In this document: positions 1 to 64,000 of the stretch, in pieces
How the letters are laid out: each line of letters begins with the position of its first letter
Numbering within the stretch: the first letter of the stretch is position 1
Source: a virus
Length of the DNA: 64,000 nt
Strand: one strand, 5' to 3'
IMG/VR virus record: IMGVR_UViG_3300029131_000181
Translations under genes and position numbers: made by a program
Notes under the pieces: model-generated
The model's database searches: none
The model's input: the letters and a program-made list of their open reading frames with translations, nothing else
Told to the model about the DNA's origin: nothing

Positions 1-441
1 ACTGCTTCGAGACAAAAAGTATTTTTTGGCGATTTCCTTATCAGTCATTCCGGCTTTCGCATCTTCCAACATAGCCGCATTGCGAACTTTCGTGGCAGCA
101 GACTGCTTTTTCTTGTTCTTCTTAATCGTAGCTTGAGCGTATTCAGAAACAGTATAGTAGCACTGCTGATAGGTCACGCCATGCTTCTTTGCGATTTCAG
201 CAACCGTCATCCCGGCTTTCGCATCTTGAATCATAGCTTCGTCGAGAGGTGCTCTTTTTGCTTTCTTTGCAAGATTCTTTTCTTTTGCTAGGTCTCTCAC
301 CATGGCATAGCAATAAGAGCTTGAAAAATACGTTTCCTTGGCGATTTCCTTGACAGTTTTGCCAGAAAGATACATTTCCCGGACTTTTTCTCGGTCTTCT
401 TTGACCTGCTGCTTCGCAACATCTTTCTTTGATGCAGCCAT
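1..441 (-). CDS. HTH-repeat protein, partial (start ATG at 441, C-terminus beyond window edge)
   Basis: Reverse translation from ATG 441 is open to position 1 (MAASKKDVAKQQVKEDREKVREMYLSGKTVKEIAKETYFS...). It contains repeated 'x-G-x-T/S-xxEIAKKxxxS' helix-turn-helix-like units like the two downstream paralogues. It is missing from the ORF table only because it runs off the window edge. Confidence 0.55.
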   Translation of the reverse strand, partial: MAASKKDVAKQQVKEDREKVREMYLSGKTVKEIAKETYFSSSYCYAMVRDLAKEKNLAKKAKRAPLDEAMIQDAKAGMTVAEIAKKHGVTYQQCYYTVSEYAQATIKKNKKKQSAATKVRNAAMLEDAKAGMTDKEIAKKYFLSRSS

Positions 442-445
442 GCAA

Positions 446-964
446 TTATTCCTCACTTTGACAACTTTTACTTTTCCCTGGGCCTGGACTATACCGCTTC
501 ATGGCGCGATATACGCTTCCCTTTTTGAGCCCGTATTCTTCCGCAAGCTCTTTGACAGAAACGCCGTTTTTGTATTTCCTGACCATCTCGGCGTTTCTTT
601 TCTTGCCAGTCTCGATACGGTTTTGGCTGTGGATTTGTCGGCCATTCTTTCCGTGTGCATGAAGAATCCGATAAAAGAGCGTTCCACTGATGCCGTATTT
701 TTCCTGAAGCTCCGGAGATTTTGCGCCCATCTCATATTCATGAATCATCTGGGTTTGCCAGGCTTTCTTCTTTGCTTTTCTCTGCCGGGCCTGTTCTTCG
801 TAAAAGTCCTTCAGACTATATCGGACAGTAGAAACACAAATTTGATACTTTTCGGCCAGCTGTTCCTGGGACATACCGTTCTTGGCATCCTCCAGCATCT
901 TTTCATTTCGCGCCCTGACTTTGTCATGAGTTAGACACACGTGGGTAATCTTGTTAATCGGCAT
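446..964 (-). CDS. triple-HTH DNA-binding protein (paralogue family)
   Basis: 172 aa with three repeats of ~50 aa, each with a sigma-70 region-4 / HTH_23-like motif (ELAEKYQICVSTVRYSL; LQEKYGISGTLFYRILHAHG; LAEEYGLKKGSVYRAMKRY). AAGGAG RBS 9 nt before ATG 964. Confidence 0.65.
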   Translation of the reverse strand: MPINKITHVCLTHDKVRARNEKMLEDAKNGMSQEQLAEKYQICVSTVRYSLKDFYEEQARQRKAKKKAWQTQMIHEYEMGAKSPELQEKYGISGTLFYRILHAHGKNGRQIHSQNRIETGKKRNAEMVRKYKNGVSVKELAEEYGLKKGSVYRAMKRYSPGPGKSKSCQSEE

Positions 965-1481
965 TTTCGCTATTCTCCTTAGCTCTGGCTTTTACGTTAT
1001 ACTGGTAAATCCCATTTTGATGAAGGATAAGATAACCTAGTGAAGGGCTGATATTTACCTCCCTGCTCAACTCGATAATCGATTTTCGAGGATTTTTCTT
1101 GTAAGCATCAAGAAAAGTTTGGTTCCGCATCTTTTTCTCTTTTTTGAGAGCTGTTTCAATATGATTGTATTTTTGGCTTTCGTACTCTCCGCTCGAATGC
1201 AAGATTGCATAAATACGCTGCATGGAAATGCCGTACATCTTGCCCAATTCTCTGGCCGTCATACCGCCTTTATACTGTTTAACAATTTGCTCATTTCGAG
1301 TGGTAAGTCTCTTCCTCTTTTTTTCAAAATAACGAGGCGGCTCCTGCGTACCTTTTAGAATCTTGTAGCACATCGTTTCTGAAAGATTATAGTCCCTCGC
1401 GATTTCTAAAATCGGCTTTCCATTTTTGTAATCTTCGATGATGCTTTTATTGCGGTTCATGCGTTCTTCTTTGTTTGACAT
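954..1481 (-). CDS. triple-HTH DNA-binding protein (paralogue family)
   Basis: Three HTH repeats (ILEIARDYNLSETMCYKILKG; TARELGKMYGISMQRIYAILHSSG; IIELSREVNISPSLGYLILHQNG). Start moved to internal ATG 1481 (MSNKEERM) with GGAGG RBS. The 5' extension to 1619 overlaps the conserved promoter motif. Confidence 0.6.
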   Translation of the reverse strand: MSNKEERMNRNKSIIEDYKNGKPILEIARDYNLSETMCYKILKGTQEPPRYFEKKRKRLTTRNEQIVKQYKGGMTARELGKMYGISMQRIYAILHSSGEYESQKYNHIETALKKEKKMRNQTFLDAYKKNPRKSIIELSREVNISPSLGYLILHQNGIYQYNVKARAKENSENAD

Positions 1482-1593
1482 AAAGCCTCCGATAAAAAGA
1501 AAGAGCAGGTTCAAAACTGAGCCCGCCCTAGCCTTTCGGTCGGATTTTGCCCGACCAACGATGTTTTTTGATGCCTTTCGTTCTATATTTTGT

Positions 1594-1621
1594 ATTATAT
1601 GCAATTCGCACAGATGCACAA
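1594..1621 (-). promoter_or_regulatory. promoter P1 with conserved palindromic spacer element
   Basis: Minus strand reads TTGTGC-atctgtgcgaattgca-TATAAT (16 nt spacer). The spacer carries the recurrent TGTGCGAATTGC core. Confidence 0.5.
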
Positions 1622-1658
1622 TGTTTTTCTTTCTGGTAATTTATGGTAAGTGTTGTGC

Positions 1659-1698
1659 AAAAAAATAAGACCACCACCCTTTTTGGGGCAGTGGTCTT
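1659..1698 (-). terminator. intrinsic terminator after 1720..2169 gene
   Basis: Hairpin AAGACCAC...GTGGTCTT followed, in minus orientation, by a U-run (plus-strand A-run 1659-1666). Confidence 0.5.
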
Positions 1699-1719
1699 GA
1701 TTGCTATTGCTTTTGAAAA

Positions 1720-2169
1720 TCAATCCAGTAGTTTTCCGGCCTTGTATGAGTGGTACAAATAGCTCGGATTACAATAGTAAGTTGCAGTATTAAAATCTGA
1801 GATGTCATCGCTAATGAACGAGGAAAATACATCAATTACATCCTGGACACTAGGAGTGCTAGTACAGTCAAAGATGATGCGCTGGTACACTTTTCCGATA
1901 TCTGTATAAGATGGAACCTTGTAATGGCAGTTAGACACCGTATCATACGTTCCTTCCGGCACAGGAAAAAGCTCACAAATTTCATCGGCAGATTGCTCAA
2001 AGCTCTGGCAGTGAAACACATCCGCTGAGTCGAGAATTGCCTTGACTCCGTTTGTGCCAAGAGCAGAAACCACATCCTTGCGATGATTCCTCGTAACGCG
2101 GCCGATATATTCAATCAGGCTGCAGGTATAAAAGACATCGTTTTTGCTGTAGGTTGCAGTTTCAGTCAT
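1720..2169 (-). CDS. hypothetical protein
   Basis: 149 aa ORF with AAGGAGG RBS. ATGA start/stop overlap with the upstream DUF3990-like gene. Confidence 0.55.
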   Translation of the reverse strand: MTETATYSKNDVFYTCSLIEYIGRVTRNHRKDVVSALGTNGVKAILDSADVFHCQSFEQSADEICELFPVPEGTYDTVSNCHYKVPSYTDIGKVYQRIIFDCTSTPSVQDVIDVFSSFISDDISDFNTATYYCNPSYLYHSYKAGKLLD

Positions 2170-2618
2170 ACTTCAATCGCCTCCTTAAAAGAGAGACATT
2201 TCAAAGCGACTTCCGTGTGAAAGCTGATTTGATGCGTGGGATGCTTGAATTTTGCCAACGCCCAAAAAGCTTCACGGCTAATATCACCGCTTAGAAAGTC
2301 GTTGACGTAGTTCCAAATGGTGTCATCCGCCATGGGTCCTTCCACAATATCATAGTCATGATGTTTGCCCGAACGACATATAGCAATAAAATCAAGCCAC
2401 TCATCACTCATTTCGGGGAATTTCTTAATATTTAGCATAGGAGATTCTGTATATTCAAACACGTTGACAATACCACGAGACCTGCCTTTTTTTGACCAGC
2501 GAGCGGCTTGTTCGTAGTTGCTAGTGCAATAGAATCCCCATGAAAAATCTTTGGCGTACCTTGTTTTTCTGACCTCAGGGTTGCGGACTATTACATCGCT
2601 GCCATGATACAGAACCAT
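2166..2618 (-). CDS. DUF3990-like protein
   Basis: N-terminus MVLYHGSDV... after start refinement matches the DUF3990 signature (M-x-LYHGS). AAGGAAG RBS 7 nt upstream of ATG 2618. Confidence 0.55.
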   Translation of the reverse strand: MVLYHGSDVIVRNPEVRKTRYAKDFSWGFYCTSNYEQAARWSKKGRSRGIVNVFEYTESPMLNIKKFPEMSDEWLDFIAICRSGKHHDYDIVEGPMADDTIWNYVNDFLSGDISREAFWALAKFKHPTHQISFHTEVALKCLSFKEAIEV

Positions 2619-2739
2619 TATTATCACTTCCTTGCATATATTATACTTGTTTTTATGTGTTAACACAATCATTTCGTATGATTTTGGTTCCTACGCTTTT
2701 TGCTGAAAGAACCCGAATCAAAGTTTCGTTCTAGGAGTA

Positions 2740-4173
2740 TCAGCTGTTCGATTCACCCGGCAGCCACTGCTGAGGATAAGCGCGAAGCAGATTTTTCGGT
2801 ACGCAGTCATTCAGAGCGGAATTCTCAGCAAGAGCCATATCAATGATGTAGTAATCATTGCCGTTGCGCATTACATCGACGCTCCACTGCCCTGTCAACT
2901 CAATGCGAGGAATAACCTTCTTCAGCTCAGCCAGAACAGTTTGAACGCTTTCGTGGTAACGCTGGTTCAGAATGTCTTCATGCATCTTGTAGACAACATA
3001 ATCATGGCGTTCCTGTGGGCTGCTGACTTTTTTGAATTCGTTCTTCATAACATCGCTGCGCCAATAAGGACTTGCGCCAAGGATTTCCTTTGTATCAAAA
3101 TCCACAAACACGCGATATTCAGTGTGCAGCGGCAAACCGTTGTAGATGGTGGGGTTATTTTCTTTGTCCTTGATGTATTCTCTGACGACCCACTCGTTCG
3201 TGGTGTTCGCGCCGTAGAAGCAGCGATTGTTCAGAGGGGATGCCATCGAGCATGTCAGATGATTCAAAAACAAGAAATACTCGCCCATCTCATTGATTTC
3301 CTTCGGGTTATGGATATGAGCGTTGCGGAATTCGTATTTGGAAGAATACGTGCCCGTTTTGATAAAATAGTCTTCGTATCCATCAAGATGGAAGACTTTC
3401 TGGCAATAACGGTTCACGATTTCCTTTGTAACGGGATTCAACGTCTCGAAACCAAGGCGGGTAAGCTGCAGCATGGTGATAGGTACGCGAAGAATTTTTG
3501 TGTCCGGAACCTTGAAAAATGCGCTGCCGTACAATCCCTCTACCAGAGGAGGAAACCAGAAGCCCATAGAGTTGGGGTTCATCTCAAGCATCTGATAAGT
3601 GAAGTCATCAAGGTCGAGGATGTCAAGACCTTGACGGAACATGTTGTAGTAGAACATTTTTGTGCTGTCGTTCTTTGCATTCTTGTAGCCTGCGTAGTTT
3701 TGAAGCAATTCCTTGTACGACGGCTCAGAAATGTCAATCTTCATCAACTTTCCGGTGAGCTGCGGACGGAGTTCTTCGGGGTAGCGTTTCAACTCCTCGT
3801 TTGTAACCTCTGTCATAAAGTCGCGGTTGGCAGAGTATGTCACATAATAGCCACCGCGTTCCGCGTTGTAGATGTACAGACGCGTTTCAAGCACCAGTTC
3901 TGTGACGATGCGGTCAATGAGCGAATTGAGTTCCGGTGGGAAGTAGACCTTTTTGTCGAGAATTGCTTTGACTGTAGCTGTATCCCACTGGAGCATATTT
4001 TCATGCAGCTCTCCGCTTTCAAGAACCTGTGTCTTATAGACCTCATCAAAGGTTTTGAGGGCATCAGGGTCAGTTTTGAGCATTGCTGCAAGCTCCTCAT
4101 AAGAAAACGGCTTATCTTTCTTATCGGTTAAGATGGCGCTGATTTGTTCAAACATGTCTTTTGTTTCAGTCAT
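2740..4173 (-). CDS. ATP-grasp-fold protein (putative ligase), 477 aa
   Basis: C-terminal half shows an ATP-grasp-like strand pattern (DYFIKTGTYSSKYEF ... EYRVFVDFDTKEIL ... WSVDVMRNGNDYYIIDMALAENS). AAGGAG RBS before ATG 4173. Confidence 0.5.
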   Translation of the reverse strand: MTETKDMFEQISAILTDKKDKPFSYEELAAMLKTDPDALKTFDEVYKTQVLESGELHENMLQWDTATVKAILDKKVYFPPELNSLIDRIVTELVLETRLYIYNAERGGYYVTYSANRDFMTEVTNEELKRYPEELRPQLTGKLMKIDISEPSYKELLQNYAGYKNAKNDSTKMFYYNMFRQGLDILDLDDFTYQMLEMNPNSMGFWFPPLVEGLYGSAFFKVPDTKILRVPITMLQLTRLGFETLNPVTKEIVNRYCQKVFHLDGYEDYFIKTGTYSSKYEFRNAHIHNPKEINEMGEYFLFLNHLTCSMASPLNNRCFYGANTTNEWVVREYIKDKENNPTIYNGLPLHTEYRVFVDFDTKEILGASPYWRSDVMKNEFKKVSSPQERHDYVVYKMHEDILNQRYHESVQTVLAELKKVIPRIELTGQWSVDVMRNGNDYYIIDMALAENSALNDCVPKNLLRAYPQQWLPGESNS

Positions 4174-4190
4174 TTGTGGTCTCCTTTTCT

Positions 4191-4224
4191 AAAAAAGCCA
4201 CCGTTTCTGTAGGAAAACAGTGGC
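4191..4224 (-). terminator. intrinsic terminator between radical-SAM gene and ATP-grasp gene, abutting the ATP-grasp RBS
   Basis: Hairpin GCCACCGTTTC...GAAAACAGTGGC with U-run (plus-strand A-run 4191-4196), 20 nt after the stop at 4244 and about 10 nt before the RBS of the next gene. Confidence 0.5.
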
Positions 4225-4243
4225 AATGTATAAGTGATATGGT

Positions 4244-4984
4244 TTAGCTTGCAATGTACAACTCGCTGTTGGAAATGTTTTCCAGCCAGTTTTTGTTCAT
4301 TACATTACCAAAACGATATTTCTTCTGCGACTTGTAGGACCAATCGCAGCCGGAAACGACATCACCGATGGCGTTCAAGTACAGCTCGCCGCTGTAAAAG
4401 TCGATATCGCCGGTTTTGTTGAATTCGTATTCGAGCTTGTCTACATGAGGTTCACGCTTCTTATAGATATTCGAATCGAGATTCTTAGCACGCCCTTCGT
4501 TCAGTAAATAAGCCAGATGGAAGTCCGTTACCTTATCGTTACGGTTATATTTCAAGCCACTAAGGATACTTTCACTTTCATATGGGATTGCTTCGTGGAA
4601 GTTATCACTGCTGATGCAAAGACCGCACATATAGTCATCTTTTTCATCGCAGTAGGCCCACCACTCCAGACTCGCCATAGCAAGGTCAGCCATCTTATCG
4701 ACAGCTTTTCCGTTAGCGACCATGTAAAAGCTTCCAACGGCGATACCGCGCTCTTTGACAGCTTTCAAGGTGTATCGAATTGCCGGTATATTCAGAGAGA
4801 TTTCCCCACCGGTAAAGGTAAGAGAGCTGATATAAGCTCCCTTCTCAAAGTTGTCGAGAAAAGCATCGATGTACTTCTCCTGAATATCGATGCTTTCGGC
4901 ATCTCCGCGCAGGCAGTGCGCACAGCACATATTGCATCGGCGCGTAACTTCTATGAATACGTTGTTTGCGCTATAAATACGCAT
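4244..4984 (-). CDS. radical SAM domain protein
   Basis: CxxxCxxC cluster motif (RRCNMCCAHC) near the N-terminus, plus an FTGGE SAM-binding glycine-rich motif. 246 aa. Confidence 0.75.
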   Translation of the reverse strand: MRIYSANNVFIEVTRRCNMCCAHCLRGDAESIDIQEKYIDAFLDNFEKGAYISSLTFTGGEISLNIPAIRYTLKAVKERGIAVGSFYMVANGKAVDKMADLAMASLEWWAYCDEKDDYMCGLCISSDNFHEAIPYESESILSGLKYNRNDKVTDFHLAYLLNEGRAKNLDSNIYKKREPHVDKLEYEFNKTGDIDFYSGELYLNAIGDVVSGCDWSYKSQKKYRFGNVMNKNWLENISNSELYIAS

Positions 4985-5002
4985 TTTTTCATGCCCTTTC
5001 TG

Positions 5003-5329
5003 TTATTCTTCCTCGCAATCCTCGTAGTCGTCCATGAAGTTCTCGTTGCGGTCGACGACAACATTCACATCCGGCGGAGCGATTTTAGTCAGACCATAGT
5101 TCAAGAAGAACGAGCCGGGAATGTCATCGACATCGCCCCAGTTCCAGCAACCACAGTTGATTTCCAGCTGTCGTTTGCCTTCATCCGTCTTGAGATAGTC
5201 CTTGACAGCACTGCGCAGGACCGTTTCGGGGTCACGGATTTGCTCCGGATTGTAGCTAAACTGAATCAGTGTGCATTCCGTTGCGGATAAGCCAATGACC
5301 TCATTGGCGACGATAGTGAATACTTCCAC
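5003..5329 (-). CDS. hypothetical acidic protein
   Basis: 108 aa ORF with a strongly acidic C-terminus (DDYEDCEEE). Sits in an operon-like array. Confidence 0.45.
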   Translation of the reverse strand: MEVFTIVANEVIGLSATECTLIQFSYNPEQIRDPETVLRSAVKDYLKTDEGKRQLEINCGCWNWGDVDDIPGSFFLNYGLTKIAPPDVNVVVDRNENFMDDYEDCEEE

Positions 5330-5345
5330 CGTAAGTTCCCTCCCC

Positions 5346-5672
5346 TCACGCGTTGACGATACCGCCGTGCTTGGCCAGAACCGCGTCTACGGTTTCTACG
5401 GGCACATACCCGTAGACCGTAGCCAGCGGTGCCTCGTCGTCTTCAGCAAACGGCAGAAACTCTTCGACCTCCTCAGACAAGTAGCTGAGTTCGACCTTAG
5501 AGTAATTGCCGTCCGACAGGTCTTCGTTCGGTATGCAGTAGTGCATGCCACTTGCCTGAATCGACAGGGTGAAGCCGTCTGCACAAACTGCTTCCGGACG
5601 AAGTGCAGCAGTACCAAAGATGGTCTTGCTGAAGGTTTTGCGGAGAAATTCGTTGGTATTGAAAATAGCCAT
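5346..5672 (-). CDS. hypothetical protein
   Basis: 108 aa ORF. AAGGGAG RBS before ATG 5672. Confidence 0.5.
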   Translation of the reverse strand: MAIFNTNEFLRKTFSKTIFGTAALRPEAVCADGFTLSIQASGMHYCIPNEDLSDGNYSKVELSYLSEEVEEFLPFAEDDEAPLATVYGYVPVETVDAVLAKHGGIVNA

Positions 5673-5707
5673 AGTAATATGCTCCCTTTCTGTGTGTGAG
5701 ATGTTTC

Positions 5708-6448
5708 TTAGATGTACTTTTCCCAGAAGCGCTCGAACTCTTCGTCCGGCATCTGGGCTTCGGTTTCATCCATCACGCGGTCGTAAGTATCGCTGGAAAT
5801 GTCGGTCCCGACAAAATCAGCAACAGCCTCATGTCCGCGCTTCTGGATGGCATCCTTCAGGATAGCCCAACGACATTCGTGAATGGCATCATCCAGCGTT
5901 TTGTTGCCATCAGGCTGCCAATACTCGCCTGTCTGCTGAATTCTATAAAGCTCATCCAGCGCATCATCAACATTGTTTTCGAGAAGAATATCGTCAATAA
6001 AATTGATAGGATAATCCTTGCCGTTGATTTTCACTTCTGCATAACTGAACGAGTCATCATTATCGGGGCTTGCGCAGCATTCGACAGCAAAAACTTCATG
6101 GGTTTTGCGGTTGGCTTTGCATGGCAGATTGAACATTGCACCGGAATCAAAGCAGGACTCAATGCAGGCATTGACCACATCGCTTACGGGAGACTCTGCA
6201 GCCTCCTGATATTCCGGCATGTGCCAGATGTCGATGCTTGCCTTGTTGGTATCCTCAATGTTGCGGACCTTCAAGACACGGACACCCTTCTTCTCCATGT
6301 GAATGACGGCACGGCACAGGTCCACACGGATTTCGTGTGAATCCATAATGGTGCCACGGTCATCCTTAGGTAGGAAGATTTCGATAACTTTGTTGATATC
6401 GGGGGTTTCGGCGACGAAATAGACTTTGTCATCGTGAATTTTGAACAT
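5708..6448 (-). CDS. hypothetical protein
   Basis: Start placed at ATG 6448 (MFKIHDD) with AAGGAG RBS. An ATG at 6472 would abut the terminator U-tract and leave no room for an RBS. Confidence 0.55.
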   Translation of the reverse strand: MFKIHDDKVYFVAETPDINKVIEIFLPKDDRGTIMDSHEIRVDLCRAVIHMEKKGVRVLKVRNIEDTNKASIDIWHMPEYQEAAESPVSDVVNACIESCFDSGAMFNLPCKANRKTHEVFAVECCASPDNDDSFSYAEVKINGKDYPINFIDDILLENNVDDALDELYRIQQTGEYWQPDGNKTLDDAIHECRWAILKDAIQKRGHEAVADFVGTDISSDTYDRVMDETEAQMPDEEFERFWEKYI

Positions 6449-6473
6449 TGCATTACGCTCCTTCTTGTTCATA

Positions 6474-6511
6474 CAAAAAGGGCGGGCTCCCTAAAAACAG
6501 GAAGTCCGCCC
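6474..6511 (-). terminator. leader intrinsic terminator between promoter P2 and the 5708..6448 gene
   Basis: GGGCGGACTTCC...AGGGAGCCCGCCC hairpin followed by a U-run in minus orientation. It ends 10 nt before the RBS. Confidence 0.5.
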
Positions 6512-6585
6512 TTTAAGCGAAATTGTGAATGTACGAAAGGCATAAAACCCTTTCGATATAGAATGTTATCTATCGTACAATTTTT

Positions 6586-6613
6586 ATTGTAGTCGGTTCG
6601 CACAGCTTGTCGA
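6586..6613 (-). promoter_or_regulatory. promoter P2 with conserved spacer element
   Basis: Minus strand reads TCGACA-agctgtgcgaaccgac-TACAAT. Confidence 0.45.
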
Positions 6614-6631
6614 GTAAATCAGGTGCAATTT

Positions 6632-7792
6632 TTATGGTTTGCAAATCCCACACGCCGAATACCCTTCCTGGATGAGCTCATCGCGGGGCCCCATATAGTC
6701 GATTCGATTCTTTTGACTCATCGATTCGACTGCAGAGCAATCGGGTTTGTGAAACTTCATAGTGCTCGTGTTCAGAACGTATGTCTCGTCTATGACAAGT
6801 GAAGCTTTGTCCTGTTCATCCTTGGAATCTGCAGCACTACCGGCTTCAATCCGATTTTCATCATGATATTCACCGGAAGTGAAACTTACCTCTTTGCCAT
6901 CCGAGGTGCAGTAAATATCACCCAGCAGGTCTGTGCGATAAACCTCGACACCTTTGTTTTGCAACTTGTCGAGTGTTTCCTGATGTGGATGACCGTAACT
7001 GTTCCCTGTGCCACAAGAAATCACAGCATATGTTGGATTTACCGCATCCAGAAAAGCCTCTGAGGTAGATGTACTTGAGCCATGATGCCCTACTTTCAGA
7101 ACTGTTGACTGAATGTCTTGTCCCGATGCAAGTATCACGTTTTCCGCTTCCTGTTCCGCATCTCCGGTAAAGAGGAACGAGGTGTCTCCATAGACAATAC
7201 GCAAAACAATCGAAGTATTGTTCGTGTCATCGGGAACAGAATTAACACCAACTATCGTGAATTCTGCTTTCCCTAGAGTATAAGTGTCTCCCACATCCGG
7301 TATCGTGATGCCTCCGCCTTTCTGTTCCGCGTGGCTTGCAAAGTCCCGAAATGCTTTGCTGTCGTATTCTGTCACAGGGCATAGAGTCATGTCCGCAGTG
7401 ACGGCCTCAAAGGCACCGGACAAGCCGCCGATGTGGTCTTCGTGCGCGTGAGTCCCAACGACATAATCCAGGTGCCCATCGGTTTCACGCTGCATAACAG
7501 AATATAAGAGGTTAGAATCATCGACATTACCGCCATCAATAAGCATTGAGTGGCCGTCGCAGGTGATAAGGGCGGAATCCGCCTGCCCTACGTCTATAAA
7601 GTGAATGGTAAAGCTGCCGTCCACCGAACCGCCAGCCGTCTGTTCACTGCTTGCAGTGCTTTCTGAGACGACCCCGGTGCTGGATGGACTTTCCGATATT
7701 ATCGGATTCTGACCGCAGCCGGTGAAGCTGAGTGCAAGGAGCGTAGCGATGATTGCCGCCGTGCTCCGGAATAGATTGTTTTTGAGTTTCAT
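6632..7792 (-). CDS. lipoprotein with metallo-beta-lactamase fold and C-terminal Ada-like zinc-binding domain (ComEC-C-terminal-like)
   Basis: Signal peptide plus lipobox (LSFTGC). MBL motif HAHEDHIGG. C-terminal FHKPDCSAV...GYSACGICKP resembles Ada-type Zn-binding domains. Confidence 0.75.
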   Translation of the reverse strand: MKLKNNLFRSTAAIIATLLALSFTGCGQNPIISESPSSTGVVSESTASSEQTAGGSVDGSFTIHFIDVGQADSALITCDGHSMLIDGGNVDDSNLLYSVMQRETDGHLDYVVGTHAHEDHIGGLSGAFEAVTADMTLCPVTEYDSKAFRDFASHAEQKGGGITIPDVGDTYTLGKAEFTIVGVNSVPDDTNNTSIVLRIVYGDTSFLFTGDAEQEAENVILASGQDIQSTVLKVGHHGSSTSTSEAFLDAVNPTYAVISCGTGNSYGHPHQETLDKLQNKGVEVYRTDLLGDIYCTSDGKEVSFTSGEYHDENRIEAGSAADSKDEQDKASLVIDETYVLNTSTMKFHKPDCSAVESMSQKNRIDYMGPRDELIQEGYSACGICKP

Positions 7793-7810
7793 ACTTTTTC
7801 TCCTTTCAAC

Positions 7811-7849
7811 AAAAAAAGCGGACCTACCCCGCTATGGGATAAGTCCGCT
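7811..7849 (-). terminator. leader intrinsic terminator between promoter P3 and the MBL-lipoprotein gene
   Basis: AGCGGAC-(19 nt)-GTCCGCT hairpin plus a 7-U run, immediately before the GGAGAAA RBS. Confidence 0.5.
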
Positions 7850-7902
7850 TAAAATACAGATTGTGAATCCTACTGATTTTTAGTATCTGTTCACATTTTA
7901 TA

Positions 7903-7929
7903 TTGTACGGCGTTCGTATATTTTGGCAA
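7903..7929 (-). promoter_or_regulatory. promoter P3 (divergent variant of the conserved motif)
   Basis: Minus strand reads TTGCCA-aaatatacgaacgccg-TACAAT. Confidence 0.4.
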
Positions 7930-7932
7930 GCG

Positions 7933-8145
7933 CTATTTTTCCCCAAACTTGATGTCGATATATACAATCTCAAAGCACAGTGCAGCGCTCAAGGCAAATC
8001 CGAGAACGATATACGACGGGTGAGTTAAGGACCAGCCAGGATTCGCTAGATACCCATGCCAATATCTAATGTTAAGTACAAAAATAAACACCGGCAGAAT
8101 TAGATACCAGATGCTTTCCAGCACAATTTTGATGTCTTTTCGCAT
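7933..8145 (-). CDS. small membrane protein (2 TM helices)
   Basis: 70 aa with two hydrophobic helices. Confidence 0.45.
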   Translation of the reverse strand: MRKDIKIVLESIWYLILPVFIFVLNIRYWHGYLANPGWSLTHPSYIVLGFALSAALCFEIVYIDIKFGEK

Positions 8146-8146
8146 T

Positions 8147-8263
8147 TCACTCGCCTCGAAATTCGAGCGGAATCATGGTCCGGCGCTTTTGGCTTTCTGA
8201 ATACCAGATAACGCCAAATCCGACCAGGATAGCGAAAATGATGATTTTCAAAAGCTTCTTCAT
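8147..8263 (-). CDS. small membrane protein, 38 aa (not in the ORF table)
   Basis: MKKLLKIIIFAILVGFGVIWYSESQKRRTMIPLEFRGE. AAGGAG RBS 6 nt before ATG 8263. Stop TGA at 8147-8149, abutting the next start. Confidence 0.4.
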   Translation of the reverse strand: MKKLLKIIIFAILVGFGVIWYSESQKRRTMIPLEFRGE

Positions 8264-8440
8264 TTATTTCTCCTTTTATGCTGCGGATGCAAAGATGTCA
8301 CCGCAAGGGCAGTTATAAAACATTTTATACCGACTTGTCACGGCCGATATATCCCAATTCTTAATATCTCTCTCCTTTTTTAGAAAATTTTTATCGCTGC
8401 GAATATCTTTATGGCATCGTGATATTCGCAGAATAATTGT

Positions 8441-9106
8441 TTATGCTTTGCTCATTTTTGTCAGTCGCTTAGCAACTGACATGATGAGCCATTTCTGGGT
8501 TTTCTCCGAGAGTTGGCGGGGCTTGCATTCGATTTTCTTGCGAATCCCGCAGGTATTTTCGCCGTTGTAATATAGCAGAACTCCTATACCATCAGGAATC
8601 TCATCTTTGACTTTCTTGTATAGTGCTAACGGCATCGCATAGTAGTTACAGTGCCCCACAAAGTTGTGGCCATGGTCAGAGTGAAAGTCACTCACGGAAA
8701 CCTTAATTTCCACGCAGGTGACGACGGTGTCGATGGTGTATGTATGTTTCGTTTTGTACAGCCTGCAGAACCGTTCCGTACAAGGTTCGTTTCGAAAATT
8801 CCAGTCAGAGATATCTTTGGGGCATGATACCTCCTGCGTCCACTGCCGGACGGACGGCATAACTAAGTCTCTGTCCTCATCCCTGTACATTGAGAGTTTG
8901 CAGGTCCCACATTTTGTTTCTGATGTGAAGCACTCTTGAACCCGAACGAAGTCAACAAGGCCGGATTTTATCGAGCCACACTCGACAGGTACTTCCAGAG
9001 CGTCGAAGCCTTGACGGAACGAATCAACCCGGTATCCACCATAGTTGGCAGGATGCCAAACCTTTAGCGCTGATTCGATTTTTTGAGTCAGAAGAGTTTT
9101 TGCCAT
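8441..9106 (-). CDS. hypothetical protein, possible PD-(D/E)xK-fold nuclease
   Basis: Start refined to MAKTLL (ATG 9106). Candidate D...E-x-K arrangement (TIDTVVTCVEIKVS) and several Cys pairs. No confident family match. Confidence 0.45.
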   Translation of the reverse strand: MAKTLLTQKIESALKVWHPANYGGYRVDSFRQGFDALEVPVECGSIKSGLVDFVRVQECFTSETKCGTCKLSMYRDEDRDLVMPSVRQWTQEVSCPKDISDWNFRNEPCTERFCRLYKTKHTYTIDTVVTCVEIKVSVSDFHSDHGHNFVGHCNYYAMPLALYKKVKDEIPDGIGVLLYYNGENTCGIRKKIECKPRQLSEKTQKWLIMSVAKRLTKMSKA

Positions 9107-9120
9107 GGCTGCTCCAATCC

Positions 9121-9414
9121 TCATCGAATGATTTCGTGCGCAATAACGTCGGATTCCGTACAAAAGATATCGCTGTAATCGGCCTCATCATTGCCCGCAC
9201 AGACCTCATGCTGATATGGTGCCGTGCCCTTGCGTTCAATTTCAATGCGCCAGATACCGTTCGTATAGCGCACTACCAAAATCGTGTCATCATCCAAGAA
9301 CAGCCGGACTCCCTTGACATCGAAGCAACCAATTTCATCGACTCCATAGTTGGAATTTTCCAGGTAGACAAGGTCGTCACTGGACCCATAAATTTTGACC
9401 ACGTTGCACCTCAC
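9121..9414 (-). CDS. hypothetical protein
   Basis: 97 aa ORF in the co-directional array. Confidence 0.45.
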   Translation of the reverse strand: MRCNVVKIYGSSDDLVYLENSNYGVDEIGCFDVKGVRLFLDDDTILVVRYTNGIWRIEIERKGTAPYQHEVCAGNDEADYSDIFCTESDVIAHEIIR

Positions 9415-9686
9415 ACCGTTTTCTGTTCGCTGGTGACAATGCGCGGGATGAATAGAAATTCAGTTTTTCTTGTTTCAGCGTTGGTTCTCCGAATGACCGT
9501 GCCATCCCGAACGATTTTCACGCCATCCTTATTGATGACAGGCTTTTCTTTGCCGACGAAGTTCATCAGTTCCAGCTCTTCAACAGTGTAGTTATCCCGG
9601 TGCAGCCATTCCGTGAGCTCACCGTCATCGTCGAAAACCGGGACAGCCTCGCTCCCCAGCGTGCTCCTTGCTTCAAACTTATTCAT
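9411..9686 (-). CDS. hypothetical protein
   Basis: Start refined to MNKFEARS with AAGGAG RBS. The upstream extension is Cys/Lys-rich and not coding-like. Confidence 0.45.
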   Translation of the reverse strand: MNKFEARSTLGSEAVPVFDDDGELTEWLHRDNYTVEELELMNFVGKEKPVINKDGVKIVRDGTVIRRTNAETRKTEFLFIPRIVTSEQKTV

Positions 9687-9792
9687 AGTTTTTGTCTCCT
9701 TGCAACATTTTTTATGCGATTTATCGGAATTTTTGTGGCTATATCTTAGTTTTGCAACATCCATACAGCTGCAAAGACTCAAGTTGATGGCA

Positions 9793-10659
9793 TTACCCAG
9801 CTTTCTTGGTTTTCTTGGTTTCGGGCTTTACGATACCGCCGTTGGCATCGTAGACATTGTATGGGAAGTCACCGTTATTGACGCGCTTAGCAACGCGCTG
9901 CCCGGTGGCAGTCTTATAATACTGGTTCAGTCGGTTTGCAGTACGGAAAAAGGCAAACCTTGCATACTGTGTGCCGCGCTTGACACGGTTTTCGCGCAGC
10001 AGTTCGTCCCGCAGCGTGATAGCATAATGTTCGGCTTCATTGTTGGTGAACCCCGAATAGAACACGTCCATGAACTTCTCGATATAAATAGCGGGAACAT
10101 CGTTCATGGCAGCCACAATGATGGCCGCTGTTGTACCTGCGGAATTGAGTCCCGGCAGCGTAGCCTTCTTGATGCACTTGGTGGCGGATTCGATTTGCGT
10201 GCGGTATTTCATCAGCCATTCGCTCAAAGCTTCCTCGTGACTGAGGTTCGAGCCTGCGAACACGCGGCCGATGAGGTTTGCTGCGGAGAGAATCGTATTG
10301 TTCGTCCAGCTCATATCGTACTCGGACATCTGCACACGGTTCGCCATGGAGCGGATGTTTCCGGAATCGATGTGCTGAGACTTGGCGGCATTAAAGGTCA
10401 CGTTCATACGCACGGTCACACCGGACTCGACGATAGCGAGCAGCCGATGCTGTCCGTCAACCAGCGTGCCATCGGTGGCGATGGCAATACCCTGATGCGT
10501 AGTATCCCAATGTCCTTCTCTCATGTCCTTCGCCATCTTTTTGACTTTGGCGACGTTCACGTTCCGATTGTTATCGTTCCTCTCAAGCCATTTTGCTGCC
10601 TGTTCGGGCGAGATTTCGTAGCCATCCCGCGTTCTCTGATTGAAATTATAGCGTCCCAT
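9793..10659 (-). CDS. ParB/Srx-like N-terminal nuclease domain protein
   Basis: Motif LVDGQHRL (the ParB-N DGQHR box). About 288 aa. AAAGGAA RBS before ATG 10659. Confidence 0.75.
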   Translation of the reverse strand: MGRYNFNQRTRDGYEISPEQAAKWLERNDNNRNVNVAKVKKMAKDMREGHWDTTHQGIAIATDGTLVDGQHRLLAIVESGVTVRMNVTFNAAKSQHIDSGNIRSMANRVQMSEYDMSWTNNTILSAANLIGRVFAGSNLSHEEALSEWLMKYRTQIESATKCIKKATLPGLNSAGTTAAIIVAAMNDVPAIYIEKFMDVFYSGFTNNEAEHYAITLRDELLRENRVKRGTQYARFAFFRTANRLNQYYKTATGQRVAKRVNNGDFPYNVYDANGGIVKPETKKTKKAG

Positions 10660-10702
10660 TTGTGATTCCTTTCTGCCCAAGTAGGCGTGTGTTTGATATT
10701 TG

Positions 10703-11017
10703 TTATTGATATTCAGAAAAATTCCCTGATTTGTGATTATATTCGTGTTGGTCGAGTTGGCGTGGCTGCATCGAAACAGTGCGCAACGTTCTGAGTCTGT
10801 GCATAACGCCTCCTCTCACCAGCGGCGATAAGGTATCCCTGCCGCTGAGGTTATGAGTCCTAGCTCTGTCGTCTGAATCAGCCAGAATCGCCAGCAACTC
10901 ATCGAGGATGCCGATATAGTTGTCGTCATTGATATACTGGATGGTGTTAATCATGGCCGTTTTCAGTGCATTGATAGGTTCTCCGCGCATCGAGCCGGAA
11001 GTATCGACAACGAACAA
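10703..11017 (-). pseudogene. fragment of a vWA-domain gene (duplicate of part of 43690..45384)
   Basis: Translation MFVVDTSGSMRGEPINALKTAMINTIQYINDDNYIGI is near-identical to an internal segment of the 564 aa vWA protein. About 110 bp (roughly 10905-11015) is about 90% identical to roughly 44100-44212 at nucleotide level. No signal peptide, and the downstream sequence is unrelated. Confidence 0.55.
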
Positions 11018-11026
11018 AGCTATTTC

Positions 11027-11800
11027 TTAGTCTGTGCGGGTGTATCCGTGGTCAGCTAACCATTTATGTACTTCATTCGTGACGTCCAATGTATCGATGG
11101 AATAGCTGTTAACTCCCAGTTTGCCATTGGAAAGATTCATGCCGATATTATAAATGAGCTTGTGGCCTTTCATTTTGCCGATGGTCGTTGTGCTTCCTGC
11201 GGCGAATGTTTTGACTCCGACGCCGAGTTCCGAGTTATTCTCGTAGTCCAGCTCTTTGTAAGTAAAATTGTCTTGTACAAGAATCAGTTTTTTGAAAATC
11301 TGATGACTCTGCAAGATGCCATTATAAATGGAAAGGCAGTTTTGCCAATCGGCTTCAAAATCAATCCAGTTCCCGAATGTGGAAGCTGTCAATGGAGCAT
11401 TAGGACTCTGGTTGATAGCCGCTGCCTCTTGAAGCAGCAGTTTCTTAGGTGTTTTGTATTCCGCTACCGGATAGTTAATTTCGCCCTTGCACAGTATTTT
11501 CGCAAATGCTTTGACGGCAAGCTTACCAAAGATAACGCAGAAGCATCCGCAGAAACCAAAAAATGCGCCAAGCAGATAGAATACAAGTGTTGCTGTATGG
11601 ATGCTTTCGGGGTCGTATCTCTGCGCTGATGCCTCCGAAATAGCAAGGCCAATTGGAATCAGCAGCAAGATAATGCCGAAAATTATAAAGGCGATTCCCA
11701 TTGTTACCCACATCTGACCCGTACCTGCCGGGGTCGCATATTTCAGTGCTCTTTTCCGTTCTTTCTCAGACGGAATCATCTTATCCTTTTTGGCTGCCAT
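11027..11800 (-). CDS. membrane protein (2 TM), hypothetical
   Basis: 257 aa. Two hydrophobic helices near the N-terminus. AAGGAGG RBS. Confidence 0.55.
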   Translation of the reverse strand: MAAKKDKMIPSEKERKRALKYATPAGTGQMWVTMGIAFIIFGIILLLIPIGLAISEASAQRYDPESIHTATLVFYLLGAFFGFCGCFCVIFGKLAVKAFAKILCKGEINYPVAEYKTPKKLLLQEAAAINQSPNAPLTASTFGNWIDFEADWQNCLSIYNGILQSHQIFKKLILVQDNFTYKELDYENNSELGVGVKTFAAGSTTTIGKMKGHKLIYNIGMNLSNGKLGVNSYSIDTLDVTNEVHKWLADHGYTRTD

Positions 11801-11847
11801 GATTTCCTCCTCCTTTTAATCGTGAAATCTGTTGTTGATTTTCTGAA

Positions 11848-14568
11848 TCAGCCAAAGCTGAGCTGCTCTGAGTCAGTTGAAAAGAAAGCTGCCTTTTTCT
11901 TTGCCTGCTCTTTTGCACTCTTACTCATCGGTTTCTTCGTGCCGTCCAGATGATGCTTGCTCTTGTACGAATACCCTTTCCAGGCAGCCTGATAGGAAAG
12001 GTAGCCATATCCGTTAGCGTTGTCCAGGACCTTATCGGTAGCCGTCTCGACCACAACATAACGGGGCTGGTTGGGCTTTGAGAGCTCATCGCTTTTCACG
12101 ACACGGTAGCTCTTTTTCTCATCTACACCGTACTTGGAGAACGGCAATGCGGATTCCTTTTGGGGTTTGGCTTTTGCCTTGGTATTTTCGGTATTTCCTT
12201 CGACGGAATCCACCAGTTCAGAGTCAAAGAACGCCTCATCAAGCGGTACATTGGAGCTGTTCTGCTTCTTTGCTTCTTCGATTTTCTGATACATGGCATC
12301 TTCGACACGGCGCATCTTCCAGACCTTGATGAGGACCTTTTCCGGGAACGTGATGGTCAGTCCCTTTTCCGCCAGCATCTTTCGGACAGCAGGCGTAGCG
12401 AAAGACTTGTATTTTGCATACGGTCCTTCTTTGTGCTGCTCGATTTCATGGCTTACCTGAGTCATGTATTCCTCAAACGCCTTGTTCTGGTCGAGCCAGA
12501 AATCGACTTCGGAATAAGGAGAATCATGGTCCACGGTTTTTTGAAGTTCGCAACTCTTCGCATAAGCAAGACAAGCGTCTTTCACATCGGCAAAACCAAG
12601 CCCAAAATTATCGTTCAGAGTGTTTCGGCGTGCTCCATCCATCACGAAATAACGGCTTCCTTGCTTGATGATGGCGATACCATCTCCGGAAGTGATAGTG
12701 GTGGACTCTTCCGCATATCCGTCGTCAGTCCAGCGGTCGATAATCGATGCCGTATCCTGTACAAAGCCTTTTCGGCAGGTGTAATAATCCGCGCCGTTGT
12801 AAGCTCGTTTCGTGATGCACTTGAGGATTGCGTCAATCAGAGCGTCCTTATCCTTGATTTTTACGCTGTACATCAGGTTACTTTTCACGTTCCAGACAAC
12901 GCCATATGGAAGTCCCAGCGCAATCATAGAACACGCACACTGCAGAAAATGCTTGTGTGCCAGACTGCTGATGAACTTGATGCAGTAGACGGTGTTGTTC
13001 TTTACGACATCCGCAAGGCCCGAGGCATAAATCACTTTATGGTCATTAGTATGGATGTCGATATCTCCGCGTGCCTGAACATACTCATCGGGAGTGAACA
13101 CGGTGCCAAGCCGCATACTGAGCGACATTTTGGCTTTTGCGCTCACAAAAGGAGGCTTGACCTGTTTTACATACCGGCACTGATTCGTTTCAAGCGCCGT
13201 GAGCAGCAGAACCTTATCCTCGACCGTTGCGCCTTTCTTGATTTTCAAATACTGCATGTCCTTGTGTAGGTCCATGTAATAAGCGAGTGCGTCATCGATA
13301 TCATAGGAATTAAAGAAGCCTGCCTGCATGTAGATACTGATACAGGGGGACAAATCAATCATGGCATCCGCTGCCTGCACATCGATGGTCGTATTGTCGT
13401 TGTGCTCAATCGGTGTGACTTCCAGCAGCTTATAGCAAGCATCAACATCTTCGATGAATTTGTGGTCGAACATCTCGGAGAACGAAAACGGATGCCGGAA
13501 CACGCAATTCATTCCAGTCGGAGTCATCAGGGATTTATCGCTCAACGGATGGTCATAGTTCACGAAGATAATCCGCTGCTTTCCTCGGCTTGCTGCGACA
13601 CAAAACAGATTCCGAAGAATCTCATATCGTGACATCGGCTTGCTTGTGCGGGACGACCAGTATTCTTCAGTGAAATCGAACACGACACAGATAGGGCGCT
13701 CCATACCTTTACTGCCGTCAAATGTTGTGAAGATACCAACATCTGAGGAAGGTGCTACCGCCTTATCCCCGTCATTGTCCGCGATACTTGCATAGACGTG
13801 ATGCTTGTCATAGAGGTTTCCGGGGCGATTTTCCAGGTCATTGAGCACCTTTGTCATAGCTCCGATTCGAGCGCCCAGACACAAAACATCTTTCGGATTT
13901 TGTTTATTCAGAAACTCCGTCACCTCATCGACTGACATCTGTTCCACGATGCAGGAACCATTTACGCCGTTGATGGTCTTGCCCCAGATATTGCCGAGTC
14001 GTTCTGCCAAGTCATGAGAAATACGGAAGCATTTCGTGAAAACCACCTGTTCATGGCGGCCGAGAAAATCCTGCATGAACTCCCAGACATCCAGCGCTGT
14101 ATCATCGTAGATTTTCTGCTTCATATCGCCCACTGCGACGATTTGAAGGCCCGGATTCTGAGAACGGATATATTTGAGCAGTTCTGCAATCTCGTCATTG
14201 ATATCCTGATACTCGTCAATGATAAGAGTATCAATTGGCGGAATCGGAATTTTCTTTTCCAATACCATGGCAAGCTGTTCACCCTGCCCGCAATTCCGGA
14301 TTCCCTTTTTGTTCAGCAGCAGGCTTGCAAATCCATGATAGTTCTGAACCAAGACATTATGATTTTTGATTTTGTCTTTGGCGTCAAGTTTGAGTAATCG
14401 GTTATAGGTCAAGTACAGGATACGCCGTTCTGGAGGGTACGCATCACAGAGCACGTTGATGGTCGATGTTTTTCCGCTGCCAATGCAGGCATCACATAAT
14501 ACGTTTTTGCCCGACAATGCCAAATGTACGAATTCCTGTTGTTCGCTTGACAAGTTGTTCAGTGTCAT
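11848..14568 (-). CDS. UvrD/Rep-like SF1 helicase with C-terminal RecB-like PD-(D/E)xK nuclease domain
   Basis: Walker A ACIGSGKTST. UvrD-like N-terminal layout. C-terminal GDIDIHTNDHKV...CIKF...QCACSMIALG fits RecB/Cas4-like nuclease motifs II, III and QxxxY. Start moved to ATG 14568 (the listed M at 14574 is a TTG). Confidence 0.75.
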   Translation of the reverse strand: MTLNNLSSEQQEFVHLALSGKNVLCDACIGSGKTSTINVLCDAYPPERRILYLTYNRLLKLDAKDKIKNHNVLVQNYHGFASLLLNKKGIRNCGQGEQLAMVLEKKIPIPPIDTLIIDEYQDINDEIAELLKYIRSQNPGLQIVAVGDMKQKIYDDTALDVWEFMQDFLGRHEQVVFTKCFRISHDLAERLGNIWGKTINGVNGSCIVEQMSVDEVTEFLNKQNPKDVLCLGARIGAMTKVLNDLENRPGNLYDKHHVYASIADNDGDKAVAPSSDVGIFTTFDGSKGMERPICVVFDFTEEYWSSRTSKPMSRYEILRNLFCVAASRGKQRIIFVNYDHPLSDKSLMTPTGMNCVFRHPFSFSEMFDHKFIEDVDACYKLLEVTPIEHNDNTTIDVQAADAMIDLSPCISIYMQAGFFNSYDIDDALAYYMDLHKDMQYLKIKKGATVEDKVLLLTALETNQCRYVKQVKPPFVSAKAKMSLSMRLGTVFTPDEYVQARGDIDIHTNDHKVIYASGLADVVKNNTVYCIKFISSLAHKHFLQCACSMIALGLPYGVVWNVKSNLMYSVKIKDKDALIDAILKCITKRAYNGADYYTCRKGFVQDTASIIDRWTDDGYAEESTTITSGDGIAIIKQGSRYFVMDGARRNTLNDNFGLGFADVKDACLAYAKSCELQKTVDHDSPYSEVDFWLDQNKAFEEYMTQVSHEIEQHKEGPYAKYKSFATPAVRKMLAEKGLTITFPEKVLIKVWKMRRVEDAMYQKIEEAKKQNSSNVPLDEAFFDSELVDSVEGNTENTKAKAKPQKESALPFSKYGVDEKKSYRVVKSDELSKPNQPRYVVVETATDKVLDNANGYGYLSYQAAWKGYSYKSKHHLDGTKKPMSKSAKEQAKKKAAFFSTDSEQLSFG

Positions 14569-14574
14569 AGCCAA

Positions 14575-14735
14575 ATTCGGACTTCCAACTTTTCACGGGT
14601 TGCCCCGTTACTCAGTATGGATTTCTGCTTCATAGAGCGAGCTTACCGCAAGCCGCAGCTCTTGATAGAGGCTCGCTCTCCACAGACTTTAAGATTCGGT
14701 CGTCCTGACCGTACTGTTCGCCTGTGGTTATGAGG
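14575..14735 (-). ncRNA. candidate TnpB ωRNA / right-end element
   Basis: The region overlapping the tnpB 3' end contains GCTGGC-gta-GCCAGC and GAGCGAGC...GCTCGCTC hairpins. The position matches where TnpB ωRNAs are encoded. Confidence 0.3.
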
Positions 14736-15837
14736 CGGCTGGCGTAGCCAGCATGTCCATTCCTTTCTTTAGAATGTTTTCTGCTGCATTTTTATCCCTA
14801 TCGTGTGATGTGTTACATTTCGGACAGACCCAATGCCGAACATTGAGGTTTTTTACCTCTTTGTTTTGGTAGCCGCAGCAAGAGCAGGTCTGGCTGCTTG
14901 GATAGAAGGTTGGTATTTTTACAACTACTCTTCCTGCCCAACTGGATTTATAATCAAGTTGTCGGAAGAACTCTCCCCAAGAAACATCGGAAATACTTTT
15001 AGCAAGGTTATGATTGCGAACCATACCATTTACATTGAGGTCTTCTACACAGATGATTTGGTTTTCTTTCACCAGTGTAGATGACAACTTGTGTAGGGCA
15101 TCTTTTCGCTTATTGGTCACTTTTTCGTGGCAGCAAGCCACCTTGATACGTTGCTTCTCCCAGTTGGCAGAACCTTTCTTTTTGCGTGACAGCTTTTTCT
15201 GCTCACGCTTTAGTTTAGCTTCCGCTTTCTGAAGATATTTATTGTTTGGATATTCTTTTCCATTGCTGTCAACAGCAAAAGATTTGATGCCAACATCTAA
15301 ACCGATGACGGTATCTTTAACCGGAAGCGGCATTACTTCTACTTTGCAAAGAATACTTACATAGTATTTGCCGCTTGCTGAGCGACGGATTGTTGCCTTA
15401 CAGATGCGTCCCTCAATGTTGCGACTCTTACGATAACGCATCTTCCCAAGTGTCGGAAGCTGAATGTACTTATCGTCAACTTTAATGCTTTTTGCTTTTG
15501 TAGTTGTATAGCTTTCTTCTCCCCGTTTTCGTTTGAATTGGGGGAACCCTTTACCGTCTTCGAAAAAGCCTTTATAGGCATTATTTAACTGACGACAGCT
15601 ATATTTGAGTGCTTGACTATCTACTTCAGCAAGCCAAGGAAGATAAGTTTTCATCTGAGGAAGCAGATTTTGTGTATCAATATAGCTCATACTTTCACCG
15701 CGCCGTTGATAAGCTTTTATACGCCTATCTAGCATAGAGTTATATACAAAACGGCAGCAGCCGAGCGTTTTATTGATTTTGACTTTCTGTTCTTCTGTTG
15801 GCTCTAGCCGAAATTTATAGCCTTTATGTACTTTCAA
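14728..15837 (-). CDS. tnpB: TnpB (OMEGA RNA-guided endonuclease, IS605 OrfB)
   Basis: Ruv[11 protein letters not shown], Ruv[10 protein letters not shown], zinc finger CSCCGYQN...[18 protein letters not shown] (RuvC-III). TTG start with AAAGGAGG RBS. Confidence 0.9.
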
Positions 15838-15921
15838 AGTGGCTCACCTCCTTTATGGACTTTTGTGCTCATGAGTTATTCAGACCCCCCGGAAAAAGTT
15901 GAATAGCCCCAAATTCTCCTT

Positions 15922-15968
15922 AACAAACAAAATGCCCCGGCAGCATCCAATTCAGAAGCCGCCAGGGC
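15922..15968 (-). terminator. leader terminator between promoter P15 and the original helicase RBS (now followed by the tnpB element)
   Basis: GCCCCGGCAGC...GCCGCCAGGGC imperfect hairpin plus U-run, then an orphaned AAGGAGAA RBS. Confidence 0.4.
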
Positions 15969-15991
15969 ACAATTCTTATCTTATTAGGGTT

Positions 15992-16019
15992 ATTATATCT
16001 GATTCGCACAGATGTGCAA
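15992..16019 (-). promoter_or_regulatory. promoter P15 with conserved spacer element
   Basis: Minus strand reads TTGCAC-atctgtgcgaatcaga-TATAAT. Confidence 0.5.
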
Positions 16020-16078
16020 GCTTTATTTTACTATGTTTCATCTTGCTTCTGGGCAAAAAAAGAACGCCCACCAGCAAT

Positions 16079-16549
16079 TTACAGCTTCCAAATCTCGACA
16101 TTTACATTCCAGGCTTTAGCCGCATCGCTGATGATGTCCAGAACCGTGTTCCAATCGCCTCCGGCAAGGCCGCAGCCTAAACCATATGGCAGCCGGATAG
16201 TTACGTCCTGATTATTTCGAGCGCAGTCTCTAAAAAACGAGAACAGCGCAGTCGCCAATGCAGCATAATTCGTCTGTCTTTCACCACGGCCATAGCCATT
16301 TTGGCCGAACAGGTTCACGATGTACAGCTTCGGTTCTACCAGAACCTCCTGGTAAGTACCGAGCTTGTTGCCGTTGTTTCCATAGCAAAACTCCAGATAG
16401 CGCTGATATACCACCGGCCATTGGATGCAAATTTGCATGGCAAGTCCAGCTCCCATCACGCCTTTGCAATTTACTTGCTGGCAAATGTAAGTTGGCTTAC
16501 TCGCAGAAAGTCGTGAAAAAATATTGCCATCAACAAAATTTATGCTCAT
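16079..16549 (-). CDS. macro-domain protein (ADP-ribose binding/processing)
   Basis: ICQQVNCKGVMGAGLA and YGLGCGLAGGDW fit the macrodomain glycine-rich ADP-ribose-binding loops. Start refined to MSINF with AAGGTGG RBS. Stop/start overlap with the upstream lipoprotein gene. Confidence 0.7.
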   Translation of the reverse strand: MSINFVDGNIFSRLSASKPTYICQQVNCKGVMGAGLAMQICIQWPVVYQRYLEFCYGNNGNKLGTYQEVLVEPKLYIVNLFGQNGYGRGERQTNYAALATALFSFFRDCARNNQDVTIRLPYGLGCGLAGGDWNTVLDIISDAAKAWNVNVEIWKL

Positions 16550-16550
16550 C

Positions 16551-16958
16551 TCACTTACCACCTTTTCCAAATTTCGAGGCATTTCCCGGATAAATCGCAT
16601 AGCCCGTGCGATAATCAACGCTATCGTCTCGGTATACGAGCTCTACATTCGACATGCTGGTATAAAAGACTTTATCACGATAACGGCTATCGTTGATTTC
16701 AAACTTGATGTTTTGCCCGTTGTCCACGATTTCGTAGCTTACAAGAGCAGATACAGTCCAGATGTTATCATAGCGAAAATGAATGTAATTGTATTCCGGT
16801 TCCGTATCAGCGCTTTCCGGTGTAGCCAGCATCTGACTCGGAATGTCTTCGAGTTCAGACATTGTGGTACTTGTCACAGTGCTGATTGCGTCCTCACAGC
16901 CAGCCAAAGGTAGAGCCAGGCAGCACAGCACCAAAGCAGTTCCAATAAATTTTTTCAT
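16551..16958 (-). CDS. lipoprotein
   Basis: Signal peptide plus lipobox LPLAGC. GGAGAAA RBS. Confidence 0.65.
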   Translation of the reverse strand: MKKFIGTALVLCCLALPLAGCEDAISTVTSTTMSELEDIPSQMLATPESADTEPEYNYIHFRYDNIWTVSALVSYEIVDNGQNIKFEINDSRYRDKVFYTSMSNVELVYRDDSVDYRTGYAIYPGNASKFGKGGK

Positions 16959-16981
16959 AGTTATTTCTCCGTCTGATTTTT

Positions 16982-17012
16982 ATTGTACGCAGTTCGCACA
17001 AAAGAAAAAGCT
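16982..17012 (-). promoter_or_regulatory. promoter P4 with conserved spacer element
   Basis: Minus strand reads ...ttttgtgcgaactgcg-TACAAT. The -35 is weak. Confidence 0.4.
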
Positions 17013-17283
17013 ACCCAACAGCCATAAGGCCACTGAGCAGCTTAGTGTGAATTCTATTGTGTGCATAGTATCTTTCGTACAAATTCGATGGTATGAGATT
17101 CGCACGCCGGGTCAAGACACATCGGCAGCTACGCATCCTGGCACCTACGGTTCCAACGGCAAAAAGCGCAGCTACGCAACAAATAAGCAAAAAGAAAAAG
17201 CCGCCCACCCGGTCAGGGGTGAACGGCAGGAAACGCTATCTATGTAAAAAAACGACTGAGTTCGTCAGAGGTCTTGTAATCTA

Positions 17284-18807
17284 TCAGGCAGCCATCTTCG
17301 CTGCGGTTTTGCCCTTCGGACCCTTCTTCCGTGCATTGGCTTCAAGCTCCTTCTTGTTGGTATCATACCAAACCTCGAACTCCTTGAAGTTGTTCAACGC
17401 CCAAATCTCAGGAGAAGCCTTGCGACCGTAAGTTTCTTCCAACAGGTGGATAACTTTGCGGCCAACTTCTTCCATGATTTCGGCATCGTATTTGCCGCCA
17501 CCGCAGTAAAACCCTTCAGGCATAATAATGTCGTATTTAGGGTCAAGAACTTCAAGCCCCGGCTCCAAAACGCGAATGCCTTTGTAGCCAGCTTTGCGTA
17601 CAGCTTCAAATTTGAAGCGGTCCTTTTCGGCAGCATCTGCGTGCGGATATTTTCCATTATACTCATAAATGAGTCTCTGGATATGGTCCACGAAGTCTAA
17701 TCCCAAAAGACTATTTTCGCCCAAGATGTTTCGAACATCAAAGAAGGGGTTGGCAATTCCGTTTTCACCGGCAAATGCCAACATGGGACGTGTGTAAAAC
17801 CACTCCGGCTTGGAAATGGCATTGATTCTTCGCATTTTGCAGTCGTAGCATCCAGTAAGACCGTTGTTCACAGAACGAACAATATTGTTAATTGCAGCTT
17901 CGAATTCTTGCCCGCAATCACGGCATTTGAAGAAGGCTTTTTTGTTGCTTTGAACAGTTACTTCTGAAGCAGAAAGCTTGTTTTTACTACTCCACATGGA
18001 GGCTGCTTTCGGACATTGCGACGCAAGGTCATTGATGCCGGGAACAACCCTCCGACCTACGCAAACTAGGCATCCAGTGTTGCCGTTTTTTACAGCACAA
18101 ACAACATCTCCAATTATGGCTTTGAACTCTTGCCCACAATCCGGGCACACAAAGAAAGCTTTTTTCCCGCTTTTAGCTGTGACTTCTGAAGCGGAAAGCT
18201 TATTTTTATTACTCCACATAGCGGCTGCTTCTGGGCACTGTGACGCAAGGTCATTGATGCCAGGGGCAACTCTTAGTCCTCTGCAAACAGGGCAACCTGT
18301 GTTTCCGTTACTTACAGAATAGACAACGTGTTCGATTTTGGCTTCAAATTCTTCCCCGCAGTCCGGGCATACGAATATCGCCTTTTTGTTGCATTTGACA
18401 GCAATTTCCGAGGCAGACTTTTTGTTTTTGTTACTCCACATAGCTGCAATTTCCGGGTATTTCGACGCAAGGTCGTTGATGCCGGGGATAATCTTTCTTC
18501 CTGCGCAAACAGAGCAACCCGTGAATCCCTTGTCTACAGAACGAACAACATTAAAGATTCTGCTTTCAAATTCCTGCCCGCAATCAGGACACACAAAAGT
18601 GAGTTTTTTATTGCTTCCAGTAGTAACTTCAAAGGCAAGTTTCTTATCTTTTTCGCTCAGCATTGCAGCTACTTTTGGGCAAGCAACAGCAAGGCAATTT
18701 TTCTTAACCACTTCATACGGCATCTCAATGCCAAGAGCCGGAATAGGAGCGCAAGAAGCGCAGTTGCAAGAGTTAGCGTGCATCATAATTTTCATGTTAG
18801 TATTCAT
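17284..18807 (-). CDS. zinc-ribbon repeat protein (4x treble-clef DUF4379-like repeats) with C-terminal Vsr/DUF559-like endonuclease domain
   Basis: Four tandem ~75 aa repeats, each FVCPDCGQEF...GNTGC.VC.G...PGINDLAS...AAMWS.KNK. C-terminal IYEYNGKYPHADAAEKDRFKFEAVRKAGYKGIRV matches the Vsr/DUF559 E-x-DG...H...D..R...L...G..V.R pattern. Start refined to MNTNMK with AAAGGAG RBS. Confidence 0.7.
   Translation of the reverse strand: MNTNMKIMMHANSCNCASCAPIPALGIEMPYEVVKKNCLAVACPKVAAMLSEKDKKLAFEVTTGSNKKLTFVCPDCGQEFESRIFNVVRSVDKGFTGCSVCAGRKIIPGINDLASKYPEIAAMWSNKNKKSASEIAVKCNKKAIFVCPDCGEEFEAKIEHVVYSVSNGNTGCPVCRGLRVAPGINDLASQCPEAAAMWSNKNKLSASEVTAKSGKKAFFVCPDCGQEFKAIIGDVVCAVKNGNTGCLVCVGRRVVPGINDLASQCPKAASMWSSKNKLSASEVTVQSNKKAFFKCRDCGQEFEAAINNIVRSVNNGLTGCYDCKMRRINAISKPEWFYTRPMLAFAGENGIANPFFDVRNILGENSLLGLDFVDHIQRLIYEYNGKYPHADAAEKDRFKFEAVRKAGYKGIRVLEPGLEVLDPKYDIIMPEGFYCGGGKYDAEIMEEVGRKVIHLLEETYGRKASPEIWALNNFKEFEVWYDTNKKELEANARKKGPKGKTAAKMAA
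17930..18640. repeat. intragenic tandem nucleotide repeats (~225 bp units, about 85% identical)
   Basis: For example, 17950-18090 versus 18175-18310 align base for base with few substitutions. They encode the zinc-ribbon repeat units. Confidence 0.6.
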
Positions 18808-18837
18808 GATAGATTTCTCCTTTGTTATCAATAAAAA

Positions 18838-18888
18838 TAAAAAAGCAGCCACCCTTCCCTCTTTTGAGGGCAAAAGCGACTGCTTTAC
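18838..18888 (-). terminator. intrinsic terminator
   Basis: Long imperfect hairpin AAGCAGCC...GGCTGCTT with U-runs in minus orientation. Confidence 0.4.
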
Positions 18889-18927
18889 GTTCAATGGGTA
18901 TTGAGTTGTTATTCATGAAGAATTGCT

Positions 18928-19113
18928 TCACTCGTCCAGCATAACCTGCAAACGGGCGTTGAATTCCTTCATGTCGGCGCTTTCCTCGGCTGCAGCAAGG
19001 ACACGCGGATAAATTTCCGGATTCATGCTCTTCAGCATGTTCAGAGTAGAAAGAAGCAGAGGGTTGGTGATAGTCATAGTAAGCATCTCCTTGTTATTCA
19101 TAGTAATGTTCAA
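18928..19113 (-). CDS. small hypothetical protein (61 aa)
   Basis: ATGA overlap with the upstream gene. Confidence 0.35.
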   Translation of the reverse strand: MNITMNNKEMLTMTITNPLLLSTLNMLKSMNPEIYPRVLAAAEESADMKEFNARLQVMLDE

Positions 19114-19949
19114 ACGTTGGTATTCGTGCGATGGCCTTTCAGCGTGCCCTTGTTGAACTGTGTCAAACGGGCGTGCTTCAGAACAAATCCGTCTTCGAAT
19201 TGAACGTCAACGGCGTTTGTGCTGATGATGCGAATGATGGTTGCTTTCGAGCCATCATTCATGGTCTTGGTCATAGGTCCGCTATACTCGACCTTAAAAT
19301 CGAAAGGAAGCGGCTTATGCTTGGTGCAGCAGGGACAAGAAGAACTGCCGTTATTGATGCAGTGGACAAGAGAATTCACGTGAGTGACGTATTCTTCTCC
19401 GCAATCCGGGCATACAATGACGACCTTCTTGCAGCTATTGGCACTTACTTCACGCGGGGAGAAAGCGTTTTTGCTGCTCCACATTTTTGCCACGGCAGGA
19501 GATGTGGTTGCCAAGTCATTGGTTCCGGGAACGACTTTCATGCCACGGCATACGGGGCAAGTGAAGGTTCCATTCTCGATGTCTTTGACCAAAGAGATGA
19601 TTTTTGTTGTGTACTCTGCATGACAATCAGGGCATACAACAATCACCTTTTCGGGACTGTCACAGCGAACTTCGTCGGGATGAATCGTGTTTTTAGGACT
19701 CCACATAGCTGCAATTTTGGGATACTTGGTAGCCAAATCATTGACTCCGGGAACAAGCTTTTCGCTATGGGTTTCTTCGGCTTTGAATGCCGTAGTTACC
19801 TTACGGTTTTTGACCGTTTTGAATCGGCAGACAGGGCAGGCAGTTACGCCACGCTGCTTAGCTCTAACAAGGTTTGCCTCGTAGGTTGTGTATTTGCAAC
19901 CGCAATCGGGGCAGATGGTGATGACTTTTTCGTTCATGTTAATGTTATT
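19110..19949 (-). CDS. zinc-ribbon repeat protein (paralogue of 17284..18807), no recognisable nuclease domain
   Basis: Repeats ITICPDCGCKY...ACPVCRF, VVCPDCHAEY...CPVCRGMKVVPGTNDLAT, VIVCPDCGEEY...SSCPCC. Start refined to MNNINMNEK. The 5' extension overlaps a terminator and a promoter. Confidence 0.6.
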   Translation of the reverse strand, partial: NNINMNEKVITICPDCGCKYTTYEANLVRAKQRGVTACPVCRFKTVKNRKVTTAFKAEETHSEKLVPGVNDLATKYPKIAAMWSPKNTIHPDEVRCDSPEKVIVVCPDCHAEYTTKIISLVKDIENGTFTCPVCRGMKVVPGTNDLATTSPAVAKMWSSKNAFSPREVSANSCKKVVIVCPDCGEEYVTHVNSLVHCINNGSSSCPCCTKHKPLPFDFKVEYSGPMTKTMNDGSKATIIRIISTNAVDVQFEDGFVLKHARLTQFNKGTLKGHRTNTNV

Positions 19950-20009
19950 CATGATAGTTCCGGGTGCTGCTCTTGATGCAATCTCCACAGCGGGTCGGTC
20001 GCTTCTGCA

Positions 20010-20045
20010 AAACAAAAAGGACAACCTCAAAATGAGGCTGTCCTT
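20010..20045 (-). terminator. leader terminator between promoter (20101..20128) and the zinc-ribbon gene
   Basis: AAGGACAACCTC-aaaat-GAGGCTGTCCTT perfect 12 bp stem plus U-run. About 55 nt upstream of the start codon. Confidence 0.5.
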
Positions 20046-20100
20046 GCAAAAGCGGAATGTTAAAAATAAATTGGTAAGTGGTATCTTTGATACAACATCT

Positions 20101-20128
20101 ATCATAGCCATCTCGCACACATTGTCAA
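20101..20128 (-). promoter_or_regulatory. strong sigma-70-like promoter
   Basis: Minus strand reads TTGACA-atgtgtgcgagatggc-TATGAT (16 nt spacer). The spacer resembles the conserved element. Confidence 0.55.
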
Positions 20129-20130
20129 AC

Positions 20131-20168
20131 AAAAAAAGACCCTGCCCGCATTTTGCTGCGAGCAGGGT
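20131..20168 (-). terminator. intrinsic terminator after the acidic-protein gene
   Basis: ACCCTGCCCGC...GCGAGCAGGGT hairpin flanked by A- and T-runs. Possibly bidirectional. Confidence 0.5.
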
Positions 20169-20188
20169 TTGCTTTTGCACTGTTGTGC

Positions 20189-20509
20189 TTAGCCTTCAAG
20201 GTCGAAGGTGTAGCTGTCTTCTTTCATTGCAACAAGGCCCTTAAACGTCTGGCACTCGGCGTCGTCCAGGAATGCCTTGATGGTCAGGCTGGTATCCTCG
20301 TTATCCAGCCATTCGGGACGCATACGGACAACGAGGTCGTGCAGCTCTCCGACGACATAGGCCATCAGGTCCTGGTCGCCCAGGGCCTCACCAATTGCTT
20401 CATCATCGTATTCGACAGGGAAGCTGATGGAAGCGGCGAGGCCGTCGAGTTCGTCAAAATCTTTGGGACGGATTACAGTGGCTTCAAGTTTCAGAATGCT
20501 AGTGCTCAT
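20189..20509 (-). CDS. small highly acidic protein (106 aa)
   Basis: About 25% Asp+Glu with few basic residues. AAGGAG RBS. Directly downstream of promoter P5. Confidence 0.55.
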   Translation of the reverse strand: MSTSILKLEATVIRPKDFDELDGLAASISFPVEYDDEAIGEALGDQDLMAYVVGELHDLVVRMRPEWLDNEDTSLTIKAFLDDAECQTFKGLVAMKEDSYTFDLEG

Positions 20510-20557
20510 GGTAAAATCTCCTTTTTGTGTGTTGTGGTTTGTCTTTCAACATTTTTA

Positions 20558-20585
20558 ATTGTACGCAATTCGCACGCTGTAGCAA
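20558..20585 (-). promoter_or_regulatory. promoter P5 with conserved spacer element
   Basis: Minus strand reads TTGCTA-cagcgtgcgaattgcg-TACAAT. Confidence 0.55.
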
Positions 20586-20638
20586 TACAAAATTTCTTAT
20601 ATTGGGTTCGCAATTTCTTGTATTTGCCTTGGGATTCT

Positions 20639-20720
20639 GCACAAATCAAGACCTATGAAAGGGTGAAATCCTACACAAATCAAGACCTTAACACACCCCA
20701 AAAACAACACAAATCAAGGA
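20639..20720. repeat. three 14-15 bp direct repeats (A/G)CACAAATCAAG(A/G)(C/A) at exact 34 bp spacing (iteron-like)
   Basis: Copies begin at 20639, 20673 and 20707. The surrounding region (20590-20775) has no convincing ORF. Confidence 0.55.
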
Positions 20721-20776
20721 TTTTGCTTCACCAATTCTTGCCGCCGTGTACACCGCACACCAGGCAAAACGCCTCA

Positions 20777-21070
20777 TCAATGCTCCTGCAGTTCATCGAC
20801 CTGAATCCGCGTGGGCCCATGAGCATGTTCCCGCACAAAATATAGGTTTCGCTCATGCCCCGGCCGCTGATACTTATGGTGTTCCCAAAGACATGAACGG
20901 TTGAGCCATCTCGACACATGGCAAACATTATATACGTCTCGCTTTCTGTTTTTGTTTCTTATCATTCTAGGCAAATCGCATAATGAGTCAATTTCAGACA
21001 TTCTGGAATAAGCATCCATTAGGCAGCGTTCCCTTTTGAGGTTGTTGGCTACATAATAACCACGTGGCAT
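20777..21070 (-). CDS. hypothetical small basic protein (uncertain)
   Basis: 97 aa ORF starting immediately after the TAA of the upstream gene (TAAATG). Arg/His-rich. Could be non-coding. Confidence 0.25.
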   Translation of the reverse strand: MPRGYYVANNLKRERCLMDAYSRMSEIDSLCDLPRMIRNKNRKRDVYNVCHVSRWLNRSCLWEHHKYQRPGHERNLYFVREHAHGPTRIQVDELQEH

Positions 21071-21880
21071 TTATTCTTCCGCACTAATCATCAGCCCATG
21101 AATGTAGTTTTTTGAATGGCTTTTCCCACTTTTTAACGCTTTTACATCAATAATAGCAGCTCTATAAATAGGCTGTTTCAACCTTCTAAAGCCATCGGAC
21201 AATTTGTCGTAATATTTATATGGTGCGTACCAAATCATGTAATCTGCATCACTATTTTTTATGATGCTTTGAAATTTTATATCATGTGCATAGAAGTGGA
21301 GCTGTGACGGAGAGACATAATTGATTTGACCTTTTTCAGGGATAATATAAGTTTGACCGGCGAAAAGTTGCGTATATGCAGTGGATTCGTCATAAACAAA
21401 AAATATAGTTTTGAAGTTTTCATGGTTTTGTTGGTAAAGTGGAATTTTGTTATTGTGACTCGAAACAACTCGCTCAAAGGAATCAAAATACCACTTGAAT
21501 TGATGGTCCTCCATTGTAGGCAAGTCCGTAACAGCGTTTATTACGACATCTTGTGTTTCGCTTGTAATGACGCCAGCATTTTTGAATTTTCTATACACTT
21601 GACTTTCTTTTTCTGCTTTTGGATTATATAATTTGCCTTTTTTCCCTTTCCTCGTATTATCCTCTATCTTCATAACATCCATCATAAGGCCATATTTATC
21701 CGAGTAAAAATCCGGTGGTGGTGCATTATGTGCAGAGGTATCTATCCATTCATTCCAGAAGTTTTTGCTTTGAATGATGGAACGCAGTTCCGCTTCTTCT
21801 TTTGTATTACATAATAAGCAAATTTCTTTTGTTGGCTCTGTTTGAAATTTACGAATTAACTGTTTTTCTGATTCAATCAT
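21071..21880 (-). CDS. hypothetical protein
   Basis: Start refined to MIESEKQ with an AAGAGGG RBS. AT-rich gene. Confidence 0.5.
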   Translation of the reverse strand: MIESEKQLIRKFQTEPTKEICLLCNTKEEAELRSIIQSKNFWNEWIDTSAHNAPPPDFYSDKYGLMMDVMKIEDNTRKGKKGKLYNPKAEKESQVYRKFKNAGVITSETQDVVINAVTDLPTMEDHQFKWYFDSFERVVSSHNNKIPLYQQNHENFKTIFFVYDESTAYTQLFAGQTYIIPEKGQINYVSPSQLHFYAHDIKFQSIIKNSDADYMIWYAPYKYYDKLSDGFRRLKQPIYRAAIIDVKALKSGKSHSKNYIHGLMISAEE

Positions 21881-21912
21881 AACCATCGCCCTCTTTCTGC
21901 GAAACAAAAAGC

Positions 21913-21986
21913 TTCCCACCGCAGTCAGTGTGATACTGATTACGATGGAGGATTAAACCTTTTGTGATAGTCTTATTATACCACGC
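21913..21986 (-). promoter_or_regulatory. repeated promoter/5'-leader element copy A (extended -10 TGGTATAAT)
   Basis: About 75 bp, about 85% identical to 23291..23368. Minus strand reads gcgTGgTATAATaag followed by a conserved leader. Confidence 0.45.
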
Positions 21987-22173
21987 TTCGTGAATTACTC
22001 GAATTACTCAAGGCCAATCTTAGTACACCCCTCCTTCAGGTGGGGTAGTTGACTTGTATGAGGTTCGCATAATCGGTTAACCGTCATACCTCATGAATCC
22101 GACCAGACCGGACTTTAAATTTCTTTGTAAACAAAAAATAGTCCGCACAGAACTGAATCTGTACGGGCTCGTA

Positions 22174-22638
22174 TTAGTCATGAGGATGTTCGTGGCATGG
22201 TTCAGGCGGCATACCATGCGGGTCAGGCTCTTGGAAGTGACCATGGTCCCCGATGATTTCCGAAGTACGGATACCGTTCGCTTTCCGGCAAGCCTCAATG
22301 GTTTTAGAAAGCACTTCCTTGACATCGCGCGGGTTCTTGATACGACGGATATCGATTTCCGGTGTCATAGCATCCGTGGAGCAGAGATGGATGCTGCCAA
22401 CACGGCACAGACGCTCATAGAAGTTCTGCTTGAATGCGATGTCCCGGACGCGGTACAGCTGAATCTCGTCCTCGCGCAAATTGAAGCAGCCACGCTGGAT
22501 GATGAGTTTGGTCTCGGTCAGGGTGTACTTCGTAAAGGATAGCGGCAGAGAAAAAATGGTGTGGCGTTTTCGGTCGGTCCAGAGAATTTTCTCCTTGTCC
22601 AAGTCGATGCCGAACTCGCCGTTTTTGAGGGTGGACAT
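22174..22638 (-). CDS. bacterial PH-domain (bPH_2/DUF304-like) protein with His-rich C-terminus
   Basis: The pattern TETKLIIQRGCFNLREDEIQLYRVRDIAFKQNFYERLCRVGSIHL fits the bPH_2 fold. Extended -10 TGGTATAAT at 22731-22739 upstream. Confidence 0.6.
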   Translation of the reverse strand: MSTLKNGEFGIDLDKEKILWTDRKRHTIFSLPLSFTKYTLTETKLIIQRGCFNLREDEIQLYRVRDIAFKQNFYERLCRVGSIHLCSTDAMTPEIDIRRIKNPRDVKEVLSKTIEACRKANGIRTSEIIGDHGHFQEPDPHGMPPEPCHEHPHD

Positions 22639-22815
22639 GGTATGGTTCCTTTCGTTATGTGATTGGTTTTGGTTATTGGTATTCTGCTTGATGGTGTGTG
22701 GAATGATGTTATAGTCTTTATATTGAGTATATTATACCATGCTGTGATGATTTTAGCAATTCCATTTAAAGTGTTAGTACGCAAACAAAGCCCGGTTCAC
22801 TATTGGTCTCCAATA

Positions 22816-23265
22816 TCAACCATTTTCTAGGTTCCCTGTGCTCTTGTTTGTTGCGGAAAGGACGTATTCTTTGCCGTATAGTGTTACCCAAAAATTGTTA
22901 CAACTACCATTAAAATAGCCACGATTTTTCAAGTCTTCGAAACGTAGGCGCGCTTTTCTTGTCGCTTCTTTTTGGTTTGCGTTGTTTTCTCGGTCTTTGT
23001 ATCCATTTCCCGTCATAAAAAGCATTCGCAATTCAGAGTTGTTATCAATCACTATAGGAACACTATCTTGACCATTTGCGAGTTCTAGTGCCTTTTTCAA
23101 TATTGTAATAGATTCCTTGCCATCAATCTTGGAAAGCCATTCTTCAGCGTCCTTAGTAGTCACTGTCACTTTTTCATTTCTCATAACAGCTTTTTTTCGC
23201 TTATTATGGTAATAAGTATAAATGTGCTGTGCCACAATTTTCTTGTCGTCATTTTCGCTTTTCAT
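22816..23265 (-). CDS. hypothetical protein
   Basis: 149 aa ORF preceded by repeated promoter/leader element copy B. Confidence 0.5.
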   Translation of the reverse strand: MKSENDDKKIVAQHIYTYYHNKRKKAVMRNEKVTVTTKDAEEWLSKIDGKESITILKKALELANGQDSVPIVIDNNSELRMLFMTGNGYKDRENNANQKEATRKARLRFEDLKNRGYFNGSCNNFWVTLYGKEYVLSATNKSTGNLENG

Positions 23266-23290
23266 ACAGAATCCTCCTTAAAATAAACAG

Positions 23291-23368
23291 CCTCCCACCG
23301 CAGTCAGCATACTACTGATTACGATGGGAGGCTCAAAACCTTTTGTGATGGTTCTATTATATCACGCC
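23291..23368 (-). promoter_or_regulatory. repeated promoter/5'-leader element copy B (extended -10 TGATATAAT)
   Basis: Homologous to 21913..21986. Confidence 0.45.
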
Positions 23369-23399
23369 TTGCGAAAAACTCAAGGCAAATTTCAATAAC

Positions 23400-23789
23400 T
23401 CAGTCAATATCTAAGTTACCAAAATCATCTGCAGGAGGCTCGTTGTACCAGTCATACTCCTCTGCTTTTTCATCATCCAAATCGTCATCAAAGAAGTCGT
23501 CATCAGTGACGGGAATGTCTTCCCTGATGTCCTGCTGTGGCACGAACGTGGCAGCGGTAGCGGTATAGTCGCCGTCTTCGAGCACAATCTGCACGGTTGC
23601 GATATCCCCTACTTTGGGGACAGAACCGTTCTGAACGGATGCATCGGGGTTACGCTGGACATCCACCTCGACATCGAGCGCCGGGATGAAGACCACGATG
23701 GTCTTGTGGGTGACGGTAGTCACGGTTCCGGAGTAAGCGGCTTCGTTTTCGTGAATGTCCTGGCGGACGGTTTTCTTAGTATTAAACAT
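23400..23789 (-). CDS. hypothetical acidic protein
   Basis: 129 aa. C-terminal half is Asp/Glu-rich (DDDFFDDDLDDEKAEEYDWY). GAGGTAGAAG RBS. Confidence 0.5.
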   Translation of the reverse strand: MFNTKKTVRQDIHENEAAYSGTVTTVTHKTIVVFIPALDVEVDVQRNPDASVQNGSVPKVGDIATVQIVLEDGDYTATAATFVPQQDIREDIPVTDDDFFDDDLDDEKAEEYDWYNEPPADDFGNLDID

Positions 23790-23809
23790 TAACTTCTACC
23801 TCGCTGATT

Positions 23810-24270
23810 TTGTATGCTTCATCGTGGACCTCCCCACCTAAACCTTTCGGCTATAGTTGGGGCTTCTCCGTGGGTTGTAACCCCACGGTAAGTCTCTGCG
23901 TAACCCGAAGGTAGAGATACGACCCGAACTTAGCTAACAATGCCTGACGGCATTGGTCGCCACATAGGGGTTAGTCTCCCGCAAAGTTCTCGCAACACAG
24001 TGTAATCCCAACAGATGGGCCCGGGCTGTTGAGTCGCCACGGGGGGCTCAACAGTGAATGCAACTGTTTAAGGGAGTACAATGTGCATTGGGTTCTACGC
24101 TCAATGTCAGGAACTTTAGCCTTACACTGAGACCATGCCTTCTTTGACATGGGTTTTGTTACCTCGCGGATGAAATACCGGGCACCAATGTTATAATTGG
24201 GAGCTAGAAAACCCGCAGGCTTTCCTGTGGTATGAACGGCTCCTGTTTTTGAATTTTTTTGTAAAATAAC
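23810..24270. ncRNA. ORF-free structured region (candidate ncRNA or long structured 5' leader)
   Basis: About 450 bp without ORFs between divergent genes, with higher local GC. Perfect hairpins CCGTGGG-ttgtaac-CCCACGG and CAACAG-N11-CTGTTG. Ends on the plus strand with GGAGC...GCTCC plus a T-run (24205-24270). Confidence 0.2.
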
Positions 24271-24353
24271 GACCTAGCAGCTTGGCCAACGGTATAGAAT
24301 GCATGTATAATATATGTATGAAATGATACTACATAACTGTCGGAGGAATCTTT

Positions 24354-24758
24354 ATGGCATTGCCCGGTATGCTTGAGCTTACGAAGGAACAAACGCAACG
24401 GCTTGTGAATATCATCGAGGATAAGCAAGGTTGTATTTGCAACGTATCTAATAGTATGCGCACAGTCTGGATTACTTCTGATGACGGTGAAAATGAACTT
24501 AGGGTTTCATTTCTTTGTAATTTTGCTTTGGTTATTTCACGTGTTAGGTTTTCTATAAAGCGTCATGGTACAATGTCTCTGTTGCTCGATGCGTTGAAAG
24601 AAATTTGCGAAGACTATGGTGTGCATCGTATCGTTATGCAATCTGTACTAACTCGTGAAATGGAAGTCTTTTGTCATAAAGCTGGGTTTCGAGCAGACCC
24701 GAACGCAACAATGGAGGTTGATGGGATTCTTACAGGGGATTATAAATTGGATTTTTGA
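24354..24758 (+). CDS. GNAT-family acetyltransferase-like protein
   Basis: C-terminal GTMSLLLDALKEICEDYGVHRIVMQSVLTREMEVFCHKAGF resembles the GNAT acetyl-CoA binding core. GGAGG RBS. Plus-strand promoter TTGGCC-N18-TATAAT upstream. Confidence 0.5.
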   Translation: MALPGMLELTKEQTQRLVNIIEDKQGCICNVSNSMRTVWITSDDGENELRVSFLCNFALVISRVRFSIKRHGTMSLLLDALKEICEDYGVHRIVMQSVLTREMEVFCHKAGFRADPNATMEVDGILTGDYKLDF

Positions 24759-24844
24759 AAAAATACGACATTTGTATTCCCATCTGTGCCGGTGAACATA
24801 CCGAACATGAAATAGCGATATTTTTTCATGATATGCTCCCACCA

Positions 24845-25981
24845 TTACATATCCGACTTCGCCGCATTACACTTCTTGCACAGCATCTGCAGATTGTCAT
24901 CAGTGGTATGTCCGCCCTTGCTCCAAGGAATGATGTGGTCGCCTTCCATATCCTCAAAGGCGTACTCGGTGTTGATGCCATTTGCAACGCACAAGGGGCA
25001 CTTGTGACCCTGCCGCTCATAGGCGCGGAGTTTCTGCGACTCAGTAAATGCACGAAGGGACAGATGCTTTTCGTCGCGCCAAGTGCGGTCAGAGAGGATG
25101 AACGGGACAATGCCTGCCTTCTTGGTCACGTCATCATCCAGCACGAGTTTCTTGATATCAGCGTCCAGAGCGTTGCTATTATACTGCTTTGCATGGTACT
25201 TGTTGTAGAGTAGTCCCCATGCCTGTGTATCCGTAATTCCCTTCCGCTTGGTCGGGAACAACATTTTAGCCCAGTTGATTACAGACTGGAAGTAAAGCCA
25301 GAGGTCATTGGCGTCCTCGTCATGCTGGTGAATCGCCATGTACATCTGCCCGGATTCCAGACCATCACGGTCAGCAATCCACGCCAGTGCCTTTTCCAGC
25401 AACTCCTGCCGAATCGGGTTACCTTTCAGGTATCCGTCAGCCATCTTCGCAGCAACACAGTTGCGTTTCGAGAAGTAGTTCTTGGCATCGGCCAGCCACG
25501 GTCCTGTATAAGTAGCGTTCAGCAGCTCCTGCGGAGTCAACACCTCACCGGCGATGTTGATGCGCTTGAACCATTCCAGTTTCTCGGCTTCGGAGCCTTC
25601 ACAGATATTCACGGTCAACTCGTAGTCCAGAATTTTCTGTTTTTCCTCATCTGTCAAGTTCTGGAAGAACTTGTCGTTGCCGTTGATTTTGACGGGGAAA
25701 TCCTTGTTGACATACTGTGCAATGGAAATTGTCCGCTGTTGTCCATCGAGAACCTCGTAGGTATCTGGACCGGTCTTGGACCAGTACATGAGGTTCAACG
25801 GGAATCCGTTCATTACCGAATCAATGACGGCTGCACGCTGTTTATCGGAGAAGCAAAAATTTCTTTGGTAGCTTGGCCTAATCGTGAGGCGATTGTTGTA
25901 CCCATATACGCCACTGTCTCCGTCATCCGAATAGTTCTCTACAAGGTCGGATACCTTGATTTTGGTTTCTGTGATTTTCAT
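24845..25981 (-). CDS. DUF262 (ParB-like NTPase, GmrSD N-domain) + HNH endonuclease fusion
   Basis: DGQQR motif (EVLDGQQRTISI). C-terminal HNH: CPLCVANG...EGDHIIPWSKGGHTTDDNLQMLCKKCNAAKS. Confidence 0.8.
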   Translation of the reverse strand: MKITETKIKVSDLVENYSDDGDSGVYGYNNRLTIRPSYQRNFCFSDKQRAAVIDSVMNGFPLNLMYWSKTGPDTYEVLDGQQRTISIAQYVNKDFPVKINGNDKFFQNLTDEEKQKILDYELTVNICEGSEAEKLEWFKRINIAGEVLTPQELLNATYTGPWLADAKNYFSKRNCVAAKMADGYLKGNPIRQELLEKALAWIADRDGLESGQMYMAIHQHDEDANDLWLYFQSVINWAKMLFPTKRKGITDTQAWGLLYNKYHAKQYNSNALDADIKKLVLDDDVTKKAGIVPFILSDRTWRDEKHLSLRAFTESQKLRAYERQGHKCPLCVANGINTEYAFEDMEGDHIIPWSKGGHTTDDNLQMLCKKCNAAKSDM

Positions 25982-26862
25982 AACAATTTCCTTTCTCTGC
26001 CCACAATGTTAATATCGTCAGCACTTTTTATAATTGCTTTTATTATATTCTGCGTCAACTCATATTTAGAAATTACATGCTTTTTGGCAGATGCATAAGA
26101 AGCGGCATTCAGACGCATCACATCCTTTTCTTTCGCATTGCGAATCAATCTATTCTCCTTTTGCAACGAAGAGTTGCTGCCGCATGATGTAACGCAGTAA
26201 ATTTTTGGCGACAATATTGTGATAACCATATGATTTGATAAACTATATTCTGTGCCTGTGTTATTCAAACAGCCTGTACCCAGCACAAGCCCTATATCCG
26301 GAAGTAAAATGGCGCTATTGTTTGCTTTATAGATAACGGTTCCTGAACTGTAATATCCAATTTTTACTTTATAGTAGTTCCACTCATTATCAGATAACTT
26401 TGGATGGTTCCCCGTCTGTATAAATTTCATGAAATTGCAAAATGCTTCTTCTGTATCGAACAGTTTTTTTATTTCGTCTATATACGATGGTAGCCTGAAC
26501 AGCATACGCAAGGCATACTCTCCAAGCCAATGCGCAGATTCTTCGGATATTCTATTTTCCGAATTCAAATAAGTTGTTTTATCAATTTCATTAAGAATTT
26601 CGTTCAACTTTTTCGCATCAGAATTCTCAATATCATTGCTCAGGAGTCCTTTTTCAATCTTCCCACGATAGCATTCGTTCCATTTTTTGAGCTCTGGATA
26701 TTCATATAAATTGTTTTCCGCTGCAATACCTTTTACATTTGCCCCTACATGTATAATTTTTCCAGTTTCCTTGTTATATACAAAAAAATTTCCGTCTTTT
26801 CCAGCGAATTTTTTCAGTCGGTATTTTGGCAAATAATGTTGATTTTCATTTTGTACCTTCAT
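25978..26862 (-). CDS. DUF4238-like protein
   Basis: N-terminal NQHYLPKYRLKKFAG resembles the DUF4238 HY(V/L)P(Q/K)F signature. Very AT-rich. ATGA overlap with the downstream HNH gene and about 17 nt overlap with the upstream MTase gene. Confidence 0.6.
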   Translation of the reverse strand: MKVQNENQHYLPKYRLKKFAGKDGNFFVYNKETGKIIHVGANVKGIAAENNLYEYPELKKWNECYRGKIEKGLLSNDIENSDAKKLNEILNEIDKTTYLNSENRISEESAHWLGEYALRMLFRLPSYIDEIKKLFDTEEAFCNFMKFIQTGNHPKLSDNEWNYYKVKIGYYSSGTVIYKANNSAILLPDIGLVLGTGCLNNTGTEYSLSNHMVITILSPKIYCVTSCGSNSSLQKENRLIRNAKEKDVMRLNAASYASAKKHVISKYELTQNIIKAIIKSADDINIVGRERKLL

Positions 26863-27955
26863 CGCCTTGCTTCCTCCTTTTTCTGATAAAAATTCTCTGA
26901 TAAACTGCAGAAAGCTGCACGCCATCAGGGCTTACCGAAAAGTCGCTCCTTCCTCTTTTAACAACTTTTGGTGACATCTTATCTCTTAATGCACCAGAGC
27001 CGGAGATTGTTACGCCATCCGCCTTGAAGAACTTAAAGCCAAGGCTTGTATAATCTTTATCGGCTCTGCAAGGCGTATCATCGAACATGGAACCACCAAC
27101 AATCTCAAACTGCTCCGGATTATACTTATCCAAAAAAGTGATAGGCACGCCCATAACGCCTTCATAGTCCACCGGAATATTCGCAACCCTATCCACATTG
27201 ATGGCCATGTAGTTATCATAGCGGGGGTAGCGCTCTTCCACGTCCGGCAGAGGGTTTCCGTCATCGTCATAGTACCGCTGCCAGAGAATCAGTTTCTCGT
27301 GGCGCTTCTGGATGTCGAGGTTAGTAAACCATCTTGTTAGACCGTTGATTTTCTTTGTTATTCCATTGGGGGTATCAAACTCGGATGGTGAGCTATAACC
27401 AATCCACACTTTGTTTTCTTTCAGAAGTGGAAAAAACTCTTTGTATGTAATGGCGTTCTTATTCCCGATAATCAGGAACTTTTTGCCGTGCTGCATCAGT
27501 GTGCCAACATACTCACGGAATAAGCTGAATGGCGGATTGGTCACCACGATATCACTTTCATCCAGCAAGTCAAGGCATTCCTTGCTCCGGAAATCGCCGT
27601 TGCCTTCCAGCAGGGTTTTTACACCGACTTCCACATCATTATCATCTCCGCCCTCGTACTCCATCTTGTAGGTTGGTTCGGTGTGGTCATAGTGCGTAGA
27701 AATCAGCTTCTTTAAGCCAAGTTCTGCAAAGTTCAGGTGAAAATACCGCCAGAAAGCGGACCATGTCGGGTCGTCACAGTTGCAGAATACAACCTTGCCT
27801 GCGAAATGCTTCTTGTAGTGCCGCAATTCCTCTGCGACATCCTCGATTCTGGTGTAGAACTCATCATTCTTCGCGTCCTTCGCCTTATGAAGGTTATCGT
27901 TCTTTGCCATGTCTATATCTCCCAATAAAAAATCCAGCACCGAATTACTCAGCAC
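26846..27955 (-). CDS. DNA methyltransferase (N6-adenine/N4-cytosine class, NPPF motif)
   Basis: DEFYTR ... FCNCDDP ... TNPPFS motifs. Confidence 0.8.
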   Translation of the reverse strand: MLSNSVLDFLLGDIDMAKNDNLHKAKDAKNDEFYTRIEDVAEELRHYKKHFAGKVVFCNCDDPTWSAFWRYFHLNFAELGLKKLISTHYDHTEPTYKMEYEGGDDNDVEVGVKTLLEGNGDFRSKECLDLLDESDIVVTNPPFSLFREYVGTLMQHGKKFLIIGNKNAITYKEFFPLLKENKVWIGYSSPSEFDTPNGITKKINGLTRWFTNLDIQKRHEKLILWQRYYDDDGNPLPDVEERYPRYDNYMAINVDRVANIPVDYEGVMGVPITFLDKYNPEQFEIVGGSMFDDTPCRADKDYTSLGFKFFKADGVTISGSGALRDKMSPKVVKRGRSDFSVSPDGVQLSAVYQRIFIRKRRKQGDEGTK

Positions 27956-29813
27956 TGGATGTATTTTCCGTATTACAATGACCGCATGATGTTTTCTTGT
28001 TTTCTACAAGACTTTGGGTTATCGCAAAGCATTCGTTTCCGCAATCACATTGACATTTCCATCGAGCATGACCGTTTTGGCTTCCTGCTCTCTCAATGAC
28101 CTTTAGCTTACCAAAGTGCATATTAGCTAAATCGTAAGTTCTTCCTTTTTTGACGAACTTATCGCGTGATGGATTTGCTTTCAAAAAGGCATCTGCTTCC
28201 TCTTCTGTCATGCTTTCGTATTCATTGGCAAATAACCAATGATATCCTCCGGCAACTGTACGTAGCTTGTTGCAGCAGTTCAAGATAGGCGAACCGCCGC
28301 TAATCCCGTATTTAAGAGAAGCCTCTTTTGCTGTAGAAAATCTCTCTTTTGTTTCAACGCAAATCACACTCTTGAAGTGTTTTTGTTTATAGCATTCAGG
28401 GCAGTTATGCCCGTATACTCTATCGGCTATTATCATCTTGTAGGAATGACCGTTTTTGCATTTCCACCAGCATTTTTCTGCAGACCCGGATGAGAAATAT
28501 TCGGGCTTCAAATTCTTGTTTTTTTCGTAATCCCATTCAGCAACAATTTCAGGATGTTCTGTAGCAAGGTTGTTCTTTTCGTTCCGTCTTCTTTTGCCTG
28601 TTGTACAAACAGGACATGTTGCGTTTTCTTTTGCTCTGCCATTGATGGGTGCTTCCCATTTATGCCCGCACTTAGAGCAAATCCAATGAACCATTTCTGA
28701 GCTAGATGATGACACCATCATCGGGTCAATGCCTACATTCAGTTCGTAGTCCCATTCTTTCAGGAGTTCCGGATGCCGTCCGCCCATACTTCGTTCAGCT
28801 TTGTAATCTTTGTATTGACGATAGATGTCTTTTGAATCCTTTTGTGTATCAATGTTAGGTTCAGAAACGCCAAGCATCTCTAAGCATTGGCGAATTGCTG
28901 CGTCGAGCGTTGCGTGCCCTCTATTGTTTTCTCTGATGATATTCTCGCTATTACGAATTTCCTGAAGCCCATGCTCGCGAATACGAATTATCCGAATTCC
29001 ATTCTGCTTGCATTTTTCGGACTTTTCTTCGTCATTTTTCACTCTTTTCTCATCAGAATGGTATCGAACACCATCGTATTCTACTGCAGTGCGAATGGAG
29101 GGGATGTAAATGTCCAGCTCTTTTCCAATAACTTTCTTGTTTCCAATAACAGCCTCTGAAAAATACTTTTTTGCATAATACGCTACTGCTTGTTCTTGGA
29201 ACGAGGTCTGTCCTTTATCGATAGTGCTGCATATCGGGCAACTCTTGATACGCTGGATGTAATGATATACGCTTGCCTGCCATTCCGTGCCACAAGCAGA
29301 GCATTTCCACCATACAACAATATTGCTTCCTTGTGTCAGCATACTGACATCTACGTCCTTATTTTTTGCAAAGTCATAGTCTTGCATAGCTTCTGCATTA
29401 TCTACAAGCATTTTCGAAGCTTCGGTAATGTGTTTGCAACAACCGCAAGACTTCACTTTTCCCCGCAGCAAAGAAGAGCGATAAGCAACAAATTCTTTTC
29501 CGCAGCTACACATACAGTTATAACGAATGTTTCTATGCCCCGTGCTTCCAATCGCATCTTCTGCCAAAGAAATAACTTTGATACCGTTGTGTTCTTCGCC
29601 AACCAAATCCTGGTATGTACGTTTACGGTCTTTACCTCGGCAGTCTTTACACTTTAACCCTTTCAAGAGCGCGTCGATACCAATTATCATTGTGTTTCCG
29701 CAGCAGTTACATTTCACCAAATAGGTATCTGCTTTTGAATTAGAGCCGGGGATAGTTTCGAAAACTGTTAAATCTCCGTATGTTTTGCCTGTTCTATTTA
29801 TTTTCGCCGCCAT
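27945..29813 (-). CDS. zinc-ribbon repeat protein with internal Vsr/DUF559-like nuclease motif (paralogue of 17284..18807)
   Basis: Multiple C-x2-C...C-x2-C ribbons (KCNCCGN...CKDCRG; WKCSACGTEW...CPICS; CWWKCKNGH...CPECY). AVEYDGVRYHSDEKRVKNDEEKSEKCKQNGIRIIRIRE matches the Vsr/DUF559 pattern. Stop overlaps the MTase start. Confidence 0.65.
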   Translation of the reverse strand: MAAKINRTGKTYGDLTVFETIPGSNSKADTYLVKCNCCGNTMIIGIDALLKGLKCKDCRGKDRKRTYQDLVGEEHNGIKVISLAEDAIGSTGHRNIRYNCMCSCGKEFVAYRSSLLRGKVKSCGCCKHITEASKMLVDNAEAMQDYDFAKNKDVDVSMLTQGSNIVVWWKCSACGTEWQASVYHYIQRIKSCPICSTIDKGQTSFQEQAVAYYAKKYFSEAVIGNKKVIGKELDIYIPSIRTAVEYDGVRYHSDEKRVKNDEEKSEKCKQNGIRIIRIREHGLQEIRNSENIIRENNRGHATLDAAIRQCLEMLGVSEPNIDTQKDSKDIYRQYKDYKAERSMGGRHPELLKEWDYELNVGIDPMMVSSSSSEMVHWICSKCGHKWEAPINGRAKENATCPVCTTGKRRRNEKNNLATEHPEIVAEWDYEKNKNLKPEYFSSGSAEKCWWKCKNGHSYKMIIADRVYGHNCPECYKQKHFKSVICVETKERFSTAKEASLKYGISGGSPILNCCNKLRTVAGGYHWLFANEYESMTEEEADAFLKANPSRDKFVKKGRTYDLANMHFGKLKVIERAGSQNGHARWKCQCDCGNECFAITQSLVENKKTSCGHCNTENTSSAE

Positions 29814-29958
29814 ATTGAATTTCCCTCTTTAATAAAAAATCCTATGCAGAATCTCTCTGCATAGGATGCCTTTTTACTTATTTGAATAAGGCTGTTTATT
29901 TCTTCCGTCTGAATCTATTATGTCACGGGCTGGTCCCCACAAAAAAATGAGCGTTAAA

Positions 29959-30013
29959 TGTGCGGAAACGCACAAAAAACGCACGCACACATTTTTTGAA
30001 TGATGCGTGCGTT
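29959..30013. promoter_or_regulatory. two palindromes in the divergent intergenic region: TGTGCG-gaaa-CGCACA and AACGCACGCA-N16-TGCGTGCGTT
   Basis: Perfect 6 bp and 10 bp inverted repeats. The half-site TGTGCG equals the core of the conserved promoter-spacer element. Confidence 0.5.
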
Positions 30014-30109
30014 TATGATAGCTTTTATTTAATGAAATGAGAGAATATATAGTGGCACTTCAGAGTAGGGCTTTCTGCTTTCCCCTGTACCCTGTCGTTG
30101 ATGGATGCT

Positions 30110-30236
30110 TTTCATTTGCGCCCGCACTTGGTGCAGACCCAGTAAACAGCATTTGTGCCGGAAGCTGTTACCTGCATCGGGTCGATGCGGGTGTTGAGCT
30201 TACGGTTCCAGTTGTCGCGCAGTTCCGGATGAAATT
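30110..30236 (-). pseudogene. remnant of a zinc-ribbon-repeat gene (3' fragment)
   Basis: Minus-strand translation FHPELRDNWNRKLNTRIDPMQVTASGTNAVYWVCTKCGRK* matches the E(H)PE...W...KN...CxxCG repeat unit. No start context. The plus-strand 161 aa ORF here is rejected. Confidence 0.4.
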
Positions 30237-30245
30237 TAGAAAACA

Positions 30246-30279
30246 CAAAAAGAAGCCGCAGAAACCTATCCTCTGCGGC
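30246..30279 (-). terminator. intrinsic terminator about 20-50 nt downstream of promoter P6
   Basis: GCCGCAGA-aacctatcct-CTGCGGC hairpin plus U-run. Confidence 0.5.
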
Positions 30280-30303
30280 TACACTTATTTATCTTATATT
30301 TCC

Positions 30304-30330
30304 TATCATATCCAATTCGCACGGATGCAC
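30304..30330 (-). promoter_or_regulatory. promoter P6 with conserved spacer element
   Basis: Minus strand reads TTGTGC-atccgtgcgaattgga-TATGAT. Upstream (30328-30368) are four GGCAAAA repeats with about 11 bp phasing. Confidence 0.5.
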
Positions 30331-30488
30331 AAGGCAAAATTGTGGCAAAACCGTAGCAAAACAGTGGCAAAGACAAGGTACATGGGACTTGTTCCGTTGC
30401 TGAACAGGAAATGCCAAAAAACAACTGCTTTGCTCAAATATGTCATCTCGTGTATTTTCTTGTCATTTATTGTAAATTCGCGCTTGCT

Positions 30489-30530
30489 TTTTGGTGCGGG
30501 ATGTGCTATTATAATTACATAAGATGACAG
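30489..30530 (+). promoter_or_regulatory. plus-strand promoter for the 30569 gene
   Basis: TTGCTT-N17-TATTAT/TATAAT. The GAAAGGAG RBS follows. Confidence 0.4.
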
Positions 30531-30568
30531 CATTGTACAGCTAACGACATATTTGAAAGGAGTACACC

Positions 30569-31969
30569 ATGATTTATGTTAACCTCGCCATGCCCGTGAT
30601 TTTCTATAAGCAGCTGCCCGGCATCGCTAAGAAGCTGGATGTGGATGCTGATTTTTTGAAAGGCTTTCTCACCAACGCCAGGTGTTATGTCGAGGATGCC
30701 GGAAAAGGTGAAGTGCTTGAGCTGGACAACTCGGCCGACACGATAACGAAAGTTGTCGCAACCCATGAGAAGCGTTTCTATGGCGCGGAAGCCATTGTGG
30801 AATTCGCCAAGAGCAAAGGCGTGGATATTCCTGCACTGAACCATTTTGAACTTGGTGCAGATATCTCTGCCCATGCAACGGAAGACCAAGTTGCCAACAT
30901 CACTGCATTGGCCGCACGAGTCGAGCGCCTCAATAATCGGTACAAGAGTCTTGCCCGGCTTGAAGCCCCGGACGTCATCCTGATGAACGAAGCAAGGATG
31001 GTGCGTGACGCAGTAGAGCAGCTGGAAGATAACAGCGGTACATACTCCCCGGCTCTTGACCAGAACGGGGTTGCCTATCAATCCTTGAAGGATATTGGGT
31101 ATTCTCTTGTCACCGGTTGGGACAAGTCGGTACTTGAAAAGAACAGCAATAAGGATACGGAGGCCACCTTTCCCAAAGAGCCCGACTTTCAAAGGCTGGC
31201 ATCGCTGGTCAAAAAAGCCATCGGAACCCGCACACAGGGTAAGTTTGCGTTTCAAGCGGGGCTGACTCGTGGATATATCAGTAACCTTGCGAACGGCAAC
31301 GCGAAAGCTCAGCCGACCGAGAATACCATCAAGAAAATTGCAAGCGCAACAGATGCTGTCACGGAGAACGAGCTTCGTATCGCCTGTGGGTATGAGCCCT
31401 TGCCTGACGACGGGAAAGACAAGCTCTCTATGCAGCGTGCAAGCATGTCTGATGACGCATGGCAGAAAGACAACGTGGATGCATTCCTCTCTTTTCTGAA
31501 TGAAACGATTCCAATGTCCACTCCTCTTTCGTCCACTGAAATTCTTCAAGCTCTTTTCAAGGAAAAATACGGTGACAAGAACGACCAGATTCTGCTGGAA
31601 AAGGTCTCTGCCCCCGGCACCTATCGTACGGAAGGTACGGCTGCTAATGTCATTCTACCCATTCGTCTTTGTTGGTTCAGCTTCAAGCGGATGCTGATGC
31701 AGACTCTCTATGTAGGACTTATCGGGCATTACAGCAAAAACGATGAGCTGTACATTACCGGATACATTTCTTCTGTGAAAGAGCTGCATGACGCGGTTCC
31801 GGCGCTGCGAGGCGGCATTGATGCGGCCTATGACGCGAGTCTGCCGGAGGGAATCGACATCATGAAGTTCCCGGTATTTTACACGGCTTCCAATGTTCAG
31901 GAAGCATACAAGCGGGTCCAGCAGAAAATCGTCTCCAAAATTGACGAGTCAGCCGCCGTAAGCTTGTGA
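30569..31969 (+). CDS. hypothetical protein with internal XRE-type HTH
   Basis: 466 aa. Segment RTQGKFAFQAGLTRGYISNLANGNAKAQPTENTIKKIASA fits the Cro/C1 HTH. Confidence 0.6.
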   Translation: MIYVNLAMPVIFYKQLPGIAKKLDVDADFLKGFLTNARCYVEDAGKGEVLELDNSADTITKVVATHEKRFYGAEAIVEFAKSKGVDIPALNHFELGADISAHATEDQVANITALAARVERLNNRYKSLARLEAPDVILMNEARMVRDAVEQLEDNSGTYSPALDQNGVAYQSLKDIGYSLVTGWDKSVLEKNSNKDTEATFPKEPDFQRLASLVKKAIGTRTQGKFAFQAGLTRGYISNLANGNAKAQPTENTIKKIASATDAVTENELRIACGYEPLPDDGKDKLSMQRASMSDDAWQKDNVDAFLSFLNETIPMSTPLSSTEILQALFKEKYGDKNDQILLEKVSAPGTYRTEGTAANVILPIRLCWFSFKRMLMQTLYVGLIGHYSKNDELYITGYISSVKELHDAVPALRGGIDAAYDASLPEGIDIMKFPVFYTASNVQEAYKRVQQKIVSKIDESAAVSL

Positions 31970-32042
31970 CTTCAGTCATGAGTTAGGCGACTTTTCTCTT
32001 GATTTGTAATCTCACATATGGTATAATAATTATGGTGATATT

Positions 32043-32462
32043 ATGCAAATGTTCGTCAATAATAACCTGTCATATGGTAGAGGTTATGTTTACAATATTC
32101 AATATCATATTGTGTGGTGTACAAAGTACAGAAAACCAGTTTTGATAAACGAAACAGAACAATCGCTAAAAGAGTCTCTGCAGCAGACCGCCGAAACCAT
32201 AAAAATCAATATTGTAGAAATGGAATGCATGCCTGACCATATTCACCTGTTGGTGGAGTGTTCACCGCAGCATTTTATCCCGGATATGATAAAAGTGCTT
32301 AAAGGCAACAGTGCAAGAGCTATTTTTATCGCCAATCCGGACTTGAAGAAGCAACTTTGGGGCGGGCATCTTTGGAACCCAAGCTACTTTATTGCAACCG
32401 TCAGTGATAACACGCGCAAACAAGTACAAGAATACATTGCATCTCAAAAAATAAGAAACTGA
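32043..32462 (+). CDS. tnpA: IS200/IS605 Y1 HUH transposase TnpA
   Basis: HUH motif PDHIHLLV. Catalytic Tyr region NPSYFIATV. 139 aa. Confidence 0.85.
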   Translation: MQMFVNNNLSYGRGYVYNIQYHIVWCTKYRKPVLINETEQSLKESLQQTAETIKINIVEMECMPDHIHLLVECSPQHFIPDMIKVLKGNSARAIFIANPDLKKQLWGGHLWNPSYFIATVSDNTRKQVQEYIASQKIRN

Positions 32463-32480
32463 TGAAAGGGGGGCTTCGCA

Positions 32481-33812
32481 GTGAAAATCACTTCCAGCTA
32501 TGCTGTGGAAATCAAAAAGCAGAAAATGTTCGACAATACTATAAAGATTTATCGCGAAGCCGTTTCTTTCTTGATTGGTTGTTTTAACAAAGAATGGGAT
32601 TCTATTCAAAAAGTAGAGGGTGCCAAATCTCGAAAGAGTTTTGCCGAGAAGTTAATTCATACTACAAAATACAGCACTGCTAAATATGATTTCGATGCCA
32701 AGTTTTATAAGTTCCCTAGTTACCTGCGCAGAGCGGCTATTCAAGCAGCACTCGGCTCTGTAAGCAGCTACTACAGTAGCCATAAGAACTGGGAAGCAAA
32801 CGGCAAGGTTGACAGGGAGCCAAAACTTCAATGCGATAGATTTTGCTTCCCGGCTTTTTATAAGACCGTTATGTATGAGGAAAGCAACAAACCAAACCAG
32901 TGCTATCTGAAGCTGTATAAAAACAATGACTGGGTTTGGGTTCCTATCGCAATGCGTGCCACCGATGTCAAATACATCACGAAATACTGGTCACATTGCG
33001 AAAAGAGTGCTCCTGCACTCGAAAAGAAGTACGGGAAGTATTTCCTACGCTTTGCCTTCGAGGAAGAGGTAAAACTCTCCGAAACTGAAATTCAAGACAG
33101 GCGTATCTGCGCTGTAGACCTTGGTCTCAATACTGACGCCGTGTGCAGCATCATGACTGCCGATGGAACTGTCCTTGCAAGAAAATTTATCAATTTTGCA
33201 AGTGAAAAAGACCATCTGTATCATGTGCTCAACCGTATTAAGCGTAAGCAAAGAGAACATGGACCTAAGAGTGCTGCTGCTATGTGGCGTTACGCCAAAG
33301 CCTTGAATAACGATATAGCGAAAAAGGTTGCTGCTGCGATTACTGAATTTGCTGTGCTTTATTCTGTAGATGTGATTGTTTTTGAACATTTGTCATTTAC
33401 AGGCAAAAAGCACGGTGGCAGTAAGGCACAGAAGCTGTCGATGTGGAAGCGTAATTCCATACAGGATTATGTGGAACACAAGGCGCACCGCTGCGGTATC
33501 CGGATTTCGCGTATCTGTGCTTGGGGGACAAGCAAACTCGCCTTTGATGGCAGTGGTGCTCTCAAGCGTGATGAAACCAATCGTGCCCTTGCAACGTTTG
33601 CAAGCGGCAAACAATACAACTGCGACCTAAGTGCGAGCTACAATATTGGCGCTCGCTACTTTGTCAGAGAGTTGCTAAAACCCTTGCCAGCGATGGTAAG
33701 GTCTCAGCTTTCGGCTAATGTTCCGGATGTTGAGCGTAGAATCCAAGTTACACTTGCCACGCTTAAAGTTCTGTATCCTGAGCTTAAAAAACTCAGTACA
33801 CAGGCAGCGTAA
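32481..33812 (+). CDS. tnpB: TnpB (OMEGA RNA-guided endonuclease)
   Basis: RuvC-I CAVDLGLNTDAV, RuvC-II VIVFEHLSF, RuvC-III NCDLSASYNIGARY, CxxC-type Zn region. Confidence 0.85.
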   Translation: MKITSSYAVEIKKQKMFDNTIKIYREAVSFLIGCFNKEWDSIQKVEGAKSRKSFAEKLIHTTKYSTAKYDFDAKFYKFPSYLRRAAIQAALGSVSSYYSSHKNWEANGKVDREPKLQCDRFCFPAFYKTVMYEESNKPNQCYLKLYKNNDWVWVPIAMRATDVKYITKYWSHCEKSAPALEKKYGKYFLRFAFEEEVKLSETEIQDRRICAVDLGLNTDAVCSIMTADGTVLARKFINFASEKDHLYHVLNRIKRKQREHGPKSAAAMWRYAKALNNDIAKKVAAAITEFAVLYSVDVIVFEHLSFTGKKHGGSKAQKLSMWKRNSIQDYVEHKAHRCGIRISRICAWGTSKLAFDGSGALKRDETNRALATFASGKQYNCDLSASYNIGARYFVRELLKPLPAMVRSQLSANVPDVERRIQVTLATLKVLYPELKKLSTQAA

Positions 33813-33985
33813 GATGTACAGATGCTAACTGAGTTATTAGTTTTCTTGCGGTGATGGCTCCCGTCTGGACGCCTGAGCTGAGGGATTACCGTATCTTTCG
33901 TTAGAACGCCGCTACCCATAAAAGGAGCGGGAAGCCCGCGACTTTAGTCGTGGGAGGATTCACTGTAAGGCTTCCGTTATCGCTT
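33690..33985 (+). ncRNA. candidate ωRNA / right end of the IS
   Basis: Structured GC-rich sequence overlapping the tnpB 3' end and beyond (for example GCGGTGATGGCTCCCGTCTGGACGCC..., GGAGCGGGAAGCCCGCGAC). Confidence 0.3.
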
Positions 33986-33990
33986 ATGCG

Positions 33991-34260
33991 ATGAACAATG
34001 AGACGGTTCTCTGTGCAGGACAGGACATCTTTGACGGGATGCTGGGCAGCAAAGAAACCGATGCAGAAAATTGCTCTTGCGTTTCTGTCTCTGACAAAGA
34101 GTTTGCCCGTCTGCATTCCAAGTTTGGCCTCAAGAAAGAGGACGTTCTGGAAGCTATCAAGGCATACGCGCAGGAGCTCGGTCTGGAGTACGGCCCCGTC
34201 AACTATTTCATGATGTGTGACCCGAAATACGCAAATGACCTTGGCGAAGTTGTTCAGTGA
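33991..34260 (+). CDS. hypothetical protein (possibly the 3' remnant of a gene interrupted by the IS)
   Basis: 89 aa coding-like ORF with no RBS, starting directly at the IS right end. Confidence 0.35.
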   Translation: MNNETVLCAGQDIFDGMLGSKETDAENCSCVSVSDKEFARLHSKFGLKKEDVLEAIKAYAQELGLEYGPVNYFMMCDPKYANDLGEVVQ

Positions 34261-34314
34261 GTTGTTCTGAATGCGGCAAGGTGATTCGCTGCCATAATGG
34301 ATGAGGTGTTTCCT

Positions 34315-34749
34315 ATGACACAAACCGATACCAATACCCGTATTACCGGCCTTGGCTTTTACTTGGATGAAATCGAAAAGCCGATATTTTGCATTTTTCT
34401 TGAGAATCATCGTCAGACTATAGATGCCATGAGCGCATCTGCTTCTGTTCGTGCATTTCTTGACCGTATATGTCTCGATAACGGCCGCATTAACTACGAT
34501 GAGGCGGATAGGCTTTTGGCGAAAGATGAGGATTGTGCTTTGCTCGGTAAATGTCTTGCCTCCGCCCTTAATCACGAATTTGGAGAAGAGTTGCTCTCCT
34601 GCCACTATAGCAGCTCAACTGATATTAACCGTCCGTGCCTTATCCTTTTACCTGAAAAAGTCAAGGATGAACCGGCCATAGCATGTGTGCAAAAGGCAGC
34701 AAATGAGCTGCTCGTCGATTTCGAGCATGTGTGCCACGACACCCACTAA
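34315..34749 (+). CDS. hypothetical protein
   Basis: Start refined to MTQTDTN with GAGGTG RBS. 144 aa. Confidence 0.45.
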   Translation: MTQTDTNTRITGLGFYLDEIEKPIFCIFLENHRQTIDAMSASASVRAFLDRICLDNGRINYDEADRLLAKDEDCALLGKCLASALNHEFGEELLSCHYSSSTDINRPCLILLPEKVKDEPAIACVQKAANELLVDFEHVCHDTH

Positions 34750-34751
34750 AC

Positions 34752-34795
34752 AAAAAAAGAAGGCTGCTACCCGTGATGGGCGGCAGCCTTTTGTC
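34752..34795. terminator. bidirectional intrinsic terminator between convergent blocks
   Basis: AAGGCTGC-tacccgtgatgggcg-GCAGCCTT hairpin flanked by an A-run and a T-run. Confidence 0.55.
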
Positions 34796-34821
34796 TTAAA
34801 AAAGGAAATGACTCGCAAATA

Positions 34822-35274
34822 TTATTTACTCGTTTGTTTTTTTAGCTTGTCCCTCGTTTCCATCAGAATAATCCCAAGCCGGTTCTGACCCGGGATGTTC
34901 CGGCATTTCGGGCAATGGCAGTTTCCCCAGTAGTTATCGTGCCAACTGGTGGTATCTTCCTCGATTGGCTGCGTTCCCGTTTCGAGGAGACGCTGCTTGA
35001 GGTCTTTATTCTGTTCGAATTTAGCCATCACCACGCGGCGCATTACATCGTCCCGGGTTTCGTCCCAGTTGGCAGGGAAAGCCACATGACGGCCAAAATG
35101 CTTAGCCGTTGCCGGAGGCATGTCTGAAAATTGTTTGCGCTCTTCCAGCGGAACCTTGTGGCTCTGAAACGCTGCTTCGGCATTCTTGTAACGAATCCCA
35201 TTCATCACAAATTCGCAAGAATAATAGTTACTCATAAACCAGTAGCGAGGGGTATCTTTTCTAAATCGAATCAT
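34822..35274 (-). CDS. NADAR (DUF1768, YbiA-like) domain protein
   Basis: YWFMSNYY...F...GIRYKNAEAAFQSHK...WDETRDDVMRRVVMAKFEQNKDLKQRLLETG...WGNC follows the NADAR consensus closely. TAGGAGA RBS. Confidence 0.75.
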   Translation of the reverse strand: MIRFRKDTPRYWFMSNYYSCEFVMNGIRYKNAEAAFQSHKVPLEERKQFSDMPPATAKHFGRHVAFPANWDETRDDVMRRVVMAKFEQNKDLKQRLLETGTQPIEEDTTSWHDNYWGNCHCPKCRNIPGQNRLGIILMETRDKLKKQTSK

Positions 35275-35295
35275 ACGAATCTCCTATTCTCTATC

Positions 35296-35850
35296 TCATG
35301 CGGCGGTTTTATTGCCGCTGTTCTTTTTCTCTACTGCTGTACTCAAAAGACCATCAAACAACTCAACTGCCGTAGACACAAACAGCTGGCTCTGAACCGA
35401 GATTTTTCCCGGCTCCGGAGTCTGCTCTTTCATGTGCGCAGCAGCATTATAAATTGCCGCCAAAACCCCATGCTTCATCAAAACCACTTCTCTGATATCG
35501 GGACTTTCAGCGGCAAGGAAGCTGGCGAGGTTGTAGGCCCGCCCAAGCATCAGCTCATCGTACAGCGGAGCGTTGTGCTGGACCATGGTAGTGTAAACAG
35601 CAGGTTGTTCTCCGAAAGTGCTGAATCGGATGCCTCGGAATCCAGAATTCAGCTCATACAAAAGCGCGAGGCGTTCGGTTAGAAATACTGCCGTCTCAGC
35701 AGTCTTCTTTGCCGTTTTATCAGATAACGGAGCGGCATTGTTCTGCTGTGCCGCGTGCAGAATTTTTTTGGCTAAAAGCCGTTTCGCGTATTCCTGCACA
35801 TCGTGGTCAAGCTCATAGTAAATGTGGCTTGCCGTCTTGTTTGTACGCAT
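35296..35850 (-). CDS. hypothetical protein
   Basis: 184 aa ORF. AGGAGG RBS. Tightly coupled downstream of the helicase gene. Confidence 0.5.
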   Translation of the reverse strand: MRTNKTASHIYYELDHDVQEYAKRLLAKKILHAAQQNNAAPLSDKTAKKTAETAVFLTERLALLYELNSGFRGIRFSTFGEQPAVYTTMVQHNAPLYDELMLGRAYNLASFLAAESPDIREVVLMKHGVLAAIYNAAAHMKEQTPEPGKISVQSQLFVSTAVELFDGLLSTAVEKKNSGNKTAA

Positions 35851-35854
35851 CTTG

Positions 35855-38050
35855 TTACCTCCTGGTTCTTGCCGCCTTCTGTTGTTCGACCCACGCTTCG
35901 GCTTCCTCTACTGTGGCATACACTGCCGTCTCACCGCGCCGGGCAATCTGCTTTCGGGCATTCTGAGCTGCCTGCTCACTCTTGTAAGTTTCATAGCCAA
36001 TGTAGGACCCATCCCATCGGGCAAGGCAGCAATAATATTCGTGGCTCTTAGCGGGAGCTGTCGGGACAAAGGGAGGAGGTACTGCGGGTGTTGCCTGAGT
36101 CGGCTGTGCGGCAGGAATCGGTGTTCCAGTCTTTCTGGCAATTAGATTCTGCTTTTCTGCCATCCAGGCATCAGCTTCCTTCGTATAATAGAAGTACTTT
36201 GCTTCGCAAGTATTGAACAGTGAATAATACAGATTCAACATTTCTTTTTCACTGTTGCAGACCTTCTTGCGAGCCAAATTGTAGCTTGCATCGTAGTAGC
36301 AGCAGATGAAAGCATCCCCACGCGGTGCTTTCTTCGTCTCGTCTTCCTTGTAGTCTGGATACAGCTTGGCGAGGTCTTCTGCCGTATTCTTTTCCGGGTC
36401 CAGCGTGGATGCGTCGAACCCATTCGGAAGTTTCCAGTCATGAGAACTGATGATGTCCAAAAAGCTGCTTGCATAGCGCAATGTCCAGCGCCCAACATGG
36501 ACGAACCCAAAACTTTCAAGACACCGAATCTGTTTCGGGGTAGCCATTCCGCTGGCTCTGCGAGCAATGAGTCGTTTGAGAATTGCAGCGGCAAGGCCCT
36601 GAGATTTGATGGCATCCCCTTTTACGCCGTAGCACGAAATACTATCGATGATGTCATCGGAAGGCTCCTGCCTCTCACTCTCAAACATCGGCTGATAATC
36701 GTTGAGTTCCGGCGCTTCGATGCTGAAAATGTACTGCAGCGGGTCAACCAATCCTCTCGGCTTTTGACGCTGTGCCTTGAGCTTGCGCTGAATCGTATCC
36801 TGCTTTTCGAGTTCACACAGTGCTTTCCGCTTTTCCTCGTCCAGCTCAGTCTGTGCTTCCTCGATTGCCTCAATCAGCCCCAATTCAGGACTCCCGAAAT
36901 TCTCCTGGCTATTCGAACCGGTGAGTGCCGCATCCGCCAGCATATCGGTGGTCTTTTGTGCCACTTCTTGGTCTTCACAGAAAATATCAGCAGGATGGCA
37001 AAGACTATGTTTCTTTGTCAGCCACAGGAAATCCAGCACGAGAAGATTCTTTTTCCCTTCACACAGACGTGTTCCGCGTCCCACAATCTGCGCATACAGG
37101 CTGCGGCTCCTGGTAGGACGCAGGCAAATGATGCAGTCAACGGTCGGGCAATCCCAGCCTTCCGTCAGAAGCATCGCGTTCGTGAGCGCCTTGTACTCGC
37201 CGTTGTCGAATCCTTTCAGAACGTCCTCGCGGTCCGCAGACGCGCCATTGACTTCTGCAGTCTTGAAGTTCCGCTTATTGAGGATATTGCACAGTCTTTT
37301 GCTGATTCGTACCAGAGGCGTAAAGATAACGGTCTTTCGGTTCTGGCATTCTCGTACAATGGCATCCGCAATCGTGTCCAGATACAGGTCAAGAACATTG
37401 CCGAGGTCCTGAGCACTGAAATCACCGGCGTTGATATGGACTTTGCTGATATCCACCTTGACAGGAATCGTCTTCGTGTTGATTTTGCAGAGATAACCTT
37501 CCCGAATTGCATCCGGAAGCTTATATTCAAATGCAAGACTATCAAAGATATCAGATAGGGATTTCATGTCGCTTCGGTCGGGTGTTGCGGTCACGCCCAA
37601 CACTTTGGCATCGATGAAATGCTCGAGAATTCCCTTGTAAGTTTTGGTTGCCGTGTGATGCGCTTCATCAATGATGATAGTCCCGAAATAATCACGCGGA
37701 TACTTCATTAACCGATTCTGCTTAGAGAGAGTCTGTACACTGGCAACCACGACCATCTTATCGGAATCGAGCGCCGAGCTTTGTGCTTTCTCTAACGCGG
37801 TCTCTAGCCCCGTCACCATCTTGAGCTTGTCGCTTGCCTGCTGTAAAAGCTCTTCCCGGTGCGCAAGAATCAAAACGTGTTCGCCCTTTGCCACCTGGTC
37901 GTTCACGATGCTTGCAAACACAATAGTTTTGCCGGTTCCGGTCGGCATCACAACCAGCGTTTTCTTATTCCCGGCATCCCACTCCCTGTGAATCGCTGCA
38001 GCAGCTTCCTGTTGGTAGGGCCGGGAGTCAATCTTCTTTGTCATTGTCAT
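35855..38050 (-). CDS. SF2 DEAD/DEAH-box (ResIII-like) helicase
   Basis: Walker A PTGTGKT, DEAH box IIDEAHH, motif VI QIVGRGTR. 731 aa with a Pro/Ala-rich C-terminal extension. Confidence 0.8.
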   Translation of the reverse strand: MTMTKKIDSRPYQQEAAAAIHREWDAGNKKTLVVMPTGTGKTIVFASIVNDQVAKGEHVLILAHREELLQQASDKLKMVTGLETALEKAQSSALDSDKMVVVASVQTLSKQNRLMKYPRDYFGTIIIDEAHHTATKTYKGILEHFIDAKVLGVTATPDRSDMKSLSDIFDSLAFEYKLPDAIREGYLCKINTKTIPVKVDISKVHINAGDFSAQDLGNVLDLYLDTIADAIVRECQNRKTVIFTPLVRISKRLCNILNKRNFKTAEVNGASADREDVLKGFDNGEYKALTNAMLLTEGWDCPTVDCIICLRPTRSRSLYAQIVGRGTRLCEGKKNLLVLDFLWLTKKHSLCHPADIFCEDQEVAQKTTDMLADAALTGSNSQENFGSPELGLIEAIEEAQTELDEEKRKALCELEKQDTIQRKLKAQRQKPRGLVDPLQYIFSIEAPELNDYQPMFESERQEPSDDIIDSISCYGVKGDAIKSQGLAAAILKRLIARRASGMATPKQIRCLESFGFVHVGRWTLRYASSFLDIISSHDWKLPNGFDASTLDPEKNTAEDLAKLYPDYKEDETKKAPRGDAFICCYYDASYNLARKKVCNSEKEMLNLYYSLFNTCEAKYFYYTKEADAWMAEKQNLIARKTGTPIPAAQPTQATPAVPPPFVPTAPAKSHEYYCCLARWDGSYIGYETYKSEQAAQNARKQIARRGETAVYATVEEAEAWVEQQKAARTRR

Positions 38051-38060
38051 ATTTCACCTA

Positions 38061-38092
38061 AAAAAACAAGCAGGCCCGAAATGAGCCTGCCT
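38061..38092 (-). terminator. intrinsic terminator abutting the helicase RBS
   Basis: GCAGGC-ccgaaatga-GCCTGC hairpin plus a 7-U run, immediately upstream of the AGGTGAA RBS. Confidence 0.45.
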
Positions 38093-38106
38093 TACATTTT
38101 CCCAAT

Positions 38107-38307
38107 TTAGTTCATTGCCCGCTGCATCACAAATATGATGCCGGTTGCCAAAACCATAACGCCAATGTCTCTGACAACGGTTCCGACCCGTTTATCATTG
38201 GTAATGTCCTGATTCCATTCAAATCCCCAACCAATCATAGCGACACCAACCACAATCAAAATAACACCAACAATCGTTAAGCTCTCTTCTGATAAACCGT
38301 ACATCAT
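38107..38307 (-). CDS. small membrane protein (66 aa, 2 TM)
   Basis: MMYGLSEESLTIVGVILIVVGVAMIGWGF... GGAAAGG RBS. The longer listed ORF overlaps promoter P7. Confidence 0.45.
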   Translation of the reverse strand: MMYGLSEESLTIVGVILIVVGVAMIGWGFEWNQDITNDKRVGTVVRDIGVMVLATGIIFVMQRAMN

Positions 38308-38321
38308 GCATTTCCTTTCCG

Positions 38322-38358
38322 CAAACAAAAAGCCCCGCACAAGCAATTCATGCGGGGC
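38322..38358 (-). terminator. leader terminator between promoter P7 and the small membrane protein gene
   Basis: GCCCCGCA-caagcaattca-TGCGGGGC perfect 8 bp stem plus U-run, about 15 nt before the RBS. Confidence 0.55.
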
Positions 38359-38391
38359 AGCGATTCGATATACTTCTACTTTATATTTGCT

Positions 38392-38419
38392 ATTGTACGC
38401 AATTCGCACAGATTAGCAA
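38392..38419 (-). promoter_or_regulatory. promoter P7 with conserved spacer element (best consensus copy)
   Basis: Minus strand reads TTGCTA-atctgtgcgaattgcg-TACAAT. Confidence 0.55.
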
Positions 38420-38476
38420 TAGAAAATTACAAAAAATTCCCGCATGAGCGCTATCACTCACGCGGGAAAATGCTGC

Positions 38477-39085
38477 TTAGTACTCGGTGCAGAGAACCGT
38501 CAAAAGGCTGGAGAAGTAGTACATTGCGATGGTCGTGATTTTCACAGCATCGCTTCCCTGCCCGTTTGCAAGGCGTGTAAAAGTTCCGCCGTTCTTGAGT
38601 CGGGTCATGGTCAGGTACATGAGCATATAGGTGTTCACATAGACGTCTGTATATCGCTGACCGTCGTCCTCGTAGCGCTGCGGGATACATTCCTGACTCA
38701 ACATTTCAATGAGCTGATACCAGGATTTCAGGAACAGCGGGCTCTTCGGCTCATTCAGAGCATTCTGAGCCTGCTTCTGGTATTCCTTCAAAGTCTCCTC
38801 TTTCAGAGGCATAAACTCAACGTTCGCAAACTTATCGCGGTTGTAGTAGAGCCACAGCGTAGCGTTGGACAGGTCCATGCAGATACCGGCGAGCTTCTCC
38901 GCCTTTTCGTCTTCCAGCTGAGTCACCGGAACGCTCGGGTCATCGATTTCGGCATCTTCGGAAGTCATGTCCACAATCCGGTAGCTGTTCTCCTCTGCCC
39001 GAATTTCAGAACTGACGAAGCGCTTGAAATCGTCAACGAGAGTCCGATAAGCTTCGAGCTGAGCATTTTCTTTCTGTTCACTCAT
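38477..39085 (-). CDS. hypothetical protein
   Basis: 202 aa. TAGGAGA RBS. Confidence 0.55.
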   Translation of the reverse strand: MSEQKENAQLEAYRTLVDDFKRFVSSEIRAEENSYRIVDMTSEDAEIDDPSVPVTQLEDEKAEKLAGICMDLSNATLWLYYNRDKFANVEFMPLKEETLKEYQKQAQNALNEPKSPLFLKSWYQLIEMLSQECIPQRYEDDGQRYTDVYVNTYMLMYLTMTRLKNGGTFTRLANGQGSDAVKITTIAMYYFSSLLTVLCTEY

Positions 39086-39123
39086 GTTTATATCTCCTAT
39101 TCGTTCTATCTTGGATTTTTATT

Positions 39124-39152
39124 TATTGTATGCGTATCGCACGTTTTTGCAA
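39124..39152 (-). promoter_or_regulatory. promoter P8 with conserved spacer element
   Basis: Minus strand reads TTGCAA-aaacgtgcgatacgca-TACAAT. Confidence 0.5.
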
Positions 39153-39290
39153 GAGTTCTGGCCCTAAGCACATTTTTGGCAGTTTGTCAATGGCCGCAGA
39201 ATATCAAAGTGCTGTTAAAGTTCAGGCGGAAAAACGTTCTGGAACCAACAAACCCGGGCTCCCGCCTCTTGCATTTGTTTACCGCCTTTT

Positions 39291-39998
39291 TCAGCCTGTG
39301 TTCTGGCTGTTCTTCTTGACATCGGCTGCAACCTTCAAGCGGCGTATGTACTCTTCCAGTTCCTCCAGCGTATAGGTCTCTTCCATCTCAATCGGATTCT
39401 TAGCGTCTTTGGGCAGGTAGCTTTTCGTGCAGACGAATTCAGGAGTTGTCACGGGACAATCCAGAACCGTTTCATCGTACAGTTCCTTCTCAATGTTGCG
39501 GTAGAGAAAGAACGGGATATGCCGTCCGCAATCGTCATCCGATTCCGTCCATTCCGGGAGTTCCTGAATCTCGCGGCCATATGTTTCATACAATACCGTG
39601 TTTGCCCGAGCATTGCCAAGCAGGGTATTGTACAGCTTGAAGTTTTCCCTCACTTCACGGCGAAAGAACTTCGGGAGCGAGAACTCCTCGAATTCCAGCT
39701 TCGTATCAGAACGTAGATAGTAGCGGTACTGCGCCTCGACCGGCATGAATTCAGTCGTGTTGTTCAGTTCTTTCAAAGCGTTGAGTCGTTCACTCGTTTT
39801 TTTGACATTATGCCTTGCATAGCACAGATACGCTGAAACCAGAATCATCAGAAGAAGAGCTGCAAGGATAATGACAATGAGCCATTCCTCGCCTTCCATA
39901 TGCGGCAGGTGTTTCAGAATACTATCCTGGATAGCATAAGGAAGGTCATCGAACCATTCATAGAACCCAATCGGGTCCTGATAAGTATGGGGAGCCAT
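39291..39998 (-). CDS. single-pass membrane protein, hypothetical
   Basis: 235 aa. One TM helix (LIVIILAALLLMILVSAYL). Confidence 0.55.
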   Translation of the reverse strand: MAPHTYQDPIGFYEWFDDLPYAIQDSILKHLPHMEGEEWLIVIILAALLLMILVSAYLCYARHNVKKTSERLNALKELNNTTEFMPVEAQYRYYLRSDTKLEFEEFSLPKFFRREVRENFKLYNTLLGNARANTVLYETYGREIQELPEWTESDDDCGRHIPFFLYRNIEKELYDETVLDCPVTTPEFVCTKSYLPKDAKNPIEMEETYTLEELEEYIRRLKVAADVKKNSQNTG

Positions 39999-40016
39999 GA
40001 TTCACCCTCACCGCCA

Positions 40017-40904
40017 TCAGTAAATAAACTTGCATTCCCGGCGTTCCCGGCCATTGCCGCACCAGTAATGCCGCCAGCGGGGAGTTTTGCCTTCCCCATT
40101 CTTTTTGTATTCTTTGGCCGCATTCTCACCAACGGTATATGTCTTGACGTTGATTCGCTGTGCCTTTCCCTGAAACACGAATACCGGGCGGTCACGCTTT
40201 TTGGAAGTTTCCAAGCAGACATCAGGGTTCTTGCTGGCAAGATAGTTGGCGCACAGGATTGCCAGCCGGACATAAGGTGTGCCGCCGTCAAAGACCGAAG
40301 GGACTGCTTCCATCACAGCCGGTACGCTGATACCATTTACTTGCCGCTGCCCTGCTGCCTTTTCCAGGTATTCTTTCGTGCTCCGAGTTGCTTCCGTCAA
40401 ACTCTGATTTTCCTTGGCCCAGGCAGGCAGAGTCAGGAACGTGAAATCATCGTGGCTGCCCTTAGTGGGGCCGACAAGAACGATACCGAAAGCTGTGGTT
40501 TTCTCTTTTTCGTCGAATTCCACATGCACGAACATACCGTTGTAGTCGTAGCTGTCATACACCGGGATAAAGAAATCACGAACCGGGAGTCGCTGCAGGA
40601 TATCCTGATGAATTGCCACGTCATCCGTATCCATCAGCATTTTCTGAAACTCGTAGTCAAAATCATAGACCGTCTTCGTCTGATTCCAGCAGCCAATGGT
40701 AAAGCAGGGAAAAATCTGCGCAGCCAAAACACGCTCAAAACCCGGCGTGTTCATTCTCTGCGCCGCTGTCATGCAGCACAGCATCGCGGACTTGTTGTAT
40801 TCTTCCAGCGTTTTTCCACACGGGTCACTGAATCCAAAATGGTTTCGGGTTTGTTTGGTAACGGCATTCGCCGTCAATGCGATTCTCAGCTGTTCATTGG
40901 TCAT
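40017..40904 (-). CDS. hypothetical protein
   Basis: 295 aa ORF. ATGA overlap with the upstream gene. Confidence 0.55.
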   Translation of the reverse strand: MTNEQLRIALTANAVTKQTRNHFGFSDPCGKTLEEYNKSAMLCCMTAAQRMNTPGFERVLAAQIFPCFTIGCWNQTKTVYDFDYEFQKMLMDTDDVAIHQDILQRLPVRDFFIPVYDSYDYNGMFVHVEFDEKEKTTAFGIVLVGPTKGSHDDFTFLTLPAWAKENQSLTEATRSTKEYLEKAAGQRQVNGISVPAVMEAVPSVFDGGTPYVRLAILCANYLASKNPDVCLETSKKRDRPVFVFQGKAQRINVKTYTVGENAAKEYKKNGEGKTPRWRHYWCGNGRERRECKFIY

Positions 40905-41500
40905 TTGTTATCCTCCAAATTATTTTTGATTTTTGCCATATGCAAACAGCGCTGGACCATCCCAATGGTGAATTTGCGAGTCGTCAGTACTGTCATGAGC
41001 TTGCCTTCATTACCCTTGATAGTTCGTTCCAAAATGTTCCAGGATTCGCTTTCGGGCTTGACATTGGTATATAAGTCCAGCGGAACATACAGCCACGCGA
41101 TTTCACTGTCCTGCATCACGGCATAGGATTGTAGGATTTTATCAATTGCCTCCACGCCGACCTTCCAGCTGGTGATTATGGTCCGGCTGATATCGTATAC
41201 AATCAGGTGCGGTGCTTCATTTGCTTCCGTATCAACTTCAATGACATGAGCAATATACGGTTTCCCGTCCACCAGCTTATACCGATAAATGATGGACGGG
41301 ATTTTCTCTCGAATCAATCTGTCATGTTCAAGCGCCAAGTCCGCGTACTCGCCCGTTGCATCAATGATGATGACTCGTCCCTGACAGGTCCTCAGTGTCG
41401 CTCTAATTTGCTTGCGGCACCAGGCAGAGCTGCTCTCTTTGTACTCCGTCGAGACAAGAAAGAAATTCCTGCCCGGTGTGATAATGGGTTCATAGCTCAT
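40901..41500 (-). CDS. hypothetical protein
   Basis: 199 aa. AGAGGA RBS. Confidence 0.55.
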   Translation of the reverse strand: MSYEPIITPGRNFFLVSTEYKESSSAWCRKQIRATLRTCQGRVIIIDATGEYADLALEHDRLIREKIPSIIYRYKLVDGKPYIAHVIEVDTEANEAPHLIVYDISRTIITSWKVGVEAIDKILQSYAVMQDSEIAWLYVPLDLYTNVKPESESWNILERTIKGNEGKLMTVLTTRKFTIGMVQRCLHMAKIKNNLEDNK

Positions 41501-41539
41501 TGTTTATCCTCTGTAGCTTTTGTAATTCATTCACTTTTA

Positions 41540-41567
41540 ATTGTCTGCAATTCGCACAGTTTCGCAA
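41540..41567 (-). promoter_or_regulatory. promoter P9 with conserved spacer element
   Basis: Minus strand reads TTGCGA-aactgtgcgaattgcag-ACAATT. Confidence 0.45.
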
Positions 41568-41600
41568 CATGATATTGTCTGTGAATACCAGTTATCGGAG

Positions 41601-42239
41601 TCATAGTCCTTTGACAAAATTCGGGTCGTAGTGGGACAGGACTTCCTCGTTCAAGCTGTATTCGCAGTTGATAGTCGTTGCGTCATCCACATACATGCCT
41701 CGGTTTGCGTAGTATATTCCATCAATATAAATGGCGAACATGACGGACGGCATCAGTGCCTTTTCATTCACTGCGTAAATCAGGTATTCATCCAGATTAT
41801 CCTTGACCACCGCGCTCTTATTGATTTGGGCGATTTGCTGTCCGCCAAGAAATACAGGGCAGCATACTCCTTCTTTTCCAAAACCAATTTTGTAGCTCTG
41901 GTATTCCTCGCCATACAGCTGCATGGCGATAGAATTGTATCCTTGGAGGAATCCGGTTTTTGTATGGATGACGGAAATCTCGCCTACCCTGCGGTTGTTC
42001 TCACAGATAGCAAAAGGGTGTCTCAGAATATCTTTCGTGTTGATGCCGCGCATGTACGCCCTTGCGTCAGCAGCTGGCATGTATTGCAGCAGGAACTTGG
42101 AATCATTCAGCCGGATGCCATAACCTTGCCGCAGCACTTTCGGAATATAGTGTGCCTGCCCGATAACGGCCTTGCCTTTCACGATATCGAAGGTGAACTC
42201 ATATCCTTTCGATTTGGTTTGCTTCACAATCCATTGCAA
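41601..42239 (-). CDS. hypothetical protein
   Basis: 212 aa ORF. Confidence 0.55.
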   Translation of the reverse strand: MQWIVKQTKSKGYEFTFDIVKGKAVIGQAHYIPKVLRQGYGIRLNDSKFLLQYMPAADARAYMRGINTKDILRHPFAICENNRRVGEISVIHTKTGFLQGYNSIAMQLYGEEYQSYKIGFGKEGVCCPVFLGGQQIAQINKSAVVKDNLDEYLIYAVNEKALMPSVMFAIYIDGIYYANRGMYVDDATTINCEYSLNEEVLSHYDPNFVKGL

Positions 42240-42667
42240 AACTCAATCGCCTCCTTTTGCCTTCTCACTCGCTGGATAACCTTGTAAATACCAGGAACCG
42301 AGAGCTGATATTTTTCGGATAGTTTCTGCACCGGCACGCCGCTCTCGTATTCTCGAAAGATATTCTCATTGCGCGGTCTTTGTCTAATTTTGATGCGCTC
42401 ATTTCTACGGTTTTCAGTCAGGCCCGCATCGTTGGCAACCATGCTGCAATATCCTTCTGCCACGTTGAATTTTGCAATCATTTCCTTGAGAGGGACACTG
42501 GCTTTGTACGCAGCAAGAATTTCGGCCTTTCTAGCATCCTCTACCTGCGCCAACTGAATTCTGGCCTCCTGTTTCGCGTCGTCTAACGCTCGATAGCATG
42601 TACGGACGCTCAACCTGTATTTTGCGGCAAGCTCCTCAATGGAATAGCCGTTGCCGTAGTCTTTCAT
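42224..42667 (-). CDS. triple-HTH DNA-binding protein (fourth member of the family at 1..1481)
   Basis: Repeats IEELAAKYRLSVRTCYRALDDA; LKEMIAKFNVAEGYCSMVANDAG; VQKLSEKYQLSVPGIYKVIQRV. Start moved to MKDYGNG because the 5' extension is the promoter P10 motif. Confidence 0.55.
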   Translation of the reverse strand: MKDYGNGYSIEELAAKYRLSVRTCYRALDDAKQEARIQLAQVEDARKAEILAAYKASVPLKEMIAKFNVAEGYCSMVANDAGLTENRRNERIKIRQRPRNENIFREYESGVPVQKLSEKYQLSVPGIYKVIQRVRRQKEAIEFCNGL

Positions 42668-42751
42668 GATATTGCAATTTCGCTCAATCAACTTTTTGCT
42701 TGCAAATTTTGAGATGGTACTCAACTCCTTTGCTTTACGCTTTATTTCTGA

Positions 42752-42779
42752 TTGTCTGCAATTCGCACAAATGGGCAAC
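42752..42779 (-). promoter_or_regulatory. promoter P10 with conserved spacer element
   Basis: Minus strand reads TTGCCC-atttgtgcgaattgcag-ACAATC. Confidence 0.45.
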
Positions 42780-42829
42780 TATTTTTGCGAAATAAGAAGG
42801 CAGGCTCCGAAAAGAACCTGCCATGCATA

Positions 42830-43211
42830 TTAGAGGTTAAAGATGCCCAGCCAGCGCCGAAACTTGATGCCGAACAATTCCTGTGCCTGCTCGTAGTTCA
42901 TGATAAGCTGGTTGCCGCCAGAAATCAACACTATGCCGTCCGGCGTATAAGCCGTTTCCGTAAGCTTTATTGACGGCCTTTTTGAGCTCCTCTTGAAACT
43001 CCTGCTCTTCCATTTCGTTCTTTCTGAATGCTTCCGCAAACGCCTTGTACAAGTCATAGGTCTCTTTGTCGGGGTTAAATGGTGCGGTTCTGTAGTATTC
43101 TGTTACGAACCACTTTTTGCCATCGATGCTGGTCAGATAAAATCTTGTATTCGGAATCGGAATGCTTCCCATCATGTCAATCACCATCCTCCACGACCAA
43201 GGCGAACCCAC
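42830..43211 (-). CDS. hypothetical protein with apparent frameshift near 43040-43060
   Basis: The N-terminal part in one frame (…EELKKAVNKAYG) and a coding-like C-terminal part in another (…TPDGIVLISGGNQLIMNYEQAQELFGIKF) meet near an A5 run (ctcaaaaagg). Confidence 0.35.
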
Positions 43212-43570
43212 TCGGTTTTCGTGGTGTGCGAAGTATGATGAGCATATACTTCATATTGCAGCTTGCGCTCATACTCTGCTCTTGACGCTTGTTCTTCCTT
43301 CAGCTCCTTGACTGTGGCGAGCAGCTTATCTTCTCGACCTTCCGCTTCACCCTTGGCAAAAGCTGCTTTTTCGGCTTCTTCGATGCGCTGGTATCTGCTC
43401 TTTCGCTCTTTCTCGATGTAGAGTAACCCGTTGGCTACTGCATCAAGGAACGCTTGCATCTCAGATTCCGGGATAGGTTCTTGGCTTTCTCTGCTTTTGG
43501 ATATACAGCAAAAGCCCTCATCGTCGTAATGGATGAAATAGGGTGAGTTCGGAACCTGTTGTACTCGCAT
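43181..43570 (-). CDS. hypothetical coiled-coil protein
   Basis: 129 aa ORF. Confidence 0.45.
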   Translation of the reverse strand: MRVQQVPNSPYFIHYDDEGFCCISKSRESQEPIPESEMQAFLDAVANGLLYIEKERKSRYQRIEEAEKAAFAKGEAEGREDKLLATVKELKEEQASRAEYERKLQYEVYAHHTSHTTKTEWVRLGRGGW

Positions 43571-43689
43571 AGGGCACTTCTTCCTTCCGTCTCAAAGACA
43601 ATTTGCCGGGACTGTCTCCCGTTGCCCGCTGCTCGCCGCGTGGAGGCTGTCTTTTGGAGCAGCTGCGCGGACAAAACCGCGCTTTTGAG

Positions 43690-45384
43690 TTACATCTCTG
43701 CGTTAAACAGGTTGCGGAGCTTGTAGGTGATATCCTCGCTGTTGCCGACGATAGCTGCCGCTTCGTTGATGGAAGCGAGCTCCGAAAGACTATCCGCTGC
43801 GTAGTTGTAGCTGATGGTGTAAATGGGGATATCCATACCGGCAATGATGTTCTTCGTATCGGAGAAGCCATATCCGGTATTGTTGTCACCGTCCGTGAGC
43901 ACAAAGATGATGGGCGTGCAATTCCCACCCAGTTCCTGAGATTTCTGGTAGATGCGGTCCATAGCAACGCAAAGACCGTTGTACATTGCGGTGCTGCCGT
44001 TCGCATCGAGGGAGTTCACGGCACCCTTATACAGAGTTTTCTGGGTCAGAGAGAACTGGTTAATGGGCAGGTATTCCCTGACATCTGAATCAAAGCCAAT
44101 GATGCCGATATAGTTGTCGTCATTGATATACTGGATGGTGTTTATCATCGCGGTTTTCAGGGCATTCAGGGGTTCGCCGCGCATCGAGCCGGAAGTATCG
44201 ACAACGAACTCTGCCACAATAGGAATGCCTGAGTCCTTCTCTTCTTTCCAGACACTCTGAGCCTGTGCGATGGTGTTGCCATCGTATGCCTTGCCTGTAT
44301 AAGCATAGTCGTCAAGACCATTGAATCCGTCCTTGGTCGCCTCTGCCTGGTTCTGAGCGCAGAAGGAAACGAAGGCAGCAATAACTTCCTTCTTCTCCGC
44401 AGAGACATTCCCGATGGAATACAGAGGATTATCGTGCCGTACACCGAACGGGATGAACTCGTAGTTGCGCTGTAAGGTCGGGTCATTCTGATAAGACTGA
44501 TACTCCATGACAACGCCGTCCACGATGCCCTTGTCTGCCGACTGGACCATCTGCTGGGTCGTGAAGGATACGAGAGGGACGTTCGCTTGAAATTTCTGGA
44601 AATTCTCAACAGCAGCCGTATCGACAATCGTATCGCTGCCGCTGCTCGCAAGAGCCTCAAGCAGAAAATTAAGACCCGTAGCACTTGTGTAGGGGTTCGA
44701 GTATCCCATCATGAGTTTGCCATCGATGGTTGCGTTCAGAACGGAAGAAACAGACGCTTCACCGTATTCAGAGCGAAGCATATCCCCTGTCTTCTTTGAT
44801 ACGAGAATACCCGCCACATTGCCGACCAGACGGTCAGCCTCAACGGTCAATTCTACGCCCTCGTTCTTCACCAGCTCGCCAAAGAGCGTATTTGAGGGGG
44901 TATAGCACTCGGGCTGATACTTTCCCGTCGAGATGTACTCAGCCGCCGTACCGGACGGAATGGAGCGCAGGGAGACACTCATAGTCTTGTCTCCGGAAGT
45001 CTTGTTGTGCTGGGCGTTGAACTTCTTTGCCATTTCGGTCAGGAAAGAATCTGAGCCGGACTCTGCTGCTTTCTCGCCAGAGGAAAAGATTTCGATGTTC
45101 ACATCTCCGTTTCCTACGACCACGAATGGGTAGGAGGATTCAATGTCGGGCAGTTCATCCTTTGCATCAAGGAATTCAGAGACATCCAGCTGCTGAGGAT
45201 TGACCTTGACCTCCTGCACGCCGATGCGCTTCATCTTGCTGCTCAAGTTGGCATATGCCTGCTCGGACGTCATTGTACTAATGCTGACGTTTGAGTCCCT
45301 CATCACCGTCATCGAAAATACTCCGAGAACAACGCCTACCACAGCAATGGTTGCAACCACAGGGAAAATGTTCTTTTTTGTCAC
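43690..45384 (-). CDS. membrane-anchored vWA-domain protein (TerY-like)
   Basis: N-terminal TM helix. C-terminal von Willebrand A domain with MIDAS DTSGSM and later LTDGDNN. Confidence 0.75.
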   Translation of the reverse strand: MTKKNIFPVVATIAVVGVVLGVFSMTVMRDSNVSISTMTSEQAYANLSSKMKRIGVQEVKVNPQQLDVSEFLDAKDELPDIESSYPFVVVGNGDVNIEIFSSGEKAAESGSDSFLTEMAKKFNAQHNKTSGDKTMSVSLRSIPSGTAAEYISTGKYQPECYTPSNTLFGELVKNEGVELTVEADRLVGNVAGILVSKKTGDMLRSEYGEASVSSVLNATIDGKLMMGYSNPYTSATGLNFLLEALASSGSDTIVDTAAVENFQKFQANVPLVSFTTQQMVQSADKGIVDGVVMEYQSYQNDPTLQRNYEFIPFGVRHDNPLYSIGNVSAEKKEVIAAFVSFCAQNQAEATKDGFNGLDDYAYTGKAYDGNTIAQAQSVWKEEKDSGIPIVAEFVVDTSGSMRGEPLNALKTAMINTIQYINDDNYIGIIGFDSDVREYLPINQFSLTQKTLYKGAVNSLDANGSTAMYNGLCVAMDRIYQKSQELGGNCTPIIFVLTDGDNNTGYGFSDTKNIIAGMDIPIYTISYNYAADSLSELASINEAAAIVGNSEDITYKLRNLFNAEM

Positions 45385-45385
45385 G

Positions 45386-46198
45386 TTAAATTTCTCCTTT
45401 CAAGTTGTTATATCGTTTCATAGCCTCACGACTGATATCTTCATCCTGTTCAATATCCTGCGTCGTCTTGTTAATGACAGCATCGAGCTTTGACATTGCG
45501 AGCACAACCTCTGTATCCCACGGATTCTGGGCAGAACGTTGGTTCAGAGCGTATGCTAAAGAATCCAATCGGAGGATTAAGCGCTCATTGTCATGAACTA
45601 CCTTATCCACGGTACTTACGATACCATTGTAGATTTCTTTCTTTTTCTGCGCTTCTTCTTTGTTTCCAAACGAGATAGAGCCTTGACAGAAAGCCTTGTA
45701 TTCCGTTTCATCAAACATTGAAGCCGAGCGAATCGCGTCATCCAGTCGGTCATAGAAGATACGTTCTGCGGATTCCAATAACGTTAGGCACTTGGCTTGT
45801 TCCCCGGATGTCTTGCTATCCTGGGTCATGCTGTAGGCAACGGCCATTTTTTGCCCGAAGCGCCGTACCTGATACAGCATTTGGTCAGCCTGCTCTGAGA
45901 AGACGCTTTTTGTCTTTACTGCCGTTTGAATTTTGTTGGTATACAGCTCTTCTTTGCTTGTAGGCCGTTCAGATGCAGCAGAAGCCGCAGCTTTCTGCTT
46001 TTTGAGAAAATTGCGATATGCAATGTAGGCGCAGAGCAGCAGGAACAGGACTGGCGTGCCATATTTCGCAAGGAGGATAAGGAACAGCGATGTTCCGTGC
46101 ATGTATTCGATAGTGTAATAGGTGCTGATATAGGTTTCGACCATGTAGACTATAGCCGCTGCTATGATAATCAAACTCACGCCGAGCATTAACTTCAC
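45386..46198 (-). CDS. membrane protein, XpaC-like (TelA/XpaC-associated family)
   Basis: Two N-terminal TM helices followed by a coiled-coil cytoplasmic domain. Its stop is 1 nt from the vWA start. Confidence 0.45.
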   Translation of the reverse strand: MKLMLGVSLIIIAAAIVYMVETYISTYYTIEYMHGTSLFLILLAKYGTPVLFLLLCAYIAYRNFLKKQKAAASAASERPTSKEELYTNKIQTAVKTKSVFSEQADQMLYQVRRFGQKMAVAYSMTQDSKTSGEQAKCLTLLESAERIFYDRLDDAIRSASMFDETEYKAFCQGSISFGNKEEAQKKKEIYNGIVSTVDKVVHDNERLILRLDSLAYALNQRSAQNPWDTEVVLAMSKLDAVINKTTQDIEQDEDISREAMKRYNNLKGEI

Positions 46199-46259
46199 CT
46201 CTCCGGTTTTACTCTATTTGCTATCAAGAGGGCTTGATACGAAGTATCTTTTGCTTCTA

Positions 46260-46288
46260 ATTATCTTCGATTCGCACGATTCAGCAAC
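46260..46288 (-). promoter_or_regulatory. promoter P11 with conserved spacer element
   Basis: Minus strand reads TTGCTG-aatcgtgcgaatcgaag-ATAATT. Confidence 0.45.
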
Positions 46289-46409
46289 AAAGCCTTAACA
46301 TGCAAAAAAGACAGTCACCCTAATTGGATGGCTACCATGAACTTTTCGTTTGCGTCACAACAGAAAAAAGGATGGCTCTTTCGAGTCACCCTCTTTTTAT
46401 TCGTTGTCT

Positions 46410-48053
46410 TTAATCTTTGGCCTTTTTGTCTTTCATGATAGCCTTCTCTTCTTCGGTCACATCCGGTCGAAAATGAGTGACTTCCTCACCGTTGAGACTC
46501 TTCTCATGAATTAGATAGCCGCCTTCTACGCGTTCCATAGCATTGACACCTCCTTCCTTTTCACTATTCACAGGCTGTTCGCCTTGATTCATGATGTTGA
46601 TGTTGCGGTCGGTCTTTGCCTGGATGCTGTTGGCACGGACAATTTCGCCCATGTCGATTCCGGTCGCTTCTTTCACCGTCTGCATGGTTTGAGCCATCAG
46701 GATAGGAACGTTCCCGGAAACGCCGGATACGCCGGAGGCGTCACCGCCAATGATAGAAACCTTATCAATGCTGGACAAAGGCTGAGCCACGCTTTTGGCA
46801 ATGTCAGGAAGAACCTTGATGAGCATTTCAGCCACAGCCGCATCGTTATACTGCTTATATGCCTCTGCTTTCTGTTTCATGGCTTCCGCTTCAGCCAAGC
46901 CTTTCTGACGAATCGCTTCAGCTTCTGCCTTACCGACAAGTTCAATGCCTTCTGCTTCCTGCTGCTTGGAGAACTTCTGTGCCTCAGCTGCACGTTCCGC
47001 CTCATATTTCTTGGCTTCTGCCTCTTTCTGGCGGCGGTACAGGTCAGCATCTGCCTGTTTGCGGACTTCCGCATCCAGTTTGCGCTGCTGGACCTCGGCT
47101 TCCTGTGCGGCAAGGTCTACCATTTTCTTCTGCTTGGCGATTTCAGCATCCGCTTCCGCTTCTTTGATTTCTTTGGCGCGGAGATTCATCTGAATCTGAC
47201 CGGCAGCATCTGCGTCAGCCGCAGCTTTATCAGCTTCAGCTTTCAGCTTTGCCTTGGCGAGCTGCAATTCATTGTTGCGTTTTGCAATCGCAGTCTGCGC
47301 TTCAACTTCCTTGGCATTTGCAGCCATCTCAGCATCGGCCTTCGCGCAGGCTACATCACGGGCAGCCTGAGCACGGGCAATTTCAGCCTGTTTTTTCACA
47401 AGCTCTTCCTGTTCAATGCCGATAGCCTCAATGACGCCGTGGTTGTGGCCCTGAACATCCACCGCATCCCTGATATCCTGGACGTTAAAAGTCACGACCT
47501 CAAGTCCCATCTTAGCAAGGTCGGGGCGAGCATTCTCGATAACGCTCACAGCCATCTGCTTGCGGTTCGTCAGAATTTGGTCGACGGTCATGTCAGAGAC
47601 AATCTCACGCAAATTGCCCTGCAGAACGTCATTAACTTTCTCATTGATGCCCTGCTCGTTCATGCCCAGAAAGTTCGAGATGGCTGCCTGTTGGCGGGAC
47701 ATGATGTACGCCTTGGCGTCTTTCAGACCGGATGCCTTCACTTCTTCATCCAGAACGGTAGAGTTTTCGCTGTAGACTTGAATCGTGACAACAGAGTCAA
47801 TCCAGAGACTTACGCCGTTCTTCGTCTTAACACCTGTTTCAGGAGTTTTGACGTCAATTTTCAGAAGGCGCATATTTAGCCGGTCAGCCCGCTGAAGAAC
47901 GGGCAGAACAAATGTACCTTTTCCGCAAACTACTTTAGGCTTAGACAGACCAAAGCCGGTCACAACGATAGCCTCCGTGGGCGGAGCTTTCTTGTAGCAG
48001 AGAAATCCAAAGAGAATAATCAGGGCTGCCACAATCGCAATCACATATACCAT
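46410..48053 (-). CDS. flotillin / SPFH (band-7) family membrane protein
   Basis: N-terminal TM, SPFH domain, and a long Ala/Glu/Lys-rich coiled coil (EAEAKKYEAERAAEAQKF...) typical of FloT/YuaG. Confidence 0.8.
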   Translation of the reverse strand: MVYVIAIVAALIILFGFLCYKKAPPTEAIVVTGFGLSKPKVVCGKGTFVLPVLQRADRLNMRLLKIDVKTPETGVKTKNGVSLWIDSVVTIQVYSENSTVLDEEVKASGLKDAKAYIMSRQQAAISNFLGMNEQGINEKVNDVLQGNLREIVSDMTVDQILTNRKQMAVSVIENARPDLAKMGLEVVTFNVQDIRDAVDVQGHNHGVIEAIGIEQEELVKKQAEIARAQAARDVACAKADAEMAANAKEVEAQTAIAKRNNELQLAKAKLKAEADKAAADADAAGQIQMNLRAKEIKEAEADAEIAKQKKMVDLAAQEAEVQQRKLDAEVRKQADADLYRRQKEAEAKKYEAERAAEAQKFSKQQEAEGIELVGKAEAEAIRQKGLAEAEAMKQKAEAYKQYNDAAVAEMLIKVLPDIAKSVAQPLSSIDKVSIIGGDASGVSGVSGNVPILMAQTMQTVKEATGIDMGEIVRANSIQAKTDRNINIMNQGEQPVNSEKEGGVNAMERVEGGYLIHEKSLNGEEVTHFRPDVTEEEKAIMKDKKAKD

Positions 48054-48146
48054 AATTTTTGTTTCTCCACATTCAGTTTTTTAGCTGCTAAGATTCTCAT
48101 CCCTACTGCATCGGTATCGCCCCATCTCACAATCGCTCTGTCTTTA

Positions 48147-48174
48147 ATTGTCTGCAATTCGCACGATTCCGCAA
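48147..48174 (-). promoter_or_regulatory. promoter P12 with conserved spacer element
   Basis: Minus strand reads TTGCGG-aatcgtgcgaattgcag-ACAATT. Confidence 0.45.
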
Positions 48175-48210
48175 TAAACAAAACCCACAGGTGAGAGAAT
48201 GACCTGTGGG
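48173..48210 (-). terminator. intrinsic terminator about 100 nt downstream of promoter P13
   Basis: CCCACAGGT-cattctctc-ACCTGTGGG perfect 9 bp stem plus U-run. Confidence 0.55.
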
Positions 48211-48306
48211 CTTCGAAAAGAGGTAATTATGCGCAAGCAGACACGGCATCGATTCGTGGCGACCAACTACAATCACTACAAATGTCTCTTGCCGTTTCTC
48301 TTGTAC
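48185..48306 (-). ncRNA. candidate ~120 nt small RNA (promoter P13 to terminator)
   Basis: Bounded by a consensus promoter and a strong terminator. No credible ORF. The listed 78 aa ORF spans both promoters. Confidence 0.3.
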
Positions 48307-48313
48307 AATTCTT

Positions 48314-48341
48314 ATTGTACGAAGTTCGCACAGCAGCGCAA
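48314..48341 (-). promoter_or_regulatory. promoter P13 with conserved spacer element
   Basis: Minus strand reads TTGCGC-tgctgtgcgaacttcg-TACAAT. Confidence 0.5.
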
Positions 48342-48374
48342 GAGCAAATTTGCTTGGTTCCAAATATTTTCAAG

Positions 48375-48415
48375 TTGCAAAATTAGCTAACTTTGTGTAT
48401 AATATAATTAGCTAA
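48375..48415 (+). promoter_or_regulatory. TA-operon promoter with flanking direct-repeat operator
   Basis: TTGCAA-N17-TATAAT. AATTAGCTAA occurs twice (48381-48390 and 48406-48415), bracketing the -10. Confidence 0.55.
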
Positions 48416-48430
48416 AAGGAGGTGTCAGTT

Positions 48431-48673
48431 ATGATTACTGCTACTGCAACCGCAACTGAAATGCAGAATAATTTTGGAAGATACTTGAATCTCGTTATGT
48501 CTGGTCAGGAAATAATCGTAACAAAAAACGGCCGTGAAGTGGGTCGTTTCATTCCCAAAGATGCTGCCGTTTCCTATCTCACAGATTCCCTCACCGGCAT
48601 CCTTAAAGGAAATTACAACCTTGACGAAGTGAAAGAGGAAAGGCTGAGAGAAAAGTATGACCTTACTGATTGA
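48431..48673 (+). CDS. Phd/YefM-family antitoxin
   Basis: 80 aa. N-terminal TEMQNNFGRYLNLVMSGQEIIVTKNGREVGRFI matches the YefM/Phd fold. AAAGGAGG RBS 9 nt before ATG 48431. Confidence 0.7.
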   Translation: MITATATATEMQNNFGRYLNLVMSGQEIIVTKNGREVGRFIPKDAAVSYLTDSLTGILKGNYNLDEVKEERLREKYDLTD

Positions 48674-49064
48674 CGCTAACATCGTATTGGATGTATTGCA
48701 AAACCGAGAAAACTTTGTGAAGGAATCCGCGATGATATGGAAGCTATGCGAAACAGAGCAAGCAAAAGGCTATATTTCCACGCTATCCTTCGCAAATATT
48801 ATGTATATTCTCCGAAAAGAACTCACTTCCGATAAAATCGAAGAAGTATATCACAAACTGTGTTTGATTTTTGAATTTGCTGATTTCAGTTCTTCTATTC
48901 TTTCAAAAGCTGTTGAAATGAACTGGAAGGATTTTGAAGATGCAGTTCAAAGTGCTACTGCAGAACAAATTCATGCCGATTATATTATTACAAGAAACGT
49001 TCGTGATTTCACAAGAAGCAAAGTAGTCGCATTTACTCCGACAGAACTTCTAATGAGAATCTGA
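48657..49064 (+). CDS. PIN-domain (VapC-like) toxin
   Basis: LLIDANIVLD N-terminal acidic motif and further conserved Asp residues. 17 nt overlap with the antitoxin gene. Confidence 0.7.
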   Translation: MTLLIDANIVLDVLQNRENFVKESAMIWKLCETEQAKGYISTLSFANIMYILRKELTSDKIEEVYHKLCLIFEFADFSSSILSKAVEMNWKDFEDAVQSATAEQIHADYIITRNVRDFTRSKVVAFTPTELLMRI

Positions 49065-49236
49065 CGTTCGAGCCTCACGCGACCCCCTTAGAAAGTGTTG
49101 CGTATCCGGACGCGCAGGTCGTTAACGCCAACACATTGCAAAAGTAAAGCATTCATGAACGATTTTGCGATTTAGCCCTGTAATCACCAAAATATGGTAT
49201 AATGCATTTGTAAAGAAATGTAGAAAGAAAAGAATT

Positions 49237-50634
49237 ATGACAATCGGAGATATCCTGATACAAATAAATCAAGCAAATCTCGACACGATGCTTCCCCTTA
49301 CAGCAGTGAAAACAAGCGCAGATATCGAACGGTACTACAAAGAAGGCTACAGTGTCGGCATAACGGCCGACGAATTTGCTAAGAAGTATCCGAGGCTTCC
49401 TGTCGCCAGAATCTATGCTACGCACAATATGCTTGCTCCTCTTTATTATTGCGAGCTCGATAGCACGACCGTTCCCATTGTTCTCTCTCTGAACATTTAC
49501 GGGGACAAGCGTCTGGCTGTGAACGGCGAATCGGACGAAAAGTTTCAGCAGAGAGTTCTGGATATGGCCGAGAAAATCTCATCGGGAAACGCCCCCTTCA
49601 TTCGCAGCTACCTCTTTTCCCTGGAAAACAGCCTTCGTGTGTCTGTTCTTTCCAGGTACATTGAGTTGTCTAACCCTGACGAGGACCTGTACTCACTCTT
49701 TCTGGACCTTTATCGTACCAGCGACTTTGGCTTCTCTGCTCTCAAGGAGGATGACCTCCAAAAAGTCTTTGCCGAAAAATCTCAGAAACAAAAGCAGGAT
49801 ACTATAAAGAGGCTATCCAGCCTGCCGGATACCGTGACTGTTTATCGTGGGGAAGGCAGCAAGTCTACTACATACAAAAAGTCCTTTTCCTGGACCACGA
49901 GCTACAAGGCAGCCTGTTTCTTCGCCTGCCGCATTCCGAGTCTCGAGAACAGCAGAATCATCACTGCCCATATCAACAAAAGTGATATTATCGAGTATTT
50001 TCCGGACGATGAGGAAAAAGAGGTCCTTGTCCCCACGGCTGCCGTAAAAGATGTAAAGGTCGATGTGCTTCTCGGTATCAACGCTCTGACAGACGAAATC
50101 CAGGCGTTCTACCCTCTCTACCAGCACTACCGGAGCCGCATTTCCACTCTGTATGATGCTTATGGCCGGGCTAATGATGAGGAGCACGACGCCGAGCATA
50201 CGCTGCGAGTTCTCTTTGATGCGCTGCTTTTGGTTCAGGTTCAGGGCATTGCCTTAACAAGAAAAGAATCCCACCAGCTATGTGATGCGATTCTTTACCA
50301 TGATATTGGGCGGACAAACGATGATGTCGATGACAGCCACGGAGCAAAGTCTAGGGACATTTATTATGACACAGTCTCCGACTGCAATCCGGCAACTGCT
50401 TTCCTCATCGAGTATCATTGCTTGGATGACCGCAAGGCTCTTGCAGACCTCAAAACATCCAATATTCGAAACAAAGAACGGGTGTGGCTGCTATATACGA
50501 TTCTCAAGGATGCAGATGCTTTAGACCGTGTGCGGTTCGGGATGCGGGCCGTGGACCCTAAGTATTTCCGCAACGAGATAACCCACAAACTACTGCCCAC
50601 TGCGCAGAGCTGTGTAGGGCAGCTGAAACTATGA
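49237..50634 (+). CDS. HD-domain phosphohydrolase with ~330 aa N-terminal domain of unknown function (weak R-S-E ADP-ribosyltransferase-like signature)
   Basis: C-terminal HD motifs (EHTL...LYHDIGR...DHGAKS...LKDADALDR). N-terminal VTVYRGEG...SFSWTTS...EEKEVLVP loosely resembles Arg / STS / ExE ART motifs but with atypical spacing. Start moved to ATG 49237. Upstream extended -10 TGGTATAAT at 49195-49203. Confidence 0.6.
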   Translation: MTIGDILIQINQANLDTMLPLTAVKTSADIERYYKEGYSVGITADEFAKKYPRLPVARIYATHNMLAPLYYCELDSTTVPIVLSLNIYGDKRLAVNGESDEKFQQRVLDMAEKISSGNAPFIRSYLFSLENSLRVSVLSRYIELSNPDEDLYSLFLDLYRTSDFGFSALKEDDLQKVFAEKSQKQKQDTIKRLSSLPDTVTVYRGEGSKSTTYKKSFSWTTSYKAACFFACRIPSLENSRIITAHINKSDIIEYFPDDEEKEVLVPTAAVKDVKVDVLLGINALTDEIQAFYPLYQHYRSRISTLYDAYGRANDEEHDAEHTLRVLFDALLLVQVQGIALTRKESHQLCDAILYHDIGRTNDDVDDSHGAKSRDIYYDTVSDCNPATAFLIEYHCLDDRKALADLKTSNIRNKERVWLLYTILKDADALDRVRFGMRAVDPKYFRNEITHKLLPTAQSCVGQLKL

Positions 50635-50644
50635 GGAGGATACT

Positions 50645-52174
50645 GTGCAGAACGAAAATGGTGTTTTGGCAGTGCAGGAAGATTTCGGTAATGCCTTAGT
50701 CGATAAATACGCACCGGTATGGGATAAGAAGTATCGGAGCAAAGGCGAGTCTATCTGGGTATTTCAGAGAAGAACCCTGTCCAGCGCTTGCCAGGTTGCG
50801 ACGACATTGCATGACATAGATTTTGGGAAAGCATCTACTTTCCTCTTTCACCTGGCCCGTGGAGCTGAGGAGTGCAAACCCATCATTGATGCCGTCAGCT
50901 CTCAGGTAGAGCTTGCCATGGCAAACCCCGACAAGTTCATTAAAGGCTATCATCAGTTTTTGCAGGGGCTCACAAAGCCCATCAAGAAGAATAAGGACTA
51001 TGCTCTGTATTTCAAGGCTATTGCTTATGCGCAGGAATGTGTTTATTCAGGATTATCCATTGACGGAGTTATGGAACGTAATGATTCTGTCCTGTACGCG
51101 GTAATCGATATGCTGATGCAGGGGAGCGAATACCTCAAGCCTCAGGAATTCGATATTGTGAACAACATTGTCGGTATCTCAACTGAGAACGAGCCAATCA
51201 TCATCCGGGACCCCTATCCCCTCGCCGATGTTCCTGTCTATTATAGTGATGCTCTTTTCAACAATCGGCCATACGACAAATGTGAATCTCAGATTTCTGA
51301 AGACAGACGCTTGGATATGGTCTTTTCGTACTATAAGCGTTATGGTTATGAGGACGTTGCCGACTTCGACAGCATCAACAACCTCGCTTTGCTCTCACAT
51401 CTGTATACGAACACAGTCCTTTCGATGGCTACCTATGTGAACGAGTATACCGTGGACATGCTGCCGGACAAGCCGCTGATTGAGAATACTCCGAACATGT
51501 GGTCCTGGTGGCCAAAGCCCATCTCACCAAAATATACGACAGAGTTTCTGAAAGATACGCTGCACCATCGCCGCAGAACTCTTCCCGCCAACGGTGCATT
51601 GTTTCAGTTTGATGCCTGCCAACTGATACAGGAAATTAAGCTGAAAGAGACTTGCCGCGACAACGAGATTGTGTGTCTGTATAAAATCGTAACCAAGTTC
51701 GGTGACCTGGCCGGATACTATAACACAAGCACCGAGTGGTTTTATATTTTGACTGACCGAGCTCAATTTCCAGAGCTGGTTGACAGCGTCACGAATCTGA
51801 TTCTCTGGCTGTACACTTCTCTCGTCTGTGATTTGCCGGATGTCCTGCCCACTGATGCGTCGTTCCGGTCTTCGTTTGTGACACACGCGGATACTCCATT
51901 CGGGATTCGTTGTCTGATGATTGGCGGCAAGCCCCGCGATTATCGCAAGAAAGACAATGAAGACGATGAGCCGCTGCGAGTGTTCGACAAGTCCAAGTAT
52001 GATGCTTCGTCCAAGAACATCAATGGTTTTATTCGTCGCCTGCCTGCCGGGCAGAAAGCGAGTGAACGTGCTACCATGATAGCTGAAAGCTATGGCTATG
52101 AGCTGAAGAGTGATGAAACCTATGTAACGCCGTTCGTTAGAAGGCAGTGGCTGAAAAAGAAAACTGAAGAATAA
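50645..52174 (+). CDS. hypothetical protein (509 aa), translationally coupled to the HD protein
   Basis: GAGGAGG RBS overlapping the upstream stop. GTG start at 50645 (alternative ATG 50658). Confidence 0.55.
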   Translation: MQNENGVLAVQEDFGNALVDKYAPVWDKKYRSKGESIWVFQRRTLSSACQVATTLHDIDFGKASTFLFHLARGAEECKPIIDAVSSQVELAMANPDKFIKGYHQFLQGLTKPIKKNKDYALYFKAIAYAQECVYSGLSIDGVMERNDSVLYAVIDMLMQGSEYLKPQEFDIVNNIVGISTENEPIIIRDPYPLADVPVYYSDALFNNRPYDKCESQISEDRRLDMVFSYYKRYGYEDVADFDSINNLALLSHLYTNTVLSMATYVNEYTVDMLPDKPLIENTPNMWSWWPKPISPKYTTEFLKDTLHHRRRTLPANGALFQFDACQLIQEIKLKETCRDNEIVCLYKIVTKFGDLAGYYNTSTEWFYILTDRAQFPELVDSVTNLILWLYTSLVCDLPDVLPTDASFRSSFVTHADTPFGIRCLMIGGKPRDYRKKDNEDDEPLRVFDKSKYDASSKNINGFIRRLPAGQKASERATMIAESYGYELKSDETYVTPFVRRQWLKKKTEE

Positions 52175-52320
52175 ACACGAAAGCGCCCACCGAAGATGGT
52201 GAGCGCTTTAATTTTTCCGTTCCAGAAAAATTTTCCCAAAAATACTAAAAGTTTTTTGAACTCAGAAAAGTTTTGCTGTTTTCCCAAGATTTTTTTTGGT
52301 TTTGGAAAATTATGCGGCTA

Positions 52321-52998
52321 TCATTGGGGATTCACTATCGGCGTTGCTGTTCTTGCTTGTGGGTCAATGGAATAAGTGGCGTCAATGCATACCGTATTGC
52401 TCCCTGTGTCTTTTCTCACAAAAACTGGCATTACAATTTCTGTGATGGATGTTGGGTCATTGCCATTCTCTGCATAGGTTTCGGCATATTCCTGCCAACG
52501 GATATCCACGTAGGCATTAGAATGTGGTTCCAGCAATGTTGTTCCTCCCGGGGTACACTCAAAGCCATTGATGGAGCCTTTATCCAGAATGACATCGATA
52601 CGGTCGTTGGTTTTGTTTTCGTAGTAGGCTTTTGCCGTATAGCCCATGAAACTATCAGAATAAAATCCGCAAACGACCATGCTGCAGGCATTATTGTCGA
52701 ACAGCACAATATCCGTGGGCTGAATCTCGTGTTTTGGTTCTGTCGCGTTCTCTTCACCTTTCGGATAAATCACAAAGTCATCATCGACAGGGTCATCACG
52801 ATTCGACACATCCCATTCTGCTTCATCATAGACATCGATGTGAAGTTTGACGGTATCGATGTCTTGCGGTTTCACTCCATAGATTTCCAGTCCTGCTTTA
52901 TCCCACGAAACGACCTCGGTGGTTTTCACTCCTGGTCCAATTTCCGGGAACCAACTGGTATCTGCCGGGATTCCATAAAATTTGTGCGTAGGGCACAC
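52321..52998 (-). pseudogene. lipoprotein gene, 3' portion (split by the IscB element)
   Basis: About 60% identical to the C-terminal 225 aa of the intact paralogue 55365..56444 (for example YPKGEENATEPKHEIQPTD; GSINGFECTPG). Lacks signal peptide and start context. Confidence 0.6.
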
Positions 52999-53106
52999 CG
53001 TCTACAGTCGTTTGCGACTTAGGCGGTGAGGAATGCGCTAACCAAGATTTGATTTGAGGTAAACTTAGTTAACGCAAATACCCTGCTACTCCTTTCTTTG
53101 AATGAT

Positions 53107-54504
53107 TTAAGATACTTTTTCCCATGCGGGATGTATGGAATCTGCTGCTTTTACAATTTTGAGTTTTTTAAGGCTCGCGGATTTTTGACCGTTTTTTGCG
53201 GGTGCTTTGAATTCTACATTTACGGCACCCTTTTTATTGGTATGAGTGCCATGCACAATGAGAACTTTTCCGTTGAGAGAGACTAAATCACCCGGATTAA
53301 GGTTTACCTTTTTGCGTAATAGAGCGCGATGCCCTGCGTATGTCCTCTTGCCACGATATTTGTGCAGGTTTTCCGAATCCTTTTTATGGCTGCGGCTGAT
53401 TCTACCGTTGAAGAGTTTTTTTCCGGTAGCTATTTCTCCTGTACGAATGTCAATGTAGCGAGAATCATAAAACTTTTCAAGGATGCGATTATTACGCCTT
53501 ACCTTTTCATAATGTTCAAACGTACAGCGGCAGTTTGGATGAAACTCGCCCATTGCATATGCATCATTATTATGACTCTTTTCAAGATGAAGCGCGATAC
53601 GTTTTTCTTTTGTCATTGCGCCATAAGTGACGGTGACAAAATCTTTTCCAAAAGCAGCATAGAGTTCATTGACAATTTGCCACCTAACGGTGTTCATAAA
53701 AGCCGCACCGGAAAGGTCGGCAAACTTTACATTTTCTCCGAAGCCATAAAGCTTACCGCTTTTTTGGTGATTGGCAGGCGTATGGCACTTTTCGCATACC
53801 GTTAGAAGTTCGTCCAGACTGTTGCCGTGACGACCTTTCCAGTAGAACATATGATGCATATGTAAAATCGCACCTTCTGTAGCTTTACGCCCACAAACCT
53901 TACAGACATAGTTATCGCGGTAAAATACCGCTTCCCGCAAGGTTGCCAAGTTGTAGCGGGGACCTTTCTGGTAGTCTACACCTTCCGGTTTTGATTCGCC
54001 TTTCTGGATGGCTTGCAGCAACATTGTGTCGAAAGAACCAACCTCAACCGTTGCATGAGTAATGGGCATTACCGCACAATACATCTTAACAACGTTGACA
54101 TTGAGTTCTTTCTTATGTCTCAAAGATGGAGCAAGCCAACTCTCGCCGCGTTTGCGATTATCGAAACGCGGTTTACGGTAGCGCAGTCTGTTTCTTCGGG
54201 AACGACGCATCTTGCGACAATCATCGTGATGTTCCTTCTCATCCTGTAATGTATCATACTGCGCAGATACATACTCGTGAGATTGACTTTTCACACTGAT
54301 GCCGATGTAGTTGTAGCCAACATCCTCACAGATTTCGATGGGTTGTGTGTTTGTTTTGCTGTCATACAGCAGCTGGATGGTAAAAGGATGATGCTTAACG
54401 ATTTTTGCTTTTCCGTCTTTCAAGAGGCGGCGTACCTTGCCAAGACGGAAGGTAGGCATTAAGCGTTCACCACTGTTGCTGAGAACGCAAACGCAAGTGC
54501 TCAT
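53107..54504 (-). CDS. iscB: IscB (OMEGA RNA-guided nuclease, Cas9 ancestor)
   Basis: N-terminal PLMP-domain motif (GERLMPTFRLGKVRRLL). HNH CKVCGRK...HMHHMFYWKGRHGNSLDELLTVCEKCH. RuvC-III NNDAYAMGEF. 465 aa. Confidence 0.85.
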   Translation of the reverse strand: MSTCVCVLSNSGERLMPTFRLGKVRRLLKDGKAKIVKHHPFTIQLLYDSKTNTQPIEICEDVGYNYIGISVKSQSHEYVSAQYDTLQDEKEHHDDCRKMRRSRRNRLRYRKPRFDNRKRGESWLAPSLRHKKELNVNVVKMYCAVMPITHATVEVGSFDTMLLQAIQKGESKPEGVDYQKGPRYNLATLREAVFYRDNYVCKVCGRKATEGAILHMHHMFYWKGRHGNSLDELLTVCEKCHTPANHQKSGKLYGFGENVKFADLSGAAFMNTVRWQIVNELYAAFGKDFVTVTYGAMTKEKRIALHLEKSHNNDAYAMGEFHPNCRCTFEHYEKVRRNNRILEKFYDSRYIDIRTGEIATGKKLFNGRISRSHKKDSENLHKYRGKRTYAGHRALLRKKVNLNPGDLVSLNGKVLIVHGTHTNKKGAVNVEFKAPAKNGQKSASLKKLKIVKAADSIHPAWEKVS

Positions 54505-54883
54505 GCAAGATACTCCTTTCGTTAAATAGTAATGAAACTATAAGTCAGGGCTTGCGCCCCGTGGTCCACTTCGCCAATGTTATGCACTGTTTTAGCCTTT
54601 CGGCATGGCTTACGCACTTCTCCTACCCTTAGAGATGTTTAACGTAATATGTATCAACGGCTTGCACCATTGACACATACGCTGCCCGCAGAGCCCGACA
54701 CTTGTGGAGCATATCGGGGTGCCTATATTATTAGTACACAACGTAGTTTTCCCCACTGCCGGAGCAATGGGCTTAGGCTAATCAACTGGGCTTACAGGTT
54801 GCCCCGCAAGCCCCGTCTATAACCGGTGAACCGGTTTAGGCGGGGTTGTTGACTCAAGGACGAGCTGCTTGTGATAGCGCAAA
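54505..54883 (-). ncRNA. IscB ωRNA (candidate), encoded immediately upstream of iscB
   Basis: About 370 bp ORF-free GC-rich region with many hairpins (GGGGCTTGCGGGGC..., CCACGGGGCGCAAGCCC...). The architecture is as expected for IscB. The guide would lie at the 54850-54883 end. Confidence 0.5.
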
Positions 54884-55220
54884 GAGTTTTGTCATCCGTT
54901 TTATTTTGGAAATCAACGGTCCAGTAGTAGCCATAGCTGTCATCATAACCCACGTTCTGCAAGATGATGGTACAGGTATCGTTGTCGGCAATCGTCTGTG
55001 GCTGGAAACTCTCATCGAACTGGATGTCGGGTTCAGCCGTTGCATTATCGGCAGCACTACTTGCAGTACTCGTTGAAGAGTCGCTGGTGCTTTCCTCGGG
55101 GGATGCAGCATCAGATGTAGCTGCACTGCTGGCAGCAGTACTGGTAGTGTTAGAGCTGCTACAGGCGGCCAGGGAAAGGGCAAGCAAAGCCGAAAGTGCT
55201 AATGATACAACCTTTTTCAT
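54884..55220 (-). pseudogene. lipoprotein gene, 5' portion (signal peptide + N-terminal domain), interrupted by the IscB element
   Basis: MKKVVSLALSALLALSLAAC lipobox. Homologous to the paralogue up to ...FQNKTDDKTL, then reads into the IS and terminates. Confidence 0.6.
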
Positions 55221-55364
55221 GATTTTCTCCTTTTTTCTTTGTATAAGGCTATTATACATCAAAAGCGCTTCGGCATTTTACTTTTCCAGAACGAAACCTT
55301 TATTTACAAAGTTGCAAACGAAGCCTGGGAAAGTTAATAATTTTAATCGCAGGAGGGCGTCAAA

Positions 55365-56444
55365 TTATTCCGATGTTGTCACGGAATTTGTCTGAGGGTT
55401 AATAGTGAAAGTCTCATCTACATAGATGTCCCGAGTGCTGGAATTGTTTATAACGATTGGCATCACCATTTTGGTGACAGAGGTGGGGTCTTTACCGTTG
55501 GCCTCATAAGTATCTAAATAATCGTAATAGTAGATGTCTACATAGGCATTAGTGTGCGCATCAATTCCCATTGTATCTGTTTCAGGGAAGCACTCAAAGC
55601 CATTTATGGAACCTCCACTTCTAAAGGCAAACATGATTTCTTTATCCGTCTTGTTTTCTATGTAAGCTTTGGCCGTATAACCGTGTAGGCCGTTGGGGTC
55701 AAATCCACAAATCATCAGGGCGCAAGCGTCATTGTCGGCCAGTACGAGGTCTGTGGGTTGGGTTTCATGCTTTGGCTCGGTTGCGTTTTCTTCCCCTTTT
55801 GGATAAACCACGAAATCGTCATCAACAAAGTCATGCCGTGGGATAACATCATAATCTAATTCGTTATAGACATCGAGATAAAAACTTACCGTATTGATAT
55901 CCTGCGGATTGATGTTATAAATTTTAAGCCCGGAACTTTCCCAATGATGAATCTCCGTTTCCTCTTGACCAGGTTCAACACTCGTAAGCCAAAGGCTCGC
56001 ACCCACGCCATTCAATGTGCAGTCATCAAACGAGTAACCGAGTTTTTTATCTGATGTCTTATTCTTGAAATAAAGCTTCCAATAATAGCCGTAATCATCA
56101 TCGTAACCAACGCTCTGCAAGATAATGGTGCATTCTTCATTATCAACAAGTGTCTGTGCCTGGAAATCATTATCGTATGTAATTTTGGGTTCGGGGGACG
56201 GCGTAGGTAAATCGCTGCCTGTGCCGTTCCACACCCTTTCATATGTTTTGCCGTCTTCTGTAGTATATGTCTCTCCTACTTTAATCCCGTCAGGGCTGTA
56301 ATCTTGCGTGCTATTGGAAGTGCTATTTGACGAAGCACTTGACTTGGATTCACTTGAGGCTGCAGCAGAACTATCTGCCTTGCCACAGGCAGCCAACGAG
56401 AGGACGAGCAAAGTCGAAAGTGCTAATGATACAACCTTTTTCAT
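55365..56444 (-). CDS. lipoprotein (intact paralogue of the disrupted gene)
   Basis: Signal peptide plus LAAC lipobox. Start refined to MKKVV with AAGGAGAA RBS. 359 aa. Confidence 0.7.
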   Translation of the reverse strand: MKKVVSLALSTLLVLSLAACGKADSSAAASSESKSSASSNSTSNSTQDYSPDGIKVGETYTTEDGKTYERVWNGTGSDLPTPSPEPKITYDNDFQAQTLVDNEECTIILQSVGYDDDYGYYWKLYFKNKTSDKKLGYSFDDCTLNGVGASLWLTSVEPGQEETEIHHWESSGLKIYNINPQDINTVSFYLDVYNELDYDVIPRHDFVDDDFVVYPKGEENATEPKHETQPTDLVLADNDACALMICGFDPNGLHGYTAKAYIENKTDKEIMFAFRSGGSINGFECFPETDTMGIDAHTNAYVDIYYYDYLDTYEANGKDPTSVTKMVMPIVINNSSTRDIYVDETFTINPQTNSVTTSE

Positions 56445-56964
56445 AGTGTTCTCCTTTTTTCTGTTTGTCAGAGCCATTATACACCAAAAGCACTTTGACT
56501 TATTTATTTTGGGAATATTTATCGCCAATTTGAGCGGATTGCACAAATAGCAAGAAGAAAATCAGTGCATATATGCTTCGACATTTTCCTTTCCCCTCTG
56601 CATTTTCCAGAACGAAACTTTTAATGCAGGCTTTCCCAAACGAAACTTTTGGGAGTTGTGATTTGAACTTGACAGCATTTGCGGCAGCTGAGATTTTGCT
56701 ATTCGCCTGTTCCGATTGTCTCACCACAGATACGAAGCAGCGCATTTCGCTTTTGTGAGATACATCTCATATTTGGAAAGGCTGCGACAAAATTCTGAGG
56801 TTTCAGCGGCTCGCTTGCGACATTTTTCCAACTTTTTGGGCAGCAAAAAAGCCCTACCAGAATGGTAGAGTCTTTGCATGTTTTCTTTCGGTCATACGAG
56901 TAGGAAGCGTCATTTATCCGATATTCTTTCGCGCAAAAAAATGAACTTGCTTCGAGGTGAAGCG

Positions 56965-57005
56965 TAGCAAGTGCTTAGCAAGTTTTTAGCAAGTTCGTAG
57001 CAAGT
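56965..57005. repeat. four perfect TAGCAAGT repeats at exact 11 bp phasing (plus two degenerate copies to 57028)
   Basis: Copies at 56965, 56976, 56987 and 56998, in the 560 bp intergenic region upstream of the lipoprotein gene. Confidence 0.6.
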
Positions 57006-57039
57006 ATGCAACAAGCTCATGACAAGTACAATGTCTACT

Positions 57040-57082
57040 TTTCCGTAGCAAAAAGAAAAGCCACCAAACGATTTTACTCGCT
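57040..57082 (-). terminator. intrinsic terminator after the GIY-YIG/helicase gene
   Basis: GCCGCCAAGCG-aguaaaau-CGUUUGGUGGC hairpin (with G·U pairs) plus UUUUCUUUUU in minus orientation. Confidence 0.45.
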
Positions 57083-57111
57083 TGGCGGCTTAGCTATATT
57101 CCTATACTGTT

Positions 57112-60100
57112 TTATCCAAATAACTCATCCAGCTTTTCGCTCAACGTCCCATCCTTTGCATAAGGCAATGCATCGCACATACGAAAGTTATACTGCTTTC
57201 CGTTATGCTCCTCAGAGAACCCAAGAATATAGTTGGTTGCAATGCGATAAATAATTTCGGACGGAGCCAGACCGTAGACCTGCTTTTCAAAGATGTGTTC
57301 GAGCCGCTCCTTGGAGTTCGGGAACGCAGCTTTCATGCCTTCGCTCTGGTACAGACGCTTCACGATTTCGGTAATGTACAGGCCCGATTTCATGTACAGG
57401 TCAATAAAGGTCTTGTCCGGGTCATTAAAGCATCCGGGATTTTCTTCTTCCAAAAGCGATACCATCTTTGCCACGGTTGCTTTCGGGGTAAAGATTTGGT
57501 TCGTGCGCTGCGGCGGAATGTAGTCGAAGATGTCCTTTTCGTTCGCCGGGTCAAAATAGTTTGCCAGTTCACGCTTTAACCGCAGGAACTCTTTGATGGA
57601 ATCATCAAACACGACTTCATCAAACAGCTTCCCGTCAAAGTGCTTCGTTTCGCCTGTGGCGGTATCCTTGTAATCACCGCCATCGCGCAGGAAACGGAAC
57701 TGCTCCAGCGTGATGCTGGTGACTTCTTGGAAAACTTCATCGGGAACGATTTGGTCGAAGTTGGCAAGAGTGGTATCCTCTGTGCCATAGGCCATCAGAA
57801 ATGACGGTATCGTGCGGGCAAAACCGCGTAGATGGTCGCGGATGGTATCTTCCACATCGTTCTTTTTGCGTTCCTCGATTTGTGTCTCATAGCTGCGGAC
57901 AGTCTCTTTGGCGGCATCTTCCACGAAGCTGCTGACCGTATCATTCAAAGCTGTTTTCAGCTTTTCAGTAGCCTCTGCCTTTTTCTGGTCGAATTCCTGA
58001 TTGATTTTTGCCTGTTCGTGGGGCGCAGCAGCAGCCAACTGCTCATGGCGTTCTTTTTCGATTTGGTTGGTTTCGATACGATAGTCGCCGTAAGTCCGCG
58101 CCACCAAACGGTCCGCATCCTCGCCCAGCTTCTTCTCTACACGCTTGGCATCCGATGCCTTAATTTCCGAGTCATAATTGGAGGTGGCAGCAGCCACGAT
58201 GGGTTTAACAGCCTGCGCCTTGAAAGCCTCCTGCAACGCTTCCAGCGCCTTATCCTTGGGCTGGTTGTCAACGGCGACTTTATCAATAGCCTGCGTGACC
58301 TGCTCGCTGACAGTCTCATAGATTTTATCGCCAAAAATATCATCGGCCAAACCGATAACATAGCCCTCATCTACTTCGACATCGCCGTTTTCATCAACAT
58401 GGACGCGGTCCAAATCTTCTTTCTTGACTTCCTGCTTTTTCGGTTCGTCCACAGGGGTGAACTTTGTAATAATGTTCACAACCGCCTGCGGAGCACCGAA
58501 GATGTTGGAAATGTTCTGGAACAGATAATTGGACATAAATCCGCGATTCACAACTTCTGTGGAGCGAATCTTTCGCGGAATAGAAAGTACCTTTTCGGCA
58601 TCCAGTTCCACCATTTCGCCGTCTTCATCCTCGCCGATGACCGGGAAGAAGTTCAGCAGTTCCTTGATGTGCTTTTTGCGGGTTTCGGTATCACCGCGAC
58701 CATCGGAAGTGCTGGCATACAGGTCGTTCGCGAACTCCTCAAAAATCATAAGAGTTCGCGCAGGGTCGAAGTCGAAGATATAAGCATTCTCCTTGCGGTA
58801 GAACTTGCCTTTGTCGTGGAACAAGCACGGATTCTGCGCACGGAACGCCGCCTGCATATACAGGGATGCACTCTTGATGCTGCTCAGCATCAGCACAGCA
58901 GTCCATTCTGGAATCGTAACGCCCGTGGTGAGCTGTCCGACAGACAGTGTAATTGTCTTGTCGTTCTGGGCGATAGCCTCGGTCACGCTGTCAAACGCTT
59001 TCTTGGCAGAATCATCATCGTTCAATCTACCGTCACCCACTGCCGCGACGACCTTGTAATCCTTGAAAACAGGATGGTTGTTCAGCTTGCGGGCTAGAGC
59101 CTTGGCGCTGTCCACACGGTTCAGCAGCCAAAGCGTATGCTTTAATTCATCGCGTAATTCCGGTGTGGAGAACGGGAACTTAGTCTGTGTAGTCAGCGCA
59201 TCAAGGAACTTGTCCACAGCGCTGTCATGCACAAAGTTTCCGGCCTGATTGACTGCAAAAAACTCATTTAGGTCAAACGCCCATTCTTCTGTCTCGCCGT
59301 TGATTTCAATGCCCTGCTTCAGTTCATCCCGAACGACCTCGGACATCTGATAGGTGAACATATTGAGCTGCGGCAGATTCGCGTAGGGATTCTGCTCGCT
59401 CTGGTCACCCTGCCAATCGCGTTTTTTCTTCTGCTCGTCGGCATAGGTCCAGTTATAGATGGCGTCCTCTTTGAATTTTTCGCTGGCAATGGCCTTAAAC
59501 GGCGTGCCGGACAGATGCAGCGTAAAGTTGCGGTCAATATGGTCGAACGCCACATCCGTCTTGTAGGTATCTACGCCCTCGTGGGCTTCGTCAATAATCA
59601 GAACATCCCAATGAATGTCATTGACTTCTTTCAGCTTTTCAAATTCACCGCCAAAGTAAATGGAGCCTTTGAGGTCCTGCAAGCTGACGAACTCGATGCA
59701 CTTGTAGTCGTCGTTGTTCAGCATATCCAGATACTGATTGCGGCTCACAACAAAAGGCTTCCCCTGCAGGGAGCTGGTATCGCTCACAAACAGATACCCG
59801 GAATCGGGACCGAGGAACTTCTCGTAGTCGGAATACCACGAGTTTGCAATCGCAGGGCGGTTCGTCACGATAAGGACCGTGTCTGCGTCCATCTGTTTGC
59901 AAAGCTCATAGGCCGTAAGTGTTTTGCCGAAGCGCGGCTTTGCGTTCCAGAGGTATTCACCCTTGGTATGCAGGCGGCTGTAATTCAGCGTTTTCTCTAC
60001 CGCATCCTCCTGCTCCTCACGCAGATTATACGGGGTTGCGGCGGTCAGCGATTGCAAAATACCGCGATTCGCACGGAAATCATAGAAGTGGTTGCGGGAA

Positions 60101-60408
60101 ACAGGCCCCGTCACATGGAACCATTCGTTCTTGGGGTCGTTCTCAATGTTCAGCTTGCGCAGATAGCGGTGGAAATCTTTATCGGTAAATGTATCGCCGG
60201 AGCCATCCTCGAATGTAGCATTGCCGCGCCATTCTTCTTTGTATTCCACATCGGCAGTATGGGTCTGCTGGCTCAATCGCTTGTCTACATCCTGCTCGGT
60301 GTAGCCGATTTTCGTCCAACCGTTATGGCGGGCAATCTCAGGAGTGGTATAGGCATAAATCATCGGAACAACGCGGTCCGTTGTTTTGATGACGATTTTA
60401 GTGCTCAT
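57112..60408 (-). CDS. GIY-YIG nuclease + SF2 helicase fusion with C-terminal methyltransferase-N-half-like region (1098 aa)
   Basis: N-terminal PMIYAYTT...GWTKIGYTEQDVDKRL (GIY-YIG-like). Walker A KPRFGKT. DEAH LIIDEAHEG. C-terminal NQIFTPKATVAKMVSLL...DPDKTF and QVYGLAPSEIIYRIATNYIL resemble γ-class MTase motifs X, I and II. Confidence 0.7.
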   Translation of the reverse strand: MSTKIVIKTTDRVVPMIYAYTTPEIARHNGWTKIGYTEQDVDKRLSQQTHTADVEYKEEWRGNATFEDGSGDTFTDKDFHRYLRKLNIENDPKNEWFHVTGPVSRNHFYDFRANRGILQSLTAATPYNLREEQEDAVEKTLNYSRLHTKGEYLWNAKPRFGKTLTAYELCKQMDADTVLIVTNRPAIANSWYSDYEKFLGPDSGYLFVSDTSSLQGKPFVVSRNQYLDMLNNDDYKCIEFVSLQDLKGSIYFGGEFEKLKEVNDIHWDVLIIDEAHEGVDTYKTDVAFDHIDRNFTLHLSGTPFKAIASEKFKEDAIYNWTYADEQKKKRDWQGDQSEQNPYANLPQLNMFTYQMSEVVRDELKQGIEINGETEEWAFDLNEFFAVNQAGNFVHDSAVDKFLDALTTQTKFPFSTPELRDELKHTLWLLNRVDSAKALARKLNNHPVFKDYKVVAAVGDGRLNDDDSAKKAFDSVTEAIAQNDKTITLSVGQLTTGVTIPEWTAVLMLSSIKSASLYMQAAFRAQNPCLFHDKGKFYRKENAYIFDFDPARTLMIFEEFANDLYASTSDGRGDTETRKKHIKELLNFFPVIGEDEDGEMVELDAEKVLSIPRKIRSTEVVNRGFMSNYLFQNISNIFGAPQAVVNIITKFTPVDEPKKQEVKKEDLDRVHVDENGDVEVDEGYVIGLADDIFGDKIYETVSEQVTQAIDKVAVDNQPKDKALEALQEAFKAQAVKPIVAAATSNYDSEIKASDAKRVEKKLGEDADRLVARTYGDYRIETNQIEKERHEQLAAAAPHEQAKINQEFDQKKAEATEKLKTALNDTVSSFVEDAAKETVRSYETQIEERKKNDVEDTIRDHLRGFARTIPSFLMAYGTEDTTLANFDQIVPDEVFQEVTSITLEQFRFLRDGGDYKDTATGETKHFDGKLFDEVVFDDSIKEFLRLKRELANYFDPANEKDIFDYIPPQRTNQIFTPKATVAKMVSLLEEENPGCFNDPDKTFIDLYMKSGLYITEIVKRLYQSEGMKAAFPNSKERLEHIFEKQVYGLAPSEIIYRIATNYILGFSEEHNGKQYNFRMCDALPYAKDGTLSEKLDELFG

Positions 60409-60409
60409 A

Positions 60410-61438
60410 TTATGCCATCTCCTTTACATGAGATTCGATGAAGTCGATTTCCTGCTGTGAAAGACCATACTTCTTGTATAGTTGCTGGTCAATGTCGCGG
60501 ATGGAAGCCGACCAGTTAATGTCAGAGTTGGGGGTGAAATCTTGTAAAGGAACATTCTTCCATGCAGAAATCGATGTGTGCTGCGTAACTTTTAATGTCC
60601 CAAGCATTGCACGGCAAAACTTTGTCTTTATATATTTCACAACACGCTCTGCTTCATCAGAAGTTTCAAATCGTCCCATGCTGATGAATGTCTGTGTAAA
60701 TCCTACATTCGGGCCTTCAACATGAGGAGGATAAATTGCTTCACCAAATTTACCAATTCCGGTTGCTTCTGGCATGACCGCTTTGTAGTAATTCAAATTG
60801 GTTTTATTGTCTATATATTCTCGTTTAATGTACTTATAAACACGCGCATTATTTACTCGCCCAAGGATTGACACATATTCGCCATTAGCTGGTTTTTGAG
60901 AGTAGAACACTTCTGGAATAGAATCAAAGACATTGGTTTTTACTTCATATTCATTTCCCTTACTGAGTTTTGCCTTTAGTTGCGGATTTTCGTCATGCAT
61001 CAACTGTGTAAATTTATAAGCCACTGGCGAATACACTATTGTGCTAAAAGCAATAAAATCTTCCGCATGAAGTATCTTTTTTGCAATGCCGTTGAGTTCT
61101 GGTTCCTTAAAAAAGTGCTCTATAGGTCCGAAATCTTTTCGCTTGTCACGATAGGTAACTGCGACACCGCCTTTAATATCTGTGTTCGGGAAAATGCTTG
61201 CACTAAGCGGTCTATAGTACAAGACTTTATAATGTGGGTCAGAAAGCATTTTTCTATTCCACTTTTTATCGGTATCACCAGCATCGAACAAAAAACGTGC
61301 CGGATGAATCATTTCGACTACCGTTGCCACTTCGAAGCCAGATTCCAAGAAATAATTATAAACAGAAGGAGCCTTTGTATTATCACCAATACCCGTATCT
61401 TGATACGGAGGGTTGCCAATTGCATAATCGAACTTCAT
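60410..61438 (-). CDS. N6-adenine DNA methyltransferase C-terminal half (motif IV NPPY + target-recognition region)
   Basis: MKFDYAIGNPPYQDTG at the extreme N-terminus. No AdoMet-binding motif I in this ORF. AAAGGAGAAAAG RBS. Confidence 0.7.
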   Translation of the reverse strand: MKFDYAIGNPPYQDTGIGDNTKAPSVYNYFLESGFEVATVVEMIHPARFLFDAGDTDKKWNRKMLSDPHYKVLYYRPLSASIFPNTDIKGGVAVTYRDKRKDFGPIEHFFKEPELNGIAKKILHAEDFIAFSTIVYSPVAYKFTQLMHDENPQLKAKLSKGNEYEVKTNVFDSIPEVFYSQKPANGEYVSILGRVNNARVYKYIKREYIDNKTNLNYYKAVMPEATGIGKFGEAIYPPHVEGPNVGFTQTFISMGRFETSDEAERVVKYIKTKFCRAMLGTLKVTQHTSISAWKNVPLQDFTPNSDINWSASIRDIDQQLYKKYGLSQQEIDFIESHVKEMA

Positions 61439-61442
61439 ATCG

Positions 61443-62438
61443 TCACTTTTCTCCTTTCATTTGGTTGTAAGAAATTGTCCGCATAGCACGCCAATCACGG
61501 ATTTTACATTCGTATTTCTTATTTTGCTTAGCCGCCTCATCGAACAGTGTTTCCTGTTCAAAATCACTTGCAAACAGGGATAGCTGCTCGTAGTCGTCTG
61601 ATATGTACAGTTCTTTGCCCGGAATCGTCCCTTTTAGGCCGTCCATCTGCCATATGTTCCAGCAGATTACATTGGCAATCTGGTTCAGTTCCTTGGCAGT
61701 CGGCTCCCGCTGCCATCGCTCCTGCATATAGTCCACGAAGGTCATCAGCAGGTTGATACGGGCAACAAGCAGGTTGTCACCCTGATATTCGTAGCCGTAG
61801 GTACTTTCAAAGGCTCGCCGCGTCCATTTCAGCCAGTCAGCCTCATTATTGGTATTCTCGTTTACGACCCGCAGCTTTCTGTCCAGAATCCCAATTCTGT
61901 TTTCAATCGGAAGTTCTTCGCCGGTAGCGGCATCATAGCGGGATACCAAATAAGGGGCCTCGCCGCAGGTGATTTCCAGCCGCCGAGAATCAACATACCG
62001 CTGCCAATCCCGTTCTTTCTCAAAGTAAACAGGCTCTTTCGTTGGCTCCCAGTGTTCACCGTTCAGCGTATTAAATACGTTCTCGCGTCCAAACCAATCG
62101 TCATCGCATTTATTGTTCATATAGCAGACGACCCAAGAGGGCGTAAAGACCTCGGCTTTGGATTTCGTTCTTGCCGCCTGTTCTTCTTCCGCTTTCAAAA
62201 TGCGCGGCTGGATAAGATTGGCATATACCCCGGAAATCAGCTCCGGCGTGATTTGATTATCCTGCCGATAGCCATCGCCGTATCGTTCATAAGTATTTGT
62301 TGCCCAGATTATATTTTCACCTGTCGTCTTATCTTCCAGCAGAAACCGCATTGCCGTTCTGACCGGATAAGAATACAGGTCAATCAGTTTGCCCAGATGT
62401 GCCACCCCCGCGCAGCGCAGGAAGCAGCCAGAACCCAT
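61443..62438 (-). CDS. DNA methyltransferase N-terminal half (motifs X and I)
   Basis: KAEVFTPSWVVCYM (motif X FTP) and RRLEITCGEAPYLVS (motif I-like (D/E)xxCGxxxYL). The start codon is uncertain because a hairpin directly abuts ATG 62438. Confidence 0.55.
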   Translation of the reverse strand: MGSGCFLRCAGVAHLGKLIDLYSYPVRTAMRFLLEDKTTGENIIWATNTYERYGDGYRQDNQITPELISGVYANLIQPRILKAEEEQAARTKSKAEVFTPSWVVCYMNNKCDDDWFGRENVFNTLNGEHWEPTKEPVYFEKERDWQRYVDSRRLEITCGEAPYLVSRYDAATGEELPIENRIGILDRKLRVVNENTNNEADWLKWTRRAFESTYGYEYQGDNLLVARINLLMTFVDYMQERWQREPTAKELNQIANVICWNIWQMDGLKGTIPGKELYISDDYEQLSLFASDFEQETLFDEAAKQNKKYECKIRDWRAMRTISYNQMKGEK

Positions 62439-62440
62439 CC

Positions 62441-62480
62441 TTACGGAGTTCTTCTCCGTAAGGAAAGGGACGTCCCTTTC
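62441..62480. promoter_or_regulatory. hairpin CCTTACGGAG-N5-CTCCGTAAGG followed by the perfect 16 bp palindrome AAAGGGACGTCCCTTT
   Basis: Read directly from the sequence. Located immediately upstream of the MTase N-half ORF. Confidence 0.5.
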
Positions 62481-62695
62481 GCGCTGATTGTTATTTTTGC
62501 AAACGTTTCTTGCTATTTTATATGGCAGCCTTTCTCTTTAAGCTGCATTTCTGTTATTTGATATTTGCTTTTTATTGCTGTGCAGTTTCAAGCAGGTATC
62601 AAGCTCTTCGTTGAGATTGTATCGGCTGTGGTTCTTGAACTTGAAAATATTATAGCATATAGCACCGTTTCTCTCAACGCTTGTTTTATCGGCAC

Positions 62696-63421
62696 TCATC
62701 CGCCTTTAACTGTCTCAAACTCCAAAGTAATGGTATCCACGATACAAAAAGCCTGTGACCCGTATGGGGTTCCATCACGATAAGTAGAAAACGTATCACA
62801 GGAAAGTACTCCGCCTTCCAGATACACTTCTTTGACCGGCGTATGTCCTACCACTTGCAGATATTCGCCGCCGCGATACAAACGTTTTGCATTCTGATTT
62901 GGAGACAGCTGCGGGCGATACCAGATAGGAGAATCTGTTGCCCACATTGTTTCACAGCTCATTTGGTTGATAGCTTTGACAGCCGCGAGAACATTTTTTC
63001 GGTTCTGTGGTGCTACCCGGAGCTGAACAAAGAGATTTGCAAGGCCGCCGTGCATGAAAAGTGTTTTGTCAATTTTGTGGATATATGCAAGCTGACTTTT
63101 CTTTGGCAAGGCATTTGTCAACTTTTTAATTTCTTGACACACGAGTCCTCTCTTTTCCGGATGGAATCCGGTTTCCGGCTCTCCCCAAATGTAGCTCAGG
63201 TCATGGTTCCCGTAGCACCAGAGAGTATCTGGATGTTCCTTGGCAAACGTGATTGCGGTTTCATAGGTCTCCAGATACTGCGCATCATCATGTACCCCGA
63301 AATCATCTGCCAGGTCCATAAGACAGATAGCTTTGTCTGCAATGCCTTTTTTCATGATGGTATTTGCCTGCGCAAACATCCAGGGTTTCAAATGGCAATC
63401 TGGAATGACTAAGACCTTCAT
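62696..63421 (-). CDS. calcineurin-like metallophosphoesterase (Ser/Thr phosphatase-like)
   Basis: Motifs DCH (VIPDCHLKP), DLADDFG, GNHD, GH (VVGHTP). GAGAGGTG RBS. Confidence 0.75.
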   Translation of the reverse strand: MKVLVIPDCHLKPWMFAQANTIMKKGIADKAICLMDLADDFGVHDDAQYLETYETAITFAKEHPDTLWCYGNHDLSYIWGEPETGFHPEKRGLVCQEIKKLTNALPKKSQLAYIHKIDKTLFMHGGLANLFVQLRVAPQNRKNVLAAVKAINQMSCETMWATDSPIWYRPQLSPNQNAKRLYRGGEYLQVVGHTPVKEVYLEGGVLSCDTFSTYRDGTPYGSQAFCIVDTITLEFETVKGG

Positions 63422-63457
63422 GGCTCTTCACCTCTCTTTTTTGTGTTTACTATTTAG

Positions 63458-63486
63458 ATTATATACGATTCGCACCGAACGTCGAG
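63458..63486 (-). promoter_or_regulatory. promoter P14 with conserved spacer element
   Basis: Minus strand reads CTCGAC-gttcggtgcgaatcgta-TATAAT. Confidence 0.45.
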
Positions 63487-63703
63487 AATTCCGTTCTGGA
63501 GAATCATTGTGTTCGGCCGCCATGGCATCGTGCTGCCGGGCCAAGCTGAGCCACGCCAAATAATGTTGAATCGGAATTCAGTGAAATTGAATTCAACGTT
63601 TTTGAGAATACAAGAAGAGCCCCCGCCAAAGAGCGGAGGCTTGTTTTTGTGCAGCAAAGCTCAAAGTCCTAGGGGTATTTTTCCAAATGCCAGGAAATCT
63701 CCC

Positions 63704-63997
63704 TCATATTTTGTGCGAAGACACTTCCTGTTCGTTCTTCCCAAGTGGCTGAGCCTGAAGCAAGGCGCTCACGTCGAAACTGGAAGCGTTATACACCGTT
63801 ACGCCATGTTCCAGAGCGTATTTTACCGTATATGCTGTGCCTCCAGTATTTCTAGTACAATAAGAGATGCAATAGGCAGAACAATCCACTAAATGCCGGT
63901 CTCTTAAAAGATATACTCCCCTGCTTGGCTCTTTCGCCGCATAGACAATCTTATCCACCTGTTTGTCTATCTTCTTTGCGTGCCGCTGCTGTTCCAA
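63704..63997 (-). CDS. hypothetical protein, possible DprA/SLOG-like Rossmann fragment (N-terminus may lie beyond the window)
   Basis: GGTAYTVKYALEHGVTVYN loosely resembles DprA/SLOG C-terminal motifs. Only 3 nt of upstream sequence is available. Confidence 0.3.
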   Translation of the reverse strand: MEQQRHAKKIDKQVDKIVYAAKEPSRGVYLLRDRHLVDCSAYCISYCTRNTGGTAYTVKYALEHGVTVYNASSFDVSALLQAQPLGKNEQEVSSHKI

Positions 63998-64000
63998 GCT

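Follow-up and report, generated by a model that had tools for sequence, protein, structure and literature searches.

Known IscB elements and the locus in comparison

IscB-ωRNA (OMEGA) elements were reportedly described by Altae-Tran et al. (2021). The related insertion sequences IS608 and ISDra2 carry tnpA together with TnpB, and the 3′ end of tnpB supplies their ωRNA; they insert without duplication on the 3′ side of a short, specific motif, and one strand carries both the LE and the RE hairpin. In the ISGst IscB element of Geobacillus stearothermophilus (Meers et al. 2023), the ωRNA (HEARO) lies directly upstream of iscB, and elements of this type have a guide that lies immediately beyond the element boundary, leave the target unduplicated, carry a subterminal hairpin at each end, lack a tnpA in cis and point in the same direction as the host gene upstream of them. 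The same work showed that the HEARO end is the transposon RE, that the TAM lies 5′ of LE and is common to TnpA and IscB, that IscB elements are biased toward the orientation of the upstream gene, and that a tnpA is found nearby in only ~1.5% of iscB genes (Meers et al., bioRxiv 10.1101/2023.03.14.532601).

We analysed a window of 64,000 nucleotides (the whole stretch of DNA, IMG/VR record IMGVR_UViG_3300029131_000181), in which an IscB element interrupts a lipoprotein gene. It resembles the ISGst-type elements in all of the points listed above, including an ωRNA end that coincides with the transposon end, but it is found in a human-gut bacterium and its ωRNA is a mosaic of two hairpin variants. 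It also agrees with IS608 and ISDra2 in its mode of insertion and its same-strand hairpins, whereas IscB here lies on the opposite strand and tnpA is missing. Both its identity as a non-autonomous IS200/IS605-family (OMEGA) insertion sequence and its insertion into the lipoprotein gene are, in our judgement, very probable. Although well documented, it is an ordinary member of a transposon family already known and brings no new principle, every feature being present already in Altae-Tran et al. (2021) and Meers et al. (2023).

Extent of the element and the interrupted gene

The features of the locus are as follows:

52321..52976, minus strand: 3′ part of the lipoprotein gene, 2 nt + 217 codons + stop codon (in-frame reconstruction)
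52971..52976, minus strand: transposon/target-adjacent motif ATGGAA (TTCCAT on the plus strand, immediately 5′ of LE; flank counts)
52977..53106, plus strand: non-coding end downstream of iscB, 130 nt (the TnpA-convention LE), containing a subterminal hairpin (52996..53028)
52977..54853, minus strand: complete IscB element, 1,877 bp, very probably non-autonomous and of the IS200/IS605 family (blastn break against contig L001 and similarity limits of related loci)
53107..54504, minus strand: iscB, 465 aa, with the RBS AAAGGAG in front (Pfam RRXRR and HNH; phmmer to IscB structures)
54545..54853, minus strand: ωRNA scaffold (HEARO match 54561..54853 and conserved terminal hairpin 54546..54561)
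54811..54845, plus strand: subterminal hairpin of RE, 8 nt from the element tip (DNA fold z = -3.0)
54854..54869, minus strand: candidate 16-nt guide AGCAGCTCGTCCTTGA, native lipoprotein coding sequence directly 5′ of the scaffold (position from scaffold start)
54854..55220, minus strand: 5′ part of the lipoprotein gene, 122 codons + 1 nt, with putative signal peptide and LAAC lipobox (ORF list)
55365..56444, minus strand: intact tandem paralogue lipoprotein, 359 aa (ORF and alignment; 46-48% identical to the halves)

Both iscB and the ωRNA are read from the minus strand; following the TnpA convention, the plus strand of the window counts as the top strand, which places LE at 52977 and RE at 54853. 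The blastn match to the empty-site contig L001 stops at window 54854/52976, while L001 is contiguous at 10367/10368, and the window thus contains 1,877 extra bp. The flanks are 100% identical to L001 over 28 nt per side and share no repeated bases, that is, there is no target-site duplication, and the 5′ part of the gene is 98.6% identical to L001 9940..10367. Of 161 hits in related loci, 128 begin to match at element base 1, and 108 of 128 stop matching at the last or second-to-last element base; about 130 related loci lose similarity at both of the element boundaries.

When the flanks are joined, an in-frame gene of 1,023 nt (340 aa) is restored, which aligns to the paralogue with no gap at the junction. 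Its putative signal peptide and lipobox (L-[AS]-[GA]-C), read straight from the sequence, is MKKVVSLALSALLALSLAAC; no Pfam domain was found in the lipoprotein. An uninterrupted orthologue (P0001, 98% identical, exactly 340 aa, from a cluster of 2,348 sequences) reads ...CAITSSSSLNGIPADTSW... straight across the predicted junction, and 7 IMG/VR contigs contain an exact match to the 28-mer of the empty site. Thus, the original prediction of an IscB-ωRNA element inside a single lipoprotein gene was borne out, with all described pieces present and the gene found uninterrupted, at the full 340 aa, in related genomes.

The boundaries of that prediction had to be moved. The left junction had been placed near 54884 (after ...GATGACAAAACTC), which is off by 30 nt in the 5′ direction; according to the empty-site orthologue it follows ...CGTCCTTGA (54854), and the 30 nt that had been counted as part of the ωRNA region belong to the native coding sequence (TLCAITSSSSL). 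An internal protein repeat, NKT...S[IL]NG, first hinted that the native sequence runs on through CAITSSSSL. Native sequence resumes at 52976 and not at 52998, where a GTG is a mechanical ORF start inside the end of the element; an in-frame TAG at 53002..53004 lies just within the element. At the other side, the ORF of the 5′ part continues for 20 additional codons within the ωRNA sequence, up to a stop at 54792, giving a truncated product of 142 aa. The annotated 142-aa and 202/225-aa “lipoprotein” ORFs are therefore fragments of one gene. The paralogue is real, but it had been expected 300 bp away and to fix the junction to a few bp; the distance from the start of the split gene to the paralogue stop is 144 bp, and as an empty-site template it was rejected, an identity of 47% (46-48%) being too low to place the junction. 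The two tandem paralogues sit in a highly variable region.

The IscB protein

The predicted iscB was confirmed as an ORF of 465 aa with RRXRR (5e-46, residues 5-181) and HNH (9.7e-05, residues 201-243) domains in Pfam. The protein has the architecture of IscB, namely PLMP/RRXRR, a split RuvC, an inserted HNH, a length within ~400-500 aa and no REC lobe. Its best PDB matches are IscB chains throughout, and phmmer against solved IscB structures gave 11hr (3.2e-33) and OgeuIscB (7xht/8csz, 3.6e-32), together with 7utn. The catalytic residues of the solved structures are conserved (RuvC-I D, RuvC-II E, the HNH His pair and RuvC-III H..D), as seen in the alignment to 11hr_A (EDVG/IDPG, VEVG/LELN, HMHH/HYHH and HNNDAY/HYLDAY); at the position aligned to the HNH-motif Asn, this IscB has a Glu. 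Compared with characterised IscBs the protein is distantly related (phmmer E ~1e-32 to OgeuIscB): it has the domain order and aligned catalytic residues of OgeuIscB (PDB 7xht, 8csz, 8ctl, 7utn), but is 465 aa long versus 496 aa, with low identity outside the N-terminal PLMP/RuvC-I region. A total of 2,711 homologues were found, the best being 92% identical, and an IscB search of genome contigs returned only 2 loci, both from one Lachnospiraceae MAG. We lean towards a nuclease that would still be active today.

The ωRNA scaffold and its candidate guide

As predicted, the ORF-free region upstream of iscB aligned in a covariance search with an IscB ωRNA, the Rfam HEARO model (RF02033), at 54561..54853 on the minus strand. 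In this 1.1-kb scan, the match covered model positions 1-211 of 211 with 70.1 bits (E 7.5e-14). Since the score is below the Rfam gathering threshold of 83 bits, the match is absent from the listing of a default whole-window scan; the score loss is located in three enlarged variable hairpins. A 15-bit HEARO cut-off combined with the position relative to iscB was used by Meers et al. (bioRxiv 10.1101/2023.03.14.532601), and the match here ends 57 nt upstream of the iscB ATG (54504, minus strand) in the same orientation. An alignment of 57 distinct ωRNA relatives yielded 67 RNAalifold pairs, 10 of them with compensatory double changes. The helix at alignment columns 155-163/173-180 contains 4 pairs with double changes in 28 of the 57 sequences. 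The closest ωRNA relatives are at most 87% identical, and the two hairpin variants combined here occur separately in relatives. A 15-mer resembling the scaffold start at 22039..22053 (2 mismatches) was dismissed as a chance match, as it has no HEARO signal and no adjoining IscB-like ORF.

Counted from the scaffold start, the guide position lands in the flanking lipoprotein sequence, in agreement with the prediction; with the length of 16 nt taken from published IscB work, the guide would be AGCAGCTCGTCCTTGA. In the empty allele, ATGGAA comes immediately after this sequence. With up to 3 mismatches allowed, the window contains no other copy of the guide, and the paralogue at 55365..56444, which has no match at that tolerance, is not a guide target. 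No relationship is seen between the guide-side flanks of 26 left-flank site clusters from related elements, and unrelated ωRNA-side flanks across 22 independent insertion sites are what is expected of a guide position. A scan for consensus σ70 promoters found none for the lipoprotein gene or the ωRNA; the sole sign of host-driven transcription is a TATAAT at 55251..55256, picked out by eye.

Transposon ends and the adjacent motif

Subterminal hairpins are present on the same (plus) strand at both ends, and there are no terminal inverted repeats, as in IS200/IS605 elements. The sequence CCGTCTA...TAGGCGG occurs only at 52998..53026 and 54813..54843, on the same strand, and forms a stem base common to the LE and RE hairpins. 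The DNA fold of LE has z = -2.6 on the plus strand and -3.6 on the minus strand, and the DNA of the RE hairpin doubles as the first ωRNA stem-loop on the minus strand. The LE hairpin lies ~19 nt from the cleavage site and the RE hairpin ~8-10 nt from the tip, and the spacing in IS608 is alike (~19 nt and ~8-10 nt, respectively).

Among 28 distinct iscB-side flanks of related elements (22 site clusters), the bases at +1 to +5 were A in 27, T in 25, G in 25, G/A in 27 and A in 24. The LE-side flank thus has the consensus ATGRA; read on the opposite strand this is T(C/T)CAT, the TAM as inferred from natural flanks, which is essentially identical to the TTCAT of the Gst elements (Meers et al., bioRxiv 10.1101/2023.03.14.532601). 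PMC12660989 gives NWRRNA as the TAM of OgeuIscB, and the natural motif ATGGAA satisfies it. At 8 of the 22 sites, the flanking ATG or GTG opens at least 60 codons.

Genomic surroundings and the mobilising transposase

The description of the locus as a phage-like element found no support. Pfam and PHROGs scans of the ~30 surrounding ORFs found no hallmark phage proteins, structural or other; the hits were to restriction-modification, defence, helicase, IS605 and housekeeping-type proteins, the last including flotillin and ComEC-like proteins. A megablast search of phage genomes with 52950..54900, which spans the element and short flanks, gave no match. The surroundings look like a restriction/defence-rich chromosomal island and not a phage.

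No tnpA (Y1_Tnp) was found within 52977..54853, so the element, like ~98.5% of iscB loci (Meers et al.), is non-autonomous, which is compatible with membership of the IS200/IS605 family; among related loci, likewise, no tnpA was found inside the IscB element. The sole Y1 transposase gene in the window (32043..32462) is part of a separate IS605-type tnpA-tnpB element (32043..33812). The ends of that element have no significant similarity to the IscB element, and it was rejected as a partner. A TnpA-carrying element in L001 (7390..9939) was discarded on the same grounds; it apparently adjoins a TTAC-like motif, not TCCAT.

Proposed mechanism and alternative explanations

The biology of the locus matches the peel-and-paste and guided-homing model of Meers et al. 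(bioRxiv 10.1101/2023.03.14.532601). A Y1 (HUH) TnpA acting in trans would insert the element as single-stranded DNA, with no target duplication, immediately 3′ of TTCCAT on the plus strand. With the element co-oriented with the host gene, host transcripts would extend across the last native bases and into the ωRNA scaffold, yielding an ωRNA whose 5′ guide is ~16 nt of native lipoprotein sequence. Because the uninterrupted allele presents the guide sequence and then ATGGAA, IscB-ωRNA would be programmed against the empty site, and may cut exactly there or at the donor joint left by TnpA excision. The occupied allele has scaffold DNA instead of the motif after the guide and would thus be protected, and repair of the cut from the occupied copy would restore the element. 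A compact, uncharacterised 465-aa IscB, a guide and a target that both occur naturally (the latter being the empty allele), an inferred TAM and exact ends are available here, so this retention/homing model is directly testable on a real population polymorphism.

A bolder reading, in which both alleles coexist in one gut-bacterial species, a gene drive is live and ATGRA steers insertions to stop/start junctions or start codons, appears doubtful as a whole. If the drive were real, strain-to-strain DNA exchange would lead to cutting of the empty allele at AGCAGCTCGTCCTTGA/ATGGAA and its conversion to the filled allele; if the steering were real, it would have an unrecognised effect on operon expression.

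We consider it possible, if rather unlikely, that the element is a stranded, non-functional relic, inserted once, with no partner transposase in the genome and a knocked-out lipoprotein gene as its sole effect. The lack of a cis tnpA and of similar ends in the IS605 element of the window would fit, as would the Glu at the HNH Asn position, the finding of the exact IscB protein at one site only, and the distance to the closest relatives (at most 92% for the protein and 87% for the ωRNA). Against this, the 465-aa ORF is full-length with its RuvC and HNH catalytic residues kept, the ωRNA has the full HEARO architecture, both end hairpins are intact and both gene halves are still open, giving no sign of long decay; moreover, only 64 kb of genome are in view, and a partner tnpA may lie elsewhere. 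Far less probable is a reversible host switch of a surface lipoprotein through scarless TnpA excision, with a truncated 142-aa lipoprotein that may be functional. IS200/IS605 elements excise precisely (Meers et al., bioRxiv 10.1101/2023.03.14.532601), the gene hit belongs to a tandem pair of surface-lipoprotein paralogues within a highly variable region, and the 5′ fragment retains its putative signal peptide and lipobox, but evidence of both alleles in a single strain is absent, IscB-ωRNA would presumably cleave the restored gene and so oppose switching, and the filled allele is rare (0 vs 7 in IMG/VR).

Least credible of all are two independent genes flanking an intergenic IscB element, or junctions produced by misassembly at a repeat. 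Metagenome assemblers do form chimeras at IS copies, and some related loci have recombined flanks (L018/L029/L074 and L014/L007/L033). Both versions are refuted by dozens of full-length 333-340-aa orthologues that cover both halves, by 8 empty-site contigs that are continuous across the junction, and by an independent assembly, L002, which has the insertion with both junctions (99.96%, one mismatch in 2,477 nt); the joined flanks are also in frame and gapless against the paralogue.

Occurrence of the filled and empty alleles

The original prediction called the insertion dated; even the nearest of the empty alleles found share only 92-96% identity with the locus over ±1 kb, so no insertion age can be given, and a search for an empty allele with identical flanks found none, the best reaching ~96% over ±1 kb. 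This exact element turned up at no other insertion site, and recent activity is therefore not demonstrated. The filled junction was found in 0 IMG/VR contigs, versus the 7 with the empty site. Besides L002, the insertion is present at 100% in L003 and L004, at the iscB-distal junction. The empty allele is widespread in human-gut metagenomes.

The IscB-ωRNA element interrupts a lipoprotein gene

The original prediction placed an IscB-ωRNA element inside one of two tandem lipoprotein genes. The ORF list of this region contained the following features:

56444..55365 (-): intact lipoprotein ORF, 359 aa
144-bp spacer (-): between the intact ORF and the second lipoprotein start
55220 (-): second lipoprotein start, followed by an ORF-free stretch
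54504..53107 (-): iscB ORF, 465 aa
130-nt non-coding stretch (-): downstream of iscB, before the 3' lipoprotein ORF
ending at 52321 (-): 3' ORF of the split lipoprotein gene

The 465-aa protein matched Pfam RRXRR (5e-46) and HNH, and its top solved-structure relatives were all IscB chains (11hr, OgeuIscB 7xht/8csz, and 7utn; E ~1e-32 to 1e-33). The RuvC-I Asp, the RuvC-II Glu, the HNH His pair, and the RuvC-III His..Asp were conserved in the alignment to these structures. One related IscB was found in a Lachnospiraceae MAG. A default Rfam scan of the window did not list HEARO (RF02033, the IscB ωRNA) and reported only an HDV-like ribozyme elsewhere, while a permissive scan of 54300..55400 returned the full HEARO model at 54561..54853 (-) with 70.1 bits (E 7.5e-14), below the gathering score of 83. 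The components named in the prediction are therefore real.

To define the insertion, the window was aligned with L001, a contig carrying the empty site and encoding the lipoprotein P0001. Two aligned blocks abut in L001 at 10367|10368 and are parted in the window by 52977..54853, therefore the element is 1,877 bp long. The 28 nt on each side of the insertion were identical between the window and L001, with zero duplicated bases. The boundaries were also compared with 160 related IscB loci, taken from metagenome and IMG/VR contigs: of 161 matches to the window element, 128 began at its first base, and 108 of 128 ended at its last or second-to-last base. The predicted junction at ~54884 lies 30 nt too far upstream, since native sequence reaches 54854 in the L001 alignment, and the 3' part starts at 52976 rather than 52998.

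Frame reading likewise suggested that the native coding sequence runs via ...TLCAITSSSSL to 54854. Joining ...CCTTGA to ATGGAATCC... (52976 onwards) restored a codon (A|AT, Asn) and gave an in-frame 340-aa protein whose alignment to the paralogue spans the junction (SSSSLNGIPADTSW vs DDCTLNGVGA-SLW). A database search with this reconstructed protein retrieved orthologues that are uninterrupted and exactly 340 aa long. The top one, P0001 (98% identical, representing 2,348 sequences), reads CAITSSSSLNGIPADTSW over the junction. These orthologues, together with the contiguous L001 DNA, confirm that the element lies within one lipoprotein gene, both halves of which are still open. The paralogue shares 46-48% identity with the halves, and an internal repeat misleads simple alignment between them; this two-fold repeat (...C-x-[IM]-[IV]-...-GY-...-NKT-...-S-[IL]-NG...) occurs in both the 55365..56444 product and the reconstructed protein. 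Pfam returned no family for either lipoprotein. The lipoprotein family has many gut-metagenome members (83 matches, down to 27% identity) without annotated function.

Besides the window, the filled allele occurs in two short contigs of different samples and in L002, an independently assembled contig that includes both junctions and differs by 1 mismatch over 2,477 nt. Samples carrying this allele are ERZ28659946 (scaffold_225), ERZ914873, and ERZ19634686. In IMG/VR, 7 contigs contain the exact empty-site 28-mer, against zero for the filled junction. Over ±1 kb, empty alleles reached only 92-96% identity with the window, which allows no dating of the insertion; its earlier description as dated is unsupported.

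Transposon ends, target-adjacent motif, and guide side

Two subterminal hairpins were detected, each folding more stably than its shuffled controls, which share the stem base CCGTCTA...TAGGCGG, found nowhere else in the window:

52996..53028 (+): hairpin at one end, z = -2.6 vs shuffled controls
54811..54845 (+): hairpin at the other end, z = -3.0 vs shuffled controls

In the TnpA convention, the + strand reads TTCCAT|LE ... RE|guide, and iscB is encoded by the other strand. This layout agrees with Meers et al., who place the transposon RE at the boundary of the HEARO region that precedes iscB. Among related loci, the sequence upstream of the scaffold start GTCAACAACCCCGC was unrelated from site to site (37 distinct flank combinations), and the flank past the other end began A (27/28), T (25), G (25), G/A (27), A (24), as counted over 28 distinct flanks in 22 site clusters. 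Such a pattern is what one would expect if the variable flank holds a guide position and the conserved one a transposon/target-adjacent motif (TAM). The guide position falls on the variable flank next to the scaffold start, in line with the predicted origin of the guide in flanking lipoprotein sequence. The ATGGAA flank of the window element satisfies the OgeuIscB TAM NWRRNA (PMC12660989), and the reverse complement of the motif, T(C/T)CAT, amounts in essence to the TTCAT motif common to TnpA and IscB/TnpB in Geobacillus (Meers et al.).

The ATGRA motif of the related loci (L007-L166) often falls on gene starts or stop|start junctions. By raw count, an open frame of at least 60 codons starts from the flanking ATG or GTG at 8 of 22 sites; at least two sites (L031 and L046) have a clear Shine-Dalgarno sequence directly before the element, and TGA closes several of the left flanks. 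The IscB copies L018/L029/L074 and L014/L007/L033 have one flank in common and the other different, which suggests either that element copies recombined or that metagenome assembly produced chimeras at the repeat.

Structure of the ωRNA

When 57 distinct upstream regions with 70-87% identity to the window were aligned, RNAalifold gave a consensus of 67 pairs, 10 with compensatory changes; in one helix, four pairs were fully switched in 28 of the 57 sequences. A conserved GC hairpin at 54546..54561, directly 3' of the HEARO match, probably closes the ωRNA. In the window ωRNA, one variable hairpin is in its short form and another in its long form, so by sequence this RNA looks like a mosaic of hairpin forms.

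Alignment of 54505..54853 with relatives also showed that ωRNAs of this IscB clade are modular, with a 17-nt insertion in one hairpin, an insertion of ~35 nt in another, and alternative helix sequences (CCCGA/TCGGG or CTTAC/GTGAG). The window ωRNA mixes modules that other subgroups carry separately.

A proposed route of insertion and retention

The published IS200/IS605 IscB model is the best-supported reading of the element, every feature of which fits this known family without surprise. The element lacks tnpA, and the ends of the window's own tnpA-tnpB element (32043..33812) have no detectable similarity to those of the IscB element. Most probably, a Y1 TnpA acting in trans inserted the element as single-stranded DNA on the 3' side of TTCCAT. 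Because the element and the lipoprotein gene point the same way, host transcription could supply the 5' guide; IscB elements tend to share orientation with the upstream gene (Meers et al.). A consensus promoter scan called none, and a TATAAT found by eye at 55251..55256 is kept upstream of both paralogues. The putative guide, AGCAGCTCGTCCTTGA (probably ~16 nt), is unique in the window and leaves the paralogue unmatched. As guide plus ATGGAA occurs only in the empty allele, IscB-ωRNA would be expected to cut empty sites or excision joints, which would help the element to be retained. Its guide, target, TAM, and ends are all defined, making the element a convenient natural test case.

Other IS605-type elements

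Further IS605-type elements were found in the window and in L001:

32043..33812 (+): IS605-type element, tnpA (Y1_Tnp, 4e-41, 139 aa) then a 443-aa TnpB-like ORF
14728..15837 (-): stand-alone TnpB, 369 aa, with HTH_OrfB_IS605, OrfB_IS605, and Cas12f1-like TNB domains
L001 7390..9939: IS605-type element, 133-aa Y1 TnpA and 578-aa TnpB-like protein

The 443-aa ORF had a weak Cas12f1-like TNB match, and the adjacent tnpA is 98% identical to a tnpA in contig L170. The stand-alone TnpB brings the OMEGA-type elements within these 64 kb to three. The L001 element, with hairpins CCCACGATT..AATCGTGGG, lies between the two lipoprotein paralogues and replaces 26 nt of the window (55282..55307); therefore the same spot was struck by different IS200/IS605 elements across strains.

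Surrounding region and host

No phage hallmark was found among the ~30 surrounding ORFs. These matched GmrSD, EcoRI and Eco57I-type methylases, ResIII, SNF2, and UvrD helicases, a T5orf172-ResIII protein, three DUF4379 zinc-finger proteins, the stand-alone TnpB and the IS605 tnpA-tnpB pair, flotillin, a VWA protein, and a ComEC-like metallo-β-lactamase; hundreds of contigs encode the VWA and ComEC-like proteins. Rather than a phage, the region resembles a variable chromosomal island, rich in restriction and defence genes, from a common human-gut bacterium. The original prediction stands for the element in one lipoprotein gene and its flank-derived guide, and is wrong or lacks support on junction position, dating, and phage context. 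The remaining features were:

17284..18894, 19110..20180, and 27945..29813: DUF4379 treble-clef zinc-finger proteins (domain matches)
24845..25981: GmrSD-HNH, in the DUF4379 cluster
25978..26925: DUF4238, in the DUF4379 cluster
26846..27955: EcoRI-type adenine methylase, in the DUF4379 cluster
43594..43663 (-): HDV-F-prausnitzii ribozyme (RF02682), Rfam 60.4 bits, gathering score 44, E 1.2e-08

The cluster at 17284..29813 looks like a defence island. The ribozyme match hints at a Faecalibacterium-like host; the ribozyme begins 27 nt downstream of the stop of the VWA-domain ORF (43690..45384). About 6.3 kb of the window (57116..63441) is absent from L001 (opposite L001 5578..5585) and is a variable restriction/defence cassette beside the lipoprotein pair. 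It carries a 1,098-aa T5orf172-ResIII protein and the Eco57I-type methylase.

Follow-up and report, generated by a model that had tools for sequence, protein, structure and literature searches.

A split adenine methyltransferase with a second, degenerate half-copy in what is apparently an intact operon of a widespread restriction-modification family

Why should one operon carry two N-terminal halves of a DNA methyltransferase (MTase) and a single C-terminal half? The question is raised by three consecutive genes in the virus record IMGVR_UViG_3300029131_000181, of which the stretch analysed here, 64,000 nt in all, is called the window. The minus-strand open reading frames P1, P2 and P3 are all present at full length (Table 1). 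Judged from their sequences, they apparently form an intact member of a widespread, undescribed restriction-modification (R-M) family that is driven by ATP; no description of this family was found in the searchable literature.

Table 1. Features of the P1-P2-P3 locus in the window
Feature	Position	Strand	Remarks
P1	61443..62438	-	331 aa; free N-half of predicted gamma-class N6-adenine MTase
P2	60410..61438	-	342 aa; predicted C-half of the same MTase
P3	57112..60408	-	1098 aa; T5orf172 domain, SF2 motor, linker, degenerate N-half
Promoter-like site, sigma-70-type, upstream of P1	62649..62677	-	TTGAGA-17-TATAAT with TG; consensus match only
Two palindromic elements just before annotated P1 ATG	62439..62476	-	read from sequence
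T5orf172 domain (GIY-YIG clan), presumed nuclease	60109..60360	-	P3 residues 17-100
SF2 helicase-like motor	58609..60030	-	P3 residues ~127-600
Linker, coupler-like	57874..58608	-	P3 residues ~601-845; conserved start, then charged, helical, poorly conserved
Second MTase N-half, degenerate	57115..57873	-	P3 residues 846-1098
Intrinsic-terminator-like hairpin	57058..57091	-	14-bp stem and T-run, 21 nt past P3 stop

The locus is predicted to be a single transcription unit. Its sigma-70-type site has 11 of 12 matches and is the best scoring one within 56600..63600. The two palindromic elements, GGGACGTCCC (62476..62467, minus strand) and the hairpin CCTTACGGAG-aagaa-CTCCGTAAGG (62463..62439, minus strand), possibly have a regulatory role. 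P2 follows P1 after a 4-nt gap and a change of frame (TGA-cgat-ATG), and P3 follows P2 after 1 nt (TAA-t-ATG); the overlap of stops supposed in a first-pass annotation is thus absent. The same annotation credited P1 and P2 with good ribosome-binding sites. P2, like P3, has one of the AGGAG type; the case of P1 is less sure, since AAGGA immediately abuts its annotated ATG. Homologues of P1 start about 15 aa further in, and the GTG at 62405 may be the real start.

Evidence for a split enzyme can be found in the order of the motifs. P1 holds motif X (AEVFTP, aa 95-100), motif I (EITCGEAPYL, aa 155-164), motif II (YGYEYQ, aa 214-219) and motif III (WQMDG, aa 263-267), and ends in a disordered acidic tail followed by a conserved C-x-I-x-DWR hairpin. 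P2 starts with MKFDYAIGNPPY, and its motif IV (NPPY) lies at aa 9-12. Read from P1 into P2, the order is X-I-II-III-IV(NPPY)-V-VIII and then a target recognition domain (TRD), on a Rossmann fold. This is the gamma-class arrangement, and by it P1 and P2 are predicted to be the halves of one N6-adenine methyltransferase of that class, divided between motifs III and IV, as had been proposed from the window alone. Natural fusions point the same way: the Pfam Eco57I profile, which covers residues 1-76 of P2 with its positions 73-165 of 171 (46 bits), runs across the junction in P0213 and P0235 (positions 3-171 of 171, 64-67 bits). PADLOC models match both proteins end to end; in P2 these are MTase_II over the full length and positions 1012-1359 of REase_MTase_IIG. 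The predicted structure of P1 (beta1-3) matches the N-halves of LlaBIII, HsdM, CamA and PglX.

Conservation over 58 sequences divides P2 into a catalytic region (aa 1-100), a variable TRD-like centre (about aa 121-200) and a conserved C-terminal region (aa 261-342). Because it holds both the NPPY catalytic motifs and the sole variable TRD-like region, P2 is predicted to be the specificity module of the system. P1, in turn, would be the half competent to bind SAM, because the G/A pair of motif I, the Glu of motif II and the Asp of motif III never vary, and because a textbook GxG is present in its distant equivalents, one version of which reads LEPAAGEGAFL / LYGVELLEDNA. All 79 sequences of the family alignment keep E, C, G, E, A and P in motif I; for the motif II Glu the count is 75 of 75.

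P3 begins with a T5orf172 domain (PF10544, E 2.7e-5, profile positions 3-89 of 101), which scores 25.1 bits against a gathering score of 20; PF10544 or PF13455 (T5orf172/MUG113) is also found in homologues. The residues expected of a GIY-YIG nuclease are all in place, namely the conserved Tyr (GIY), Tyr-x-Gly (YIG), Arg and Glu, and alignment of 21 sequences shows Y18, Y20, G35-Y36-T37, R44 and E95-W96-F97 to be invariant. The domain that follows carries NAKPRFGKT (GKT 161-163), DEAH 273-276, SGTP 300-303 and QxxFRxQ 519-525; helicase motifs I, II, III and VI are invariant across the family. It is matched by Pfam ResIII (E 8.9e-15) and by positions 334-661 of PADLOC REase_MTase_IIG. In the PDB the only sequence match of the motor is the N-terminal helicase region of UvrB, with none to LlaGI or LlaBIII. 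A GIY-YIG-like N-terminus on an SF2 helicase, as first annotated, is thus borne out. A nuclease role is probable for this N-terminus, although not every T5orf172 domain serves as one: CapR, a PLE protein that carries such a domain, is presented in PMC8096241 as a domesticated endonuclease working in gene regulation.

Conservation of P3 falls off between about residues 650 and 840, and structural matching then finds a second MTase N-half after the linker. That the C-terminus has motifs X, I and II without motif IV had been noticed already; the segment is real, and it is a degenerate N-half. Motif X reads QIFTPK; motif I reads FIDLYMKSGLY, its first Gly being replaced by Lys; motif II (VYGLAPSE) has no acid at the canonical position, and motif III is NFRMCDAL. 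There is no motif IV (NPPY) in the P3 tail, which stops about 20 aa past motif III, at exactly the same point as P1. Direct profile comparison with P1 is weak (24-41% probability). A sequence bridge is provided by a canonical small N-half, which aligns to P1 at 96% and to the degenerate copy at 78% probability, and both of these N-halves find their best structural match in LlaBIII. The motifs quoted earlier from the three proteins were all found, and their invariance across the family alignments means that they are no chance matches.

The P3 copy is probably unable to bind SAM, because Lys replaces the first motif-I Gly and motif II lacks its acid. In Rossmann MTases no other changes harm SAM binding as much as these two. 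K-[ST]-G-[LM]-Y occurs in 50 of 50 sequences of this segment, and the motif-II acid in none. This counts against an improbable alternative, in which the P3 copy is still SAM-competent, P3 and P2 make a complete Type ISP-like enzyme, and P1 is an accessory, such as a regulator that titrates P2 or tunes methylation and restriction during establishment. In favour of that alternative, the motif III Asp and second motif-I Gly are retained, and the fused enzyme P0424 (locus L092), with a degenerate K-S-G N-half, has no small N-half in its 11-kb contig. That copy is either defective, or has its partner elsewhere, or methylates with the degenerate N-half alone; it is the one exception, a free upstream N-half being present in nearly all loci examined. 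Type ISP enzymes also methylate and cut with one chain (PMC3553950). The small N-half, however, keeps perfect SAM-binding motifs in very distant lineages, which is hard to square with a mere regulator.

Could the split itself be an artefact? P1 and P2 lie in different frames only 4 nt apart, and decayed copies are known elsewhere (L021, L028, L035, L037, the hybrid P0013 and the interrupted P0018/P0020). An assembly frameshift, or an MTase recently broken in a dying R-M system, is nevertheless barely credible for this locus, where all motifs are intact and invariant and three full-length frames are present; at the level of the family it is already refuted. Many independent assemblies contain equally long proteins that are 96-97% identical (P1 clusters of 434 and 580, a P2 cluster of 49, for example), and the two-gene form recurs across phyla, so a frameshift, which the annotation had asked to exclude, is effectively excluded. 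Nor is the split very recent, as had been suggested. It is old, widespread and recurrent: relatives of P1 occur in at least 584 species of many phyla, and at least 11 fission or fusion changes have taken place among the architectures.

These architectures are P1, P2 and P3 as separate genes; P1-P2 fused, then P3; P1, P3, P2 (as on an L. plantarum plasmid); and P1 followed by a P3-P2 fusion. Of 82 species loci, at least 30 have the split form, with varying junctions and with a ribosome-binding site and start for each half, and at least 22 have a single P1-P2 frame of 650-700 aa. In several genomes P1 and P2 are separated by whole genes (toxin-antitoxin or defence genes, or IS256), so the halves would act in trans. 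The degenerate N-half is joined to a C-half in one chain in L066 (1348 aa), in pRS5 (1417 aa, through the spacer DMIPYAKGEKRLNVKFDVVVGNPPY) and in Bacillus and Paenisporosarcina (1437 aa), and such fusions make up at least 28 of the 150 cluster representatives listed. In these chains it runs continuously into the P2-like half, with normal spacing between motifs III and IV.

How does the family relate to known systems? The window is a defence island, and relatives are found on plasmids of lactic acid bacteria, which together argue for a defence system. Type ISP enzymes (LlaGI, LlaBIII) come closest. They share with the fused relatives the order nuclease, SF2 motor, linker, gamma MTase and TRD, and with the family the lactic-acid-bacteria plasmids. 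The first-pass comparison with Type ISP, with GIY-YIG replacing the usual nuclease, therefore holds up, LlaBIII being the top structural match and single-chain relatives existing. In P1-P3 the motor is followed by a gamma MTase and TRD whose NPPY half comes from P2 or is fused. ATP-driven translocation, ending in cleavage where two enzymes collide as in Type ISP, is putative here. Unlike Type ISP, the N-terminal nuclease is T5orf172/MUG113 (GIY-YIG clan) rather than Mrr-type PD-(D/E)xK; a three-piece MTase is spread over three polypeptides in the window instead of one chain holding all functions; and even the fused relatives keep a separate gene for the small N-half.

A Type III-like enzyme, also suggested at first, does not fit. 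Type III systems have a beta-class Mod (motif IV before I) and a Res with C-terminal PD-(D/E)xK, whereas here the motif order is gamma-class and the nuclease is N-terminal and of another kind. Type I systems have a separate two-TRD HsdS, an HsdM dimer and a PD-(D/E)xK HsdR; here the TRD-like region lies inside P2, the nuclease is T5orf172, the locus has no HsdS-like gene, and PADLOC assigns P1-P3 to no Type I model. Type IIG/IIL enzymes of the Eco57I/MmeI kind and BREX PglX share the Eco57I-family catalytic half; the structural matches include PglX, MmeI, DrdV and BpuSI, and PADLOC labels fused relatives REase_MTase_IIG. These enzymes, however, lack an ATP-dependent motor within their own chain, carry a PD-ExK nuclease or none, and keep the MTase domain unsplit. 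M.AquI and M.EcoHK31I are naturally split C5-cytosine MTases, each made of two polypeptides from adjacent genes with a single set of halves. They likewise assemble one catalytic domain from two chains, whereas P1 and P2 would form a gamma-class enzyme for N6-adenine, whose break falls between motifs III and IV and has repeatedly been closed by fusion and reopened, and which is accompanied by a degenerate half-copy attached to a restriction motor.

The first-pass annotation also considered a DarB-like helicase-methylase, that is, a mobile-element factor for anti-restriction or DNA protection and not for defence. Phage P1 DarB combines helicase and MTase domains, and a near-full-length homologue (H13) lies on a 20.5-kb 'Bacteriophage sp.' contig from human faeces. 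DarB proteins are phage-encoded and virion-associated, however, and P1-P3 cassettes, set apart from them by context, are chromosomal or plasmid-borne. A match to at least 80% of P3 was found in only 1 of 50,697 phage records, while relatives occur in 85 plasmid records besides the species genomes counted above, with the cassette in unrelated chromosomal sites and defence islands. The nuclease-type domain and hypervariable TRD-like region are both typical of R-M. A DarB-like role is therefore very improbable.

Another parallel is offered by dnmA(yeeA)-yeeB-yeeC clusters, which have the same domain inventory, a Type I-like, helicase-driven idea and a single adenine MTase for asymmetric sites (PMC2731913, PMC9973331). 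Morgan et al. 2009 (PMC2731913) proposed a Type I-like R-M role for clusters of MTase, DEAD helicase and GIY-YIG. Homologues of dnmA/yeeB are reported to affect phage sensitivity in Vibrio (PMC9973331); in B. subtilis dnmA-yeeB-yeeC showed no restriction and no anti-phage activity (PMC9973331), which counts against an R-M reading. In those clusters the MTase is one MmeI-like chain of about 900 aa, and helicase and T5orf172 are separate, with T5orf172 C-terminal. P1-P3 is set apart by description: T5orf172 is N-terminal on the helicase, and the MTase is Eco57I-type and split, with its N-half duplicated.

From sequence we infer that P2 pairs with either N-half, and likewise methylation, SAM binding, ATPase activity and cleavage. 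With somewhat better than an even chance, these add up to an ATP-dependent Type ISP / Type I-like R-M system with a T5orf172 nuclease, in which P2 exchanges between P1 for methylation and the P3 tail for restriction. Pairing of P2 with P1 would methylate host sites, because P1 would be the SAM-competent half and the half borne by P3 would not. Pairing with the P3 tail would give the nuclease-helicase a sequence-specific head, which could probe the target adenine in the NPPY pocket without being able to methylate it. Sites without the modification would then permit translocation driven by ATP, and the T5orf172 domain would cut or nick the DNA, in the manner of Type ISP.

Alternatively, P1 and P2 may form a stable, complete MTase, with the degenerate N-half as a docking domain only, and one ternary complex would both methylate and restrict. 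HsdR docks on HsdM, Type III enzymes have a second, non-catalytic Mod subunit, and pseudo-enzyme domains frequently act as scaffolds. The three modules are kept in all architectures, and some P1-P2 fusions have no internal start codon (GKKLFDY type), so P2 need not be free; it could not be released from them, and exchange would require domain swapping on a tether. A stable ternary complex would account for these fusions just as simply, yet overall it is rather unlikely. Against it stand the chains of the pRS5, Bacillus and L066 type, where the degenerate N-half is joined to the NPPY half by the canonical short spacer of an ordinary contiguous MTase, which points to packing on the C-half itself and not to docking elsewhere. 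In the fused forms, moreover, the free small N-half has no C-half of its own unless it displaces the degenerate one.

Exchange of P2, the reading preferred here, would make use of a composition that the family maintains. Intact loci of every architecture have two N-halves and one C-half, and the small N-half is found upstream also when loci are sampled starting from P3 or from its degenerate N-half. The extra N-half is not peculiar to the locus in the window but follows a rule that holds across the family, namely two N-halves for a single C-half.

Judging from their motifs, the products of P1 and P2 together are one gamma-class adenine methyltransferase. P1, the free N-half, carries the family-invariant motifs AEVFTP (motif X), LEITCGEAPY (motif I, M.TaqI-like), YGYE(Y/F)QGDN (motif II, with an acidic residue) and WNxWQMDG (motif III), and ends in an acidic, disordered and variable tail followed by a conserved C-x-I-x-DWR element. 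P2, the C-half, starts with motif IV, (K)FDYAIGNPPY. It is conserved at residues 1-100 and 261-342 and variable and indel-rich at about 121-200, as expected of a putative target-recognition region. In relatives that have natural in-frame fusions of the two (P0213, P0235), positions 3-171 of the Pfam Eco57I profile align across the P1/P2 junction, with scores of 64-67 bits against 46 for P2 alone.

Pfam has no match for P1 or for the C-terminus of P3, the helicase gene, even at E values up to 10. It finds Eco57I in P2 (residues 1-76 only, on profile positions 73-165 of 171) and T5orf172 (residues 17-100) and ResIII (127-304) in P3. None of the three proteins has a model in NCBIfam, and a PDB sequence search gave no relevant matches for P1 or P2 and only the N-terminal helicase region of UvrB for P3. 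The REBASE-derived PADLOC models cover every piece, with generic labels only. P1 covers the whole of a 327-position 'MTase_II' model (E 2.6e-110). P2 matches a 348-position 'MTase_II' model end to end and also positions 1012-1359 of a 1359-position 'REase_MTase_IIG' model, on which P3 residues 288-594 occupy positions 334-661. This model, common to P2 and P3, is a first hint of fused relatives. Elsewhere the parts are labelled 'restriction endonuclease subunit M', 'Eco57I ... domain-containing protein' and 'DEAD/DEAH box helicase'.

All three ORFs are found where the first-pass annotation had placed them. The genes are tightly coupled, yet no stop codon overlaps the next start, contrary to what had been claimed: the junctions read TGA-cgat-ATG between P1 and P2 and TAA-t-ATG between P2 and P3, and P2 and P3 each have an AGGAG-type ribosome-binding site in front. 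The promoter-like site before P1, the strongest in the region, and the terminator-like hairpin after P3 would define a single transcription unit. Next to the annotated start codon of P1 (ATG) lie two palindromes, GGGACGTCCC and a perfect hairpin of 10 bp, which might serve in regulating the operon. Because P1 homologues begin about 15 residues downstream of that start (MxxLIDxxSYPV), the true start may be a GTG at 62405. A metallophosphoesterase gene upstream (62696..63421) was rejected as a member of the system, since it is missing from the cassette in other genomes.

Features of the P1-P2-P3 operon and of its surroundings in the window
Feature	Coordinates	Strand	Details
P1	61443..62438	minus	331 aa
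P2	60410..61438	minus	342 aa
P3	57112..60408	minus	1098 aa
Promoter-like site upstream of P1	62677..62649	minus	11/12 matches, TG-extended -10
Palindromes at P1 start	within 62405..62476	minus	
Terminator-like hairpin after P3	57091..57058	minus	14-bp stem
GajB-like UvrD helicase	11848..14574	minus	908 aa
TnpB/Cas12f-like gene	14728..15837	minus	
TnpB/Cas12f-like gene	32481..33812	plus	
ResIII/SNF2 helicase, Type IV-like	35855..38050	minus	731 aa; PADLOC Type IV mREase and PbeA models
Second defence cluster	24845..29813	minus	
GmrSD_N+HNH protein	24845..25981	minus	
DUF4238 protein	25978..26925	minus	
EcoRI-type adenine methylase	26846..27955	minus	E 3.9e-109
DUF4379 / MTES_1575 REase-like protein	27945..29813	minus	622 aa
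HDV-like ribozyme 'HDV-F-prausnitzii'	43594..43663	minus	RF02682 full length, 60.4 bits, E 1.2e-8
VWA-domain ORF	43690..45384		
RRXRR + HNH protein, IscB-like	53107..54504	minus	465 aa; PF14239, E 5e-46
Region of apparently interrupted lipoprotein gene	52321..55262	minus	
Lipoprotein fragment, N-terminal	54792..55262	minus	
Lipoprotein fragment, C-terminal	52321..52998	minus	
Candidate omega-RNA	~54505..54790		
Intact lipoprotein paralogue	55365..56546		

The separation of P1 from P2 is not an artefact. Copies with 96-98% identity occur in many independent assemblies, which effectively excludes the assembly frameshift that had been considered. Homologue searches return thousands of P1-like (about 305-331 aa), P2-like (about 342-350 aa) and P3-like (about 1100 aa) proteins, and the three-gene cassette occurs in unrelated chromosomal settings, for instance in a human-gut Clostridia contig, Fibrobacter sp. 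UWCM and Pygmaiobacter. A scan of one genome per species places P1 relatives in at least 584 species, among them Bacillota, Fibrobacter, Treponema, Prevotella, Bifidobacterium, Coriobacteriaceae, Ruminobacter, Alphaproteobacteria, Planctomycetes, Verrucomicrobia, Flexilinea and the archaeon Methanocorpusculum. Judged from the 80 loci listed, these are mainly gut and rumen organisms.

Architectures were counted in 82 loci, with one duplicate (L003) left out. P1 and P2 are adjacent yet separate in 20, parted by inserted genes in 10, and joined in a single ORF of 650-700 aa in 22; in 5 more, P1 is followed by one protein of about 1350 aa that holds both P3 and P2. The rest are contig ends or decayed copies. 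These counts are lower bounds, since 16 loci called 'P2 absent/decayed' by the regex-based classifier turned out on inspection to hold remnants that are truncated, frameshifts or variants of the motifs. In a neighbour-joining tree built on the P1 N-half, with 57 informative tips, no fewer than 11 changes are needed to account for the split, fused and P3-P2 states, so fission and fusion at the junction have been repeated. Rather than very recent, as first supposed, the split is old and recurrent across many phyla.

Genes inserted between P1 and P2 imply that the two must work as separate polypeptides. At six loci (L004, L024, L036, L039, L061, L065) the inserts are MNT/HEPN (nucleotidyltransferase/HEPN) pairs, DUF262-like proteins of 616-660 aa, a YhcG-like nuclease of 347 aa and a T5orf172 protein of 217 aa; on a Bifidobacterium longum plasmid, an IS256 transposase lies between P1 and P2 (L085, 2145..3329). 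The junction is a site where other defence and TA genes land, and the inserts resemble the genes embedded in Type I hsd loci.

Close relatives of the window's P1 also include altered copies. P0013 is a deletion hybrid in which residues 1-233 of P1 run into the final ~270 of P3, P0018 and P0020 are broken after YGYEYQGDNL by unrelated sequence, and in P0015 the upstream metallophosphoesterase is fused to a truncated P1. Coming from near-identical strains, these copies point to decay or recombination of the cassette that may be ongoing in the population.

The helicase protein P3 retains the Y/Y/R/E set of T5orf172 domains (Y18/Y20, Y36, R44 and E95, all invariant), so the GIY-YIG catalytic residues attributed to its N-terminus are indeed present on alignment. 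T5orf172 domains can also be non-catalytic, as in PLE CapR (PMC8096241).

The C-terminal ~250 residues of P3 show high conservation and contain, in order, QIFTPK, F-x-D-L-Y-M-K-S-G-L-Y, VYGLAP(S/T)E and N-F-R-x-x-D-A-L, about 20 residues after which the protein stops. Compared by hhalign with the P1 family directly, or through five type-B fusions, this tail matches weakly (41%, 24%, 6% and 0.3% probability), and the case for homology does not rest on these comparisons. A bridge is provided by the small N-halves (P1 equivalents) upstream of Bacillus cereus and Paenisporosarcina relatives, which have textbook motifs (GEVFTPKRIV, LEPAAGEGAFL, LYGVELLEDNA and IAQGNFL). Probability is 96% for their alignment with the P1 family (E 1.8e-9, 135 columns, motifs X to III) and 78% for that with the P3 tail (E 1.8e-5, motifs X and I), where G-E-G stands opposite K-S-G. 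On the basis of structure and of this bridge, the homology of the P3 C-terminus to a P1-type N-half is settled. The tail, N* (residues 846-1098), is thus a second methyltransferase N-half, in agreement with the degenerate third segment initially noticed on the helicase.

The single C-half is found with its two possible partners in different arrangements. In some loci, a small N-half precedes a single chain of T5orf172, helicase, N* and NPPY/TRD (Pediococcus pRS5, B. cereus pMRY14-0074_2, Paenisporosarcina; also P. capillosus L066, L073, L091, L093). Elsewhere there are three genes in the order P1, P3, P2 (L. plantarum A8 plasmid) or P1, P2, P3 (the window), or a fused P1-P2 followed by P3. All four arrangements comprise two N-halves to one C-half. 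In pRS5, the helicase-borne N-half enters motif IV via a normal short spacer (...LDMIPYAKGEKRLNVKFDVVVGNPPY), and N* with its NPPY half makes up an ordinary contiguous methyltransferase domain. Given the P1-P2 fusions and the N*-NPPY chains, the C-half is covalently joined to either N-half in nature.

An exhaustive profile search from N* gave 1123 clusters (50% identity), of which 241 have E <= 1e-30. Among the 150 representatives listed, 81 end with N* like the window's P3 and at least 28 run on into an NPPY half. The spare N-half is kept in nearly every intact locus examined. The only exception found is L092, where a 1524-aa fused T5orf172-helicase-N*-NPPY protein with a degenerate K-S-G motif (P0424, 3157..7731) is accompanied by no small N-half gene in the whole 11-kb contig.

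The two N-halves differ at the positions that matter for the cofactor. At the two glycine positions of motif I, P1 and its distant equivalents carry small residues (G-E-A or G-E-G, 79/79), and their motif-II Glu (75/75) and motif-III Asp are likewise invariant. N* has Lys at the first glycine position (50/50) and Ala/Pro or Cys/Lys at the expected ribose-binding acid site. In Rossmann-fold methyltransferases, loss of the first Gly and loss of the motif-II acid are the two changes likeliest to abolish SAM binding. With motifs I-III intact in the one, and with Lys and no ribose-binding acid in the other, P1 is predicted to be the SAM-competent, working cofactor half and N* a pseudo-half.

In the proposed mechanism, P2 would bring NPPY and specificity. 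Together with P1 it would methylate host sites; on the P3 tail it would serve as a sequence-specific head for the T5orf172-helicase, probing the adenine without modifying it. Unmodified sites would lead to ATP-driven translocation and then to cutting or nicking, a step proposed by analogy with Type ISP enzymes as outlined in PMC3553950. The mechanism fits the Type I-like model of Morgan et al. for clusters of methyltransferase, DEAD helicase and GIY-YIG genes (PMC2731913). The B. subtilis dnmA-yeeB-yeeC cluster is inactive, and Vibrio homologues have been reported to affect phage sensitivity (PMC9973331).

P1, P2 and P3 probably form a motor-driven restriction-modification system of single specificity with a methyltransferase assembled in trans. 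The joint proposition, in which this assignment is combined with a division of labour (P1 SAM-competent, N* not, P2 serving both), is favoured slightly over its negation. A strict, mutually exclusive exchange, with an NPPY/TRD module common to two interchangeable N-halves, is put forward tentatively, with the balance against it. With P1, the module would write the methyl mark; with the SAM-dead P3 tail it would be a pure reader that flips the adenine, senses the absent methyl and licenses the motor. Such a system would be a natural protein-fragment-complementation switch that parts modification from restriction under a single specificity. Exchange would explain why the C-half moves between partners, as in the P1-P2 and P3-P2 fusions, while the two N-halves are nearly always kept. 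A stable ternary complex, with N* as a docking domain, would do almost as well.

A DarB-like role for the ensemble had also been suggested. P3 relatives occur on 85 plasmid records, mainly of enterococci and lactic acid bacteria, and a near-full-length match (at least 80% of P3) in only one phage-labelled record, which argues against a phage function of this kind. That record, an unannotated 20.5-kb 'Bacteriophage sp.' contig from human faeces (MT835780.1), encodes a homologue with 66% identity over 93% of the length (H13, 16230..19326), and may represent a wrongly binned contig, a copy borne by a prophage or a phage-plasmid. In a megablast search, no phage or plasmid matched the locus.

The whole window has the look of a defence island, with IS200/605-type elements scattered through it. 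Its second defence cluster is not related to P1-P2-P3; there, the DUF4379 / MTES_1575 protein adjoins the EcoRI-type methylase and could be its cognate endonuclease. The HDV-like ribozyme just downstream of the VWA-domain ORF hints at a host lineage of Faecalibacterium or a close relative. The IscB-like gene apparently lies inside a lipoprotein gene, both fragments of which resemble the intact paralogue. The candidate omega-RNA would lie upstream of the IscB-like gene, where Rfam has no family match.

In the open-access literature, neither a split Eco57I-type methyltransferase whose N-half is duplicated nor a Type ISP-like enzyme carrying a T5orf172 nuclease was found described. The gene family may already be known to curators (REBASE).

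For motor-driven restriction-modification systems of single specificity, such as Type ISP, control is a problem: one head both methylates the host and triggers the cutting of foreign DNA. The P1-P2-P3 family suggests a different solution, in which modification and restriction heads are made from a common recognition piece and two cofactor halves. If true, this would be a natural case of a split, re-assortable methyltransferase and of a pseudo-methyltransferase serving as a methylation reader, and it would offer a compact scaffold for engineered programmable readers and writers. Since the family is common and the labels in use today are generic, recognising it would help both to annotate defence systems and to interpret the methylomes of gut bacteria.
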